Below are positions 1 through 64,000 of a stretch of 64,000 bases of DNA, piece by piece. The stretch's first letter is position 1. Each line of letters opens with the position of its first letter. Made by a program: the position numbers and the translations under genes. The notes beneath the pieces are model-generated. The model saw only the letters and a list, made by a program, of their open reading frames with translations. It did no database searches and was not told the DNA's origin. The stretch covers positions 416,001 to 480,000 of the forward strand of contig JAXHMY010000001.1 of NCBI GenBank assembly GCA_034520965.1, given 5' to 3'. Source of the DNA: Spirochaetia bacterium. GTDB taxonomy: Bacteria > Spirochaetota > Spirochaetia > DSM-16054 > Sediminispirochaetaceae.

Positions 1-1164
1 ACTCATATTCTCCATGGGCCAGCACATTTACAGAGCCCAGGTAAAAATGGCCGGTATTCTCTTTAGCCAGCTCATACATAACAGTCTCAATGCTTGAGAC
101 TGGATAACCGACATCCTCCACATACCTATGGTAGCGCAGAAAATTTACATCGGCTAATTCGGGATCGAATAAAGAACCCTCAAGCCCTGCCGCTCCCCGG
201 GGCAGCAGATCCAAGGCCCGGTACGCCTCTACAGCTAAATTACGAGTCCAGTCAAGACCAAAATATGGATCTTCAATTTCCTTCAACCTTACGGCTCCAG
301 CGATTCCCACGAAAATTAAGGATGCGGCCGTTTCAGAGCGTCAATAGACAACAGGCTATTGGTGTGAGGATAGAGTACCGAATCAACGACCCATTTCGCA
401 AAGCCGGAACAGTTTAATCCGCCCTCCCCGTCTGCGGACTGCCGTCTTTGATGAATACAAATTCACCAAGGGAATTAATCGCCCCATCTTCCGCATCTCG
501 CAGCTGTTTCAGATAAGGCCTCACTTGCTGGAAAAGGTCATCCACAGTAGTCAACTCCGGTAGTGCGAATTCAGCTTTCGGAATATAGAACTCCCAGTCA
601 ATGTACCCCACCGTACGGCGCACAATCTCTGAGTAAGGGCGAGCGGGCGATCTTTTCTATCGACAGGCTTATCTTTACATCCGACTGTACCTTTTTATTT
701 CTCAGAAAGACATCTATCCGACTGCGGTTCTCTCGGTCGGGAAAGATGCGCAAAAAGCTGCCGGCCTCGCTTTTATAGTAGATTTTTATCTGCTCAAGAC
801 TTCCGTCTTCTGCCGATCTTCTAATAATATAGCTGCCGGCGACGGCATCACTAAACTCGATATTAGCTCCATGGTAAAAACAGAAATACACACTTCCGCT
901 CTGTTCCTCCACAAAGAACTGGACAGGGACATCATACCCGGGTTGATTTTCCATCGTCTCTGGTAATTGTCGAGCATCTTCGATAGGTCCCAGAACCTGG
1001 TCAATCAACTGGGACCTTAGAAAGATATTCTCCGGAATTTCAGAAATGGCATGGGCAGCCGGGTCGGGCAAAGCCCAGCCAAGGGTGGAGATACAACTAA
1101 ACAAGATTAGCACACACAGTCTGTGCAGGTTGGATATGCTCATATACTCTTTATATCGACCCAT
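1..1164 (-). CDS. Conserved spirochaete hypothetical exported protein; frameshifted, runs off the window edge
   Basis: ORFs 598-1164 and 414-623 continue in shifted frames into GLNCSGFAKWVVD and EDPYFGLDWTRNLA; N-terminal signal peptide. Confidence 0.65.
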
Positions 1165-1521
1165 TATATCGAGCTACTGAAGGATTTGTCTAAGGTCTCT
1201 TCAAGCTTTTTTTGCTGTTCACGAATTCGGCCCTGCAGCAACAGAAGTTCATTACGAAGGGCCGTGATGTGGGCTCGAGTATTTTTCTCTTCCGAATACA
1301 ACTCCTCCCACAATTTTTCCCGGACCCCGGCCAGGGTAAACTTTTTCTTCTGCAGCAAATACTTAATCCGTAGTAATAAATCCAGCTCCTGCCGTGAATA
1401 TACACGCCGGCCGGCTTGGTCCTTGCGGGGAGAGAATCGGCAGCTCCTGCTCCCAGTATCGAAGCACATGGGGTTTTACTTCGAGAAGTTCACAGACTGT
1501 CCCAATCTGATACCCCGTCAA
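1164..1521 (-). CDS. MerR-family transcriptional regulator (one frameshift near 1430)
   Basis: TTG start gives [26 protein letters not shown], which joins ..[20 protein letters not shown] in ORF 1164-1469. Confidence 0.8.
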
Positions 1522-1533
1522 GCTCGTCCTCGC

Positions 1534-2886
1534 TTAAGTTTGATGGCCGGAACGCTCCCGCAGATCAACTGTAATTGGAACATTGGTAAAACCAAGCTCT
1601 TTGCGGATGCTGTTGGTCAAATACTGTACATAAGATTTAGGGAAACCCTTTTTACGGTTCACAAATATCAAGAACCTCACCGGACTGCTTCCGACCTGGG
1701 TGGCATAATAAACCTTAAAATGGCCCTGTGTACCTCGGGGCGGCTGCAAATGGTCTGTTAAATCTTGAATAAGCTCATTCACCACTGGTGTTTCTATCCG
1801 GCGATTCAGCTGTTTCCATACCGAATACACATTGCTCAACAGCTTTTCAATTCCCTCTCCTGTTTTTGCAGAAATCGGTACTGTTGGAGCAAAGCTGAGA
1901 ATTGGAAATACATACCGCACCCGATCCTGGATTGCCTGCATTTGGTTCGGCATCTCTTTTACTTTATCCCACTTATTAAGGACAATTATAATTCCCTTTC
2001 CCCGCTTAACCGCCTGCTGGGCAATTTTCTTATCCTGATCGGTAAGCCCCTCCACTGCATCGATGATCAGCAAAACTACATCGCTTACTTCAATTGTTTT
2101 AAAGGCCCGGTTCACCGAATAATACTCGACAGACTCCTGCACCTTTTTTTTACGGCGGATTCCGGCAGTGTCCATTACTTGAAACAGAGTTCCCCGGTGG
2201 CGAAATCGGCCTTCAATTACATCCCGTGTAGTTCCGGGTATTTCCGACACAATTGAAGACTCTGAGCCAATAAGATAATTAGACAGGGTAGATTTTCCGG
2301 TATTCGGCTTACCAAGCACCGCAATTCTGATATAGGGCTCATCCTCGACCTCTTCATCAATACCCGAAAAATCGATTACCTCTTCAATTTTTTCTTCCAG
2401 GTCATCGATACCTGTTCCATGGGCTGCAGAAATGCCCACCACATGTTCAAAGCCAAGGGAGTAAAAATCCCACAGAAGGCCTTCCCGCTGCTGATTATCT
2501 ACTTTATTTACCACAACTATAAGCCTGTCGGTATAGGTGCGGATTTTTTCGACAAATTCCTCGTCCTCTGCAGTATATTCATTGATATCCAACATCAGCA
2601 GGACTAAATCTACATCTTTGAGAAGGGCGAGGCTCTTTTCACGGACCAGCGATTCAATGTCCACCGCGTCCACACGATACCCTCCGGTATCGATAAGCTC
2701 TACCGCATGGTCGGCAATCACTGCCGGCTCGTGGACTGCGTCCCGAGTCACCCCTGGTGTGGGGTCAGTTATAGCTCTGCGCCGCCCGACTAAGCGGTTA
2801 AACAGAGTTGATTTGCCTACATTCGGGCGCCCGACAATGGCTATTTTTATACCCGATGAGCTATTATATGAGGTCGAACCGTTCAT
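1534..2886 (-). CDS. der: Ribosome biogenesis GTPase Der
   Basis: Two G domains (GRPNVGKS, GKPNTGKS, DTAG, NKWD) and C-terminal KH-like domain. Confidence 0.97.
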   Translation of the reverse strand: MNGSTSYNSSSGIKIAIVGRPNVGKSTLFNRLVGRRRAITDPTPGVTRDAVHEPAVIADHAVELIDTGGYRVDAVDIESLVREKSLALLKDVDLVLLMLDINEYTAEDEEFVEKIRTYTDRLIVVVNKVDNQQREGLLWDFYSLGFEHVVGISAAHGTGIDDLEEKIEEVIDFSGIDEEVEDEPYIRIAVLGKPNTGKSTLSNYLIGSESSIVSEIPGTTRDVIEGRFRHRGTLFQVMDTAGIRRKKKVQESVEYYSVNRAFKTIEVSDVVLLIIDAVEGLTDQDKKIAQQAVKRGKGIIIVLNKWDKVKEMPNQMQAIQDRVRYVFPILSFAPTVPISAKTGEGIEKLLSNVYSVWKQLNRRIETPVVNELIQDLTDHLQPPRGTQGHFKVYYATQVGSSPVRFLIFVNRKKGFPKSYVQYLTNSIRKELGFTNVPITVDLRERSGHQT

Positions 2887-4603
2887 TCATCCATTTCCTT
2901 ACTAGTGAGTCTATCTCCGCAGCTGATTTCATTTCCATAACAATGCCGGTCAGCTCCTCGGCCTCCGACATGCTTACGGAACGAATAATCTTTTTTACTT
3001 CGGGGATGGTAAATGCGCTCATGCTGAAAATATCAAGACCAAGTCCCAGCAAGAGTACTGTTGCCAGCGGGTAGCCGGCCATTTCTCCGCACATTCCCAC
3101 CGGTATACTGGCAGAATGGGCGCTGTCAATCACAATTTTCAATAAACGCAATACTCCGGGATGAAAAGGTTCATATAAATAGGCAATTTTCTCATTACCA
3201 CGATCTACCGCTATTGTATATTGTATCAGGTCATTAGTTCCAATCGAGAAAAAATCAACTTTTTTAGCCAGAAGATCAGCCGTGAGGGCTGCAGCGGGGA
3301 CTTCGATCATAATACCAACCGGAAAATCCTCCTTAAATGTAATCCCCTCTTTTTTTAACTCCTGCTTTACCGAATCGAGCACTTCAAGTACGTTGTCGAG
3401 CTCTTCAACCCCTGAAATCATCGGAAACATTATTCGCAAATCGCCATATACCGATGCCCTCAGCATAGCCCGCAGTTGGGTTCTAAACAGATCTTTACGG
3501 GAGAGGCAAAACCTGACTGCCCGCCAACCGAGGATAGGGTTCTTTTCGTCTAAGCCTTCTAATCCCGGTATAACCTTATCACCACCGATATCCAGGGTTC
3601 GCAGGGTGACTCCGCCATGTCCCTCCATGTCCTGCAGAACTCGTGAATATTCTTCAAACTGGACATCCTCCGAGGGAAACCCACCCGGTTGCAAAAACAG
3701 ATATTCGGTTCTATACAGCCCAATTCCATCGGCCCCGTGGGCAAGTACCGATTCTGTTTCATCGGGAACCTCAATATTACCCTTCAGAAGGATATGTTTT
3801 CCGTCCTTAGTCTCCGCGGCCAATTCATTCAGCGACAGAAGCTGCATCTCACGCCGCTGCCACTCTTTCATTTTATGCTCGTACTTTTTGCGGGTTTCAG
3901 TATCCGGATTAAGAATCACCGTACCTTCATTACCGTTTACTATTGCCTCATCACCGTTACGGGCATGTTTAGTAATGGTCGAAATACCAAGCACCGCCGG
4001 TATTTCAAAAGCCCGGGTCAGTATCGCTGTATGGCTTGTTCTCCCACCCATATCCATAGCAATTGCCCGCACCGCACTTCTATTCAGTGTTAACGCATCC
4101 GAGGGGAGCAAATTATGGGTCACCAGAACCACATCCTCTTGAATATCTACCAGTGAAATGCGTTCACGGTAAAGAAGATGATTATGGATTCGCTTGGCTA
4201 CATCATGAATATCGATTGTACGCTCTTTTAAATACGTATCCTGCGAAGATTCGAGCATTCTGACCAGCTCTTTCGCGGTTTTATACAAGACCCACTCTAC
4301 ATTCATCTGATCCGATCGCAGATTATCTTCAATACGCTTGGTAAACTCCGGATCCTTCAGCATAAGCAAATGTGAATCCAGTAGACGGCTCTCTTCCGAG
4401 CCCATCGAGCTGTTTGCCTGCTGCTGCAGAGCCTGGATCTCATCCCCCGCCTTATCAGCTGCCGAATGAAACCTCTCCAGCTCTGCTTCTACATCTTCGG
4501 GTTGAATCTCATATTTAGGGACTTGCGAAATCTCATCGAGATAAAGAAATATTTTTCCAATATATATCCCCGGCGAGGCGGATATACCTTTAAACGTTTT
4601 CAT
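2864..4603 (-). CDS. ptsI: PTS enzyme I
   Basis: GGRTSHTAI phospho-His motif, GIGLYRTE, FSIGTNDLIQY, GMCGE. Confidence 0.97.
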   Translation of the reverse strand: MKTFKGISASPGIYIGKIFLYLDEISQVPKYEIQPEDVEAELERFHSAADKAGDEIQALQQQANSSMGSEESRLLDSHLLMLKDPEFTKRIEDNLRSDQMNVEWVLYKTAKELVRMLESSQDTYLKERTIDIHDVAKRIHNHLLYRERISLVDIQEDVVLVTHNLLPSDALTLNRSAVRAIAMDMGGRTSHTAILTRAFEIPAVLGISTITKHARNGDEAIVNGNEGTVILNPDTETRKKYEHKMKEWQRREMQLLSLNELAAETKDGKHILLKGNIEVPDETESVLAHGADGIGLYRTEYLFLQPGGFPSEDVQFEEYSRVLQDMEGHGGVTLRTLDIGGDKVIPGLEGLDEKNPILGWRAVRFCLSRKDLFRTQLRAMLRASVYGDLRIMFPMISGVEELDNVLEVLDSVKQELKKEGITFKEDFPVGIMIEVPAAALTADLLAKKVDFFSIGTNDLIQYTIAVDRGNEKIAYLYEPFHPGVLRLLKIVIDSAHSASIPVGMCGEMAGYPLATVLLLGLGLDIFSMSAFTIPEVKKIIRSVSMSEAEELTGIVMEMKSAAEIDSLVRKWMNERFDLI

Positions 4604-4612
4604 TGTGCCCTT

Positions 4613-4641
4613 ACTATACGAAGTTTTGACTATACTGTCAA
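4613..4641 (-). promoter_or_regulatory. sigma70 promoter of ptsI-der
   Basis: TTGACA-17 nt-TATAGT. Confidence 0.7.
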
Positions 4642-4696
4642 ATTGCCGGTCGGCATTCCCACAAGTTATGATTAAACTTTTAAAGATAAATTACTT

Positions 4697-4764
4697 CTGG
4701 CGAATTCAAAACTGGCGATTTCAAAAATCACAGATTTTTGAAACGCCTTGATTTTTGAAACGCC
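4697..4764. repeat. Two direct plus two inverted copies of a ~15-bp motif GGCG(A)TTTCAAAAATC
   Basis: ctggcgaattcaaaa, ctggcgatttcaaaaatc, then gatttttgaaacgcc twice. Confidence 0.75.
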
Positions 4765-4776
4765 GTAACAAAATGT

Positions 4777-4828
4777 GAGCATTCTAAATTTGAAAATTTA
4801 ATTTAAATTTTCAAATTTAGAATTGCTG
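4777..4828. repeat. 52-bp palindromic element, copy A
   Basis: Perfect 20-bp inverted repeat 4781-4800/4804-4823; homologous to 40246-40297. Confidence 0.8.
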
Positions 4829-4847
4829 TGCCGATACAAAGGATGGA

Positions 4848-5681
4848 ATGGCAAAGAAAAAAAAAGCATCATTAGGCTGTCTATTTTGGGTTGCATTGAT
4901 TTTACTCGTTTTAGTGGTTTTCTTATTTAACCGTGAGCGGATAAATACGGTTCTCGACGAGACCGGATTCAGGGAATATCTCTTTACCCAGAAGACCCAG
5001 GAGCCCGAAGTACAGCGGGTTGAACCGGAAGCTGAGCAGCCGAGCACACCGGAGGCAGAACAACAGGACAACTCTACCCGCTCCGGTGATCAACCCGAAA
5101 CTCCTCGCCCTAAAGATGAAGAAGAGAGCAAGGACGAGGAAGAGCAGCAGGTTGAAATTAAGGTTGACACACCTGAAGAGGACGAATCGGCCTCTTCAGA
5201 CAGTTCCACCGAAGGCTCCGAAAAACCGCGTATCGATAAACGCATGCGCAAATCGGCGCTTTACTTCGTAGAGATAACCGATTCCGGCAGTATAAAACTG
5301 CAGCGCATTGTGCGCCCTATTTATTACAACGATTCTCCTCTTACGGAAACTTTGCAGACCTTGCTTGAAGGTCTGACGGCCGATGAACTGAATCAGGGGC
5401 TTCTTAACCTGATACCTCAGGACAGTAGAATTCGCAAAGTATGGGTAGAGGACAGTACCGCTTATATCGACTTTAATGAAGCAATAAGATTCAATCAGTT
5501 TGGCACTGAAGGGCTACATACCCAATTGCGCCAACTTGTGTACACTGCTACTGAGTTCCAAACGGTAGATTCGGTGCAAATACTTATAAACGGGAACAAA
5601 ATAGACTATTTAGCGAGTGAAGGCATCTTTGTCGGAAAACCCCTCACCCGTGAAGATGTTGCACGGACCCCCGGTGAGTAA
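4848..5681 (+). CDS. GerMN-domain membrane-anchored protein
   Basis: N-terminal TM, acidic linker, C-terminal LRQLVYTATEFQTVDSVQILING typical of GerMN. Confidence 0.8.
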   Translation: MAKKKKASLGCLFWVALILLVLVVFLFNRERINTVLDETGFREYLFTQKTQEPEVQRVEPEAEQPSTPEAEQQDNSTRSGDQPETPRPKDEEESKDEEEQQVEIKVDTPEEDESASSDSSTEGSEKPRIDKRMRKSALYFVEITDSGSIKLQRIVRPIYYNDSPLTETLQTLLEGLTADELNQGLLNLIPQDSRIRKVWVEDSTAYIDFNEAIRFNQFGTEGLHTQLRQLVYTATEFQTVDSVQILINGNKIDYLASEGIFVGKPLTREDVARTPGE

Positions 5682-6386
5682 AAGCAAAAACTCTCGATTG
5701 CCCTTTCGCCCTGAAACTGGAGAGGGAACAACAGCACGTACCTGCAGCCCTTCCTCTTTCAGATAGTCTGTTACCTCTTGGAGGATTCTATAGGCATCCT
5801 CCTCCGCACGAACCACCCCATTAAACGCCTCCAACTGTTCCGAGGCTGCTTCAAACTGGGGCTTGAGCAGCCCAACCATCCACTGCTCAGTTGTCAAACT
5901 GATGATATGCGCAGCCGCGCCCCGAAGTGAACGAAAAGAGAGGTCTGCAACAGCCGCGTGGGGCGGCGGGCTCAGCTCTTGTACGTGCATGATGTTTGTA
6001 CGCTCTAACACAAGCACCCGTGGGTCTTTCCGCAATGAGTAATATAGCTGGTTGTACCCCACATCAACAGCATGTACCTTCTGCGCACCATACTGCAGCA
6101 GACAATCGGTAAAGCCTCCTGTGGAGGCCCCGGCATCCAGGAAAACCCTTCCTTCCACCGGTAATTGCCACATCGTTAAGGCAGCTTCAAGCTTCAAGCC
6201 GCCCCGGGAAACATACTTGCGCTGCTCAAACCTGATTTCCGAATCGATGGGCACCTTAAACTGAGGATCCCGATGATGTTCGCCGTTTACCGCAACTTCA
6301 CCACATAATATCCTCGCATACAAAGCTTTCCGGCTAAACTGTGGAAACTTGTTGTGCAGTAGTTGTAACAGAGGCAATTTCTTCAT
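5610..6386 (-). CDS. tlyA: TlyA-family rRNA methyltransferase
   Basis: YVSRGGLKL, LDAGASTGGFTD, AVDVGYNQL, KPQFE, GNREF. Confidence 0.93.
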   Translation of the reverse strand: MKKLPLLQLLHNKFPQFSRKALYARILCGEVAVNGEHHRDPQFKVPIDSEIRFEQRKYVSRGGLKLEAALTMWQLPVEGRVFLDAGASTGGFTDCLLQYGAQKVHAVDVGYNQLYYSLRKDPRVLVLERTNIMHVQELSPPPHAAVADLSFRSLRGAAAHIISLTTEQWMVGLLKPQFEAASEQLEAFNGVVRAEEDAYRILQEVTDYLKEEGLQVRAVVPSPVSGRKGNREFLLLLTGGPCNIFTGEGFSDKDAFTR

Positions 6387-6418
6387 ATTCAGTGCATTTT
6401 TCTATACAAATATAGCCA

Positions 6419-7214
6419 TTAGACTAGTGATGTTTCTGAAATACGTTCTATTTTGGTCGCCTTACCTGTTTTTACGTCAATCACCACTTTGATTCCCTGA
6501 ATTACCGCTGAAGTATCAGAGACTTCCATCTTTAAAGGCATCTGACTGAGAGATCGCTGGACGGAAATTTCCTTTGAACTTCCAATTACGCTATCATCAG
6601 GACCGCACATCCCCATATCGGTTATATAGGCACAGCCCTGGGGCATGATTTTCTCGTCTGCGGTTTGAATATGGGTATGGGTACCAATCAAAGCACTTAT
6701 CTGCCCGTCTAAATGAAAGGCCAGGGACTCTTTTTCTCCCACCGATTCGGCATGAAAATCAGTCAGAATAACTTTCGTCTGAGTCTGTAATTTCCGGGCA
6801 ATTTCCTTACCTGTACGAAACGGACAGTCAATAGAGCGCATGTCCTCGCGACCCTGTAAATTCATTACAGCTACAGGAGTAGATTTCACATTTACCACCA
6901 CTGACCCTTTACCGGGGGTACCCGGCGGGTAGTTTGCAGGGCGCAGAATTGGCTGATCGGAATCGAGCAGCTTCACAATCTCGCGTCGATGCCAAATATG
7001 ATTTCCTGAAGTAATCACATCTACTCCCAGCGAAAAAAGCTGCTCCGCAATTTCTTCGGTAATGCCGAGACCTTCTGCCGCATTTTCTCCATTCACAATT
7101 ACAATATCCGCTTTGTGAGCCTTACGCAAAGAGGCTAACCTGGTGAATAATGCCCGTACCCCGGGGGTGCCAAAGACATCCCCGAGGAGCAGAGCAGTAA
7201 TTTTATCTAGGCAT
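6419..7214 (-). CDS. ymdB: YmdB-like (TIGR00282) metallophosphoesterase
   Basis: LGDVFG, NGEN, SGNH, DFHAE, GTHTH motifs; start probably overlaps the rny stop with a 1-nt indel. Confidence 0.9.
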
Positions 7215-8733
7215 ATTCGATAACCCGAGTCTCCCGTATTATTGTAACTTTTATTCTTCCGGGATATCGCAGTTCTGCCTCAATTTTCTTGGCAACTTCC
7301 TTGGCCAGTTCCTTCGCCCTCTGATCATTCACCGAATCGTTGTTTACCATGATGCGAAGTTCACGACCCGCCTGAATAGCAAACGCCTTTTCGACACCTT
7401 CAAAGCTCTCGGAAATCTGTTCAAGGTTTTCTAAACGTTTTATATAATTGTTGATGGTCTCCCGTCGTGCCCCCGGGCGGGAGGCGGAAATTGCATCGGC
7501 TACCTGTACAATGATAGATTCTACACAGTTCGGCTCTACATCATTATGATGAGAGAGAATTGAGTTTACAACCCGTTCATCTTCACCCATCTGTTTTGCG
7601 AGTTCAGCACCTAATTCTGCGTGGTTACTGTCACTTTCGGTTTCAATTCCCTTCCCGATATCGTGCAGCAAACCGCCGCGTTTGGCTATCTCTCTGTTCG
7701 CACCCACTTCCGCCGCTAACATTCCCGAAAGTATCGCAACCTCTTTTGCATGGGCCAGCACATTTTGGCCGTAGCTGGTCCTATAGTGCAGTCTGCCGAG
7801 GGCTCGAATTCCATCCTGGCTGACATTGTGCACACCAAGATCAAAAATTACCTTCTCACCTTCTTCATAGATGATTTGGTTAATTTCCTTTCCGACCTTC
7901 TGCACGACCTCTTCAATACGAGCAGGGTGAATGCGCCCGTCTTGAATGAGCCTTTCTAGGGCAACTTTGGCAATTTCTTTTCGTACAGGGTCAAAGCAGG
8001 ATAATACCACTGCCTCTGGGGTATCATCGATAATGATATCTACACCGGTGAGTGTCTCTAGGGTGCGGATATTACGCCCTTCACGGCCGATTATGCGGCC
8101 CTTCATCTCGTCATTCGGCAAGCTTACTGAACTGATCGATACATCGCCGCTCACTTCGGTGGCTAAGCGCTGAATCGAGGTTACAATAATATCACGGGCC
8201 TTTTTCTCTCCCGCCGCCTGTGCTTCCTGTTCAATCTTATTCATTACAACTTGAGCATCATGCTCGGCTTCCTGTTTCATTGAAGTAATAATGAGTTCTT
8301 TCGCCTGGTCTTTCGTAAGACCTGCGATTTTCTCCAACTCCTGCTTCCAATGCTCTTCTTGCTGTAATAAATATGATTCTTTCTCTTTTAATATCCCCTC
8401 TCGGTCTGATAAAGCATGCTTCTGGCTATCTACATCAACCTGTTTTTTCTCCAGGCCCTCTTCTCTCTGTAACAACCTTCGTTCAAAACGTTGCAGCTCA
8501 TTTCGTCTTTCTCGAAACTCACGTTCCTGTTGATTACGTTCTTTCAACAGTTCGTCTTTGGTTTCAATGAGAAGCTCCCGCTTTTTTGCTTCGGCTTCTT
8601 TTATCGCCTCTTGCTTAACACGCTCTGCTTTCTGTTCTGAAGAAGAAAGCTGAAATCTGGCATATAGCCATCTTATTGTCCATCCCAGAATCAAACCTAA
8701 GAGAGGAAGCGTTATTGTCAAGATTAGTGACAT
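7207..8733 (-). CDS. rny: Ribonuclease Y
   Basis: N-terminal TM, coiled coil, KH (KGRIIGREGRNI), HD (LLHDIGK). Confidence 0.97.
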   Translation of the reverse strand: MSLILTITLPLLGLILGWTIRWLYARFQLSSSEQKAERVKQEAIKEAEAKKRELLIETKDELLKERNQQEREFRERRNELQRFERRLLQREEGLEKKQVDVDSQKHALSDREGILKEKESYLLQQEEHWKQELEKIAGLTKDQAKELIITSMKQEAEHDAQVVMNKIEQEAQAAGEKKARDIIVTSIQRLATEVSGDVSISSVSLPNDEMKGRIIGREGRNIRTLETLTGVDIIIDDTPEAVVLSCFDPVRKEIAKVALERLIQDGRIHPARIEEVVQKVGKEINQIIYEEGEKVIFDLGVHNVSQDGIRALGRLHYRTSYGQNVLAHAKEVAILSGMLAAEVGANREIAKRGGLLHDIGKGIETESDSNHAELGAELAKQMGEDERVVNSILSHHNDVEPNCVESIIVQVADAISASRPGARRETINNYIKRLENLEQISESFEGVEKAFAIQAGRELRIMVNNDSVNDQRAKELAKEVAKKIEAELRYPGRIKVTIIRETRVIEYA

Positions 8734-8762
8734 CGTCTTCCTCCACCTTTAGATTAAAGTTC

Positions 8763-8791
8763 ATAATATAGTTTGGTTATGTATATGTCAA
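8763..8791 (-). promoter_or_regulatory. sigma70 promoter of rny
   Basis: TTGACA-17 nt-TATTAT. Confidence 0.7.
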
Positions 8792-8851
8792 GGATTATAT
8801 CAAAGAGATACTAATTTAACTTTTTAGAACTTTTCGTAACAACAATGTTAT

Positions 8852-11800
8852 CTACATTACTGATAAAGCCTTCAGAATACTCTCAATATCAGCTGCAACT
8901 TTCTTCAACCCCAAATACAGAAAGGCTTCACCCCCCTGGAAAATAGCCGGAATGAATAAAACTGCGTTGATGTACTCCCTATCCCGGTCGCTGACTATTC
9001 CATGCAGATATTTCTGAGCCTGTTCAAGGTCAAAGATAACCGGCTGACGAGCCGCAAGGAAACGCTGGTAGAGTTCATCATTTCGCCGCACGACAACATT
9101 CGAAGTAAGCTCTTTATCGAATCCAACTGAATCGTAAATAATCCAGTTGTCCCCCTGCCTCGCTAAAATTGCTGCATACAATGCATCAGTACGCTGTGAA
9201 ATCTTCATCAATGATTTAAGCATCCCGATTTTTCCGCTTCGATAGCGCTCAAGGAATACGTCATACTGAAAACCGTTTTCGTTTAGAAGCGCATTATTTG
9301 AAGCTGCCGGCAGCCCGAGGGCCGAATCATCTCTGCTCTCTGCCTCATCCTCCATAGTAAAAGATAAGTCCACATCCCCGAATCCAATAATACTTTCTAA
9401 ACTTGAACTATCTTTGCGGTCCTGATCCTTTTCTTTATCTTTCCCTTTATCTTTATCAATAACCGAGTTCACTAACTCCGACAAATCATTGTTCGAAGGC
9501 TGAACGGTAGGTTTGAATATTGATTCATCAACCTGAAAGGTTCCATCCTGGTACACAATGGCGTCTGATTTTTTCTCTTCAGCTGATACCGAAGGCATTT
9601 CAAAAACTTTCTGAAGTTGAAATCTATATACACCTTTTTCAAGTTCCTGGCCTGGAATCTCGGCAACAGCTTCATCCACATCCTGTAGCTCCTCTACTTC
9701 TTCTATTTCCTCGATCTCTTCAAGTTCTTCGATATCTTCCAGCTCTTCCAGCTCTTCCAGCTCTTCAAGTTCCTCCACGTTATCTTCTTCTATATCCTCT
9801 TGTGCCTCATCTGCATCACTTTGCACGTTATCCTCATTACCAGTACCAGCATCCTCTTCAGGCGTTCCATTTGGAGTACGTGATTCGCCGGCCATAGTAC
9901 TGTCCTCCTTCAGCTCATCTGAGAGTTCCTCAACTTCTTCGATTTCTTCATCCTCCGAGCTAACCACCTCTAAGTATCCCTGCACGGGAACCGTGCTGTA
10001 GTCATAGACTCCAGCTGTATTATATCTGAAATAGGTATCATTTGCAGCACTTTGCATTTGATAGAATGCATCATCTTCATCGCTTACCACTTCGAGCTCT
10101 TCTATCGGTTCATCTTGTACCTGCTCAGATCTAGCCACTACCGATAGGTCAGGTTCCTGGCTCGACTGAATCTCAGTGCTTGGATGTTCAATTTTTTGTA
10201 TACTGAGTATCGCCCGCTCTTTTTGTTCATTTGAAAAAGATCCATAACCTTCAAGGTCTGCATGAATCAGATTGGTAATATCCTCTGCAGGTGTTTCATC
10301 GCTTGCTGCTGCCTGATTCCTTATCATATAATTTCGATGTCTTCTCAATATCTGACTTCGGCCTCTTGCTATCTCTTCAGCTTCCTCGAGTTCTCCGAGC
10401 TCTTCGAGCTCTTCTATCTCTTCAGGCTCTTCTGCCTTCAAGTCTCAGCTTCTTCGGGCTCTCTTCAGCGATCTCTTCTGCTTCCTCGAGCTCACCAGGC
10501 TCTCCTGCCTCCAGCTCTGGCTTCTTCGGATCTCTTCAGCTTCCTCAAGTTCTCCGAGCTCCTCAAGCTCTTCTATTTCTTCAGGCTCTTCTGCTTCATC
10601 TAGCTCGTCGGCTCTTTCGGACTCTTCTGCTTCCTCGGGCTCACCAGGTTCCTCTGCTTCTTCTATCTCTTCAGCTTCCTCAAGTTCTCCGAGCTCTTCA
10701 AGCTCTTCTATTTCTTCAGGTTCTTCTGCTTCAGCAAGCTCATCGCCTCTTTCGGGCTCCGCAGCCTCTTCTGCTTTCAGGGAGCTCGCCAGCTTCCTCA
10801 AGTTCTCCGAGCTCCTCAGCTCTTCTATCTCTTCAGGCTCTTCTGCCTCGGCAAGCTCCTCGGCTTCTTCGGGCTCTTCAGTTTCCTCAGCTTCCTCGAG
10901 TTCTCCGAGCTCCTCGAGCTCTTCTATCTCTTCAGGCTCTTCTGCCTCGGCAAGCTCCTCGGCTTCTGGGGCCTCTTCAGTTTCCTCAGCTTCCTCGAGT
11001 TCTCCGAGCTCCTCGGCTTCCTCAATATCTTCGAGCTCCTCGTGCTCTCGGCAAGCTCCTCGGCTTCTTCGGGCTCTTCTCGGCCTCTTCAAGTTCCTCG
11101 CAGCTTCACTCGAGTTCTTCGGCTCCTCTGCTTCTCTTCAGGCTCCTCGCCGATTCAAAATCTTCAAGTTCTTCGGCTTCTTCGGCAGGTTTCTGTTCTG
11201 TTTTTTGGCTTTGTTTAGGGGTGTTAGGCGTTGGCACCTGAGATTCTATAGATTTTTGTAGTGATAGTATTTTTTGTACAACCTCTTCTATGTTTTCAAT
11301 GCTTACCTGTGAGGATGTTTGCTTTTGGGTTTCACTACGTCCATCAAGTACCTGAAAGATATCCTGCCAACTTTCATCGATCAATTTGTCAATTTTTTCT
11401 TCTTTTTCGCCTTTTATTTTACCAAGGCCCTTTTTCATTTCGCCTTTAAGGGATTGCTTTTTTCTGCTTACTTCGTTCTTTAATTGACGCCAATCTAAAC
11501 GGTCCTGACTTTCAATATAGCCTTTAATAAACTCAAGCTGAAACCGTTTAAGACGGTTACGAATTATAACCTCACGGTCCTGCCGTAAGCTAAAAAGCAA
11601 TAGAAGCAGCAAAAAAACAGTTATACCTGAGGCAGATAGCAGAATTACTTTTAAGACAGCACCAATTTCAAAGAGACCTTGATTAATCAGCAATCCGAGA
11701 TTCCCATAACCGTCGGTTGATGTACTCATTAAAACAAAACGCTGTCCTGTTTTCTCATCATGATATACATATCTTTCGCCAATTAGATTATTGTTCCAAC

Positions 11801-12518
11801 GTTCTGAAGCCGTTTCTTGAATTTTATCTACAGCTAAACCTTCTCCAAAAAACAGATATCCCTTTTCGGTAAGAGTTATCTGGCGACCAACCTGCAAAAA
11901 GCCTCTTGAAACTAAATAATGCTGAAGACTGTTCTTATCGACATAGAAAAGGGCTGTACCACGGAACTGCTCCAAATCATCGAAGAGGGGAAACTGATAT
12001 ACAAAGCGGTTCTGCTCGTCATCGATTATTATGTCTTTCGATTGTTCTGCATCTAATTTAAGTTCAGCCGTTGGAATGGTAGTGCTTTGTTCATCAAGAA
12101 TTTTGTATATGACCCGATAATCACCCTGGCGCTCGATATCATCGTCTCTGGTACTGTAATGAATTTTGTTATCCGTGGATACAAACCGGACAAATAGTAA
12201 GCCTTGGTATTCACTGTGAAGTTTATCGAAAAGATTGTTGTGCTGAAATATATATTCACGGTCCCAGTTAGGACTATATACTTTTTGTACATCGACTTGT
12301 GATAGCGTAGCGGAAAACCGGCTTTGGTACTGATGATGAAAATCTTCGATCGCCGTTTTCTTCTGCTGTAGTTCCTGCTCGTAGAGCTCAGTCACTCTCT
12401 GATTGTAGAAGGTAGTTTCTATGTACTCAAAAAGCCCGGAGTATGCTAGAAAAGCAAACGCAGTTACGAGGATAATTGATATGAGTAAGCTGATTGATAC
12501 TCTTTGAATATTGCTCAT
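8852..12518 (-). CDS. Large two-TM membrane protein with a Glu-rich repeat region (split by frameshifts in the repeats)
   Basis: ORFs 11106-12518, 10445-11092 and 8852-10441 share EEPEEIEELEELGELEEAEE repeats and are collinear. Confidence 0.7.
10370..11180 (-). repeat. Imperfect coding tandem repeats (core AEEPEEIEELEELGELEEAEE, at least 5 copies)
   Basis: Core recurs at ~10412, 10571, 10706, 10823, 10922; the last two are 99 bp apart. Confidence 0.85.
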
Positions 12519-12617
12519 ACTGGTCTTCTAGGTTATTGTACCCCTTTTTAAAGATTTACTCTACATCTCTATTACTTTTTATCGGCAAATCAATTTCCTA
12601 TCCTGAATTAAAAAGAG

Positions 12618-12655
12618 CGAGGTTCTTTCAAGATGCTAATATTGAAAGAACCTCG
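12618..12655 (-). terminator. Second terminator hairpin after rplQ
   Basis: 14-bp stem cgaggttctttcaa/ttgaaagaacctcg with U tract on the minus strand. Confidence 0.65.
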
Positions 12656-12676
12656 TTGGGAGTACCTGAACAATAT

Positions 12677-12710
12677 AAAATGGGCACCCTTAAAAGAGGT
12701 GCCCGATTTT
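12677..12710 (-). terminator. Intrinsic terminator after rplQ
   Basis: gggcacc/ggtgccc stem flanked by A and T tracts. Confidence 0.7.
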
Positions 12711-12748
12711 CTTATTAACTATTAAGTAAATTTTCTGCTAAAGTATAG

Positions 12749-13354
12749 CTATTTGTCCTTCTTCTTATCGGCCAAATCTTCTTCAGCAACAGGTTTTTCA
12801 GTACTTTCTTCGGCTTCGACTTCGGCTTCAGCCTCAGTTTCCTCTGCCGGAGCAGCTTCCGCAGTTGCGGTTTCTTCAGCTGGAGCTTCATTTGATTCAG
12901 TGTCTGTCGCTTCGGCATTCTCCTTTGCTTTTGTAGGAGCCGCAGCCGATTTCGCTTTCTTTGTGGACTTCTTTTTACCCTGTTTCTGCTCGGCAACTTC
13001 CTCTTCCACTAACTCAAGAAGTACCATTTCTGCGGCATCTCCTTGACGATAGCCAAGCTTGAGAATTCGGGTGTAGCCGCCGGGACGCTCTTTATATCTT
13101 GGTCCGATTTCTGTAAAAAGTTTAGCCAAAATCTCTTTATCTTTGATATCTTTGTTCATGATCCTTCGGTTATGGACGCTGTCCATTTTTGCCCGGGTGA
13201 TCATTTTTTCTGCAGTTCGACGAATTGCGAGTGCCTTAGCTTTAGTAGTTTTAATTCGCTCGTACCGGAACAGTGAAGTAGTCATGTTCCTGTGCAGGGA
13301 TTTTCGATGACTTGATTTTCTACCAAGTCGGTTAAATCCTATTTTATGCTTCAT
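12749..13354 (-). CDS. rplQ: 50S protein L17 with acidic C-terminal extension
   Basis: [27 protein letters not shown]. Confidence 0.97.
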
Positions 13355-14399
13355 CGTTCTCGTCCTTGTTCCGTTGAAGTTTTGTCGATGTCTTTAGAAC
13401 ACTGTAGTCGGTCATGCCGAGACTCAAGTTCCACTCTTTGAGTTTTTCTTTAATCTCATTTAAAGACTTTTTACCGAAATTTCGAGTCTTTGCAATTTCG
13501 TCCTCGGTTTTCTTTGTAAGATCACCGATAGAACGTATATTCGCATTCTTCAGACAATTGCTCGACCTTACCGACAGCTCTAGCTCTTCTACCGGGGTAT
13601 TCAGAATCGAACGTACACGCTCTTCTTCTTCATCCACCTCATCATCACCATCGATAGATTCTTCATCAAAATTGATAAAGATGGTGAAATGATCCTTTGC
13701 AATTTTTGCAGCTTCGGCTAATGCATCTTCCGGCGAGACAGCTCCGGTGGTCATAATTTCCAGGATTAACTTATCGAAATCACTTCTTTGTCCCACCCGA
13801 GTATTTTCAGTGTGATACTTTACCCGCCTTATTGGAGAGAAAGCTGCATCAACGGCAATAGTTCCAACTTCTTCGATATATTTTTCGTTCAGTTCCGCCG
13901 GTATATAGCCACGCCCTAGATCAATTTGTATTTCCATATCGATGTGCGCATCTTTTGTCATGGTAAGAATCTTTTGATCCTTGTTCATCACTTCGATATC
14001 ATTTTCTTTTTCGACGTCGGCGCCGGTCATGTCGCCAGGGCCCTTCACTTCTATATGAATAACTTTCTGTTCCTGATCTGCCGGAAGCTTAATATTTAAG
14101 CTTCGTAAATTGCTGATAACTTCCGGTGTATCTTCTACTACCTCAGGAATCGATTCAAACTCGCTCGATACAACGTGCGCAGTTCCTTCTTCATCATAAG
14201 AAGTAATTTTTAGAGCAGTAATAGCGTATCCTTGAATGGATGATAGCAACACCCTGCGAAGGGTGTTACCAACAGTCGTTCCATACCCTCTTTCGAAGGG
14301 ATACGCGATAAATTTCCCGTAGCTGGCGTCGGTCTCACCATGCTCAAAGGTAATTCCCTTTGGCCTTTTAAATCCCTTTAATAGGTTTTTTCGCGCCAT
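13344..14399 (-). CDS. rpoA: RNA polymerase alpha subunit
   Basis: [32 protein letters not shown]. Confidence 0.98.
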
Positions 14400-14407
14400 G
14401 TAAACTC

Positions 14408-15043
14408 CTACCTCGAATATAGCTCGACGATTAACTGCTCATTTATTTCCGCAAGCTCATTTACATCAGCCTTACGCGGATAAGCCTTTACCGTTCCTTT
14501 CATTGCATCAGGATCGATTTGCAGCCAAGGATACACACCTGATCGAGAGTACTCTTTTAGACTCTCTTTTATCGTATGCATTTTCTTGCTCGATTCCTGA
14601 ATCACAACTTCATCGTTCTCTTTTACAATAAAAGAGGGAATGGTTACACGCTTACCGTTTACAAACACATGCCCGTGCGAAACTATCTGACGAGCCTGTT
14701 TGCGTGATGATGCAAAATGCATTCTGTACACGGTATTATCAAGCCGTCTTTCAAGCCTTGTGATTAAGTTTTCACCTGTCTTTCCGGGAAGCCGTTCCGC
14801 TTCATCAAAAAACAGTTTGAATTGTTTTTCTAACAATCCGTACATTCTTTTCAGTTTCTGCTTTTCGCGCAACTGAAGTCCGTAATCCGAAATCTTTCTC
14901 TGCCGATAGCGAGGATCTTTACCCGGAGGCGAAGCCTTCTTTGCAACCGGGCACTTGTTTGTGAAGCAGCGTTCGCCCTTCAAAAAAAGTTTTGCCCCTT
15001 CTGCTCGACATTGTCTACATGATGGACCTGTATATCTTGCCAT
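14408..15043 (-). CDS. rpsD: 30S protein S4 (Cys-containing, Zn-binding type)
   Basis: [27 protein letters not shown]. Confidence 0.98.
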
Positions 15044-15055
15044 ACCTTACCCTCT

Positions 15056-15445
15056 CTAAACTCTTCTACTCTTTCTGGGACGGCATCCATTGTGGGGGAT
15101 GGGGGTGACATCCTTGATGCTCTTCACAGTTAAACCTAGATTACCAAGCGACCGTATAGCGGACTCTCGCCCTACTCCCGGTCCCTTCACAAATACATGA
15201 ACACCCTGCAAACCGTAATCCATAGCCTTTTTTGCTGCTGTCTCGGCAGTTGTCTGTGCCGCGTAGGGGGTTGATTTTTTCGCGCCCCTAAAACCGAGTC
15301 CACCAGCACTGGCCCAAGAAACAGTGTTTCCCTGCAGGTCCGTTATTGTTACAATAGTATTATTAAACGTAGCTTGTACGTAGACATTCCCCTCGTAAAC
15401 CGTTTTTTTGGTTTTTCTTTTCGTACTTTTCGCTGCCTTAGCCAC
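15056..15445 (-). CDS. rpsK: 30S protein S11
   Basis: [21 protein letters not shown]. Confidence 0.98.
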
Positions 15446-15462
15446 TTTCTACAACCTCCACT

Positions 15463-15828
15463 CTATTTCTTCTTTCCCGCTACTGTTTTCTTCTTACCCT
15501 TTCGAGTACGGGCGTTTGTTTTCGTCCGCTGGCCTCGAAGAGGTAAGCCTTTCCGGTGCCGCAGTCCGCGATAACACCCGATATCCATAAGCCGCTTGAT
15601 ATTCAGTGCGGTCTGAGTTCGCAGCCGTCCTTCGACAGTATAATCATTATCGATTACCCCACGAATCTGATTAACCTCTTCGCTTGTGAGGTCATTCATC
15701 CGCTTATCAGGATCTATTTCCAGTTTCTTACAAATCTCAATAGCAGAAGTTCTACCTATACCATAAATATAGGTCAATGCAATCTTTGTAGCTTTATTTG
15801 GTAAATCTATACCGGCTATTCGTGCCAT
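15463..15828 (-). CDS. rpsM: 30S protein S13
   Basis: [24 protein letters not shown]. Confidence 0.98.
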
Positions 15829-15842
15829 TCAGAGCTCCTCCT

Positions 15843-15956
15843 CTACCTTTGCCTCTGCTTGTGTTTCGGGTTGCTACACACAATTCGTACTACCCCGCGT
15901 CTGCGGATTACTTTGCAATTTGCGCACATCGGTTTGATGCTTGCTCTTACCTTCAT
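15843..15956 (-). CDS. rpmJ: 50S protein L36 (not in ORF track)
   Basis: Manual translation [37 protein letters not shown]. Confidence 0.95.
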
Positions 15957-15969
15957 TTTATTCTTCCCC

Positions 15970-17292
15970 TTATAAGTTCCTTGACTTGAGCTTTCCTCGT
16001 TTCGTAAAACCATCATGGTGGTGCATTCTAAGATGTCCTTCTATTTGGGACATTGTATCTAAGTCTACCCCAACCATGATTAACAGTGAAGTACCACCCA
16101 ACAACATTGCAACTGAAACCGGGAAGTTAAAAAGCTTCTGTATAATTGTCGGAATAACTGCAATGAACGCCAGAAACAACGCACCCGGCAGTACAATTCG
16201 GTTCAGTATTTTTGTTAAGTACTCTTCCATCTTTTCAGTTCTAATTCCTGGAATCGAACCACCATTTTCTCGTATCTGTTTTGCTATTTCAATCGGGTTA
16301 AGGGACACCTGAGTATAGAAATAGGCGAAAAATACAATCAGCAGCGTGTAAATAATAACATAAGGCATTCCCTGCGGGCTGAGCCAAGAAGAAAAGGAGG
16401 CCAGCCACCCAATTTCACTGCCTAAGTTACCGGCTATTTGAAGCGGAAAAGTAAGCACTGAAGATGCAAAAATGACCGGTATAACTCCTGAAGGGTTCAC
16501 CTTAAACGGGATATAAGTACTTTGTGCACCATACATCTTTCTTCCCACTACACGTTTCGCATAGTGGACGGGGATCTTTCTTTGCCCCTGTTGCTCATAA
16601 ATAACCAGTGCAACTACAGCGACAAACATGCCCAGTACGATGATAACAAAAACCGGGTTTAGTTCACCAACCTGCACTTTATTAAACAGAGTAATAAATG
16701 CATTGGGCATCCGGGCTACAATACCCGCAAAAATCAACAGGGAAATACCGTTTCCCACCCCACGCTGGGTGATCTGTTCACCAATCCATATTAAGAAGAC
16801 GGTACCAGTAGTAACAGTCATCATTGCTAAGAGTGTATAGGGCAGCCTATTCATTGTAATCGCATTTGGAATCGAATCGGCATACACCGTTACTACATAC
16901 GACTGAATAAGACATACAAGCAGTACTCCGTATCTCGTATACCGCTGGATTTTCTTTCGGCCGCCTTCTTCTTCTGAAATTCTTTTCAGAGTCGGAAAAA
17001 CGACAATCAGCAGCTGCATTATAATCTGCATCGAGATATACGGCATAATACCAAGCATGAATACTGAGAAGTTCTTAAAGGCTCCTCCGGCAAAGAAGTT
17101 AATATACTCGGTAATGCCGATGTTTCCGGACCCTTCCTGGGCCATAAAGTACAGCTTAAGCGCATTCACATTAATACCTGGAATTGGAAGGGTTGCCCCC
17201 AAACGAAACACCATTAGCATCAATACTGTGAAAGTTATGCGTTGTCTTAAATCTTTTACCCGGAAAATGTCGAGAAACGCGTTATTAGCCAT
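15970..17292 (-). CDS. secY: Preprotein translocase SecY
   Basis: [34 protein letters not shown]. Confidence 0.98.
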
Positions 17293-17743
17293 TGTTACCT
17301 TCTTCTAATCCTTCTATAGTACCGCCGGCAGCTTCGATTTTTTTATGTGCTGATGCCGACACCTTGTGTACAGCGAAGGTAAGCTTTTTTGTAACCTCGC
17401 CGTTGCCAAGAATCTTAACAATTGCATTTTTTTTCTTCAATATCCCTTTCTTACGGAGGGTATCTAAATTTACTGTATCACCATCGTTATATCGTTCTTC
17501 TACAGTTTTTAGATTTACCACACTGTATTCTTTTTTAAAGGGGTAATTTGAGAAACCGCGAGCCGCAATACGGCGGAAAAGTGGCATTTGTCCACCTTCA
17601 AAACCTAAGCGTACTCCGCCTCCCGAACGGGAATTCTGGCCATCATGACCGCGACCGGAGGTTCCTCCGTGTCCGCTGCCAACGCCTCTTCCCACGGGTC
17701 GTTTTTTCTTATGGGCTCCATTGGGTGCCTTGAGTTGTTCCAT
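17285..17743 (-). CDS. rplO: 50S protein L15
   Basis: GRGVGSGHG, GFEGGQMPL. Confidence 0.97.
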   Translation of the reverse strand: MEQLKAPNGAHKKKRPVGRGVGSGHGGTSGRGHDGQNSRSGGGVRLGFEGGQMPLFRRIAARGFSNYPFKKEYSVVNLKTVEERYNDGDTVNLDTLRKKGILKKKNAIVKILGNGEVTKKLTFAVHKVSASAHKKIEAAGGTIEGLEEGNNG

Positions 17744-17745
17744 AG

Positions 17746-17934
17746 CTACTCAATCTCCTCAACTTCAACAAGATGACTGATCTTACCCACCATTCCAAGT
17801 ATGGATGGAGTTACTTTATGCTCAACTCGGCTGCCTATTTTCCTAAGACCAAGTGCATCCAACGTCTTTTCTTGTTTAGGTTTTCTTCCATACCTGCTCT
17901 TCTTGAGAGTGATACGAATCATCTTTTCTGCCAT
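17746..17934 (-). CDS. rpmD: 50S protein L30
   Basis: ITLKKSRYG..TLDALGLRKI; spc operon position. Confidence 0.95.
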   Translation of the reverse strand: MAEKMIRITLKKSRYGRKPKQEKTLDALGLRKIGSRVEHKVTPSILGMVGKISHLVEVEEIE

Positions 17935-17936
17935 TA

Positions 17937-18425
17937 TTAACTCCACATTTCCTGCAGCGTTTTACCTCTGCCTTTAGCGATTTCTTTCGCATCCATGATT
18001 TCATCAAACCCAGCAAAAACAGCCTTTACAATATTAAGCGTATTTTGAGAACCAAGAGATTTACTCATGATATCGTGAACGCCACATGCATCCATGATTG
18101 AGCGTACAGGCCCACCGGCGATTACTCCGGTACCCGGAGCAGCAGGTTTCATAAATACCTCTGCACTCTTAAACCGCCCAATAACTACATGGGGTATAGT
18201 CGTTCGCTGCATCGGCACCTTCACCATAGTCTTCTTAGCCTTTTCAATACCTTTGCGGATAGCTTCAGCAACATCATTTGCCTTTCCAAAGCCATACCCG
18301 ACATTACCTTTTTGATCGCCTACAATCACCAGGGCTGAAAATGAGAAACGACGTCCACCCTTTACAACTTTGGCTACACGATTCAGCTTAATGAGTTTTT
18401 CTACGTACTCCTTATCTTTATCCAC
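17937..18425 (-). CDS. rpsE: 30S protein S5
   Basis: [15 protein letters not shown]. Confidence 0.98.
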
Positions 18426-18434
18426 AGTTTCCCC

Positions 18435-18794
18435 CTAAAATTTCAGTCCTGCTTTTCTTGCACCGTCAGCCAGACTTCTTACAACGCCCCAATAGGTAAA
18501 ACCGTTCCTATCGAACACGACAGTATCTATGTTTTTGGCCTTTAAACGCTCGCCAATTGCATTTCCGATTTTGCTTGCGTTTTCTACGTTATTGCGAAGG
18601 CCGGTAAACTCGGACTCCATAGTACTCGCAGACGCAACCGTAGCGTTTTTAGTGTCATCAATAGCCTGAACGTACATATGTTTATTGCTTCGATATACAC
18701 TTAGTCTTGGACGTTCTGCAGTTCCACTAATATTCTTACGAACATGAAGTTTACGTCTTCTGCGTTTCGCTTGTTTTTCTTGTACTCTCTTCAT
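18435..18794 (-). CDS. rplR: 50S protein L18
   Basis: RPRLSVYRSNKH, VVFDRNG. Confidence 0.97.
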   Translation of the reverse strand: MKRVQEKQAKRRRRKLHVRKNISGTAERPRLSVYRSNKHMYVQAIDDTKNATVASASTMESEFTGLRNNVENASKIGNAIGERLKAKNIDTVVFDRNGFTYWGVVRSLADGARKAGLKF

Positions 18795-18804
18795 ATCGTT
18801 TATC

Positions 18805-19344
18805 CTACTTTACACCAGACTTACCGATCTTTCGTGAAATTCTCTCATCTTCGTATTTCACACCCTTCCCCTTATAAGGTTCCGGCGGACGTAGAGAGCG
18901 AATCTCGGAGCTTATCTGTCCGACAAGCTGCTTCTGAATTCCGGTAATAACTACTTTAGTGGTTCCTTCGCAGGTAATGGTGATTCCTTCCGGAATTACA
19001 AACTCAACCGGATTCGAAAACCCAAGGTTAAGATGAAGTATATCACCCTTTACTTCTGCTCGGTACCCTACTCCATTTATCAATAATGATTTTGTGAATC
19101 CCTTGGATACACCTTCAACCATATTCCAGCACAGTTGTCGGTACAAGCCGTGGTACGAACGGGCGTCTTTACTATCATTCGTTCGGTCGACAATCAGCTG
19201 ATTATCCTTGACCTTTATTTCAACATCTTTGTTGAAACCTTGTGAAAGTTTACCCTTGGGCCCCTCAACTGTTACTGTATTATCCTTTACGTCTACCTTC
19301 ACTCCGTCAGGTATCTGTACCGGTAGTTTTCCAACTCGTGACAT
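18805..19344 (-). CDS. rplF: 50S protein L6
   Basis: MSRVGKLP, RPPEPYKGKG. Confidence 0.98.
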   Translation of the reverse strand: MSRVGKLPVQIPDGVKVDVKDNTVTVEGPKGKLSQGFNKDVEIKVKDNQLIVDRTNDSKDARSYHGLYRQLCWNMVEGVSKGFTKSLLINGVGYRAEVKGDILHLNLGFSNPVEFVIPEGITITCEGTTKVVITGIQKQLVGQISSEIRSLRPPEPYKGKGVKYEDERISRKIGKSGVK

Positions 19345-19358
19345 TAGATTCCCCCGTT

Positions 19359-19757
19359 TTACCAGACAGAACAGATAAGCTCTCCGCCTACCTTGCGCTC
19401 TGTTGCTTTTTTCCCTGTGATCACACCCGTCGACGTCGATACAATGAGGATTCCATGACCGTTGAATACACGCGGCATTTTCCGGTATCCGGCGTATATT
19501 CTTCGCCCCGGACTGGAAATCTTTTTTATACCGTGAATAATTGGCTTCTGGCCATCGTCATACTTCAAGAAAATCCGGATGACACTTTTACCATCCTGGG
19601 TGGTCTTCTTGAAATTCTTCACATATCCCTCATTCTTAAAGATTTTTACAACCTCAAGTTTTATTTTTGAGGGATGGATATCGACCTTTTCGTGACCCGC
19701 ACTGACTGCGTTTCTAATTTTTGTGAGCATATCTGCTACAGGATCGCTTACTGCCAT
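19359..19757 (-). CDS. rpsH: 30S protein S8
   Basis: [22 protein letters not shown]. Confidence 0.98.
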
Positions 19758-19772
19758 ACTCTCTACTCCCTC

Positions 19773-19958
19773 TTACCAGCTTGATTTAGTCACGCCGGGT
19801 ATTAGTCCCTCGTTTGCAAGCTTCCGAAAACAAACCCTGCACATGCCGAATTTCCGCATATATCCTCGAGGACGACCACACACCTTGCATCTATTCACCT
19901 TTCGTGTACTGTACTTAGGTGTACGCTGTGATTTAACTATAAGTGCTTTCCGTGCCAT
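19773..19958 (-). CDS. rpsZ: 30S protein S14, type Z
   Basis: 61 aa, [15 protein letters not shown] zinc motif. Confidence 0.96.
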
Positions 19959-19968
19959 GCTTATCTCC

Positions 19969-20520
19969 CTACTTTCTGAAAGGCATGCCGAGCTTTTGCA
20001 GCAGCACCCTTGCTTCCTGATCAGTTTCCGCGGTAGTAACTATAGCGATATTTAATCCGCTAACCCGCTCGATGTTATCGTAGTCGATCTCAGGAAAAAT
20101 TATTTGTTCCTGAACTCCTATCGAATAGTTTCCATGACCATCGAACGCATTCGGGTTAACCCCCCGAAAGTCCTTTACACGCGGCAACGCAATATTCAAT
20201 AAACGGTCCAGAAACTCCCACATTCGGTCACCCCGAAGAGTGACTTTTGCACCAATTTCATTACCTTCTCGCAGTTTAAAGTTTGCGATAGATTTACGCG
20301 CCTTTGTTTTCACCGGCTGCTGGCCTGTAATTGTAGCCAGCTCCTTTACCGCAGATTCTAACAGGTTTTTGTTCTGAATAGCCTCACCTACACCCGCGCT
20401 TACCGAAACTTTTTCGATACGTGGAATCTGCATGTGAGTGCTATAACCGAACTCCTCTTTGAGCTCTGCAGCAACCTTCTCGTTATACGTTGACCTAAGC
20501 CTTGGTACATACTGTTCCAT
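19969..20520 (-). CDS. rplE: 50S protein L5
   Basis: [25 protein letters not shown]. Confidence 0.98.
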
Positions 20521-20843
20521 TACAGCTCTTCCCCAGTCTTCTTTGCTATTCTAATCTTCTTACCATTTTCGATTTTATAACCGATCCTGGTTGCCTCACC
20601 GTTTTTAGTAACGGCAGCCACATTCGATAGTGCGACAGCTGCTTCAATCTCGATAATGCCGCCCTTTTCCTGCTGGCTCTTCGCCCGTACGGCCTTCTTC
20701 ACCATGTTTAATCCCTGAATGTATACACGGCCCCGGTTTCTATCAATTCGTAGAATTTTTCCGGTTTTGCCCTTATCTTTTCCGGTGAGGATCTTCACGG
20801 TGTCATCTCGCTTAAGTTTTGTGTTCACCTGATTCTTCGTCAT
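20520..20843 (-). CDS. rplX: 50S protein L24
   Basis: [18 protein letters not shown] motif. Confidence 0.96.
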
Positions 20844-20853
20844 CTTGATCCTC

Positions 20854-21222
20854 CTAGAGTACCTCGGGAGCAAGAGAGATAATCTTCATATATCCCGCCT
20901 CTCTTAACTCTCTGGCAACTGGTCCGAAGATACGTTTACCCTTTGGATTCAGGTTCGTATCTATAATCACACACGCGTTATCATCAAAACGAATATACGT
21001 TCCATCATTTCGCCTATGTTCTTTTTTGGTTCGAACAATGACTGCCCTCTGCACATCGCCTTTTTTGACCTGTGCATTTGGCAGAGCATCCTTCACTGCC
21101 ACAACAACGACATCTCCGATACCAGCCGTTTTCCTTTTACTTCCACCAAGGACTTTGACGCACTGCACCTTCTTGGCGCCACTGTTATCCGCTACATTCA
21201 GGTATGTCTGCATCTGTATCAT
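20854..21222 (-). CDS. rplN: 50S protein L14
   Basis: [24 protein letters not shown]. Confidence 0.98.
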
Positions 21223-21252
21223 ACGACAACTCCTTCTACTACGTATCCGCTG

Positions 21253-21504
21253 CTATTTCGCCCTTTCAACGATTTTGGATAGTCTCCAGTGCTTGTCCTT
21301 GCTGAGCGGTCTGCTCTCTATTACCCGCACTAAGTCCCCAATATGCGCTTCGTTCTTCTCATCATGGGCTTTAACCTTCTTGGTCTGTTTCACATACTTC
21401 TTATACAGTCCATGCAATTGTCTTGTTTCAACTGCTACAACTATAGTCTTTTCCATCTTTTCGCTTGTTACACGTCCCTGATAACTCTTCTTATTTACTA
21501 TCAT
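21253..21504 (-). CDS. rpsQ: 30S protein S17
   Basis: [25 protein letters not shown]. Confidence 0.97.
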
Positions 21505-21521
21505 TCTCTGCAGCCTCTTCC

Positions 21522-21731
21522 TTACTTATCTCCCGGATTTCGTAGTCCCAGGGCATACTCATGAATTACCGTGTTGAGCCGGGCAATGTTTCTACGAAGG
21601 GTACGCCTTTCAATTGGGTTCTCCGCATGTCCCATCACACTGCTAATACGAAAATCCATAAACTCTTTGCGAAGCTGCTCGCGTTTTTCCACAAGCTCCT
21701 GAAACGTAAGATCGCTAAACGAGTTCTTCAT
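21522..21731 (-). CDS. rpmC: 50S protein L29
   Basis: [18 protein letters not shown]; position after rplP. Confidence 0.93.
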
Positions 21732-21735
21732 ATCG

Positions 21736-22152
21736 CTACTCCACATCCCGTCTTGATATGAACTTGGTTCGTATAGGCAGCTTCGAACTGGCAAGCTTCA
21801 TAGCTTCCTGTGCCAACTCACGCTTTACACCGGACATCTCAAACATTACAGCGCCGGTCTTTACTACAGCGACCCATCCTTCCGGGTTTCCCTTACCTTT
21901 TCCCTGCCGAGTTTCAGCAGGTTTTTGGGTGTAGGGCTTGTCCGGAAAAATCCGAATCCATACCTTACCACCACGTTTAATGTGGCGGGTCATTGCAATA
22001 CGGGCAGCTTCTATCTGCCTGGCGGTAATCCAGCGCGGCTCAAGCGCTATCAGCCCGTAATCACCAAACGAAATTTTATTGCCTCTGTTCGCAACACCGT
22101 CCATTCTTCCACGATGCTGCTTTCTGTACTTTGTTCGTTTTGGACTCAGCAT
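21736..22152 (-). CDS. rplP: 50S protein L16
   Basis: [24 protein letters not shown]. Confidence 0.98.
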
Positions 22153-22155
22153 TGC

Positions 22156-22863
22156 CTACTCACTCCTTGACTGAGACTTTCCGTCCCTTTGCTTCTTTAC
22201 CAGTAGTCCGGCATCTTCCTTGCGGTCCTTCTGAAGTACTTCTCCATTAAAGATCCATACTTTTACGCCAATCGTACCAAAAGTAGTTTTGGCTTCGAAA
22301 AAACCATAGTCAATGTCTGAACGAAGGGTATGCAACGGCACACGACCTGATTGCTGCCACTCAACTCTTGACATCTCAGCTCCACCCAAACGACCGGAGA
22401 TTCGTATCTTAACGCCCTCAACACCTGCCTGCATCGCCTTGCTTACCGAGATCTTTAGAGCTCTTCGAAAAGAACCGCGAGCTTTCAGTTGACGCGCTAC
22501 GTTCATAGCTATCAGCTGGGCATCACCTTCGGGTCGTTTGACCTCTTTGATCTTGATTTGAATTTTCTTCTTCGCAAGTTTTTGAAGCCGATTACCAATT
22601 TTTTCTATATTGGAACCCTTTGCGCCTATGATAATTCCGGGTCGAGAAGTCTTAACGACAATAGTAATTCTCTGAGGATGTCGAATAATCTCTATATCCG
22701 AGATTTCCGCACCACGGGCTTCAGGACTATTCTCCAGCTCTTTTCTCAGCTTCAAATCTTCATGCAGAGTTTCGACGTAGTCCCGCGGATCAACATACCA
22801 CTTCGATTTCCAGGTTTTATTTATACCTAATCGTAGTCCTATCGGATTAACCTTCTGACCCAT
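22156..22863 (-). CDS. rpsC: 30S protein S3
   Basis: MGQKVNPIGLRLG, GRVPLHTLR. Confidence 0.98.
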   Translation of the reverse strand: MGQKVNPIGLRLGINKTWKSKWYVDPRDYVETLHEDLKLRKELENSPEARGAEISDIEIIRHPQRITIVVKTSRPGIIIGAKGSNIEKIGNRLQKLAKKKIQIKIKEVKRPEGDAQLIAMNVARQLKARGSFRRALKISVSKAMQAGVEGVKIRISGRLGGAEMSRVEWQQSGRVPLHTLRSDIDYGFFEAKTTFGTIGVKVWIFNGEVLQKDRKEDAGLLVKKQRDGKSQSRSE

Positions 22864-23226
22864 TTATTCCCCCATATTTCCTATTTCGTCTACAACTACC
22901 GAGACATGGCTCATACGCTTTAAAAGAATATCTCTTCTTCCCCGCGCACGCGGCCATACACGCTTCAAACGCGGGCCTTCATCTATTAACAGCTGCTTAA
23001 TGAATAAACTCTCTTCATCTAGCTTGTTATTTTGATAGAGCGCATTCGCTGCGGCTGACTGTAAAACCTTCTTGATAAGTCCAGCACCCTTTTTTGGGGT
23101 ACTCTCAAGAATTGCCATCGCCTCGGTATAAGGTTTTAACCTAATAGTATCGGCAATAGGGCGTATTTTACTGGGAGAAACAAGAAGAAATTTCGCTTTT
23201 GCTGTATACCCTTTCTTCACTTCCAT
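22864..23226 (-). CDS. rplV: 50S protein L22
   Basis: DEGPRLKRVWPRARGR. Confidence 0.97.
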   Translation of the reverse strand: MEVKKGYTAKAKFLLVSPSKIRPIADTIRLKPYTEAMAILESTPKKGAGLIKKVLQSAAANALYQNNKLDEESLFIKQLLIDEGPRLKRVWPRARGRRDILLKRMSHVSVVVDEIGNMGE

Positions 23227-23234
23227 AACAACAC

Positions 23235-23516
23235 CTATTTCTTTCCGACTTTCTTATCGGATCTTGCATGTCCGCGGAAAAAGCGGGTTGGTGCAAACTC
23301 ACCAAGTTTATGTCCTACCAAATTTTCGTTGACATACACAGGAACCCATGTTTTTCCGTTATACACAGAAATGGTGAATCCTACCATCTCCGGAATAATA
23401 GTCGAGCAACGGGAATATGTTTTAATCATCTTCTTATCCCCGGATTTACCCGCCTCTACAATTCTTTTGTAAAGCTTTTTCTCTATAAAAGGACCTTTCT
23501 TAATCGATCTTGACAC
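23235..23516 (-). CDS. rpsS: 30S protein S19
   Basis: [21 protein letters not shown]. Confidence 0.98.
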
Positions 23517-23525
23517 GACCTACTC

Positions 23526-24349
23526 CTATTTCCTTCGCTTTACTATATTCTTATTCGAATATTTCTTTTTCTTACGAGTCTTGTAACCCTTAGTCGGTTG
23601 TCCCCACGGACTCACCGGATGGCGTCCACCAGAGGTCTTACCTTCACCACCACCATGCGGGTGGTCTACCGGGTTCATCACAACACCACGTACTTTCGGA
23701 CGTCTACCAAGCCAGCGGGCTCGTCCCGCCTTTCCAAGCGAAACATTCATATGCTCTTCATTTCCAAGAACACCTACTGTTGCCTGACATTTAGCAAACA
23801 CCATTCTCATCTCGCCTGAAGGAAGTTTTACGGTAACGTAATCTCCCTCTTTAGCAACCACCACAGCTCGCCCACCGGCGGAGCGGACCATCTGTCCTCC
23901 CCGGCCTTTCTGCAGCTCAATGTTATGTACTTCGATACCCAGAGGAATTCCCTCTAGGGGTAATGTATTGCCCGGAGTAATTGGTGCACCCGGCCCGTTC
24001 TGAATCTTGGCGCCGACCTTTAATCCCTTCGGCGCTAAAATATAACGTTTGCCTCCATCGGCGTACCATACCAGTGCAATGAATGCTGACCGGTTTGGAT
24101 CGTACTCGATGGTTTTTATAGTACCTACTACTCCGACCTTATCCCGCTTAAAGTCAATCTCACGGTATTTTCTTTTATGACGCCCGCCCTTGCGACGCAC
24201 ACTAATGCGTCCGCCGGCGCCGCGCCCAGCATGAAAGCCCATCCCTTTTGTGAGTGACTTTTCGCTTTCTCACGGGTAATCTCCTCGAAAGTAAGACCCG
24301 TCTTGTACCGCTGACTTGGGGTGTTCGGTTTATATTTTTTTAGTGCCAC
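23526..24349 (-). CDS. rplB: 50S protein L2 (1-nt frameshift near 24262, probable sequencing error)
   Basis: N-terminus [11 protein letters not shown] in ORF 24128-24349; remainder with [12 protein letters not shown] in 23526-24242. Confidence 0.95.
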
Positions 24350-24380
24350 GTCTGAATCCCCCTATTACTCCGTAACTGCA

Positions 24381-24683
24381 TTATACACCTTCGATTGAAT
24401 CGATCTTTTCACCCGATTTCAGAGTTACCACCGCACGTTTCCATGCCGTTGTTTTCCCAAATCGGTATCCAGATTTTGTCCGTGAGGCTTTAGGTTTACT
24501 TTTCACCCACGCCACATTACAGGCCAACGGAGTAACTTGAAACAGCTCTTCAACTGCCTTCTTAATCTGCGATTTGTTGGCCCTAGAATCAACTTTGAAA
24601 ACGTATTTCCGTTGTTCTGTTTCTCGCATCACATTTGACTTTTCAGTCAATACCGGTTCAATAATTACTTGATCAGCTCTCAC
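24381..24683 (-). CDS. rplW: 50S protein L23
   Basis: PVLTEKS, ANKSQIKKAVEELF. Confidence 0.96.
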   Translation of the reverse strand: MRADQVIIEPVLTEKSNVMRETEQRKYVFKVDSRANKSQIKKAVEELFQVTPLACNVAWVKSKPKASRTKSGYRFGKTTAWKRAVVTLKSGEKIDSIEGV

Positions 24684-25324
24684 GACCGACCCCTCTCTAT
24701 GCTCTTTGCAAAAAAATCGTTTAATTTTGTAGCTGCCGACTCCATGACCACAATATGCTTTCCGTAGAACAGCTCATGCGCACTCAGTCGATTATACGAC
24801 TGCACTTTGAGCCAAGGAATATTCTTCCCTGCTCTTCTAAGCATACTGTCATCACTATGCAGCACCACAACCGTGCGTTCCTCTTTGACCAGGTTTTTAA
24901 GAATCGATACAAGGTCCCTGGTTTTTCCTGATTCAACCGAAAAATCTTCAACGATCTTTATAGTATCTGCCTGCAATTTCTTCGAAAGAATAGATCGCAT
25001 AGCTGAACGCTTCATTTTACGAGGCATCCGTACATGATAATCACGCGGCTGAGGACCAAAAGTAGTACCTCCACCGACCCACAAGGGCGACTTTTTGTCA
25101 CCGGCACGGGCATTACCCGTACCTTTTTGACGCCAAGGCTTAGCATTGCTACCCCTTACCAGTTTCCTATTCTTCACACTGGCGGTACCGATACGACGAT
25201 TGGCAAGTTCGCTGTTAATTGCATAGTAGATTGCGCTGTCGCTTACCTCGCAGTTGAAAACTTCGTCGTTCAATGTGATATTTTTTATCTCTTCGCCCTG
25301 TACCGAAAAGACCTTTGTTTCCAT
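24680..25324 (-). CDS. rplD: 50S protein L4
   Basis: KPWRQKGTGNARAG, FGPQPRDY. Confidence 0.97.
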   Translation of the reverse strand: METKVFSVQGEEIKNITLNDEVFNCEVSDSAIYYAINSELANRRIGTASVKNRKLVRGSNAKPWRQKGTGNARAGDKKSPLWVGGGTTFGPQPRDYHVRMPRKMKRSAMRSILSKKLQADTIKIVEDFSVESGKTRDLVSILKNLVKEERTVVVLHSDDSMLRRAGKNIPWLKVQSYNRLSAHELFYGKHIVVMESAATKLNDFFAKSIERGRS

Positions 25325-25333
25325 TTTCCGCCT

Positions 25334-25951
25334 CTACTTCTTATTAGCTTTTTTGACCATCACGATACCCTTGCGTGGCCCTGGAACTGCTCCCTTCACT
25401 AAAAGGAACTGTCGTTCTTCATCTACCTTCACTACACGAAGGTTCTGCACTGTTTTCTTATCGGCCCCCATGCGTCCGGGCATTTTAGTACCCTTATGCA
25501 CTTTCGATGGAGTAGCCGCCATACCAGTAGCTCCAAGACCCCGGTGAAACTTCGATCCGTGGGTTTTATTTCCGCCGGAAAAACCATGGCGTTTCATTAC
25601 ACCCTGAAAACCCTTTCCCTTCGAAGTACCGGTGATATCTACAAAAGTCACATCTTTGAAAACTGAAGCGCCAAGCGTTGCGCCTATTTCGTATTCGCCT
25701 TCAAAGTCTCGCATTTCAACCAGGACACTCTTGGGTGATCCGTTCTTAAATTGTCCGGCATAGGGTTTACTCACCCGGCTCGCCTTTTTATCAACAGCAC
25801 CCATTACTACGGCTTTATAGCCGTTTTTTTCTTCGTTGCGTTCGTCTATAACCTGGTTATCTTCTATTTTGATGACGGTAACCGGGGTTAATACCCCGCG
25901 TTCGTCAAACACCTGTGTCATTCCAAGCTTTCTACCGATCAGCCCTAACAT
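25334..25951 (-). CDS. rplC: 50S protein L3
   Basis: GRKLGMTQVF, SKGKGFQGVMKRH. Confidence 0.97.
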   Translation of the reverse strand: MLGLIGRKLGMTQVFDERGVLTPVTVIKIEDNQVIDERNEEKNGYKAVVMGAVDKKASRVSKPYAGQFKNGSPKSVLVEMRDFEGEYEIGATLGASVFKDVTFVDITGTSKGKGFQGVMKRHGFSGGNKTHGSKFHRGLGATGMAATPSKVHKGTKMPGRMGADKKTVQNLRVVKVDEERQFLLVKGAVPGPRKGIVMVKKANKK

Positions 25952-25981
25952 CTTTAACCTCAATTAAGTAAAATCTTCGTT

Positions 25982-26290
25982 TTACTGCTTGATCTCTACA
26001 TCCACACCAGCAGGAAGCTCAAGCTTCATTAGGGCATCCATCACCTTCGATGTAGGATCAAGAATGTCGATCAACCTCTTGTGCGTTCGCATCTCAAACT
26101 GTTCACGAGCTTTCTTATTTACGTGCGGCGACTTAAGGACGGTAAATTTGTTTATCCTTGTTGGTAAAGGGACTGGCCCTGCTACTTTTGCCCCAGCCTT
26201 TTCCACCGTCTGTACAATTGCACGCGAGCTTTGGTCTATAAGCTCTATATCAAAGCCTCGTAGCCGCACACGTATTCTATCTTTGGCCAT
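25982..26290 (-). CDS. rpsJ: 30S protein S10
   Basis: [21 protein letters not shown]. Confidence 0.98.
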
Positions 26291-26301
26291 TATATCCCCC
26301 G

Positions 26302-26333
26302 AAAAGCAAGTCCCGCACGCATGTGTGCGGGAC
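26302..26333 (-). terminator. Terminator/attenuator hairpin between tuf and rpsJ
   Basis: gtcccgcac/gtgcgggac stem followed by ttgctttt on the minus strand. Confidence 0.6.
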
Positions 26334-26345
26334 ATACTAAAATTA

Positions 26346-27536
26346 CTATTCGATTATCTCAGTAACCTGACCACTAGCTACGGTTCGGCCACCTTCGCGA
26401 ATAGCGAAGCGCAGTCCTTTTTCCATAGCAATTGGATGAATGAGTTCAACGTTAACTTCAACGTGGTCACCGGGCATTACCATCTGCTTATCTTCAGGCA
26501 GAGTTACATCACCGGTAATATCGGTTGTCCGGAAGTAAAACTGCGGACGATACCCGTTAAAGAAAGGCGAGTGACGACCACCCTCTTCCTTGGTCAAGGC
26601 ATAAATCTGCCCCTTAAACTTCGCATGCGGAGTAATACTACCCGGCTTCGCAAGAACCTGTCCACGAACGACACTGTCTTTATCAATACCGCGCAGCAGT
26701 GCTCCAATGTTATCGCCGGCCTGCCCTTCGTCCAGAATCTTGTTAAACATCTCTACACCCGTACAGGTGGTTTTCGTTGTCTCACGAACACCTACTATTT
26801 CAATAGTATCATTCACATGAACAACACCGCGTTCAATACGACCGGTAACAACAGTACCACGGCCCTGAATGGAAAAAATATCTTCGATCGGCATCAGGAA
26901 GTCCTGATCTACCGCACGTTCCGGCTGCGGAAAGTAGTTATCCATTGCATCGAGCAGCTCCTGAATACATTTGGTCTTTTCAGGATCCTCGGGATGCTCC
27001 ATTGCTTCAAAAGCAGAGCCTTTGATTACAGGAATATCATCCCCGGGGAACTCATATTCTTTCAACAGATCCCGCATCTCTTCTTCAACCAGTTCGATCA
27101 AATCAGGATCGTCTACCTGGTCGGTTTTGTTAACAAATACGATCAAAGCCGGTACACCAACCTGACGAGCAAGCAGAATGTGCTCTTTGGTCTGTGCCAT
27201 CGCACCGTCGGTAGCTGCAACTACAATAACTGATCCATCCATCTGCGCAGCACCAGTGATCATATTTTTGATATAATCTGCGTGTCCCGGACAGTCAACG
27301 TGAGCGTAGTGCCGAGCGTCGGTTTCGTACTCTACGTGACGAGTATTGATAGTTATACCACGGGCTTTTTCTTCAGGTGCATTGTCGATTTGTTCATAAG
27401 ACATCACCTTTCCGCCATCGCCCTTTGAGCAAAACATGGTAATTGCCGCAGTAAGAGTTGTCTTACCGTGGTCAACATGCCCAATGGTACCAACGTTGAT
27501 ATGTGGCTTTGTTCTTTCAAACTTGGCTTTAGCCAT
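26346..27536 (-). CDS. tuf: Elongation factor Tu
   Basis: [24 protein letters not shown]. Confidence 0.99.
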
Positions 27537-27579
27537 CACTTCCTCCTTGTGAATATCCCCAATAAAAATTATACGACCA

Positions 27580-27820
27580 CATCTATGCGACCCACCTTGG
27601 GCCGACAGACACCGATCATGTTATACCTATATAGCAAGTGAACGAATAGAGTGAAAAGGAAGGATCCAGAGGTCTCAACATTTCAGCATCGAATGCGAAT
27701 GTCAGACGTGGCTGATTACAGCGCCTGGAACCACCTCATCATCCTAAAATCACAGCAGTGATATAAAAGACGATCGGTTTGGCTACCACAAGCCTGGTGC
27801 TTATGCACCAATAGGTTGTG
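27580..27820 (-). ncRNA. Candidate structured RNA / long 5' leader of tuf
   Basis: Hand-folded nested helices (accgaucgu/augaucggu, uuauauc/gguauaa, uccag/cugga, apical gacauu..aauguu) with G-U pairs that form only on the minus strand. Confidence 0.5.
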
Positions 27821-27822
27821 CA

Positions 27823-27851
27823 ATACTACGCAATATGCGTAGAAAGGTCAA
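27823..27851 (-). promoter_or_regulatory. sigma70 promoter for tuf/S10
   Basis: TTGACC-17 nt-TAGTAT. Confidence 0.65.
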
Positions 27852-27867
27852 GGGGGAAAACCCCCTT
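27850..27867 (-). terminator. Hairpin right after the rpsG stop
   Basis: aaggggg-aaaa-ccccctt. Confidence 0.5.
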
Positions 27868-27870
27868 AAT

Positions 27871-28341
27871 TTACCATCTATAATGTGAGAACGCTTTATT
27901 CGCCTCAGCCATCCTATGGGTATCTTCCTTCTTTCTAAAAGCGGTACCAGTTGAATTATATGCATCATACAATTCGTTGAACAGCTTCTCGCCCATAGAC
28001 TTCCCACTTCTTGTTCGGGCGGCCTGAATAATCCAGCGCATTGCCAAGGCATCACGCCGTTTCTCACGTACCTCTACCGGTACCTGATAGGTAGACCCAC
28101 CCACACGTCTTGATTTTACCTCTACCGAGGGTTTGACGTTTTCAAGAGCTTTTTGAAACACTTCCAGACCATCTTTACCCGACTTTTCCGCCACCTGCTC
28201 GAGTGCTTCATACATCACCCTCTGGCTGGTTGCTTTTTTTCCGTCAAGCATCATTCTGGTAATAAACTTTGTTACAATTGTGCTGCCATAACGCGAATCG
28301 GGCAACACAACTTTTTCACGGATAAATTTCTTTCGTCCCAT
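27871..28341 (-). CDS. rpsG: 30S protein S7
   Basis: [30 protein letters not shown]. Confidence 0.98.
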
Positions 28342-28351
28342 TGGTTACTCC

Positions 28352-28726
28352 TTACGCTTTCGGCTTCTTCGTTCCGTACTTGGACCGACCTTTTCTCCGA
28401 TCTTCCACACCCAGGGTATCTTTTGCACCCCTTACAATGTGGTACCGTACACCGGGAAGGTCTTTTACACGACCACCACGGATCAGCACCACCGAGTGTT
28501 CCTGTAGATTATGCCCGATACCCGGAATATAAGCTGTTGCTTCTATTCCATTGGTTAATCGAACTCTGGCTACTTTACGGAGAGCCGAATTCGGCTTTTT
28601 CGGTGTAACCGTCATTACGCGGGTGCATACCCCGCGCTTCTGGGGACAATTTTCAAGCGCTCTGGCTTTACTCTTGGTAACAATGGCCTTGCGGCCCTTT
28701 CGAACTAGCTGGTTAATTGTAGGCAT
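28352..28726 (-). CDS. rpsL: 30S protein S12
   Basis: [22 protein letters not shown]. Confidence 0.99.
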
Positions 28727-28805
28727 GTACCTGTGTACTCCCTTTCATATTGTTTTTCTTGACTGATCGGGCCAGCATGAGTGTAAGTAACTCCCAGCAC
28801 TGGAA

Positions 28806-31800
28806 TCACTCTTCATCGCCATCCGCAAAAACCTGCTCGGCCTCTGCGGTGAAACCCTGGCTTTCCTCTTCCCCTTCAGCCTGTTCACGTTTTCTCGCAT
28901 CAATTATATTCTGAACCGAAGCATCAAGATCTTCGGAGTGTTCATCATACAGTTTCACATCACGGTAGTTCCGCATACCGGTGCCTGCCGGTATAAGGTG
29001 ACCAATTATAACATTCTCTTTCAGTCCGTGCAGGGCATCAGTATTACCTGCTATTGCCGCGTTTGTCAACACCCGAGTTGTTTCCTGGAAGGATGCAGCC
29101 GAGATGAAGGAATCGATATTGAGCGATGCCCGGGTAATACCTAACAGCAGGGGTTTTCCAACCGCCGGCTGTCCACCTTCTCGCATAACCTTATGGTTTT
29201 CCTGGTGGAACTTGTACTTATCTATCTGCTGCCCATAAATAAAGTTGGTATCGCCAACCTGAATAATCTCAACCTTACGCATCATCTGACGAATAATTAC
29301 ACCGATGTGTTTATCATTGATATTAACTCCCTGCAGGCGATACACTTCCTGCACCTCATTCACCAAGAATGATTGCAGGGCATTTTCGCCTAGGATCTCT
29401 AACACATCGTGGGGATCAAAGCTTCCTTCACAGAGCTCCTCTCCGGCCTCTACTAAGTCTCCGTCACGTATCAGAAGGTGACGCCCCATCGGGACCAGAT
29501 GCTTGTACTCGACCCCAAAATCATCAACCACGTTGATAACTCGTTTACCCTTCACAATCGCCTTAAAATTTACTGTACCGGAAATTCGAGCAAGCACCGA
29601 AGAGCTTTTTGGACGACGTGCTTCAAACAGCTCTCCTACCCGTGGCAGACCACCGGTAATATCACTGGTTTTCACACTTTCCTTCAGCAGTTTTGCAAGG
29701 GTACGGCCCATTTTAACTTCTTCGCCGTCTTCAACATTCAGATAAGAGTTACCCGGCAGGAAGTAACTCCCCTTTTCATTACCCTCTTCATCCAGCAAAA
29801 CAAGTCTTGGCTGCAGACTTTCCGAAGAAAACTCGGTAATTTTCTTTTCAATATTACCGGTATCCTCATTAATCTCTTCTTTAAGAGTTGTTCCCAGCAC
29901 AATATCTTCGAATTTTATCTTACCATTCTGTTCTGCAATTATCGGCTCAGAGAACGGGTCAAAAGTAGCCAGAGGTTCTCCCGACTCAACGGTTTCATCT
30001 ACTCCTACCCGAAGTTCGGCACCGTTTCGTACATCAATCTTCTGGTCTTGGGCCACCAGCAGCAGTTCATTATCTCTAATATGGGCAAAGGCATTTTCAT
30101 GAGCCAGAATATCTTCGCCGTCCTTGGTAACCAAAGGCACTGCCCCGCTGATTTTGTCGCCTTCAGCGACATGGAGCTTACTCTTCTTGTCTATCTCAAT
30201 TCGACGCAGGACCTTCGCAACGATAATATATCCCTTTCGAGTAAAGAGAGTATCTCCGCCTTCCAGCTGTACGGTGTTTCCGTGTAGTTCTTTCACTAAT
30301 ACCGGGAAAGCGAAGGAAATACGGTTTTCTTCGCTTGCCTTGGTTGCAGCACCCCCGATATGGAAGGTACGCATGGTAAGCTGCGTTCCCGGCTGACCGA
30401 TTGACTGGGCGGCTATAATTCCAACCGCTTCACCCACATCTACTGTCTCATTTGTCGCCAGATTTCGACCATAGCATTTACGACATACTCCATGCCGCGC
30501 TTCGCAGGTAAGCACCGTTCGCAAGCGAACAGACTCAACCCCGACTTCCTCTATTTCTGTGGCCAGTTCTTCGGTAATCTCTTCATTTACATCTACAATA
30601 ATATCAGCGGTTATGGGATGCTTCACACGTTCAAGGGTAAACCGCCCCACAATACGATCCTGCAGTGACTCAATTATTTCTTCGCCGTCTTTTAAGGCAC
30701 TTATTTCAATTCCATTAATCGTACCGCAGTCATCTTCATTGATCACCACGTCCTGAGCAATATCAACCAGTCGACGGGTCAGGTACCCTGCATCGGCGGT
30801 TTTCAGTGCGGTGTCGGCCAGTCCCTTACGAGCACCGTTGGTCGAAATAAAGAACTCAATAATTGACAGCCCCTCTTTAAAGTTGGAGCGGATCGGCAGC
30901 TCAATAATGTCACCTGAGGGCTTTGCCATCAGGCCGCGCATACCGGCCAGCTGTCGTATCTGCGTACGACTACCCCGTGCCCCGGAGTCGGCCATCAAGT
31001 ATACCGGGTTAAAACCATCGCGGTCCTTTTTCAGAAGCTCCATCAACTCCGCAGTCAGATCCTCGTTTGTTTTACTCCAGACCTCAATTACACGGTTATA
31101 GCGCTCTTCCTGGGTAATGTGGCCCTGCAGATACTGATTCTGTATCTCCACAACCCGCTGGTTGGCCTCGTCAATCATCTCTTTCTTCTTTTCTGGAATA
31201 ACTACATCATCTACACCAATAGTGGCACCAAACAGTGTAGCGTAACGAAAGCCGACATCCTTTATAGAGTCGAGCATCCTCACAACTACAGCTGGTCCAT
31301 GTTCTTTATAGGCCTTTCCTACCAGAGCGCGCAACTCTTTATCACCTAACTGTTCATTTACAAATTCCACCTCTTCAGGCATTTCTTCGTTAAATATGAT
31401 GCGCCCGGCGCTGGTATCAGCCCATTCTCCGTTAAATTTGACTTTAATTCTTGTGTTATATCTAATAGACCTTGCCTCTAAAGCAAGCATCGCTTCGTCG
31501 AATTTGACAAAATGCTTACCGTGCCCCGGTTGGCCGTCGCGTATACGTGTAAGATAGTTAATTCCAAGCACCATATCCTGGGAAGGAAATACAATCGGCG
31601 CACCGTTAGCGGGGTCTAGCAAGTTCGTTGAAGAGAGCATGAGCGTCCAGCATTCAAGCTGGGCGGCCTGGGTCAAAGGCACGTGTACGGCCATCTGGTC
31701 ACCATCAAAGTCGGCGTTATACGCATGGCAGACCAGGGGATGCAATTTAATAGCCTTTCCCTCGGTGAGTACCGGCTCAAAGGCCTGGATACCGAGTCGG

Positions 31801-33056
31801 TGGAGGGTTGGCGCACGGTTTAGGAATACCGGATGCTCTCTTACAACCTCATCCAGTACCGCATACACTTCCTGCGTCTCCTGCTCTACCAGAGTCTTGG
31901 CTTTCTTAATATTATAGACCACATCGCGCTCGACCAGCTTCTTCATAATAAAAGGCTTGAATAACTCCAAGGCCATTTTGGTCGGAAGACCGCACTGATG
32001 CAGTCGTAATTCCGGTCCGACAACAATTACCGACCGTCCGGAATAATCAACACGTTTTCCCAGCAGGTTCTGTCGAAACCGCCCCTGCTTTCCCTTTAAC
32101 ATATCAGAAAGCGATTTTAGGGGCCTGTTAGAAGCGCCTTTTACAACTCTCTTTTTCTTCGAGTTATCAAAAAGGGCATCCACCGCCTCTTGAAGCATTC
32201 GCTTTTCGTTTCGAATAATAATATCAGGGGCATTAAGGGACATGAGCCGTTTTAATCGGTTATTCCTATTAATTACACGGCGATACAGATCGTTTAGGTC
32301 GGAGGTGGCAAAACGCCCCCCATCCAACTGTACCATCGGTCGCAGCTCCGGTGGAATGACAGGAATTACATCCAGAATCATCCACTCCGGACGGTTCCCG
32401 GAATCTCGAAAGTTTTCTACAATCTCAATCCGCTTGAGCAGCCGTTTATCCGCCTTCACACCCTTCTCTACCATCTTTCCCCGTAGTTCAGCGGAAAGAA
32501 GATCGAGATCAATTTGCTCCAGCAGAGTACGCACCGACTCCGCCCCGATTCCGGCGGTGAAGCTCATGCCGTAACGCTCTCGGGCATCAATATATTCTTC
32601 TTCAGAAAGAAGATCCATCGCTTTCAAGTCGGTGTCACCCGACTCAATCACAATGTATTTTTCATAGTACAGCACCGACCGCAAGGCTGCAATCGTAAGA
32701 TCAAGCAGCAATCCCATGCGAGACGGAACCGAGCGGTAATACCAAATGTGAGAAACCGGCGAGGCCAGCTCTATATGCCCCATCCGCTCGCGACGAACCT
32801 TGAAGTGAGTTACCTCAACTCCACAACGGTCGCAGATTACTCCCTTATAGCGGATAGACTTAAACTTTCCGCAATAACACTCGTACTCCTTAGTGGTACC
32901 GAAAATACGCTCACAAAAGAGCCCGTCCTTTTCCGGACGTAGAGTACGGTAATTTATTGTTTCCGGTTTCTTCACTTCTCCGTACGACCATGCTCTGATC
33001 TGCTCCGGAGAAGCAAGCTTTATCATTATATTATCAAAATCTTGAATATCTCTCAT
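28806..33056 (-). CDS. rpoC: RNA polymerase beta' subunit
   Basis: [12 protein letters not shown] catalytic motif, [13 protein letters not shown]. Confidence 0.99.
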
Positions 33057-33071
33057 ATGATATACTCCTGC

Positions 33072-36000
33072 CTAGAACTGGCTCCCTTTTCGATTGATCA
33101 GCTCCTCGTCTCGTTCAGTCAGCGGAATCTGCTTACCCTTGGAATCATAAATAGTTACATCCAAGGCCAGTCCCCGCAGTTCCTGTATCAGTACATTAAA
33201 CGATTCTGGAACCCCTGCGCTGGTTGCCGTCTCTCCCTTCACGATACTCTCGTAAATCTTCGATCGGCCGTTCATATCATCAGATTTTATAGTGAGCAGC
33301 TCCTGGAGCGTATTTGCGGCACCGTAGGCTTCAAGGGCCCAGACCTCCATCTCTCCAAGCCTCTGACCACCGAACTGCGCCTTACCACCCAGCGGCTGCT
33401 GGGTAACCAGTGAGTAGGGTCCGGTTGAGCGGGCATGCATCTTATCGTCGATAAGGTGGTGCAGCTTCAATATATACATCAGCCCTACAAACACTTCATT
33501 CTCAAACAATTCACCAGTCCGGCCGTCCCGTATCTGTGTCTTGGAATTGGCCGGCAAACCGGCCTCTTTAAGCTTCTCGGAAATCATCTCCGGGGTAGCA
33601 GACTGAAAGATCGGAGTATCATACCATTCATCCAGTGCCAAGGCTGCCCATCCAAGCTCATTTTCAAGCAGCTGACCAAGGTTCATTCGCGAAGGAACAC
33701 CCAAGGGGTTCAAACAGATGTCCAAAGGCGTTCCGTCGTTCATGTACGGCATATCCTCTTCCGGCAGCACCAGGGCAACAACACCCTTGTTTCCGTGCCG
33801 CCCGGCCATCTTGTCACCTTCACGCAACTTTCGCTTGGTAGCTATAAGTACTTTCACAACCTCATCTACACCCGGGGTAAGATCATCACCTTCTGAGCGC
33901 TTGAGACGCTGCACATCTATTACGGTTCCTTCGGTTCCGTGGGGAATCCGCAGGGAACTGTCTTTTACTTCTTTTGCTTTTTCACCAAAGATTGAGTTCA
34001 AAAGCTTAAACTCCGGTGTGGTTTCAGTCTCCGACTTAGGAGTAACCTTTCCCACCAGAATCGAGCCGGAACTAACCTTGGCCCCTATACTGGTAATCCC
34101 CTCTTCGTCCAGGTACTCCAGCGCTTTTTCACTCACATTCGGTATATCACAGGTAAGCTTCTCCGGACCAAGCTTCGTCTCGCGGATATCAATGGTGAAC
34201 TCTTTTATATGTATCGAAGTATAAATATCCTCACGTACAACCTTTTCAGAGATAAGAATGGCATCCTCGTAGTTATAACCGTTCCAGGGAACGAAGCCTA
34301 CCATTACGTTACGTCCCAGGGCCAGCTCGCCTTTATCTGTAGCCGGCCCATCCGAAATTACCTGCCCCGCCTCTATTTTCTGGTCATGGTATACCAGGGG
34401 CTTATGGTTAAAACAAGTATCCTGGTTAGTTCGTTGGAACTTGACCAGTTTATATACATCCCGTTCATCCGGATCTTTTGCGTCATCCGGTTTTATCACT
34501 ATGCGCTGGTTATTTACATACTCTACTGTTCCGGCCCGTTTCGCTTTCAACAGTACACCGGAATCGTAGGCTGTCTTACCCTCCATACCGGTTCCAACCC
34601 GCGGCGCTTCTGGAAATACCAGCGGCACAGATTGGCGCTGCATATTCGAGCCCATCAGAGCACGGTTTGCATCATCGTGCTCAAGGAAGGGAATCAATGA
34701 GGTTGCAACTGAAACTACCTGCTTCGGAGAGACGTCCATGTAGGTAATGGACTCCGCCGGCTTGGTGTTATAATCACCCGACTTACGCACCGAAATAAGG
34801 CCATCGACGAATTTTCCATCTTCCCCCAAGTTTGCATTCGCCTGTGCAATAAAGTGTTTTTCTTCATCCATCGCAGACAAATACTCTATATCATCACTTA
34901 CAATACTGTTTTTCACCTTACGGTAAGGAGTCTCAAGAAAACCATACTCATTAACCCTGGTGTAGTTTGCCAGAGAAACAATCAGTCCAATATTCGGACC
35001 TTCAGGGGTTTCAATCGGACACATTCGTCCATAGTGGGTATAGTGTACATCACGTACCTCAAACCCGGCACGCTCGCGGGACAAACCGCCTGGTCCCAGG
35101 GCGTTCAGTCGGCGTTTATGGGTCAATTCGGCCAACGGATTGACCTGATCCATAAACTGGGAAAGCTGACTGGAGCCAAAAAACTCTTTTACCGCCGCAA
35201 CAACCGGCTTTATAGAGACCAGATCCTGGGGTTTGACCGTATCAGTTTCTTTTAGACTCATACGCTCTTTGGCGATTCGCTCCATTCGTGAAAAGGCGGT
35301 TTTCAACTGATTTGCCATTAACTCGCCTACCGAACGAACCCGCCGGTTTCCAAGATGGTCGATATCATCAACATTATCTTCACCAATGTACACTTTAATC
35401 AGGAATTTCATTGTATTGTAGATATCTTCCCTGCTCAGTACCTGGCTTTTATTTTCAAGGTCGTAATCGAACTTTTTATTTAATTTATAACGTCCTACCC
35501 GGCCCAGATCGTACCTTCGTGTACTAAAAAACATCGATTGCAGATCTCTTTCGGCACTTTCAAGGGTAATTGGCTCACCCGGCATTAAGACCGAATACAC
35601 TGCAATCAGAGCATCTTCCTTGGTCGGTTCATCAGCATTTACATCGTCACGGGTAAATTTTACTTCTTCCCGATCAAAACAGTTCAGAATAATAGGCGAA
35701 TGCAGGGATTCGGGGTTTTCATAATCAATGAGGCTCACATCTGTTACACCCGAGTGGAGAAGCTCATCGACATCATGGGGATGCAGTTTTTCACCTGCCC
35801 GGTACAGCTTCTTTTGCTCACCTTCCCGTTCAATCCATACCGACTTCGAGAGAACCCTGCCCACCAGCTCATCACGCCCCTCACGGCTCTCTTTGACCTC
35901 GCTGGATTCGCTCTTATAAAAAACATCAATTATATCTTCTCTGGTATTAAAACCTAGAGCTCGTAAAAACATCGTTCCAAGGATACGCTTTTTACGATCG

Positions 36001-36575
36001 ATTTTTGCGTAAATCAGCTCTTTTTTCTGATCGATTTCAAATTCGAGCCATGAACCTCGATATGGAATAATTCGCGAGGAATACACACCCTTCTCATGCG
36101 AGAAGATTACACCCGGAGAACGGTGAATCTGACTTACCACTACCCGCTCGGCACCATTGATAATAAAGGTCCCCCGGTCTGTCATAAGTGGTATATCGCC
36201 AATATATATATCTTTCTGTCTTATTTCTCCAGTTTCCTGGAAAATAAGGTTTATTTTCGCTTTTATGGGAACAGCATAGGTAAGCCCCTTGAGCTTACAC
36301 TGTTCTTCGTCGAATTTTATATTCTTCTCGTCAAGAGTATAATGGGTATACTCCAGCAGCATATCTCCGTTTGGACTCTCAATCGGAAATACCCCCTGAA
36401 AGACCTCTTCAATACCTTGCAGCAGAAGCGGTTGTCCCGAAAGGAGCCTGTTCCTTTGCAGAAACCGCTCGTACGACGAGAGTTGTATGTCGATGAGATT
36501 AGGGAGTTTCATGACTTCACGAAACTCTTCCCCAATATATGTTCTCTTTCTTATGGCTTGGCTGCCTGGAAGCAT
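33072..36575 (-). CDS. rpoB: RNA polymerase beta subunit
   Basis: [30 protein letters not shown]. Confidence 0.99.
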
Positions 36576-36650
36576 CACCACCCCCTGGTAAAAACACCCC
36601 GCTCAACGGACGTCGGAGTTAGATGGATTTTTTATTCTAAGACACAATCG

Positions 36651-36678
36651 GCCACCAGACACATTGCGGTCTGGTGGC
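36651..36678 (-). terminator. Attenuator hairpin between rplL and rpoB
   Basis: gccaccagac/gtctggtggc 10-bp stem. Confidence 0.55.
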
Positions 36679-36722
36679 GCTTGTGGGTACTACTAAATTG
36701 TATGTGCGTTACCGAGAAGCTG

Positions 36723-37106
36723 TTATTTAACTTCAACAACTCCGCCGGCCGCCTCAAGTTTTTCTTTCATTGTATTCGCATCTTCCTTGGATATGCCCTC
36801 TTTCAGAGCCTTATCACCGGATTCAACAATATCCTTAGCTTCTTTCAGACCAAGACCTGTAATGGCGCGAACCTCTTTAATTACAGGGATCTTCTTGCCG
36901 TCGGCAACACCCTTGAGGATCACATCAAACTCAGTCTGCTCTTCTTCCTCAGCACCGCCGGCAGCAGGAGCTGCAGCTGCTGCTGCAACAGGAGCCGCTG
37001 CGGTAACACCGAACTTCTCTTCCATTGCAGTAATTAGTTCAGATACTTCCAACACAGTCATGTTGGAGATAGCTTCTAAAATGTCTTCTTTCTTCAAATC
37101 TGCCAT
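36723..37106 (-). CDS. rplL: 50S protein L7/L12
   Basis: [20 protein letters not shown]. Confidence 0.98.
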
Positions 37107-37257
37107 ATTAACTTCTCCTTTAATTATCGACGATAGCATGGCTGTAAGCGAAGGCTAACGCCGTTGTATATATGTTTAACTGCAAACTGCAGTCTATTAA
37201 TAGCCGTATACGGCTATTTTCGTCGTTTCGCTTGCCGCAGAGCGACATACGAAACTA

Positions 37258-37797
37258 TTAAGATTCTTCTTGCTTTTTATCCGCCACAGCCTGCAATACC
37301 CGTACAAGTTTCTGGGGAACCGCATTCAAGGTATAGACGAAGTTCTGGATAGGTGCATTCATCGTACCCATAAGTTTGGCGATAAGCTCGTCCCGGGTGG
37401 GCAACTTACTGAACGCTTCCATTTGGAGCACATCAAAGACGTCTCCGCCGATGATTCCACCCTTTATTTCAACAGGGTTCTCTTTCCCGAACTCAACCAG
37501 AATTTTAGCTGCCGGACCCGCCTCTTTTCTTGGAAGGGCAACCGCCGTAGGACCAATCAACAGATCGTCTACTTGCGGCTGCTCCAGCTCTTTCAGAGCA
37601 ATTTTTGCATAGCGGTTCTTTACAACCCGCAGTGCAGTATCCTCTTCACGCAGTTTGTTCCTAAGCTCAGAAATTTGAGAAACACTCAAACCACGATAAT
37701 TGGTAAATATATAGTCTGCGGACTCCTGAAACATCTCTTTGAGTTGATTTACCGCATCTGTCTTCTCTTTATTAATCCTGGTTACATATTCTGCCAT
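37258..37797 (-). CDS. rplJ: 50S protein L10
   Basis: NYRGLSV, VVKNRYAK, LPTRDELIA. Confidence 0.96.
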   Translation of the reverse strand: MAEYVTRINKEKTDAVNQLKEMFQESADYIFTNYRGLSVSQISELRNKLREEDTALRVVKNRYAKIALKELEQPQVDDLLIGPTAVALPRKEAGPAAKILVEFGKENPVEIKGGIIGGDVFDVLQMEAFSKLPTRDELIAKLMGTMNAPIQNFVYTLNAVPQKLVRVLQAVADKKQEES

Positions 37798-37821
37798 AGT
37801 ATTATCTCCTTCGGCGGTACT

Positions 37822-38502
37822 TTACGCCAGTTCCCGGTATTCTAACTTTACACCCGGCCCCATCGTAGAGGACACATATACCGTCCGCATAAACTCACCC
37901 TTTGCGTCGGAAGGTCGCTTTTTCGCGATCTCTCCCAATACTGCATTGATGTTCTCAAGCACCTGAGCCTTCTCCATTGAGACCTTTCCAATAGAAAAGT
38001 GAACAACACCTGTTTTGTCGGAGCGGTATTCAACACGTCCCTTTTTCAATTCGTCAAGCGCAGCCTTTACCTCAAAGGTTACAGTCTGCGTTTTAGGGTT
38101 CGGCATCAAACCTTTGCGACCAAGGATCGGACCCAATCGGCCTACATCCTTCATCATATCGGGAGTTGCTACCGCCACATCAAAATCAAGCCAGCCACCC
38201 TGAATCTTTTCAATCAGATCAGAATCGCCAACGTATGCAGCACCGGCTTCACGGGCCTCTTCGGCCTTCTCACCCTTGGCAAACACAAGTATTTTTTTCT
38301 CACCCTTGAATTGGTTGGGCAAAACCAGCGTATCACGTACGGTCTGGCTTTTTTTCAGATTAAGTTTTACTGAAAGCTCAATCGTCTCATCAAAACTAGC
38401 AAAAGAGAGTTCCTTTACCAGATCTACCCCTTCCTGGAGGGGATATTCCTTTTCCCGGTCAACCTTCTGCAGGGCATCTTTAAACTTCTTACCGTGTCTC
38501 AT
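37822..38502 (-). CDS. rplA: 50S protein L1
   Basis: [22 protein letters not shown]. Confidence 0.98.
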
Positions 38503-38936
38503 TTGCCGACCTCCACTTCAACACCCATGCTTCGCGCAGTGCCAGCAACAATTTTCATAGCTGCTTTGATATCATTTGCATTTAAGTCCGGCATTTTCAT
38601 TTCAGCGATCTCTTTTACCTTACTTTCCGGAATTTTTGCAACTTTTATCTTATGCGGTTCAGCTGAGCCGCTGTCAATGTTACAGGCCTTCTTGATTAAG
38701 ACGGCCGCCGGAGGGGTTTTTGTGATAAAAGAGAAACTTCGATCTGAAAATACGGTAATTTCTACCGGAATTGTCAAACCCGCTTCAATGTCACCGGTAC
38801 GCTCGTTAAACTGCTGCACGAACTGCGGCGCACTGACCCCGTGAGGGCCCAGAGCAGGACCAACCGGCGGAGCCGGAGTAGCCTTTTGCGCCGGTACCTG
38901 CAACTTAATAACCGCAGTTACCTTCTTCTTCGCCAT
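38499..38936 (-). CDS. rplK: 50S protein L11
   Basis: [19 protein letters not shown]. Confidence 0.98.
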
Positions 38937-38952
38937 AGTATAATCTCCATAT

Positions 38953-38991
38953 CGTGGTATTATCGTCCGTATGTTTCAACAGACTCCCATC
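38953..38991 (-). promoter_or_regulatory. Probable L1-binding autoregulatory leader
   Basis: UGGGAG..hairpin..ACCAC immediately upstream of the rplK RBS. Confidence 0.5.
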
Positions 38992-39025
38992 AGCCCCTTC
39001 GACGAAGGAGCATATTCAGACTCTC

Positions 39026-39580
39026 TTAAATCTTTTCTACCTGCAGAAAGTCAACTTCCACCGGTGTGGAACGGCCGAAAATACCGACCGACACCCGCAG
39101 CTTGCCTTTCTCTAGATTTACCTCTTCAATGGTACCGGTAAAGGTATCAAAAGGGCCCTCTATTATCCGGACCGCCTCACCAGCTATAAAGTCCTGCTTT
39201 GGTTTAGCAACCTTATCGGAGCGTATTTCACCAGTTTTTTGCAGTATTGATCGTGCTTCGTCTGGTGAAATCGGCTGTGGTTTTGAGCCACCCATAGAAC
39301 CGACAAAACCGGTTACACCCTGAATTTTTCGAATGTGCGAACAAATGCTCTTCCAGCCTTGTTCCGGCAAATCCATCTCTAACAGGATATATCCGGGTAA
39401 AAACTTCTTGTTAGTTACTTTCCGCTTACCGTCTTTTACTTCTACTACTTCTTCCGAAGGCACCTTTACATCGGCGATAACTTCATCGAAAGGGGGCTGT
39501 TCCCTAAGCTTTCGAATGAACTTCTCTACCTTATTTTCGTGCCCAGAATAGGTATGTAGGACGTACCATCCTTTCGCCAT
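39026..39580 (-). CDS. nusG: Transcription factor NusG
   Basis: WYVLHTYSGHENKV, FLPGYIL, IFGRSTPVE. Confidence 0.98.
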   Translation of the reverse strand: MAKGWYVLHTYSGHENKVEKFIRKLREQPPFDEVIADVKVPSEEVVEVKDGKRKVTNKKFLPGYILLEMDLPEQGWKSICSHIRKIQGVTGFVGSMGGSKPQPISPDEARSILQKTGEIRSDKVAKPKQDFIAGEAVRIIEGPFDTFTGTIEEVNLEKGKLRVSVGIFGRSTPVEVDFLQVEKI

Positions 39581-39656
39581 TTCCTTATCCTCTTCCCTTC
39601 TCCAAAAAATAACACAAACTTTCCGATGTGTATTCCGTACAGGGGATAAATGCGAC

Positions 39657-39836
39657 CTAAAAAACTAAGTCCATACCTTTCAGGAGAAGGAAATCAACTA
39701 CACCAAGTACTAAGGCGAAGGCTATCACCGAAATGATTACCACTTTTGTTGATGACGCCACATCCTCTCGGCTTGGCCACACCACCCGTTTTAATTCAGC
39801 GTAACTCTCTTTAAAAAACTGTATGATCTTCTTCAT
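39657..39836 (-). CDS. secE: Preprotein translocase SecE (not in ORF track)
   Basis: Manual translation MKKIIQFFKESYAELKRVVWPSREDV followed by one TM. Confidence 0.93.
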   Translation of the reverse strand: MKKIIQFFKESYAELKRVVWPSREDVASSTKVVIISVIAFALVLGVVDFLLLKGMDLVF

Positions 39837-39868
39837 TTCGTCATTCCCCTCATGTTTAACAAAAAAAG

Positions 39869-39942
39869 CAGGCCAGGTAGGATTCGAACCTACAACATCC
39901 GGTTTTGGAGACCGGCGCTCTAGCCGTTGGAGCTACTGGCCT
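39869..39942 (-). tRNA. tRNA-Trp (CCA)
   Basis: Cloverleaf AGGCCAG..CTCCAAA..GTTCGAATC..CTGGCCTG; canonical position before secE. Confidence 0.95.
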
Positions 39943-39951
39943 GTGTGAGGT

Positions 39952-40128
39952 CTACTTAATTTTTGACTCTTTATGCAGCGTGTGTTTTTGATCAAAACGA
40001 CAATACTTACTGAACTCCAACTTTCCCTGGATATTACGCCGATTCTTGGTCGTTGTATAGTTTCTGCGACCACACTCACTGCATTTCAGCGCAATCTTCT
40101 CTATATTACCTTTTTTCTTACTCGCCAT
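39952..40128 (-). CDS. rpmG: 50S protein L33 (not in ORF track)
   Basis: Manual translation [46 protein letters not shown]. Confidence 0.94.
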
Positions 40129-40204
40129 TGTAGATTACTCCTGTAATGATCGCTACTGCATACAAAAAGAAAAGCCTATTTCTCCATGCCATCCTAGAAG
40201 GGAC

Positions 40205-40233
40205 AGCTTATCTAACTAGCCATATAATGTCAA
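40205..40233 (-). promoter_or_regulatory. sigma70 promoter for rpmG-secE-nusG
   Basis: TTGACA-17 nt-TAAGCT. Confidence 0.6.
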
Positions 40234-40245
40234 GCAGAGTACGGA

Positions 40246-40297
40246 GAGCATTCGCAATGTGAAAATTTTTGGAAAATTTTCACATTGCGAATTGCTG
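40246..40297. repeat. 52-bp palindromic element, copy B
   Basis: Same length and flanks as 4777-4828, with compensatory stem changes. Confidence 0.8.
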
Positions 40298-40312
40298 CGG
40301 AGAGATGCTTCG

Positions 40313-40385
40313 AGCCCTCGATCGGATTTGAACCGATGACCCCATCCTTACCATGGATGTGCTCTACCGACTGAGCTACAAGGGC
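40313..40385 (-). tRNA. tRNA-Thr (GGT)
   Basis: Cloverleaf GCCCTTG..ATGGTAA..GTTCAAATC..CGAGGGCT. Confidence 0.95.
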
Positions 40386-40402
40386 TTAAAAGTGACTGGG
40401 AA

Positions 40403-40431
40403 AAAGTACCAAAGCCGGCCTTTTTTGTCAA
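40403..40431 (-). promoter_or_regulatory. sigma70 promoter of tRNA-Thr
   Basis: TTGACA-17 nt-TACTTT. Confidence 0.6.
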
Positions 40432-40483
40432 TACCAGCTGTTATAAATATATGGATTGTGTGATCTTTTTAAGTGCGGCCGCA

Positions 40484-40500
40484 TTGGCAGGCCACTTGCG
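40484..40500 (+). promoter_or_regulatory. Putative sigma54 -24/-12 promoter
   Basis: TTGGCAG-GCCAC-TTGCG with GG-N10-GC spacing. Confidence 0.45.
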
Positions 40501-40556
40501 GGGCACTTACAGAGCACTTGTCATTTTTATCTGTACTCACTACTATCCTGTATAAG

Positions 40557-42107
40557 ATGCCTCATAGCGGAATACACTATAGACGAAAATTACAAGAACT
40601 CACCCTGCTGTTTGAAATAAGCCAAACCCTGGATCGGAGTCTCGATCGTAACAGGTGATTCTCCCGGTACTGAGACAGCTAAAAGAGCATATGGGGCTTT
40701 CCCATGGAACCGTAACCCTGCTGAACCGGCAAACAGGGCTCATCACTGTGGAAGCTGCAGCGGGTATTGCCCGGGATTCTCAGTCACAAGTGGTCTACAG
40801 CCCCGGGGAAGGAGTTACCGGTAAGGTAGTTCAATCCGGTAAACCGATGGTAATTCCAAATATACAGGAAGAAACCGATTTTCTCGATAAAACAGGGGTG
40901 CATCGCGAAATCGACGGTCAGGCGGTGGCCTTCATTTGTGTACCGGTTATGACCAACAAGGATATTCTAGGGGCACTCAGTGCCGATAGGGCCGACGGAA
41001 GTCCTCAGAGCCTGGATGACGATGTTCGGCTGCTGTCCATTGTTGCATCCATGATCGCCCAAGCGGTAAAACTCCGCCGCAGCGTTCAGGAAGAGCGTGA
41101 GCGCCTCACGGATGGAAAACCGCCGACTGAAGGACCAGCTGGAAGAGAAATTCAGACCCAAAAACATCATCGGCAACAGTGCCGCTATGAAAGAGGTGTT
41201 CAACCTGATGGCCCAGGTATCCGGAAGCGAGGCATCGGTACTGATCCGCGGTGAGAGCGGCACCGGGAAAGAGCTGATTGCGCTGGCCATTCACTACAAC
41301 AGCCCCCGATCCGAAGGGCCCTTTGTAAAGGTCAACTGCTCTGCCCTACCTGAGACGGTAATTGAAAGCGAGTTGTTTGGTCACGAAGGGAGCCTTTACG
41401 GGTGCAGTCCAAACCCGGAAAGGACGTTTTGAGCTGGCCGATGGAGGTACCATCTTTCTCAGACGAGAATAGGAGACCTGCCTCTATCTATTCAGGTTAA
41501 ACTGCTGCGGGTTCTGCAGGAACGGGAGTTTGAACGGGTGGGAGGCAACCATACTCAACGGGTAAATGTAAGGATTATCACTGCAACCCACCGGAATTTG
41601 GAACAGATGATAGAGAAAAACGAGTTCCGGGAAGACTTGTACTACCGTTTGAATGTATTTCCCCTTCACGTACCCCCGCTGAGGGACCGCAAAAGCGATA
41701 TTACCTTATTGGCAGATTATTTTGCCGAGAAATACAGCACTAAGAACAACAAGGAGATCCGCAGGATCTCTACTCCGGCCATTGAACTACTCTCCTCGTA
41801 CCACTGGCCGGGGAATGTGCGCGAACTGGAGAACTGTATCGAACGGGCAGTACTTTTGAGTACCGATGGGGTGATTCATGGTCATCTTATGCCGCCCACC
41901 CTGCAGTCGGCCGAATCTACCAACACCCTTCTACATAAAACCCTGGAAGAAGAGCTCGAACGGTTTGAAAAGGAGATCCTCCTGGATGCGCTAAAATCAA
42001 GCAAGGGGAATGCCGCCCGGGCAGCCCGCATTTTGGGACTCACTGAAAGAAAAATCGGGTTACGAATTTCTAAATACGGCATTGATTCCCGCCGCTTCCG
42101 CTCTTAA
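40557..42107 (+). CDS. NifA-like GAF-AAA+-HTH sigma54-dependent activator (several frameshifts)
   Basis: GAF domain (PGEGVTGKV), Walker [45 protein letters not shown], Fis-type HTH. Confidence 0.85.
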
Positions 42108-42146
42108 ATTTTAAGTATGTCCCAAGCTACTCTTTAAGGAGATTCC

Positions 42147-44732
42147 ATGAGTACTAAAGAACCGACCAACAAGGCTTCAAAATCAAATTCTGATACCGTG
42201 AAAAACACACCGGAGGCAGCCGAAGGACTCTACAACAGCCGTCACGGAAAAGATGGTACGTCGGTAAGCTGGGGCTTTGCAGAACACCTCAAATATACCC
42301 TGGGCGCCGACCGCTTTAATGCCACCTCGCGCGACCAGTTTATGGCACTGGCTTATGCAATTCGCGACCGCATTATGCATCAATGGCTAAAAACAAAACA
42401 AACCCACTACCAACAGGATGTGAAACGGGCTTACTACCTGTCCATGGAGTTTCTGATGGGCCGCGCCATGGGCAACAACATTATCAACATGGAGTTGAAA
42501 GGAGAAGTTCAGCAGGCCCTGGAGGAACTCGGGTACCGCTATGAAGAACTGGCTGAACAGGAGGTTGATGCCGGACTGGGAAACGGTGGCCTCGGGCGAT
42601 TGGCCGCCTGCTTTCTCGATTCAATGGCAACCATGGATCTGCCGGCCTACGGCTATGGTTTGCGCTACGACTACGGGATTTTTCGTCAAAAAATAGACAA
42701 CGGCTACCAGATTGAGCAGCCCGATGACTGGCTGCGATGGGAGAACCCCTGGGAAATCGAGAGGCCCGAGCACGCGGTCGATGTGACTTTGGAGGACGGG
42801 TAGAACCGATGCTGGAGCACGGCACCCGGATATACCGCTGGATCAATGCCCAGTCGGTGAAAGGGATTCCCTACGATATGCCGATTGTCGGTTACGGGGG
42901 AGCCACGGTAAACACCCTTCGTCTTTGGTCTGCCCGGGCGGCGGAGGAGTTCGATTTCGAGGATTTTAACGCCGGCGACTATGTTGAAGCGGTCAGCGCC
43001 AAGGTGATGGCTGAAAACCTGACCAAGGTGCTCTACCCGAACGACAAGCTTTATTTAGGCAAGGAACTCCGGTTGAAGCAGCAGTACTTTTTTGTCTCCT
43101 GTTCACTGCAGGACATTCTGCGCCGATTCAAGCGCGGCTCCCACAACTGGGAGGAGTTTCCCAAATATGCCGCTATACAGCTCAATGATACCCACCCCTC
43201 GCTGGCGGTACCCGAGTTGATGCGACTGTTGATTGACGAGGAGGGATTGCGCTGGAACCGCGCCTGGAATATTACCGTCAAAACCTTAGGCTATACAAAC
43301 CGCACCCTGATGCCGGAGGCACTGGAGAAGTGGCCTGTGCCGATGCTGGACCACCTACTCCCGCGTCATCTGCAGATTATCTACGAAATCAATCATCGTT
43401 TTCTGCAGAAAGCTATAACGGTATTTCCTCAAGATATGAAAAAAATACGCCGGGTAAGTCTGGTTGAAGAGACTACTCCTAAGCAGATCCGTATGGCCCA
43501 CCTGTCAATAGTAGGCTCTCACTCTACTAATGGGGTGGCGGAGCTGCACACTAAACTGCTGAAAAAGCGTCTGGTCCCCGAACTGGCGGCAATTTTTCCT
43601 GAGCGTTTTAACAGCAAAACTAACGGTATCACTCAACGTCGCTTTCTGCTGCATGCAAACCCGCCATTGGCAGAGCTTATCAGCAGCACCATCGGCGATG
43701 AATGGATTACGGATTTATCAAAAATTTCTAAATTGAAGCAGCATATCGACGATCCGGAACTTCAAGAAGCCTACGGCAGGGTAAAACGACAGGCCAAGGC
43801 AAAGCTCTCCGACTATATCCATAAAACCCATGGTTGGGTTATTGACCCGGACAGCTTTTTTGATGTTCAGGTGAAGCGTATGCATGAATACAAGCGACAG
43901 CTGCTCAACGCGCTCCATATTGTCATTTTGTACAACCGGATGCGAAGGGGCAACCCGGATGATTTTGCCCCGCGAACTTACTTGTTCGCCGGCAAGGCTG
44001 CACCCGGGTATGCTATGGCTGAACTGATAATCAAGTTTATCAACAACATTGCTGCGGTCATTAGGCTACGGATGCCGAGCTTAAAGGACGGTTAAAGGTA
44101 CACTTTCTACCTAACTATAGTGTCTCTTTGGCGGGAGGAATCATACCTGCCACCGATCTCTCCGAAAGCAAAATCTCTACCGCGGGAACGGAGGCTTCGG
44201 GAACCGGCAACATGAAGTTTATGTGTAACGGAGCTCTGACTATAGGGACTATGGACGGGGCCAATATAGAAATAGTGGAAGAGGCGGGACGGGAAAATGC
44301 CTTTATCTTTGGTATGTCTGCAGATGAAGTGGCCGAGCTGGCACCCACCTACAATCCCTCACCTTTTACGCGGATAATGAGGAAATAAAAACGGCGGTAG
44401 ACCTGATTTTCTCCGGACATTTTAATTTTTCCGAACCGGGGCTTTTTGAACCCCTGCGGCAGGCACTGTTTGAGCAGGGAGACCAATACATGCACTTGGC
44501 CGACCTGCCGTCCTATTGCCGGGCCCAGGATGCCGCAATTGGTCTGTATAATGATCATCGAAACGAGTGGAACCGCAAGGCCCTCATTAATATAGCATCT
44601 TCAGGGAAGTTCTCTTCCGACAGAACCATAGGCCAGTATGCTCAGGAGATTTGGGATGTAAAAGCCTGTCATGTTGATAAGGATATCGACCCCTGTGACA
44701 CGCTGGAGAATGCAAAGAATGTCAAAGAGTAG
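42147..44732 (+). CDS. glgP: Glycogen/alpha-glucan phosphorylase (frameshifted)
   Basis: [34 protein letters not shown] motif [17 protein letters not shown]. Confidence 0.93.
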
Positions 44733-44750
44733 CTGAAACTAACGCTGAAA

Positions 44751-45471
44751 CTAGAAGGAAAACTGCTGTAAAAACGGAACTACGTATGGATCTAGGGTAG
44801 TGAACACGAGCACCACCAATAAAGCCGGCAGAAAGTTGCCGGTTTTTATGTCATGCAGTTTCAGCAGATTCATTCCTATCATTAGAATCAAAATACCACC
44901 GGTCCCGGAAATTTCAGCCAGCCCAAGTTCGCCGATAAGCGGCCCGATTACTCCGGCCAGCAGGGTTAAACCGCCCTGATACACAAGAATCGTTATAACC
45001 GAGAACATCACCCCGATTCCCATGGCGGCGGTAAACATAATCGCCATAAACCCGTCCAGTACCGATTTCATCAAAATCAAATCGTAATTTCCCTCGGCAC
45101 CGGCTTTGATAGCACCCACAATCGTTAAAGCCCCTACACAAAACAGCACCGATGCATCCAAAAAGCCCTGGGCAAAATTAGCACCGCTTTCTTCATTTTT
45201 TACGAAGCTGCGCTGCAGCCAGCGGCCGAAGCTCATTTGTCCCGCCCTCTATGTTCCAGGCAGTACCAAGCATTCCCCCAAGAATCACCGCCAGAGCCAT
45301 ATAGACAATCCGCTGTGATTCAAAGGTCATCTGCATACCGATGGCCAGAGAAATGAGGCCGGCACCTATGTACACAACCTCTTTGATTTTAGGACTCATA
45401 TTTTTGCGCAGCAGAAGCCCTACCGAAGAACCGATTATAACTGCAATACAATTAACTATTGTGGCTATCAT
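44751..45471 (-). CDS. DUF554 (YdfK-like) membrane protein (frameshift near 45240)
   Basis: MIATIVN..IIGS..G; ASVLFCVGALTIVG; KSVLDGF; NFLPAL. Confidence 0.85.
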
Positions 45472-45629
45472 GGCAGGTATTGTAGCGAATCCCCCCAATT
45501 CTGGGAATAGATATATCTCTTTATTAAAACAGGTATTATAAATAGTTTGAGTAGCGAGCTCTGAACCTGCATTCGACTTTGCGCTGAGGCCGGTGTACGA
45601 ATCCGTCAAAAAGGGCTACACTCGGCCAT

Positions 45630-46271
45630 ATGCAAGAACAATTATCACGCTCGAAAATACTGCCGTATGAGTGCCTCATTCCCAGTGCCGGCTTATCCCG
45701 CCGCATGGGTGCATGGAAACCACTGCTCGAGTACCATAACCGCCCATTAATCTTTGCTTCGGTGGATAACGCGCTCTCCGCCTGTGAGAGGGTGATATTG
45801 ATAAGCGGACATCGGGCGGAGGAACTCGAAAAGCTGTGTGCAGAGGAATACGCCGGCTCACAGCGGGTAGAGTGCATCCGTAATCCCCAGTATGAGCGGG
45901 GGATGTTCAGCTCAATTCAGGCCGGAGCTGCCCATATTCGCAGCCGGTGGTTTTTTGTTTCCCTGGGTGATATGCCGGAGATCCCGAAGGAGCTGTACTT
46001 CAAATTGGCGGAAATGGCCGCTCAGTCGGAGGAATATGATATTATCCGGCCGGTGTTTCAGGAGCGACCGGCACATCCGGTACTGCTGCGGCGCAGTGTG
46101 GTTAAGAGCATCCGCAGCCTGCCGGCAGATGCGAATATGCAACAGGTGTTTACGCATCATAGTACCCACAGCGGGCAGAAGGTAATGGAGGTTCCGGTAG
46201 ATGAACCGGGCAGCCTATTCGACATCGATTCACCCGCCGATTTAGAACATACCGACCCACAGGAGGAGTAG
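45630..46271 (+). CDS. MocA/MobA-like nucleotidyltransferase
   Basis: SAGLSRRMGAWKPLL, NPQYERGMFSSI, LGDMP, DIDSPADL. Confidence 0.85.
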   Translation: MQEQLSRSKILPYECLIPSAGLSRRMGAWKPLLEYHNRPLIFASVDNALSACERVILISGHRAEELEKLCAEEYAGSQRVECIRNPQYERGMFSSIQAGAAHIRSRWFFVSLGDMPEIPKELYFKLAEMAAQSEEYDIIRPVFQERPAHPVLLRRSVVKSIRSLPADANMQQVFTHHSTHSGQKVMEVPVDEPGSLFDIDSPADLEHTDPQEE

Positions 46272-46273
46272 CT

Positions 46274-47383
46274 ATGCAATTGGAGCCATTTAAACTCGAA
46301 CGCTTTTTTGCCGAATATGAGTTCAATGTGGAGTATCAGATGAGCGCCTCCGACTGTGAATCGATGAGCGTGGGTGAACTGCTGTCATACGACACAAGCG
46401 CCACTTCCCTCGGCGGGCTGGAACAACTTCAGCTGGGTTATAGCGAATCAAAGGGTGCGCCTCAGCTGCGGGAGGCCGTCAGTCGTTTATATTCACAAAT
46501 TTCCCCGGAGGGGGTGTTAATTGCCGCCCCGGAAGAATTGATTTTTCTGTTTCTCAGCGCACATCTTGCAAAAGACGACCATGTAGTTATTACTACCCCC
46601 GCCTATCAATCCCTCACGGAGATCCCACGTTCCCTCGGCTGCCGAGTGAGCACATGGCCGGTGGAGCTGCGGGAAGGTCGTTGGCAGCTTGATTTTAATT
46701 ATTTAGAGCGGGAATTAAGCGATTCAACTAAAATGGTGATCGTGAATATTCCCCACAATCCGACCGGTATGGCGTTTACTGAAGCAGAGAAAAGACGCTT
46801 AACGGAAATTTTGAGGCGACATGGAACGCTGCTGCTGGCAGACGAGATGTACTGGCAGCTGGAATATGCTGATGAAGTTTCTTCCACCCCCTTCTGCGAC
46901 TTGTACGAGAAGGCAGTCAGCCTTTCCGGTCTTTCTAAGGCCTACGGTCTGCCTGGTCTGCGAATCGGCTGGTTAGCCGGCCAATCGAGTGAGCTGTTAG
47001 AGCCGGCGGCCCAACTAAAGGACTATACCACCATCTGTAATTCCGCCCCCTCGGAGTTTCTCGCTTTGATTGCGGTTCAGAACAGCCCACAATTAGTAGG
47101 GCGGTGCCGAGGAATCATAGCCGAAAACCTAGCCTTGCTCAGCACACTGGCCAAAGACCATCCGCTTCAAATAGAGCTGCTGCCCGGACAGGGCGGGTCA
47201 ATTCTATTTCCTCGCTTTATCGACGGCCGGTCTGCCGAGAAGGCTTCACAGCAACTTATTAAAAAACAGAACCTCCTGATGCTTCACGGACCACTGTTCG
47301 ACATGCCGGACAACTATTTTAGAGTTGGATTAGGACGTACAAGTTTTGCCCAGGCATTAAACAAATTCGAGGATATATTATGA
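46274..47383 (+). CDS. PLP-dependent aminotransferase class I/II
   Basis: NIPHNPTG, DEMY, SKAYGLPGLRIGW. Confidence 0.9.
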   Translation: MQLEPFKLERFFAEYEFNVEYQMSASDCESMSVGELLSYDTSATSLGGLEQLQLGYSESKGAPQLREAVSRLYSQISPEGVLIAAPEELIFLFLSAHLAKDDHVVITTPAYQSLTEIPRSLGCRVSTWPVELREGRWQLDFNYLERELSDSTKMVIVNIPHNPTGMAFTEAEKRRLTEILRRHGTLLLADEMYWQLEYADEVSSTPFCDLYEKAVSLSGLSKAYGLPGLRIGWLAGQSSELLEPAAQLKDYTTICNSAPSEFLALIAVQNSPQLVGRCRGIIAENLALLSTLAKDHPLQIELLPGQGGSILFPRFIDGRSAEKASQQLIKKQNLLMLHGPLFDMPDNYFRVGLGRTSFAQALNKFEDIL

Positions 47384-48056
47384 ATGAAAATATACAACGG
47401 TACTACAAGAAAACTGATCTTCCCCAGGCCCTTCGAGAACTCAAGGGGCGCCCGGTAGTCGTATTCGACCTGGAGACTAACGGTCTTTCTAACCGAAGCA
47501 GCGTTTTATCCTGTAGTGCCTTCAAGTTCAGCATCAAGGGCAGGCAGCAGCTCCGGCGGGAAACTCGACCGCTACTCCCAGCCCCCCTGACAATCCCTTC
47601 GTATTCCCCGAGGCAGGCCCCCTGCAGTTAACCGGAGTTTTCGAGCGCTACTACTTCTCCCGCGAGCCGGAGAATATGGGCGCGATCCGGGTAAATGGAC
47701 TGAGCGAGGAGGTAATCCGCAGCCGTCGCGGGAACGAAGCGTGGCCGGACTACTTTTCCGAGGACCAAGAGTTCCTCGATTTCATAAGAGATGCCGGACT
47801 GTTTGTAGCCCACAATATCGATTTTGACGCCCAGTTTGTCCCGTTTCTGTGTGATAAACCCCTGTTCTGCACGATGAAAAGCAACAGCATCGGCAAATAC
47901 CCAAAATTGGCCGAATTAGCCCGCCGATTTAAGATTAGCACCGATGGAGCTCAGCTTCACGGCAGCAGCTACGATACCTACATCACCGCCCTTGTGTTTA
48001 GTAAAATGGTGGAAGAGGCCCTCCCGGCTTCCAAACAGGGGGAGATGTTTTTTTGA
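47380..48056 (+). CDS. DEDDh 3'-5' exonuclease (frameshifted)
   Basis: VFDLETNG, VAHNIDFD, LHGSSYD motifs across two ORFs. Confidence 0.75.
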
Positions 48057-48070
48057 GCCGGGAGAATACA

Positions 48071-49024
48071 CTAGGAGTAAAACCGAAAATAGTCGGGGCA
48101 CTCACACCTGGCGGTTTCCCAGGCCCCTTGGAAAGCAGCAACTATCGCTTCCGGCAAAGGTCCGGCTTCCGCTCCCTTCATATTATCAGCTAACTGGTCA
48201 ATTGTACTGGCTCCCAGAATCACACCGTCCCCCGCTTCGGCGAACAGCTGCGAATGGTGCAGCATCCACCGCAGGGCTGCATGGGCTATTGATATCTTGT
48301 GTGCAGCGCATTCCTCACCTATCAACTCCAGTGCCTTGAAGGCGCTCTCCTTCCAGAAACGGTCCTGGTAAAAGGGCATCGAAGCAAAGCGGCCGGCTTC
48401 CGGTTTCTTGTTAAAATTGTTGTATTTACCGGTCAATAAACCCCCGGCAAGGGGGTTGTAGGCATAAAACTGCATTCCTAAATCACGGAGTGCGGGAAAC
48501 AGCTCCGGTTCAACCGCTCGAGTAATAGCATTGTACATTCCCTGATAAACCTGCGGCCGGGGCCAGCCGTTCTTTTCGCACAAATAATACACCTTCTCCA
48601 CCAGCCAGGCCGGATAATTACTTAAACCAAGCCGCCGGAACTTTCCTTCCTGATACAATTCCGCACACATACTCAGAGCATCTTCAACCGGGTGGTGCAA
48701 ATCGGGGGCGTGCAGATACAGCAAATCCACGCTTTCTATCTGTAAGCGCTTAAGAGAACTCTCAAAGACCTTACGTACTGAGGGGCCATCCAGCCGGCCG
48801 GTTGTCCGTGGATGAACTTTGGTAGCAATCGATACTCCTGAAACCGTCGACTCTTTCAGCCACTCTCCTATTAATTGCTCAGAGACACCATCGCTATAGA
48901 CAGCTGCGGTGTCCAGACTGGTCCAGCCTGCTGCAGTAAAATGTGTTAGCATTTGGCGGCTTTCCTCCGCATCCGCCCTGGCCCCGAACATCATCGTTCC
49001 GAGAATAAGTTCAACCCTTTCCAT
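48071..49024 (-). CDS. Aldo-keto reductase, AKR7 (aflatoxin aldehyde / succinic semialdehyde reductase)-like
   Basis: LGTMMFG, LDTAAVY, IATK, LYLHAPD, YQGMYNAITRAVEPELFP, YAYNPLAGGLLTGKY. Confidence 0.85.
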   Translation of the reverse strand: MERVELILGTMMFGARADAEESRQMLTHFTAAGWTSLDTAAVYSDGVSEQLIGEWLKESTVSGVSIATKVHPRTTGRLDGPSVRKVFESSLKRLQIESVDLLYLHAPDLHHPVEDALSMCAELYQEGKFRRLGLSNYPAWLVEKVYYLCEKNGWPRPQVYQGMYNAITRAVEPELFPALRDLGMQFYAYNPLAGGLLTGKYNNFNKKPEAGRFASMPFYQDRFWKESAFKALELIGEECAAHKISIAHAALRWMLHHSQLFAEAGDGVILGASTIDQLADNMKGAEAGPLPEAIVAAFQGAWETARCECPDYFRFYS

Positions 49025-49048
49025 ACACTATCCCTCTATATCAATTTA

Positions 49049-49072
49049 TTGTATTCAATATTTTGTATTTAT
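49049..49072. promoter_or_regulatory. Putative GntR operator pair between divergent AKR and epimerase genes
   Basis: TTGTATTCAA and TTGTATTTAT, variants of TTGTATACAA. Confidence 0.5.
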
Positions 49073-49111
49073 GTTATACTTAAACTCATATTATAATTGA
49101 TGGGAGCGAAT

Positions 49112-50041
49112 ATGTACACAGTAATTACCGGTGGATTCGGACATATCGGTTCATGGACAGCGCGTAATATTATCGAGCAGGGTGGGAAGGTGCTGATTTT
49201 AGATACCCGTACTACAGTACCCGATTGTTTGGTTGATTCCCAAGAAAATTTTATTCACCTTGCCTGTGATGTAACCCGATTTGCCGAACTCACAGCTGCA
49301 TTTCAACAGTACCGGGACTCTATTAATGGAATTATTCATACCGTGGGTATCATGGGCGAATTCGTACAGGCGAATCCCCATAGAAACACTGAAATTAATG
49401 TGAACGGATTTCTCAATGTCCTTGAAGCTGCCCGCATTTTCGATATAAAAAAAGTTGCCTATACAAGCACCGGAGCGGTATACGGCGCCATCAAAGGCAT
49501 TGCCTCCGAAACCCAACATATACCCCAACCCGCCGATTTATACAGTGCAACCAAAACCTCGGCGGAGATGATTAGCCTTCAGTACGGAAATACTTTTGAT
49601 ATGGATATAAGAATCGCCCGGGTTTACTTCATCTACGGCCCGGGAAAACTCCCCTCTACCTTCATTAAACTCTATCGTAACACCTTTGGGGTGTTAGAAG
49701 GGCTTGAGGGTTTACAAATGGAGCGAGGATTTGATCAGAAACTCGATTTCACCAATGTACAGGATGCAGCCCGGGGTATTTATCTATTGTACTCCGCGGA
49801 AGAGCTCCAATACCGTGTGTATAATATCGCAACCGGGACGGCATCTTCCGTAGGTGAAGTGGCCGCTCTGGCAGCCGAAATTGCCTCCGGTAATAAGCCG
49901 GCTGAAATAGGCCCTGGAACCCTTATGCCGCGATGTGAAGCACTCTCAATCGACCTTGCCCGTGCGGAGCTGGGATACGAACCGCAGATTTCCCTGGAGG
50001 AGGGGCTGCGAGAATACTATGGATGGATTCAATCTCGTTAG
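49112..50041 (+). CDS. NAD-dependent epimerase/dehydratase (extended SDR)
   Basis: ITGGFGHIG, YTSTGAVYG, YSATK. Confidence 0.88.
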   Translation: MYTVITGGFGHIGSWTARNIIEQGGKVLILDTRTTVPDCLVDSQENFIHLACDVTRFAELTAAFQQYRDSINGIIHTVGIMGEFVQANPHRNTEINVNGFLNVLEAARIFDIKKVAYTSTGAVYGAIKGIASETQHIPQPADLYSATKTSAEMISLQYGNTFDMDIRIARVYFIYGPGKLPSTFIKLYRNTFGVLEGLEGLQMERGFDQKLDFTNVQDAARGIYLLYSAEELQYRVYNIATGTASSVGEVAALAAEIASGNKPAEIGPGTLMPRCEALSIDLARAELGYEPQISLEEGLREYYGWIQSR

Positions 50042-50048
50042 TCTGTGC

Positions 50049-50696
50049 TTAGTCCTCTGAGGTACACTGCTGTTTGAGAACTTCCTTCGATTTCAGGTGG
50101 TGTTGGATAATCATTTCCTGTGCAAGAAAACCGTCGCGGTCCTTGATTGCATTTACAATGGAGTGATGCTCTTCAAGGGTCTCCTCAGGAGCCCGGATTA
50201 AGCCTTTCTGATAGCTGCGGATAATATAGGCATAACTCATGTTCATATCCTGCATAATCCGGTTGGCGGAATATTTGACAATTGTGGAATGGAAGTGCTT
50301 GTCCTCTTGGGCATATCGCTTTTTATCATCTTCAGAAAAAGGAAGCCGGAAGCCCTCAAAAAAACCGGCTAAATGCTGCAGCTCTTCTTCGCACCCGTTT
50401 TCAATGCACAAGCGAATAGCAATCCCTTCCAATCCGGCACGCACTGCATATAGATCCTGCATCTCTTTGCAATCGAAAACTTTTACAAAAAAACCGTAGC
50501 GACTCTGCTGTTCAATAAATTTTTCTCCCACTAAGCGGGATATTGCAGCATTTATGGGTGTTAGGCTTACTCCCAAACGTTCAACTAATTCATTCTTATT
50601 AATTTTTTGCCCTGGCGGTAGATCTCCACCAAGAATCATATCCCGAATTCCTTCGTACACATGATCACTCAGAATAGTATTTTCGATTTTCGGCAT
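50049..50696 (-). CDS. GntR-family regulator (FCD domain)
   Basis: wHTH LGVSLTPI, EEHHSIVNAI. Confidence 0.9.
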   Translation of the reverse strand: MPKIENTILSDHVYEGIRDMILGGDLPPGQKINKNELVERLGVSLTPINAAISRLVGEKFIEQQSRYGFFVKVFDCKEMQDLYAVRAGLEGIAIRLCIENGCEEELQHLAGFFEGFRLPFSEDDKKRYAQEDKHFHSTIVKYSANRIMQDMNMSYAYIIRSYQKGLIRAPEETLEEHHSIVNAIKDRDGFLAQEMIIQHHLKSKEVLKQQCTSED

Positions 50697-50721
50697 TTTA
50701 CTTATTCCCCTTACTCTCTAC

Positions 50722-51360
50722 TTATGCAAATGAATTGGCTATTATTTCCCGTGAGCTGCTAAGGTGACTGTGCATAGCTTTTTCAGCTGTATCACCGTCG
50801 CCGGATTTGATTGCATCAAATAAATGTTCATGCTCATCAATACTCACATGATAATCCTTAGGAAACCCTTCCAGGTTGGCAATAACAATAATATTAAATG
50901 AAGATGCCATCTGGTACAAAAAATGGTTTCCGCTCGTTTTCATTATCTCCATGTGGATTTTATAATCTGCTTCAGTTATATGGCCGATATCGTCCTTTTC
51001 TGAGGCTGCTCGAAACTCCTCAAGGCGACTGCGCAGCTCTTCAATATGTTCTTTTGTGGCATTCTCAGCTGCTTTTCTGGCCCCTAACGGCTCCATGCGG
51101 ACCCGTATATCGTAGATATCCAGCAGTTCTTTCTTCGAAAAATGCCGCACATAGGCCCCTTTACGGGGTAGGATTTCAATCAGCATCTCACGCTCAAGCT
51201 TAGAAAACGCTGTTAATAAGGGCGTTCTTGAAACTCCAAGTTGTTCAGCAAGTTTTTCCTGTTGGAGTTTCTGTCCGCTTTTCAGTTCTCCCCGTAAGAT
51301 CATATCCTTCAGAGCTTTGTACACTTTCAGCGGTAAATCTTCATACTGGAGTTTTTCCAT
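50722..51360 (-). CDS. GntR-family regulator (FCD domain)
   Basis: LAEQLGVSRTPL, DEHEHLFDAI, MHSHL. Confidence 0.9.
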   Translation of the reverse strand: MEKLQYEDLPLKVYKALKDMILRGELKSGQKLQQEKLAEQLGVSRTPLLTAFSKLEREMLIEILPRKGAYVRHFSKKELLDIYDIRVRMEPLGARKAAENATKEHIEELRSRLEEFRAASEKDDIGHITEADYKIHMEIMKTSGNHFLYQMASSFNIIVIANLEGFPKDYHVSIDEHEHLFDAIKSGDGDTAEKAMHSHLSSSREIIANSFA

Positions 51361-51390
51361 GGAACCTACCTGTGGATTAATATTTTGATA

Positions 51391-51400
51391 TTGTATGCAA
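51391..51400. promoter_or_regulatory. Putative GntR operator (autoregulation)
   Basis: TTGTATGCAA 30 nt upstream of the GntR start. Confidence 0.5.
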
Positions 51401-51468
51401 AAATAAGCTGAATGTAAAGGAAAGCGGACCTTTTAAGGGCCTTACATTTCTCTCCGCGTGTCTTTGCT

Positions 51469-52293
51469 TTATTCTTCTATTCTTAGTATTCGCCGGGCAG
51501 TTCTTGTATCTGCGATGGTATAACCCAGCAACTCAATATATTTCCGTACCGGCTTCACCAACTCAGCATTATAGGCGGCCTTCCTTCCGTAAACATCCAC
51601 CGGACTGTCTTCAAATCCTACCCGTATCCAGGCCGCACCTAGCGACAGAGCAGTAGCAATCAGTTTGGGGTTGGTTTTTCCATGCAGCATCAACCCCCAT
51701 ACAGCGTCCTCCGGCATAAGTTGTGTCGCCATAAAGATAAAGCGCGGGTCTAGTGGTATTGCACCGGGAATACCCATACACAAGCCAAAGCGTGGCGGCG
51801 GGGCAAGCAGCCCCTCATCAATGAGCTGTATGGTATTTGTTACCATAGTCAGCGAAAACAGCTCAAGTTCTGGTACAACACTTCTGTTCTTCATTTCACT
51901 GGCCCAATACCGGATATCGCTTGGAGAGTTTATATACACCCCGTCGAAGAAATTAGTGGAACCCATATTCAGTGAGGCCATTTCGATCAGATCGCTTTGC
52001 AGTACTACACAGCGTTCCTTTGCTGTTAACCCCTTCACCCCGCCGGTGGACCCTTGTACCACAACATCACAATTTTTTTGAATTGCTTCGACAGTGGCGT
52101 TGAACACCTCCATATCAGTGGAGGCTTCACCGCGCTCATTCCGCACATGCAGGTGAACCATCGCGGCCCCTTCATTTACACATTGTTCTACCTCATTAGC
52201 TATTTTAGAAGGGGTAAGCAGGGGGACATTCTCCGAGTTTTCCCAGAACCCGACCGGCGCTAATGATATTATTATTGGCCGTTTTACATGCAT
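51469..52293 (-). CDS. BKACE (DUF849, Kce-like) beta-keto acid cleavage enzyme
   Basis: GAAMVHLHVR, GSTGG, ASLNMGSTNF, RVGFED. Confidence 0.85.
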   Translation of the reverse strand: MHVKRPIIISLAPVGFWENSENVPLLTPSKIANEVEQCVNEGAAMVHLHVRNERGEASTDMEVFNATVEAIQKNCDVVVQGSTGGVKGLTAKERCVVLQSDLIEMASLNMGSTNFFDGVYINSPSDIRYWASEMKNRSVVPELELFSLTMVTNTIQLIDEGLLAPPPRFGLCMGIPGAIPLDPRFIFMATQLMPEDAVWGLMLHGKTNPKLIATALSLGAAWIRVGFEDSPVDVYGRKAAYNAELVKPVRKYIELLGYTIADTRTARRILRIEE

Positions 52294-52426
52294 ATGCGCT
52301 CCTCTTACTGGCGGGTTATGTGTTTCTATATGAGCATTAACCTTAAAACCGAAACATAGGGAGCCGGGCTTCTCTCTTCTCACCCAGCTCCTTGTTCAAA
52401 TATTGATTTAATTGTTCATTCAACTT

Positions 52427-52975
52427 TCAGTCGGCAGTGTTATTTTGCTGCTGACTATTACTTATTAGTTGAATTAACTCTCTAAAAATAACTCCCACCG
52501 CCTGTAGTAGCATCAAAACGCCACCGCTAATCAATGACAATCTGGGCCAAAAATTATCGAATGTACCACTCGGACTGATCATACCTTTACCGAAAGCCGC
52601 AAACTGATAACCATACACAATGAGGTAATAAAGAAAGAAAATGATTAAAAGATGAACAACAATAGAAAGTGTATGGCGCGCAGCGGGAAGTTTTAATATA
52701 TCCAGAAGATATGAAACCCGAATATGGCGGTCCGTACGAATACATACACTACTACCCCATAATGTCAGATATGCAAGCAAGAATCCGGCAAACTCCTCTA
52801 TCCAGATTATCGGAAGCTGTACAACGTATCTCATTACCACTTGAACATTAAGCAATACAAACAGTCCTCCAAAAATAATAACTATGGCTATCTGTACCAT
52901 TTTGTCCACTATATCGATTACCTTATCAACAGAGTAAAATGATTTTTTTAGTGCTTCAATATTTTGATTTTTCAT
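52427..52975 (-). CDS. dctQ: TRAP transporter small permease
   Basis: QVVMRYV..WIEE..HIRV; four TMs; ATGA overlap with dctM. Confidence 0.85.
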   Translation of the reverse strand: MKNQNIEALKKSFYSVDKVIDIVDKMVQIAIVIIFGGLFVLLNVQVVMRYVVQLPIIWIEEFAGFLLAYLTLWGSSVCIRTDRHIRVSYLLDILKLPAARHTLSIVVHLLIIFFLYYLIVYGYQFAAFGKGMISPSGTFDNFWPRLSLISGGVLMLLQAVGVIFRELIQLISNSQQQNNTAD

Positions 52976-54268
52976 AATCGCATTCCTAATGTTCTGGGAA
53001 GAAATTCTGATAACTGCGGAACAGCCAGTACGAGTATTGCAATAACTATAAGCCCAAGAATATAAGGCCAACCTCGTTTAGTTATACCTTCTACTTTCAG
53101 ATTACCAATTAGCGCTGTAGTCAAAAGCGTGCCTCCTACAGGAGGGGTTAAATGCCCAATTCCAAGAGCCATAATAATACTCATTCCGGTGTGCACCGAA
53201 CTAAAACCGAAGTGTGTCATAAGGATCGGAGCAATGATGGGAGTAAATAAGAGTACATTCGTTGTTCGGTCCACAAACATCCCTGCGACAATTAGCGTTA
53301 TGAGTATCAATGCCAATAGGACAATCGGATTATCGGAAAATCCTAGAATCTCCGACATTAAACGGGCAGGAATATTTCGGCGCGCTACAATATATGAGAA
53401 AGCCCTGGCTAATCCAGTCAGTATCACAATTGCCGCCGTAGTACGAGCACTCGATAAGAAAACTTCGTAAAGTTCTTTCCATCGCACTGTCTTATAGACA
53501 AAAACAGATATTATCAGAGCATACAACGCTGCTACCGCCGAAGCCTCAGTGGCAGTAAAAAAACCGCCAAGAATACCACCAATGATAATTGCCGGCATTG
53601 CCAGGGGAATTATTGCCTTCTTTAGAGCTGATAACACCGTCTTAAGGCTATCCCGTTTGCGTGATGTATAGCTATACACTTTTTTACAAATTAAGTAGGT
53701 AGTTATCATCTGAGTTATAGCCAACAGCAGACCAATAGTGAGCCCCGCCGCAAACAAACTTCCAATCGAAACCCCAAAGGTAGCTCCGTATACGACCAAC
53801 ACTATACTAGGCGGCAACAGCGGCGAGAGAACTGCAGAGGCAGCCGTAAGCGCTCCTGCAAAATCTTCATCGTATCCCTCTTTTTTCATTGCCGGTATCA
53901 GCACAGAGCCGATTGCAGCAACATCCGCGTGGGCTGAGCCCGATATTCCTGCAAAAAAAAGACTCACAAGCACATTGACCTGAGCAAGACCACCTACAAA
54001 ATGTCCTACTAGGGTTTTAGCTAAATTGATAAGTCTTTCAGTAATCCCTCCTCGAGTCATTAAATTACCGGCCAGCATAAACATAGGCACCGCCAAAAAT
54101 GAAAAACTAGTTAAGCCCCGAAATGTCTGCTGAAACAGTACTATAAGAGCGGTATCTCTTCCTGCCTCAAAGAGAGTGCAGTAACATGGAAACACCAAGC
54201 GCTCCAAAAACAGGAACACTTAGAATAATAAGTAGAACAAGGCCGATCAACATCCATAAAACAACCAC
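52972..54268 (-). CDS. dctM: TRAP transporter large permease (frameshift near 54170)
   Basis: FLAVPMFMLAGNLM, GISGSAHAD, PPSI, TATEAS, TPPVG. Confidence 0.92.
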
Positions 54269-54314
54269 AACAGCTACCTACCCCTTCTTCATATAACTAA
54301 AGTATCTATTATCA

Positions 54315-54343
54315 ATACGGAGGTTGCCCGGCAACCTCCGTAT
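54315..54343. terminator. Perfect hairpin between dctP and dctM (attenuator or mRNA stabiliser)
   Basis: atacggaggttgcc-c-ggcaacctccgtat. Confidence 0.6.
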
Positions 54344-54374
54344 ATTCAAGTCCAAATTGTATAAGCCAGCTCAG

Positions 54375-55475
54375 CTAATCGATATACTTTGATAGTTGGT
54401 CTTTTTCAGACTCAATCTCTGCCATATCAAGATTATCTTTTACCCGATCAACCGCTTCAAAGGTTTTGTCCATATACTCCTGAGGTACGATATCTGAAAG
54501 CAGCTCCGTTCCTACGCGCACGCCAACTTCTCGCCATTCGCCTTTTTCCTGGGAAGTCGGTTCATAGATAACCTTATCAGCATCTTTCATAAGCTGCAGA
54601 GATTCGCCCTCGGAAATCTGAACACCTACACTCTGCACCTTAGCTGCAAGAGCCCCGGCCTCATCGATAACTTCCTGGAATTCAGGTGATAATGATTCAT
54701 AGAAATCATTGTTGATAACATAATAGTGGTGGTCAAACATGTGACCAGTTAAAGTAACATAATCACATATCTCAAGCAATCCAGCTGGCCATGCCGAGGC
54801 CAATCCACCTTCGGTGCCGTCCATCAATCCCGATTGTAATGCAGAATAGCGTTCCGACGCTGAAATAGAGACAATCGCTGGTGCGCCAAGTGCATCCCAC
54901 AAATTTACATACATTGGAATTTGAGGAACCCGCATTTTTATGTTGTACTTCTCAAGATCAGCAGGTACCTTAACGGGACCGCGTACTGTGTACAGATTAC
55001 GAATAGAATTTTCTGCACCTCCTAAAAGGCGGATTTTATTGTTTGAATTTTCTAACCAGTAATTCTGGACATATTTCAAGTATTCAGGATCCTCGAAAAG
55101 CTCCCACCCAATATATCGATTCTCAAAAAGAAACGGCATATTAGTCATTTGAACTTCCGGAACCTCTCCAGAAAGAGAACCAGTAGTAGCATTAAACACC
55201 TCAACTTCTCCAAGTACCAGCTGTTCAATTACATCCCGGTCACCTCCAAGGGCATCCCATGGCAAAACTGTTACTGTAATAACACCATCTGTTTCTCGCT
55301 CAACATGTTCCTTAAATGCCGCAGCAGCAGCTTTGGTATAAGAAAAGTTTTGGTCTACGTACGTAATCTCACGCTTTTCCACTACCTCTTCGGCTGACTC
55401 CTCAGCCGAACCGCCTGCCATTACTAAGCTCGCCGCAATCACCATAAACACCACTAAAAATAAAAAACGTTTCAT
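54375..55475 (-). CDS. dctP: TRAP substrate-binding protein
   Basis: Spirochaete-type signal (MAGGSAE), LGGDRD, KMRVP carboxylate-binding Arg, YSALQSGLMDG. Confidence 0.9.
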   Translation of the reverse strand: MKRFLFLVVFMVIAASLVMAGGSAEESAEEVVEKREITYVDQNFSYTKAAAAAFKEHVERETDGVITVTVLPWDALGGDRDVIEQLVLGEVEVFNATTGSLSGEVPEVQMTNMPFLFENRYIGWELFEDPEYLKYVQNYWLENSNNKIRLLGGAENSIRNLYTVRGPVKVPADLEKYNIKMRVPQIPMYVNLWDALGAPAIVSISASERYSALQSGLMDGTEGGLASAWPAGLLEICDYVTLTGHMFDHHYYVINNDFYESLSPEFQEVIDEAGALAAKVQSVGVQISEGESLQLMKDADKVIYEPTSQEKGEWREVGVRVGTELLSDIVPQEYMDKTFEAVDRVKDNLDMAEIESEKDQLSKYID

Positions 55476-55524
55476 AAACGCCTCCTTTTAATTTCCTTTT
55501 GCATTGAATTTTACATATAATATA

Positions 55525-55534
55525 TTGTATACAA
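55525..55534. promoter_or_regulatory. Putative GntR operator
   Basis: Perfect TTGTATACAA downstream of the dctP promoter (TTGACA 55580-55575, TAAAAT 55558-55553). Confidence 0.6.
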
Positions 55535-55667
55535 AAAGAATTGATAAAATCAATTTTACCACAGAAAACTGGATTGTCAATGCTTGTTAAACAATTATTA
55601 AACAATTTGTCATAACCTTTTTTATGCAACCTTACTTTATTGACAGTTGCTGTATATTGTGTTATAT

Positions 55668-55683
55668 ATTTTGTATACAAAAT
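55668..55683. promoter_or_regulatory. Putative GntR operator
   Basis: 16-bp palindrome ATTTTGTATACAAAAT over the start region of a TTGACA (55640) promoter. Confidence 0.65.
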
Positions 55684-55697
55684 CGAAAGGAAGTCAA

Positions 55698-56550
55698 ATG
55701 ATTGGTGTATCACCGGCATACTTTTTATCCCGCTTTTCGCCGAATTTTACTCCCGCTGAGGTAGAACAGTCATTGGAGGGAATTCGCAAGACCGGCTTCC
55801 TTACCCTCCAGTTGGAGACGTTTCTCTCGGAACAGGTTGAAATATGGGATAAAGCCGCGTGTTCGCGAATCAAGACTGCAGTTCAGAGGGCCAATTTAGA
55901 AATCTCGCAGTTCGTAGCCCATCATTTAATGCACTATTTTAGTTCTATCAGAGACCCTTCGTTCCGATGAGCTTACTTCGGAGTTTAGAAGAGCCCTACA
56001 CATTGCCGAGCAGGTCCACCCCGCCGGTATCATCACGATTCCGCAGCCGCCCTTCGAGCTGCCGCAGAATAAAAAATGGCCGGTGTACTCCGCTCTGTGG
56101 TCAGTTTATCTTAATTCTCTGGACAAACTGCGGAACCTGGCCGCGGAAGTCGGTTTCACCCTTGCCCTTGAGGTTCTCCCGGGCTCCTTGCTCGGCACTA
56201 TCGATGGGTTTCTGCGGATGACCGAGACTCTCGGAGCGCCCTATATCGGACTCAATCTCGATACCGGTCACGCCTGGGCCTGTAAGGAAAAAGTCGAGCT
56301 CATACCGCTCAAGGCTGCCAGATATTTATGCGGAACCCATCTATCCGACAACAGTGGCAATGAAAATCTTTCCCTGCCGCCGGGAGAGGGAACGATTTCC
56401 TGGGACGCTTTTTTTCATGCATGTCGTATGGCCGGTTACCACGGGCCATTTGATGTAGAGATACGTTGTACGCCGGAGGAGGTCGATGAACAGTACTCGG
56501 CGGCGTACCGCTTCCTCAGTCAATATACATTACAGCAACTGGAGGTTTGA
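55698..56550 (+). CDS. Sugar-phosphate isomerase/epimerase (xylose-isomerase-like TIM barrel), frameshifted
   Basis: LALE, LNLDTGH, THLSDN, LPPGEGTISW, DVE metal motifs. Confidence 0.75.
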
Positions 56551-56551
56551 A

Positions 56552-57400
56552 ATGCAACCACACAAGGACACGCAGAAATTCAACGAACGGGTTGAACTTC
56601 TAAAGTCGAAGGCCAAGGAGGTGCGGCACCACATCGTAGATATGGTGTACACCGCTAAATCCGGCCACATTGGCGGTTCAATGTCAGCGGCCGACATAAT
56701 GACGGCGCTTTATTTTGATATACTCAATATCGATCCGAATAAGCCGCGCTGGGCCGATCGTGATCGGATGATACTTTCAAAGGGACATGTATGCCCGGTT
56801 CTCTACACCTGCCTGGCTTTGCGGGGTTATTTTCCGGTGGAAACCCTGAAAACCCTGCGGCAGTTCGGCAGCATCCTGCAGGGCCATCCCATCAGCAAGA
56901 CCCCCGGAGTGGATGTGAGCTCCGGTTCCCTGGGACACGGCTTCGGACAGAGCATCGGCATCGCCCTTGAGGGAAAGTACATGAAGAAAGACTACTCGGT
57001 GTATGTGGTGCTCGGCAACGGGGAAATTCAGGAGGGCCTGATCTGGGAAGCCGCCTCAGCGGCGGACAAATACAAACTGGATAATTTAGTAGCCATAGTT
57101 GATGACAACCGCATGCAGAATGACGGTTTTACCGACGGCATTATGCCCATGGACCCGATCGACAAAAAATTCGAAGCTTTCAACTGGGAAGTTATGAAGA
57201 TTGACGGCCATAATATGGCAGAGGTACTCGCAACCATCGAAAAAGCGAAAGCCTTCAAGGGAAAACCGGTCTGTATCGTCGCCAATACTATTAAGGGCAA
57301 AGGCGTCGGATTGATGGAGAACGAACAGCGCTTTCACGGGAAACCGCCGACGGACGAAGAGTTCCAAATTGCATTGAAAGAGATACGAGGGGAGGTATAA
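56552..57400 (+). CDS. Split transketolase, N-terminal (ThDP-binding) subunit
   Basis: SGHIGGS, DRMILSKGH, LQGHP, GSLGHG, GNGEIQEG..WEA, TIKGKG. Confidence 0.92.
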   Translation: MQPHKDTQKFNERVELLKSKAKEVRHHIVDMVYTAKSGHIGGSMSAADIMTALYFDILNIDPNKPRWADRDRMILSKGHVCPVLYTCLALRGYFPVETLKTLRQFGSILQGHPISKTPGVDVSSGSLGHGFGQSIGIALEGKYMKKDYSVYVVLGNGEIQEGLIWEAASAADKYKLDNLVAIVDDNRMQNDGFTDGIMPMDPIDKKFEAFNWEVMKIDGHNMAEVLATIEKAKAFKGKPVCIVANTIKGKGVGLMENEQRFHGKPPTDEEFQIALKEIRGEV

Positions 57401-57402
57401 TC

Positions 57403-58344
57403 ATGAAATTGAAAGCAGCAAAAGTACCAACACGACGGGCATTCGCAGATAGATTGGTAGAGTACGGCGAAATCGATCCCGAACTGATCGTCTTTGATGC
57501 CGATATCGGTTACTCCACATATACACACCTATTCGGTGACAAGTATCCGGAGCGATACTTTAACATGGGAATCCAGGAATTGAATGCGGTAGATACCGCC
57601 GCCGGCATGGCCGCTGAAGGCCGTACCGTCCTGATGGCCAGTTACGGGGTGTTCCTGACAATGCGGGCGGTTGAAGCAATTCGCTCGTTTGTCTGTTATC
57701 AAAACCTGAATGTGAAGTTCCTCTCCTCCCACGGCGGCCTCACGCCGGGTATTGATGGAGTAACCCACCAGGCAACCGAGGATATGGCAGCCATGACCAC
57801 CATCCCCAACATGAAAGTACTGGCCCCGGCAGACACTGAGTCGGCCCGCAGGAGTGTCGACGTATCCATGCAGACCCCGGGCCCCTGCTTCGTACGCCTG
57901 ATGCGGGACCCGCTGTTCGACATCTACGGCCCGGATGAACAGTTTCAAATGGGCGGCAGTAAAGTGGTACGGGAAGGCCAAGATATTACCATCGCCACCT
58001 ACGGAGATATGCTCTTTCAGGCCTTAGAGGCCGCTGAAACCCTGGCTGCCACCGGAATAGAGGCAGAAGTGCTGGATTTGTACTCAATGAAGCCGGTAGA
58101 CTACGCTGCAGTAAGAAAATCCGTTAAAAAGACCGGCCGGCTGCTGGTGCCGGAGGACCATCAGAAACGCAACGGCCTCGGCTACGAGCTGGCGGCCTAC
58201 TGCCTGCGCGAATATCCAGTTCCCTTCGACCATATGGGCTTGGAAGACACCTTTGCCGAGAGCGGAGACTACTATAAAATTTTGGACAAATACGGACTTT
58301 CAGCTGCCCACATAGTTGAGCGGGCACAAAATTTAATTAAATAA
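57403..58344 (+). CDS. Split transketolase, C-terminal subunit
   Basis: YPERYFNMGI, DGVTHQATED, EDH..GLG. Confidence 0.92.
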   Translation: MKLKAAKVPTRRAFADRLVEYGEIDPELIVFDADIGYSTYTHLFGDKYPERYFNMGIQELNAVDTAAGMAAEGRTVLMASYGVFLTMRAVEAIRSFVCYQNLNVKFLSSHGGLTPGIDGVTHQATEDMAAMTTIPNMKVLAPADTESARRSVDVSMQTPGPCFVRLMRDPLFDIYGPDEQFQMGGSKVVREGQDITIATYGDMLFQALEAAETLAATGIEAEVLDLYSMKPVDYAAVRKSVKKTGRLLVPEDHQKRNGLGYELAAYCLREYPVPFDHMGLEDTFAESGDYYKILDKYGLSAAHIVERAQNLIK

Positions 58345-58354
58345 GGAGAAGATT

Positions 58355-59340
58355 ATGCTGAAAATGGCAATTATTGCAGGTTTCCTCGGAAAAACGAAAG
58401 ACCGCTTTCACGGATAGAGCCAGGCCATCGACCTGGAGGGTAAGTTCCAGAGCTTAAGCGAAATGGGCAGGCTATTGACGGTTTCGAAATTGTATATCCC
58501 GATCTGAAGCCAGGCGATGCCGATACAAGCTCGAAAAACTGAATGAAAAAGTACCGGAATATCCATCGCTGCAATCAACGTAAATGTAGAAGGGGAGCCG
58601 GAGTTCCGCAACGGCGGTGTAAGCTCACCGGACCCTGAGGTCAGGACCAAAGCGGTGCGCTTTATAAAAGAGGCCAAGGATTTTGCTACCGAAGTAGGGG
58701 CCGACAAGGTCACCTGCTGTCCATTGGGCGACGGGTACGAATTCAGTTTCCAGCTCGACTATCAGGAGTACTTGGAACAACATGGTTGCAATTCGTTCCG
58801 GCGAGAGCCGGCCGCCATAACCCGGACATGCCCTTATACATCGAAGTACAAGCCGAGCGAAACTCGGGGCCGCTGCTTTGTGAACGATACCGCCGAAGAC
58901 CATCCTGCTGCTGAACCAGGTTGATGTACCAAACATGGGCATAACCCTGGATTTCGGCCACTCGATCTACGGGAACGAAAACCCCTCCGAGGCTGCGCTG
59001 TTAGTGCACAACAGTCCCTATAATTTATATGTACATATTAACGACAACAACGCCCTGTGGGACTGGGACTTCTCCGCCCCGGTTCGAAAGCAGCATTCTC
59101 GAATACATTGAGTTCATCTATTACCTGCGGAAAATTGGCTACAGCGACTACCTGACCTCCGATACCTCCCCTACCCGATGGCCGATCCGCGACACCTTCG
59201 AGATCAACAGCCGCCTGACCAACAAGATCTGGAAATTGCTCGACTCGATCGATGAAAAGCAGCTGGATAAGCTGATCCACGGCGATGATTACATGCAGAC
59301 CTGGCGCTTTATCGAAGAGAATCTATTGGGACTGAAATAG
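58355..59340 (+). CDS. Xylose-isomerase-like TIM-barrel protein, several frameshifts
   Basis: MLKMAIIAGFLGKTKDRFH start; DGYEFSFQ, YKPSETR, TLDFGHS, HINDN..DWD fragments in shifting frames. Confidence 0.7.
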
Positions 59341-59380
59341 AAAGGCTTGATATAGGCCTAAGATAACTCAGGAGAATTTT

Positions 59381-60368
59381 ATGGCGACAAAACCTAAAGT
59401 ATACATAACCCGCAGAATACCGCAGGCCGGAATAGACCTGCTCAAGCAGAAATATGAAGTCGAAGTGAACCCGCACGACCGGGTGCTCAGCCGGGAAGAA
59501 TTGCTGACAGCAGTGCTAGTTGCCGCCGACGGTGTGCTCTGTCTGCTGACCGACAAAATCGACGGCGATTTTTTCGATTCGGCGCCGAAGCTGCGCGGCG
59601 TGGCCAACTATGCCGTCGGCTACGACAACATCGACGTACCGGAGGCTACCAGCCGTAAAATCCCGGTCTCCAACACACCAGGGGTCCTGACCGACGCCAC
59701 CGCCGAGATGGCCTGGGCGCTGCTGTTTGCAGTTGCCCGGCGAGTGGTGGAATCGGACGGGCGTCCTGCGCCGCAGGAAAATGGGGCGGATGGGGGCCGC
59801 TGCAGTTGATCGGCGGTGACATAAGTGGCAAAACCCTCGGAGTGGTCGGTACCGGCCGCATCGGCACCGCCATGGCCCTGAAATCGACCGGTTTCAACAT
59901 GCAGGTACTCTACACCGATGTGGTGGAAAACGAAGTACTGAACGAGAAGTGCAAGGCCCGCCGGGTAGATTTAGATACATTGCTGACTGAATCCGATTTC
60001 ATCAGCATCCATGTGCCGTTGATGGGCTCCACCAGGCACCTGTTCAATACAGAGAGCCTTCAAAAAGATGAAATCCACCGCCTACCTGATCAATACCTCC
60101 CGCGGACCGGTTATCGACGAGGCCGATCTGATGCAGGCGCTTGGGACCGCAGGGGAGATCGCCGGGGCCGGTCTGGATGTGTATGAGACCGAACCCGATA
60201 TGGCCGCCGGTCTGGCCGAACAGAAAAACGCGGTGCTTACCCCGCACACCGCCTCCGCAACCGAAGAGGCCCGCACCAATATGGCCCTCAAAGCGGCCCG
60301 CAACCTGATGTGCCATGCCTAAGAAGGAAATACACCCCCGGATTGGCGTAAATCCGGAAATTTTGTAA
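59381..60368 (+). CDS. D-2-hydroxyacid dehydrogenase (glycerate/glyoxylate reductase type), frameshifted
   Basis: AVGYDNID, NTPGVLTDATAE, GTGRIG, INTSRGPV, GLDVYE.EP, LTPH. Confidence 0.88.
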
Positions 60369-60426
60369 CCTTCTACAATTTCCGGTTGTTAGGTTATAAA
60401 ACGATAAATAAATGGTTATCAAAATA

Positions 60427-60472
60427 AAACCGGACCGGGTTTCTCCTCCTTTTCCCGGTTCGGTTTTTTTTC
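60427..60472 (+). terminator. Intrinsic terminator ending the catabolic operon
   Basis: accggaccggg/cccggttcggt stem with T7 tract. Confidence 0.6.
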
Positions 60473-60540
60473 ATAACCGGTTGCCAGACCGACTGAGCCG
60501 GGACTTCCGCATTTCTCCACTCTCTCTCTATACTTACCGC

Positions 60541-61664
60541 ATGCAGACACTCAATATTCTCTTTATCGAACCCTTTTACGGAGGCTCGCACAAGGCCTTT
60601 GCCGACGAACTTGCCCGGTACTCGCGCCACAATGTTACCCTGTTCACCCTGCCGGCCCGCTTCTGGAAGTGGCGGATGCGGGGTGCAGCTCTGGAGGTGG
60701 TCCGCTGGATCCCCCGTCCCGACAGCTTCGATCTGGTAATTGCCGCCAGCATGCTCTCGTTGGCCGACCTGAAGGCCCTGTGGGGAGCCGCCGCCCCGCC
60801 GATGATCAGCTACTTTCATGAAAACCAGCTCAACTACCCCCTCAGCCCCGGCGAAACCCGCGATTTCCACTACGGTTTTACCGATATTACCACCGGCCTG
60901 GCGGCCGACCGCATCATTTTTAACTCGCATTTCCATAAATCCGCTTTTTTTGAGGAGTTGCCGCGCTTCATCGCCCACATGCCGGACACTAAACCCACCT
61001 GGGTGGTGGAAGCACCATTTAAAGAAAGCGTTGTTTTCTATCCGGGTATTGCGCCAGGCTATAGAAGCAAGTGGGCTGCCGGATGGCCCTGCGGAAAGCG
61101 CGCAGGCGGCCGGTACTCCGGCCGCCCCTCCCATGGTCCTCTGGAACCACCGCTGGGAGCACGACAAGAATCCGGAAGAGTTCTTCCGGGTGCTGTTTTC
61201 GCTGCAGGAGGGCGGGCTGGCCTTCAGACTGGCGGTAGTTGGAGAGCAGTTCAGCCGTTACCCGCGGATATTCGACGAGGCCCGCGATAAACTTGCCGAG
61301 GAAATTGTGCAGTTCGGCTATGTAGAGGACCGCGCGGCCTACTACCGCTGGCTGCGGCAGGCGGACATCGTGGTCAGCACCGCCAATCAGGAGAACTTCG
61401 GCCTCTCGATCGCCGAAGCCGCGGCCGCCGGTGCGTATCCTCTGCTGCCGCAGCGGCTCTCCTACCCCGAGCTGATTCCGCCGGAGTACCACGGGGCCTG
61501 CCTGTATGATGATAATAATGAGCTGGAAAATAGATTGGCTGAATTGATCAGCCGCAGTTTCACTGCCCCCCAAGGGCCTTTCCGAGGCTATGCACATCTA
61601 CAGCTGGCCGTCTCTGATAGAAAAATACGATACTCTGTTTTCTGAAACAGCCGCAGGCAGGTAA
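60541..61664 (+). CDS. DUF3524 + GT-B glycosyltransferase (GTDC1/QTMAN-like), frameshifted
   Basis: EPFYGGSH, LPARFWKWRMR, YFHENQL.YP, FNSHFH, WNHRWEHDKNP, ENFGLS. Confidence 0.85.
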
Positions 61665-61729
61665 CAGCACGAATTATATTTACTGTCATATCCTACCAGG
61701 CGGCTTCGGGTGCTTAGCCGCTTAGATGT

Positions 61730-64000
61730 TTAAGCGGAACTGTTCTCTACTTTTTCAAACTTCAGATCCTCAGCTCCCATGGTAACCTTCACGGCATCTC
61801 CCTCTTTCACGTTTCCCTCCAGCATCAGTTTAGCAATGGGGCTCTGTACCAGGCTCTGAACGGTCCGCTTAATCGGGCGCGCACCGAAGGCAGGGTCGTA
61901 GCCAACCTTTGCAATATGCTGCACCGCATCTTCCATCACCTGTAGTTCGATCTTACGTGAGGTCATCCGCTTTTTAAGGCGCTCGATTTCCAGCAGTACA
62001 ATATCGTGAATCTGGGCTGTTCCAAGACGACGGAAGGTAATAATTTCATCCACCCGGTTGAGGAACTCCGGCTTAAAGGTCTGCTTCATCATCCCTTCAA
62101 CCTGCTCTTTCACATCCTCAAGCTCCTTAGCCTGTAGAATCAACTCGCTGCCGATATTGCTGGTCATGATGACAATAGTATTCCTGAAGTCCACCAGCCG
62201 GCCCTGGCCATCGGTCAGACGGCCGTCATCGAGCAGCTGCAGCATCACATTAAACACATCCGGGTGTGCCTTTTCAATCTCATCGAAGAGCACAACCGAA
62301 TAGGGGCGCCGGCGTACCGCTTCGGTCAACTGGCCACCTTCCTCATAGCCGACATAGCCGGGAGGTGCGCCAATCAGCCGCGAGACCGAATGCTTTTCCA
62401 TATACTCGCTCATATCGATACGCTTCAGGGCATGCTCATCATCAAACAGAAAGTCCGCCAGGGTCTTTGCCAGCTCGGTCTTACCAACACCGGTGGGACC
62501 GATAAAGATAAACGAACCGAGGGGCTTGTTCTCGTCACTGAGTCCTGTTTTATTACGCCGAATCGCATCAGAGACGGCAACGATAGCCTCATTCTGCCCA
62601 ACCACCCTCTTTTCAAGGGTGTCTTCCAGCTTGAGGTATTTAGCCATCTCGCTGGCCAGCATCTTGGACACGGGTATCCCGGTCCAGGTGGCAACCACCT
62701 GGGCAATATCCTCTTCGGATACCTCCTCCCGCAGCAGCTGGGTACCGCCCTGCAGATTCTCCAACTCCCGCCCCTTGACCTCAATCTCAGCATTGGTCTG
62801 CGGGATTTTGCCGTGCTTTATTTCGGCAGCACGATTTAGATCGCCCTCCCGCTCATAACGGGCTTCGTCCCGTTTATACTGGTCAAGGTCTGCTTTAAGC
62901 GCACGAATCTCATCAATTATGTGCTTTTCATTCTGCCACTGCAGATGCATGGTATCGCGCTTTGATCTTAACTCGCCCAGCTCCCGCTCCAGCTTCGCGC
63001 GGCGTTCCTGGGAGGCCTCATCCTCCTCCCGAGAAAGGGCCTGACGCTCAATATCGGCCTGGAGAATCTTACGCTGAATCTGATCAAGGGCTATCGGCTG
63101 GCTCTCAATTTCCATTTTCAAGCGACTGGCCGCCTCATCTACCAGGTCGATAGCCTTGTCCGGCAGAAAACGGCTGGTAATATAGCGGTCCGAGAGGGTG
63201 GCGGCGGCAATCAGCGCATCATCGCGAATTCGCACCCCGTGATGCACTTCATAACGGTCCTTAATTCCCCGCAAAATCGCAATACTACTCTCCACCGAAG
63301 GCTCACTGGTAAACACCGGCTGAAAGCGCCGCTCCAGGGCCGGATCTTTCTCGATATGTTTGCGGTACTCATCCAGGGTTGTCGCACCGATAGCCCGCAG
63401 GTCTCCCCGCGCCAGGGCCGGCTTAAGCAGGTTCGAGGCATCCATGGCCCCTTCCGCAGCTCCGGCTCCGACCAGGGTATGCAGCTCGTCGATGAACAGC
63501 AGAATCTGGCCGTCGGATTCGGATACCTCCTGGATAACCGCCTTCAGCCGCTCCTCAAATTCACCTCTAAACTTTGCTCCCGCTACCAATGCTCCTAAGT
63601 CCAGGGCCAGCAGACGCTTCTCCTTCAAGCTGTCGGGCACATCCCCGGAGATAATCCGGATGGCCATACCCTCGGCAATGGCGGTTTTCCCAACCCCCGG
63701 CTCACCAATCAGCACAGGATTATTCTTTGTCCGGCGGCTGAGCACCTGCATCACCCGCCGTATCTCTTCATCCCGGCCAATGACCGGATCCAATTTCTCC
63801 CGGCGAGCTAAACTGGTCAGGTCGCGGCAGTACTTCTCCAAGGCCTGGTAACGGCCTTCGGGGTTTTGGTCGGTTACCCGCTGGTTGCCGCGAATTCCTT
63901 TCAGAGCGGACAGCACCGCATCCCGAGTCACTCCGTGTCGCTTGAGCATCTCAGAGCTGCGGCCGGGCTGATGCAAAATTGCCAGTAAAATGTGTTCAGC
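61730..64000 (-). CDS. clpB: Chaperone ClpB (5' end outside the window)
   Basis: Two AAA+ modules ([16 protein letters not shown]), long middle coiled coil, [13 protein letters not shown]. Confidence 0.96.

Follow-up and report, generated by a model that had tools for sequence, protein, structure and literature searches.

A conserved isomerase–transketolase gene set common to sediment spirochaetes and sulfate-reducing bacteria and its candidate role in the catabolism of an anionic C5 sugar derivative

Introduction

The D-apiose route (ApsI, AplK, and AptAB) combines an isomerase, the FGGY apulose kinase AplK, and a split transketolase (TK) with an ABC transporter. In Blautia, a TK and a hydroxypyruvate reductase are reportedly used on 3-oxo-isoapionate. 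For D-apionate, two studies describe the routes ApnO-OiaC-LerK-EryH-EryI and ApnO-OiaK-OiaX/OiaT (PMC13753588, PMC12994016); the former names four routes, which do not include the one of Blautia. The sulfo-TK pathway (SqvD, SqwGH, SqwI, and SqwF or SqwD/KL) also has a split TK, which takes a C2 unit from an anionic ketose without the involvement of a kinase. The deoxyribonate pathway uses an SDR, a BKACE, and a glycerate kinase (PMC6365646), and the tetronate routes comprise DenD/LtnD, OtnI, OtnK, and OtnC. Here, we analyzed a window, that is, the whole 64,000-nucleotide stretch from a Spirochaetia bacterium, in which an original prediction had placed an island for the catabolism of an anionic sugar derivative.

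Results

Gene content of the island

All the genes named in the original prediction were recovered, with a Pfam search or, for TIM2, from an intact congener, and the island consists of four strand blocks, in line with the four transcription units proposed:

48071-49024, minus strand: AKR7-like aldo-keto reductase (Pfam; best PDB match)
49046-49061: GntR-type operator palindrome between the divergent AKR and SDR genes (weight matrix, 22.9 bits)
49112-50041, plus strand: extended SDR, accessory (Pfam)
50049-50696, minus strand: GntR/FCD regulator 1 (Pfam)
50722-51360, minus strand: GntR/FCD regulator 2 (Pfam)
51388-51403: operator upstream of the gntR pair, overlapping a -10-like hexamer (weight matrix)
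51469-52293, minus strand: BKACE (DUF849) (Pfam)
52427-52975, minus strand: DctQ, TRAP small subunit (Pfam)
52972-54275, minus strand: DctM, TRAP large subunit (Pfam; frameshift near 54170, start approximate)
54315-54343: perfect 14-bp hairpin between dctP and dctM
54375-55475, minus strand: DctP, TRAP binding protein (Pfam)
55522-55537: operator upstream of dctP (weight matrix, 24.6 bits)
55668-55683: operator upstream of the TIM1-TK-TIM2-HPR operon (weight matrix, 26.6 bits, the best in the genome)
55698-56550, plus strand: TIM1, AP_endonuc_2 barrel (Pfam; one assembly frameshift near 55949)
56552-57400, plus strand: TK-N, transketolase N subunit (Pfam)
57403-58344, plus strand: TK-C, transketolase C subunit (Pfam)
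58355-59340, plus strand: TIM2, xylose/rhamnose-isomerase fold (bounds from an intact congener; several assembly frameshifts)
59381-~60368, plus strand: glyoxylate/hydroxypyruvate-reductase-like 2-hydroxyacid dehydrogenase (assembly frameshifts)

The island has a split TK in common with the D-apiose route, and its 3ktc-clan isomerase may be another common element, but it does not belong to that AptAB pathway. No AplK was found in the island, and the best match in the genome (86% complete) was a GlpK (761 bits, above the cut-off). The island TK is 41% and 30% identical to AptA and AptB of E. coli SE15 and formed a separate clade from AptAB in a FastTree analysis, in which AptB was on a long branch, so that the two are not orthologous. 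The isomerase pocket contains Tyr and Trp in the D-apiose route, whereas TIM2 has Lys and Cys, and TRAP or TTT transporters take the place of the ABC transporter. The D-apionate routes start with ApnO, which was not among the families annotated in the island or among the recurring neighbor families; in loci with TIM2, an isomerase would form the entry, and the island itself has TK and a 2-hydroxyacid reductase. Neither OiaC nor OiaK with a RuBisCO-like protein was found in the island or the genome, with look-alikes in sister loci scoring below the cut-off. The extended SDR and the AP_endonuc_2 barrel are shared with the tetronate routes, and DUF1537 kinases occur in sister loci; however, the island SDR scored 33 of 325 bits against DenD, TIM1 did not match OtnI, and the kinase and decarboxylase of these routes are absent from the island. 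Compared by gene families alone, the deoxyribonate pathway likewise combines an SDR with a BKACE in a cluster for a sugar acid and meets at glycerate, but it has no TK or isomerase (PMC6365646).

A sulfosugar substrate of the sulfoquinovose type, as the original prediction had allowed, would agree with the split TK, the anion transporters, and the presence of the cluster in sulfate reducers. However, the island contains none of SqvD, SqwI, GH31, DUF362, RpiB, a sulfoacetaldehyde enzyme, or an exporter. A candidate sulfo-TK-like set, with GH31, DUF362, RpiB, the sulfoacetaldehyde enzyme, and the exporter together, lies elsewhere in the genome (C3:569169-584602), beside another TK only 33% identical to that of the island, and the glycerate kinase and RuBisCO-like protein modules described below imply a carboxylate. 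We consider this explanation highly improbable.

A shared operator and the search for a co-regulated kinase

The four island sites (55668, 55522, 49046, and 51388) were the top four in the 3.35 Mb genome, at 26.6-22.1 bits, with the next match at 18.1 bits, when scanned with a weight matrix of 20 distinct 16-mers (consensus ATATTGTATACAAAAT) from the loci of other genomes, including some congeners. This matrix bears out the shared operator motif, and the site at 49046 between the AKR and SDR genes is kept in congeners. As predicted, the Pfam search identified no sugar kinase or aldolase within the island. No sugar kinase was encoded close to any of the 10 next-ranked matches resembling the operator, and the genome-wide operator scan found no co-regulated kinase elsewhere. 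The label "kinase-less" holds for the island itself, but a glycerate kinase is present in four sister loci, and the genome has an unlinked one. The original prediction of an uncharacterized set of catabolic genes, conserved and co-regulated, that handles an anionic sugar derivative was supported, as was the proposal that its TK acts on a non-phosphorylated donor.

TIM1, TIM2, DctM, and the dehydrogenase are frameshifted in this assembly. These breaks in four island genes went unremarked in the original prediction. Congeners carry intact TIM1, TIM2, and dehydrogenase genes, and the genome G034 carries an intact DctM (80% ortholog). None of the eight extra coding bases checked was present in short-read contigs: those at 55949, 58895, 59079, 59089, 59093, and 59517-59522 are missing from the contigs of run X1, and other short-read runs concur at several positions. 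Run X1 may be the source sample of the assembly. The contigs did not span the breaks at 58420-58600 and ~58780 or that in DctM; for the breaks they covered, a pseudogene reading was rejected because the covering contigs lacked the extra bases.

TIM2 as the core putative isomerase

TIM2 is the core gene of the set and, on the basis of its predicted structure, an enzyme of the xylose-isomerase fold. The model best matched 3ktc (TM 0.88, 25% identity), which we take to be Pectobacterium ApsI, followed by L-rhamnose and xylose isomerases. The two-metal site of this fold (EYKPxE, D-x-x-H, H, D, D) is present, and E159, K161, D194, H197, H222, D231, and D263 were invariant in 31 of 31 sequences. Lys76, which aligns with the xylose-isomerase Phe of NLFSDP, was found in all 91 motif-bearing TIM2 ORFs and in two TRAP-linked alphaproteobacterial homologs, whereas the position is Tyr in four ABC-linked or orphan homologs. 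The relationships of TIM2 were taken from a quick tree. No recognizable apiose cluster surrounded the 3ktc-clan homologs on plasmids of Pantoea, Allorhizobium, and Limimaricola. The TIM2 subfamily is widespread and unannotated, frequently under the label "xylose isomerase".

Interchangeable modules in TIM2 loci

The gene set recurs together in congeners and other spirochaete families. It also recurs in metagenome loci in which TIM2 shares 90-100% identity with proteins bearing the names Desulfobacterales or Olavius Delta1, and Desulfamplus magnetovallimortis has TIM2; the cluster is, as judged from these sequences, common to sediment spirochaetes and sulfate-reducing bacteria. Of the matches in metagenomes, 474 in all, the best 80 were used and gave 63 dereplicated TIM2 loci, incomplete at their ends, with gene sets pooled inside 95% clusters, and all of the following counts refer to these best 80 of 474 matches. 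A module was visible in 53 of the 63 loci: module A, the TK, in 27; module B, a TIM barrel (TIM3) with RpiB and DhaKL, in 15; module C, a DUF1537 kinase with or without FBA-II/PanB, in 16; and module D, an OiaK-like kinase, in three, two of which also had a RuBisCO-like protein. Modules A and B never co-occurred. The 2-hydroxyacid dehydrogenase was confined to module A (15/27 versus 0/36 others), as was the glycerate kinase (4/27 versus 0/36), whose linkage stems from only about two lineages; in G268 it lies directly 3' of the dehydrogenase. PanB occurred in nine of the 63 loci, all with module C, RpiB in 12 of the 15 module-B loci, and an AEC exporter in eight of the 63. In two genomes (G034 and G033), no dehydrogenase was seen at the TK loci.

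Modules B and D resemble in kind those of the D-apionate routes (a TIM barrel, DAK kinase, and RpiB; an OiaK-like kinase and RuBisCO-like protein). The module-D kinase was nearest to OiaK (398 bits versus 177 for OtnK) without reaching the OiaK cut-off of 700, and its RuBisCO-like protein scored 185 of 700 against OiaX, below the cut-off, and higher, 346, against DK-MTP enolase. TIM3 did not match the OiaC model. TIM3 homologs in Rhizobium tropici adjoin a threonate-dehydrogenase-like gene with no RpiB, and the TIM3 family therefore also serves other acids. The module-B RpiB was 54% identical to an RpiB of a DAK/TPI/tal/tkt cluster versus 37% to the SqwI-like RpiB on contig C3. The genome studied here had no DUF1537, DAK, RuBisCO-like protein, or MOFRL kinase. 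By analogy, modules A-D mirror the D-apionate routes, and 3-oxo-isoapionate would be the sole C5 acid that we found to fit all four directly.

Two other substrates were rejected. Neutral apiose or its borate complex was ruled out by gene content, because the TK loci have a 2-oxo-acid reductase and no DhaKL. Aceric acid is compatible with FBA-II but not with glycerate kinase or PanB.

A candidate route through transketolase

Our reading draws on which genes are present and how they are conserved, on the operator, on the fold of TIM2 and its active-site residues, and on the co-occurrence of TIM2 with alternative modules; the identity of the substrate is predicted from module logic. In outline, an anionic C5 compound is probably converted by TIM2 and TK toward glycerate. 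In its complete form, which we put forward tentatively, an anion imported by TRAP would undergo a two-metal aldose-ketose shift on TIM2 from OHC-CHOH-C(OH)(CH2OH)-COO-, the carboxylate analogue of apiose, to 3-oxo-isoapionate; TK would transfer the HOCH2-CO- unit, with no prior phosphorylation, onto glyceraldehyde 3-P, yielding xylulose 5-phosphate and hydroxypyruvate; and the dehydrogenase would reduce hydroxypyruvate to glycerate for an unlinked GarK-type kinase present in the genome (C8:58390-59529). The exact hub, 3-oxo-isoapionate, is a plausible assignment that could well prove wrong. As a sub-variant, TIM2 may catalyze hydroxymethyl migration from SDR-made 2-oxo-apionate. We are not aware that the aldose acid proposed here has a natural source, and a literature search that included apiuronic acid and penturonate found no paper on it.

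The TKs that accompany TIM2 fall into two separate clades, and TK-N has the ThDP motif GNGE instead of GDGE in this genus (13 of 36 TK-N). The best model for the dehydrogenase was glyoxylate reductase (369/455 bits). This last match would also suit a carboxylate copy of sulfo-TK, in which a C6/C4 uronate is isomerized, shortened once or twice by TK through 3-oxo-tetronate, and yields glyoxylate and then glycolate for export. The combination of two isomerases, TK, and a reductase parallels the sulfo-TK pathway as given in PMC11659671, DhaKL would accept dihydroxyacetone, the AEC exporter would serve export, and malate synthase G lies near the island of G003. Nevertheless, RpiB, glycerate kinase, PanB, and the preference for OiaK over OtnK are left unaccounted for, and many TK loci lack TIM1, which makes this reading improbable.

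TIM1 carries metal residues of the 3-epimerase type and appears to be an accessory barrel; a PDB search gave no match, and Atlas returned only AP_endonuc_2 clusters. Its residues seem better suited to a linear ketose than to a tertiary carbon. They would fit a linear C5 acid, for which TIM2 would form 4-oxo-pentonate from a penturonate or, together with TIM1/SDR, from a 2-oxo-pentonate, for example 2-keto-L-xylonate derived from ascorbate, and TK would release tartronate semialdehyde, either tautomerized by TIM1/TIM2 to hydroxypyruvate or reduced by AKR7, on the way to glycerate. This scheme accounts for TK with glycerate kinase and for kinase with FBA-II (giving DHAP and glyoxylate), 2-oxo-L-threo-pentonate is a natural ascorbate product according to PMC11066805, the DctP relatives lie within diketogulonate clusters, and SDR with BKACE handles linear 2-deoxy-pentonate in PMC6365646. 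On the other hand, modules A, B, and D would need additional tautomerization, the minimal TK loci (L059, L098, and L102) lack both TIM1 and AKR, and PanB and the OiaK-like kinase suit a hydroxymethyl branch more directly. We therefore regard a linear acid as a rather unlikely alternative to 3-oxo-isoapionate.

Accessory genes and transporters

In the route through 3-oxo-isoapionate, SDR, AKR, TIM1, and BKACE would broaden the input, and, by analogy with deoxyribonate catabolism, a 2-deoxy-3-oxo acid may be cleaved by SDR with BKACE. The AKR7-like identity was confirmed in the PDB, where aflatoxin aldehyde reductase was the best match (E 1e-90); the gene occurred in three of 63 TIM2 loci (best 80 of 474 matches), only in this genus, and is accessory. 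SDR orthologs (51-53%) are found in other TIM2 loci. BKACE, aligned to Kce (2y7d), keeps its HxH + E Zn ligands, STGG, N, E, and R-x-G-x-ED, and the active-site residues are conserved across 27 homologs. In the original prediction, the 3-oxo acid left by TK is the substrate that BKACE cleaves using acetyl-CoA, and the intact catalytic residues, the common operator, and the presence of BKACE in every congener locus extending to that position agree with it. However, BKACE was found in 10 of 27 TK loci versus 8 of 15 loci with a TK-free module (best 80 of 474 matches), some well-flanked TK loci lack it (L102, G268, and L084), and it is the 2-oxo-acid reductase gene that goes with TK. This linear order is very unlikely, and BKACE is likely a parallel side branch.

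TRAP is not a fixed member of the set: in five congener loci, BKACE adjoins TIM1 back to back and TRAP is missing, DctP was found in none of nine congener genomes, and TctA (TTT) occurred in 42 of 63 TIM2 loci versus 11 for DctM (best 80 of 474 matches). From gene content, the island TRAP stands in for the TTT transporter used by most TIM2 loci. DctP retains the KMR arginine; its 65% ortholog in G034 lies within the TK-TIM2 operon, and its nearest homologs with gene context (36-41%) flank a 3-dehydro-L-gulonate 2-dehydrogenase. PDB similarity was uninformative about its ligand (85 distant matches with mixed ligands).

Discussion

A literature search, with most subscription papers outside its scope, found no paper describing the TIM2 gene set. 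Gene-cluster figures in the supplements of PMC13753588 and PMC12994016 may bear on novelty. If the route is correct, it involves a TK that accepts a branched keto-acid donor and possibly provides for direct removal of a sugar branch, which is not the main way of handling apiose according to PMC13753588.

Besides a widespread isomerase subfamily, the TIM2 loci define a route that can be tested in sediment bacteria, most of them uncultured. Among these are sulfate reducers, which, to our knowledge, are not commonly regarded as users of sugar derivatives. It is conceivable, albeit doubtful, that an unrecognized branched C5 sugar acid is consumed by the Olavius Delta1 symbiont, by spirochaetes, and by the sulfate reducers of sediments through a new uronate isomerase of the xylose-isomerase fold that replaces ApnO and through four interchangeable modules, one of them new, in which a DUF1537 kinase, a PanB paralog, and a class II aldolase would move the hydroxymethyl branch onto tetrahydrofolate. 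The cluster points to an unrecognized bacterial food, and identifying its ligand would put a name to a carbon compound that is traded in anoxic sediments.

Gene content, assembly breaks and regulation of the island

The island (48071..60368 of the window), a candidate sugar-acid catabolic gene cluster, contains all the gene families that the original prediction had named, with TIM2, a TIM-barrel protein of the xylose-isomerase fold, recognised through an intact relative. Pfam also bore out the four strand blocks and the absence of a kinase and an aldolase from the island. In the assembly of the source genome (G000), where the window spans C1:416001-480000, frameshifts interrupt TIM1 (another TIM-barrel protein), TIM2, the 2-hydroxyacid dehydrogenase (HPR), and DctM. 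Congeners have TIM1, TIM2, and HPR intact, and the genome G034 has an intact DctM. The extra bases at eight coding positions are absent from short-read contigs of run X1, possibly the source sample, and other short-read runs concur at several of these positions. The short-read contigs did not span the breaks at 58420–58600, at ~58780, and in DctM. We read the island frameshifts as assembly errors. Outside the island, the genes for glycogen phosphorylase, an exonuclease-domain protein, and a glycosyltransferase (41538–44700, 47380–48056, and 60412–61645) likewise appear broken up into several ORFs each, as expected of an assembly prone to indels.

A TTGTATACAA-type palindrome is repeated in the intergenic DNA of homologous loci. 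When a weight matrix was built from 20 distinct 16-mers, none from G000, the four island sites ranked 1–4 genome-wide (26.6–22.1 bits; next 18.1), so the predicted shared operator stands. Three of these sites overlap −10-like hexamers, an arrangement that fits repression. No sugar kinase was found near the next 10 operator-like matches in the genome. The GarK-type glycerate kinase of G000 lies on contig C8, unlinked to the island; a beta-hydroxyacid dehydrogenase-like ORF adjoins it, and G000:C8:58390-60454 covers both.

Conservation and transporter exchange

Orthologs of TK-C, part of the split transketolase (TK), occurred in five of nine congeners (77–93% identity) and in four of 24 genomes of other families (62–67%). 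BKACE (DUF849 family), TIM1, and TK are kept in five loci (G003, G007, G009, G001, and L028), as are the GntRs, SDR, AKR, TIM2, and HPR where contigs extend, and in all five BKACE and TIM1 diverge across one operator without TRAP genes. The contig of L028, labelled Halalkalibaculum and possibly mis-binned, carries a spirochaete-like island copy (87–96% on TK, GntR, SDR, and AKR). The GC content of the TRAP cassette is 0.42, versus 0.49–0.52 on its flanks, and the cassette was missing from all nine congeners in which it was sought. In G034, a TRAP ortholog (DctP 65%, DctM 80%) lies downstream of TK-TK-TIM2; the TRAP is therefore part of the pathway, yet exchangeable with a TctA/TctC-type transporter. 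DctP relatives at 36–41% identity flank a diketogulonate reductase. Two loci, L141 (G647) and L142 (G703), combine DctP homologs with 3-dehydro-L-gulonate 2-dehydrogenase, a YhcH-family gene, and Gfo/Idh/MocA, and are likely a diketogulonate cluster in spirochaetes.

The core enzyme TIM2

At E ≤ 1e-40, TIM2 had 1,914 homologs. Identity was 64–98% among the best 120, in which the organism-named entries were Desulfobacterales or other Deltaproteobacteria. The predicted structure (pLDDT 84) matched best to 3ktc (TM 0.88), which we take to be the apiose isomerase ApsI, followed by L-rhamnose and xylose isomerases. The metal ligands were invariant in 31 of 31 sequences. In the alignment, the Phe of the xylose-isomerase motif NLFSDP, which presumably lines the far end of the substrate, corresponds to Lys in all 91 motif-bearing ORFs and in two TRAP-linked alphaproteobacterial homologs, to Tyr in four ABC-linked or orphan homologs, and to a different basic stretch in one paralog. 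We infer that the Lys would suit an anionic substrate. A sister subfamily at 30–36% identity (L125, L126, L123, and L076:1975-3549) occurs in Paracoccus, Roseibium, and a spirochaete, accompanied by GntR, a transporter of the TRAP or ABC type, and a further TIM barrel; at its end, L123 carries a BKACE-like ORF as well.

Modules around TIM2

Of 474 metagenome matches (40 of 64 parts scanned), the best 80 were used, together with loci from genomes. The 92 loci with TIM2 gave 63 after clustering at 95%, with gene sets pooled; ten showed no visible module.

Modules in the 63 TIM2 loci
Module A: split TK; 27 loci
Module B: TIM3 (a third TIM-barrel protein), RpiB, and DhaKL; 15 loci
Module C: DUF1537 kinase with FBA-II and/or PanB; 16 loci, 5 also with A
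Module D: OiaK-like kinase; 3 loci, all also with B, 2 with a RuBisCO-like protein (RLP)

Modules A and B never co-occurred in the 63 loci. HPR was confined to module A (15 of 27 loci versus 0 of 36 others), as was glycerate kinase (4 of 27 versus 0 of 36, with about two lineages behind the four), which directly follows HPR in G268. PanB (nine loci) and FBA-II (five loci) were found only with module C. In a quick tree of TIM2 the modules were intermixed, and the TKs that accompany TIM2 come from two clades. BKACE is intact in its catalytic residues; its predicted coupling to TK was not borne out, as it occurs independently of TK (10 of 27 A loci versus 8 of 15 B loci). SDR and BKACE may run a side branch like the deoxyribonate route of PMC6365646.

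Several neighbouring arrangements were also seen. A PanB paralog above the NCBIfam cut-off lies in TIM2 operons (L070, L072, L074, L075, L080, L087, L088, L093, L106, and L111) with a DUF1537 kinase and often FBA-II, and is possibly a catabolic hydroxymethyltransferase or aldolase. TIM3, DhaKL, and TRAP occur together on plasmids of Rhizobium tropici, Sphaerotilus, and Shinella (L128, L129, and L132); SDR and split TK accompany them in Sphaerotilus and Shinella, and BKACE as well in Shinella. A second HPR paralog of G000 (G000:C2:15583-17608, L147), 67% identical to the congener HPR, lies beside an AEC-like transporter; AEC genes were present in eight of 63 TIM2 loci. The TIM2 of L076 (module B) is 100% identical to an Olavius Delta1 protein.

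Relation to known pathways

Modules B and D mirror apionate routes, as described in PMC13753588 and PMC12994016. The island would work alike, but with entry by an isomerase instead of ApnO, and is not a member of these routes. Nor does it belong to the split-TK pathways named in the original prediction: the D-apiose route is excluded because AplK is absent and TK is 41%/30% identical to AptA/B of E. coli SE15 (identified through PMC13001218), and the sulfo-TK pathway because its gene kinds, as given in PMC11659671, sit together on contig C3 with another TK. On C3, G000:C3:569169-584602 (L146) encodes a GH31-like glycosidase, an ABC transporter, a DUF362 protein, a ROK regulator, split TK, RpiB, an acylating sulfoacetaldehyde-dehydrogenase-like protein (545/600 bits), a CoA ligase pair, and a DASS transporter, and is a candidate oxidative sulfo-TK locus. 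A route with TK and hydroxypyruvate reductase reportedly exists in Blautia. No description of this gene set was found in a literature search that lacked most subscription papers.

Proposed route

The smallest loci, L102 and L106 among them, contain a transporter, TIM2, one module, and nothing else; what is imported is therefore probably isomeric with the hub, the C5 keto acid on which modules A–D would act. The hub would have to be decarboxylated to a C4 ketose (DAK and RpiB), suit the OiaK-like kinase and RLP, donate C2 to TK to leave a 2-oxo acid reducible to glycerate, and supply the PanB paralog with a hydroxymethyl group. 3-Oxo-isoapionate would satisfy all four demands directly. Two other hubs fall short of this: linear 3-oxo-pentonate is not a TK donor, and 4-oxo-pentonate is not a beta-keto acid. 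In the island, the substrate would be imported, isomerised by TIM2, and cleaved by TK with transfer to G3P; HPR would act next, followed by the GarK-type kinase that lies unlinked on C8.

TK-C retains the TRR, HGG, DGVTHQ, and MRD motifs. Several points are contrary: the OiaK and OiaX model scores fall below cut-off in sister loci, where the DK-MTP enolase model gives RLP a higher score; relatives of TIM3 function with other acids; TIM1 is epimerase-like; the DctP relatives adjoin diketogulonate genes; GNGE replaces GDGE, the ThDP/Mg motif of TK-N (57016–57024), in G000 and congeners (13 of 36 TK-N); and we know of no source of the proposed aldose acid. Because of these points, the full route via 3-oxo-isoapionate, read from sequence, is a tentative proposal, somewhat short of an even chance. 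A linear C5 acid as the substrate is unlikely, and a tetronate/glyoxylate route is distinctly improbable, as, to about the same degree, are options beyond these. The gene set itself is real and conserved across two phyla, and is an uncharacterised catabolic set.
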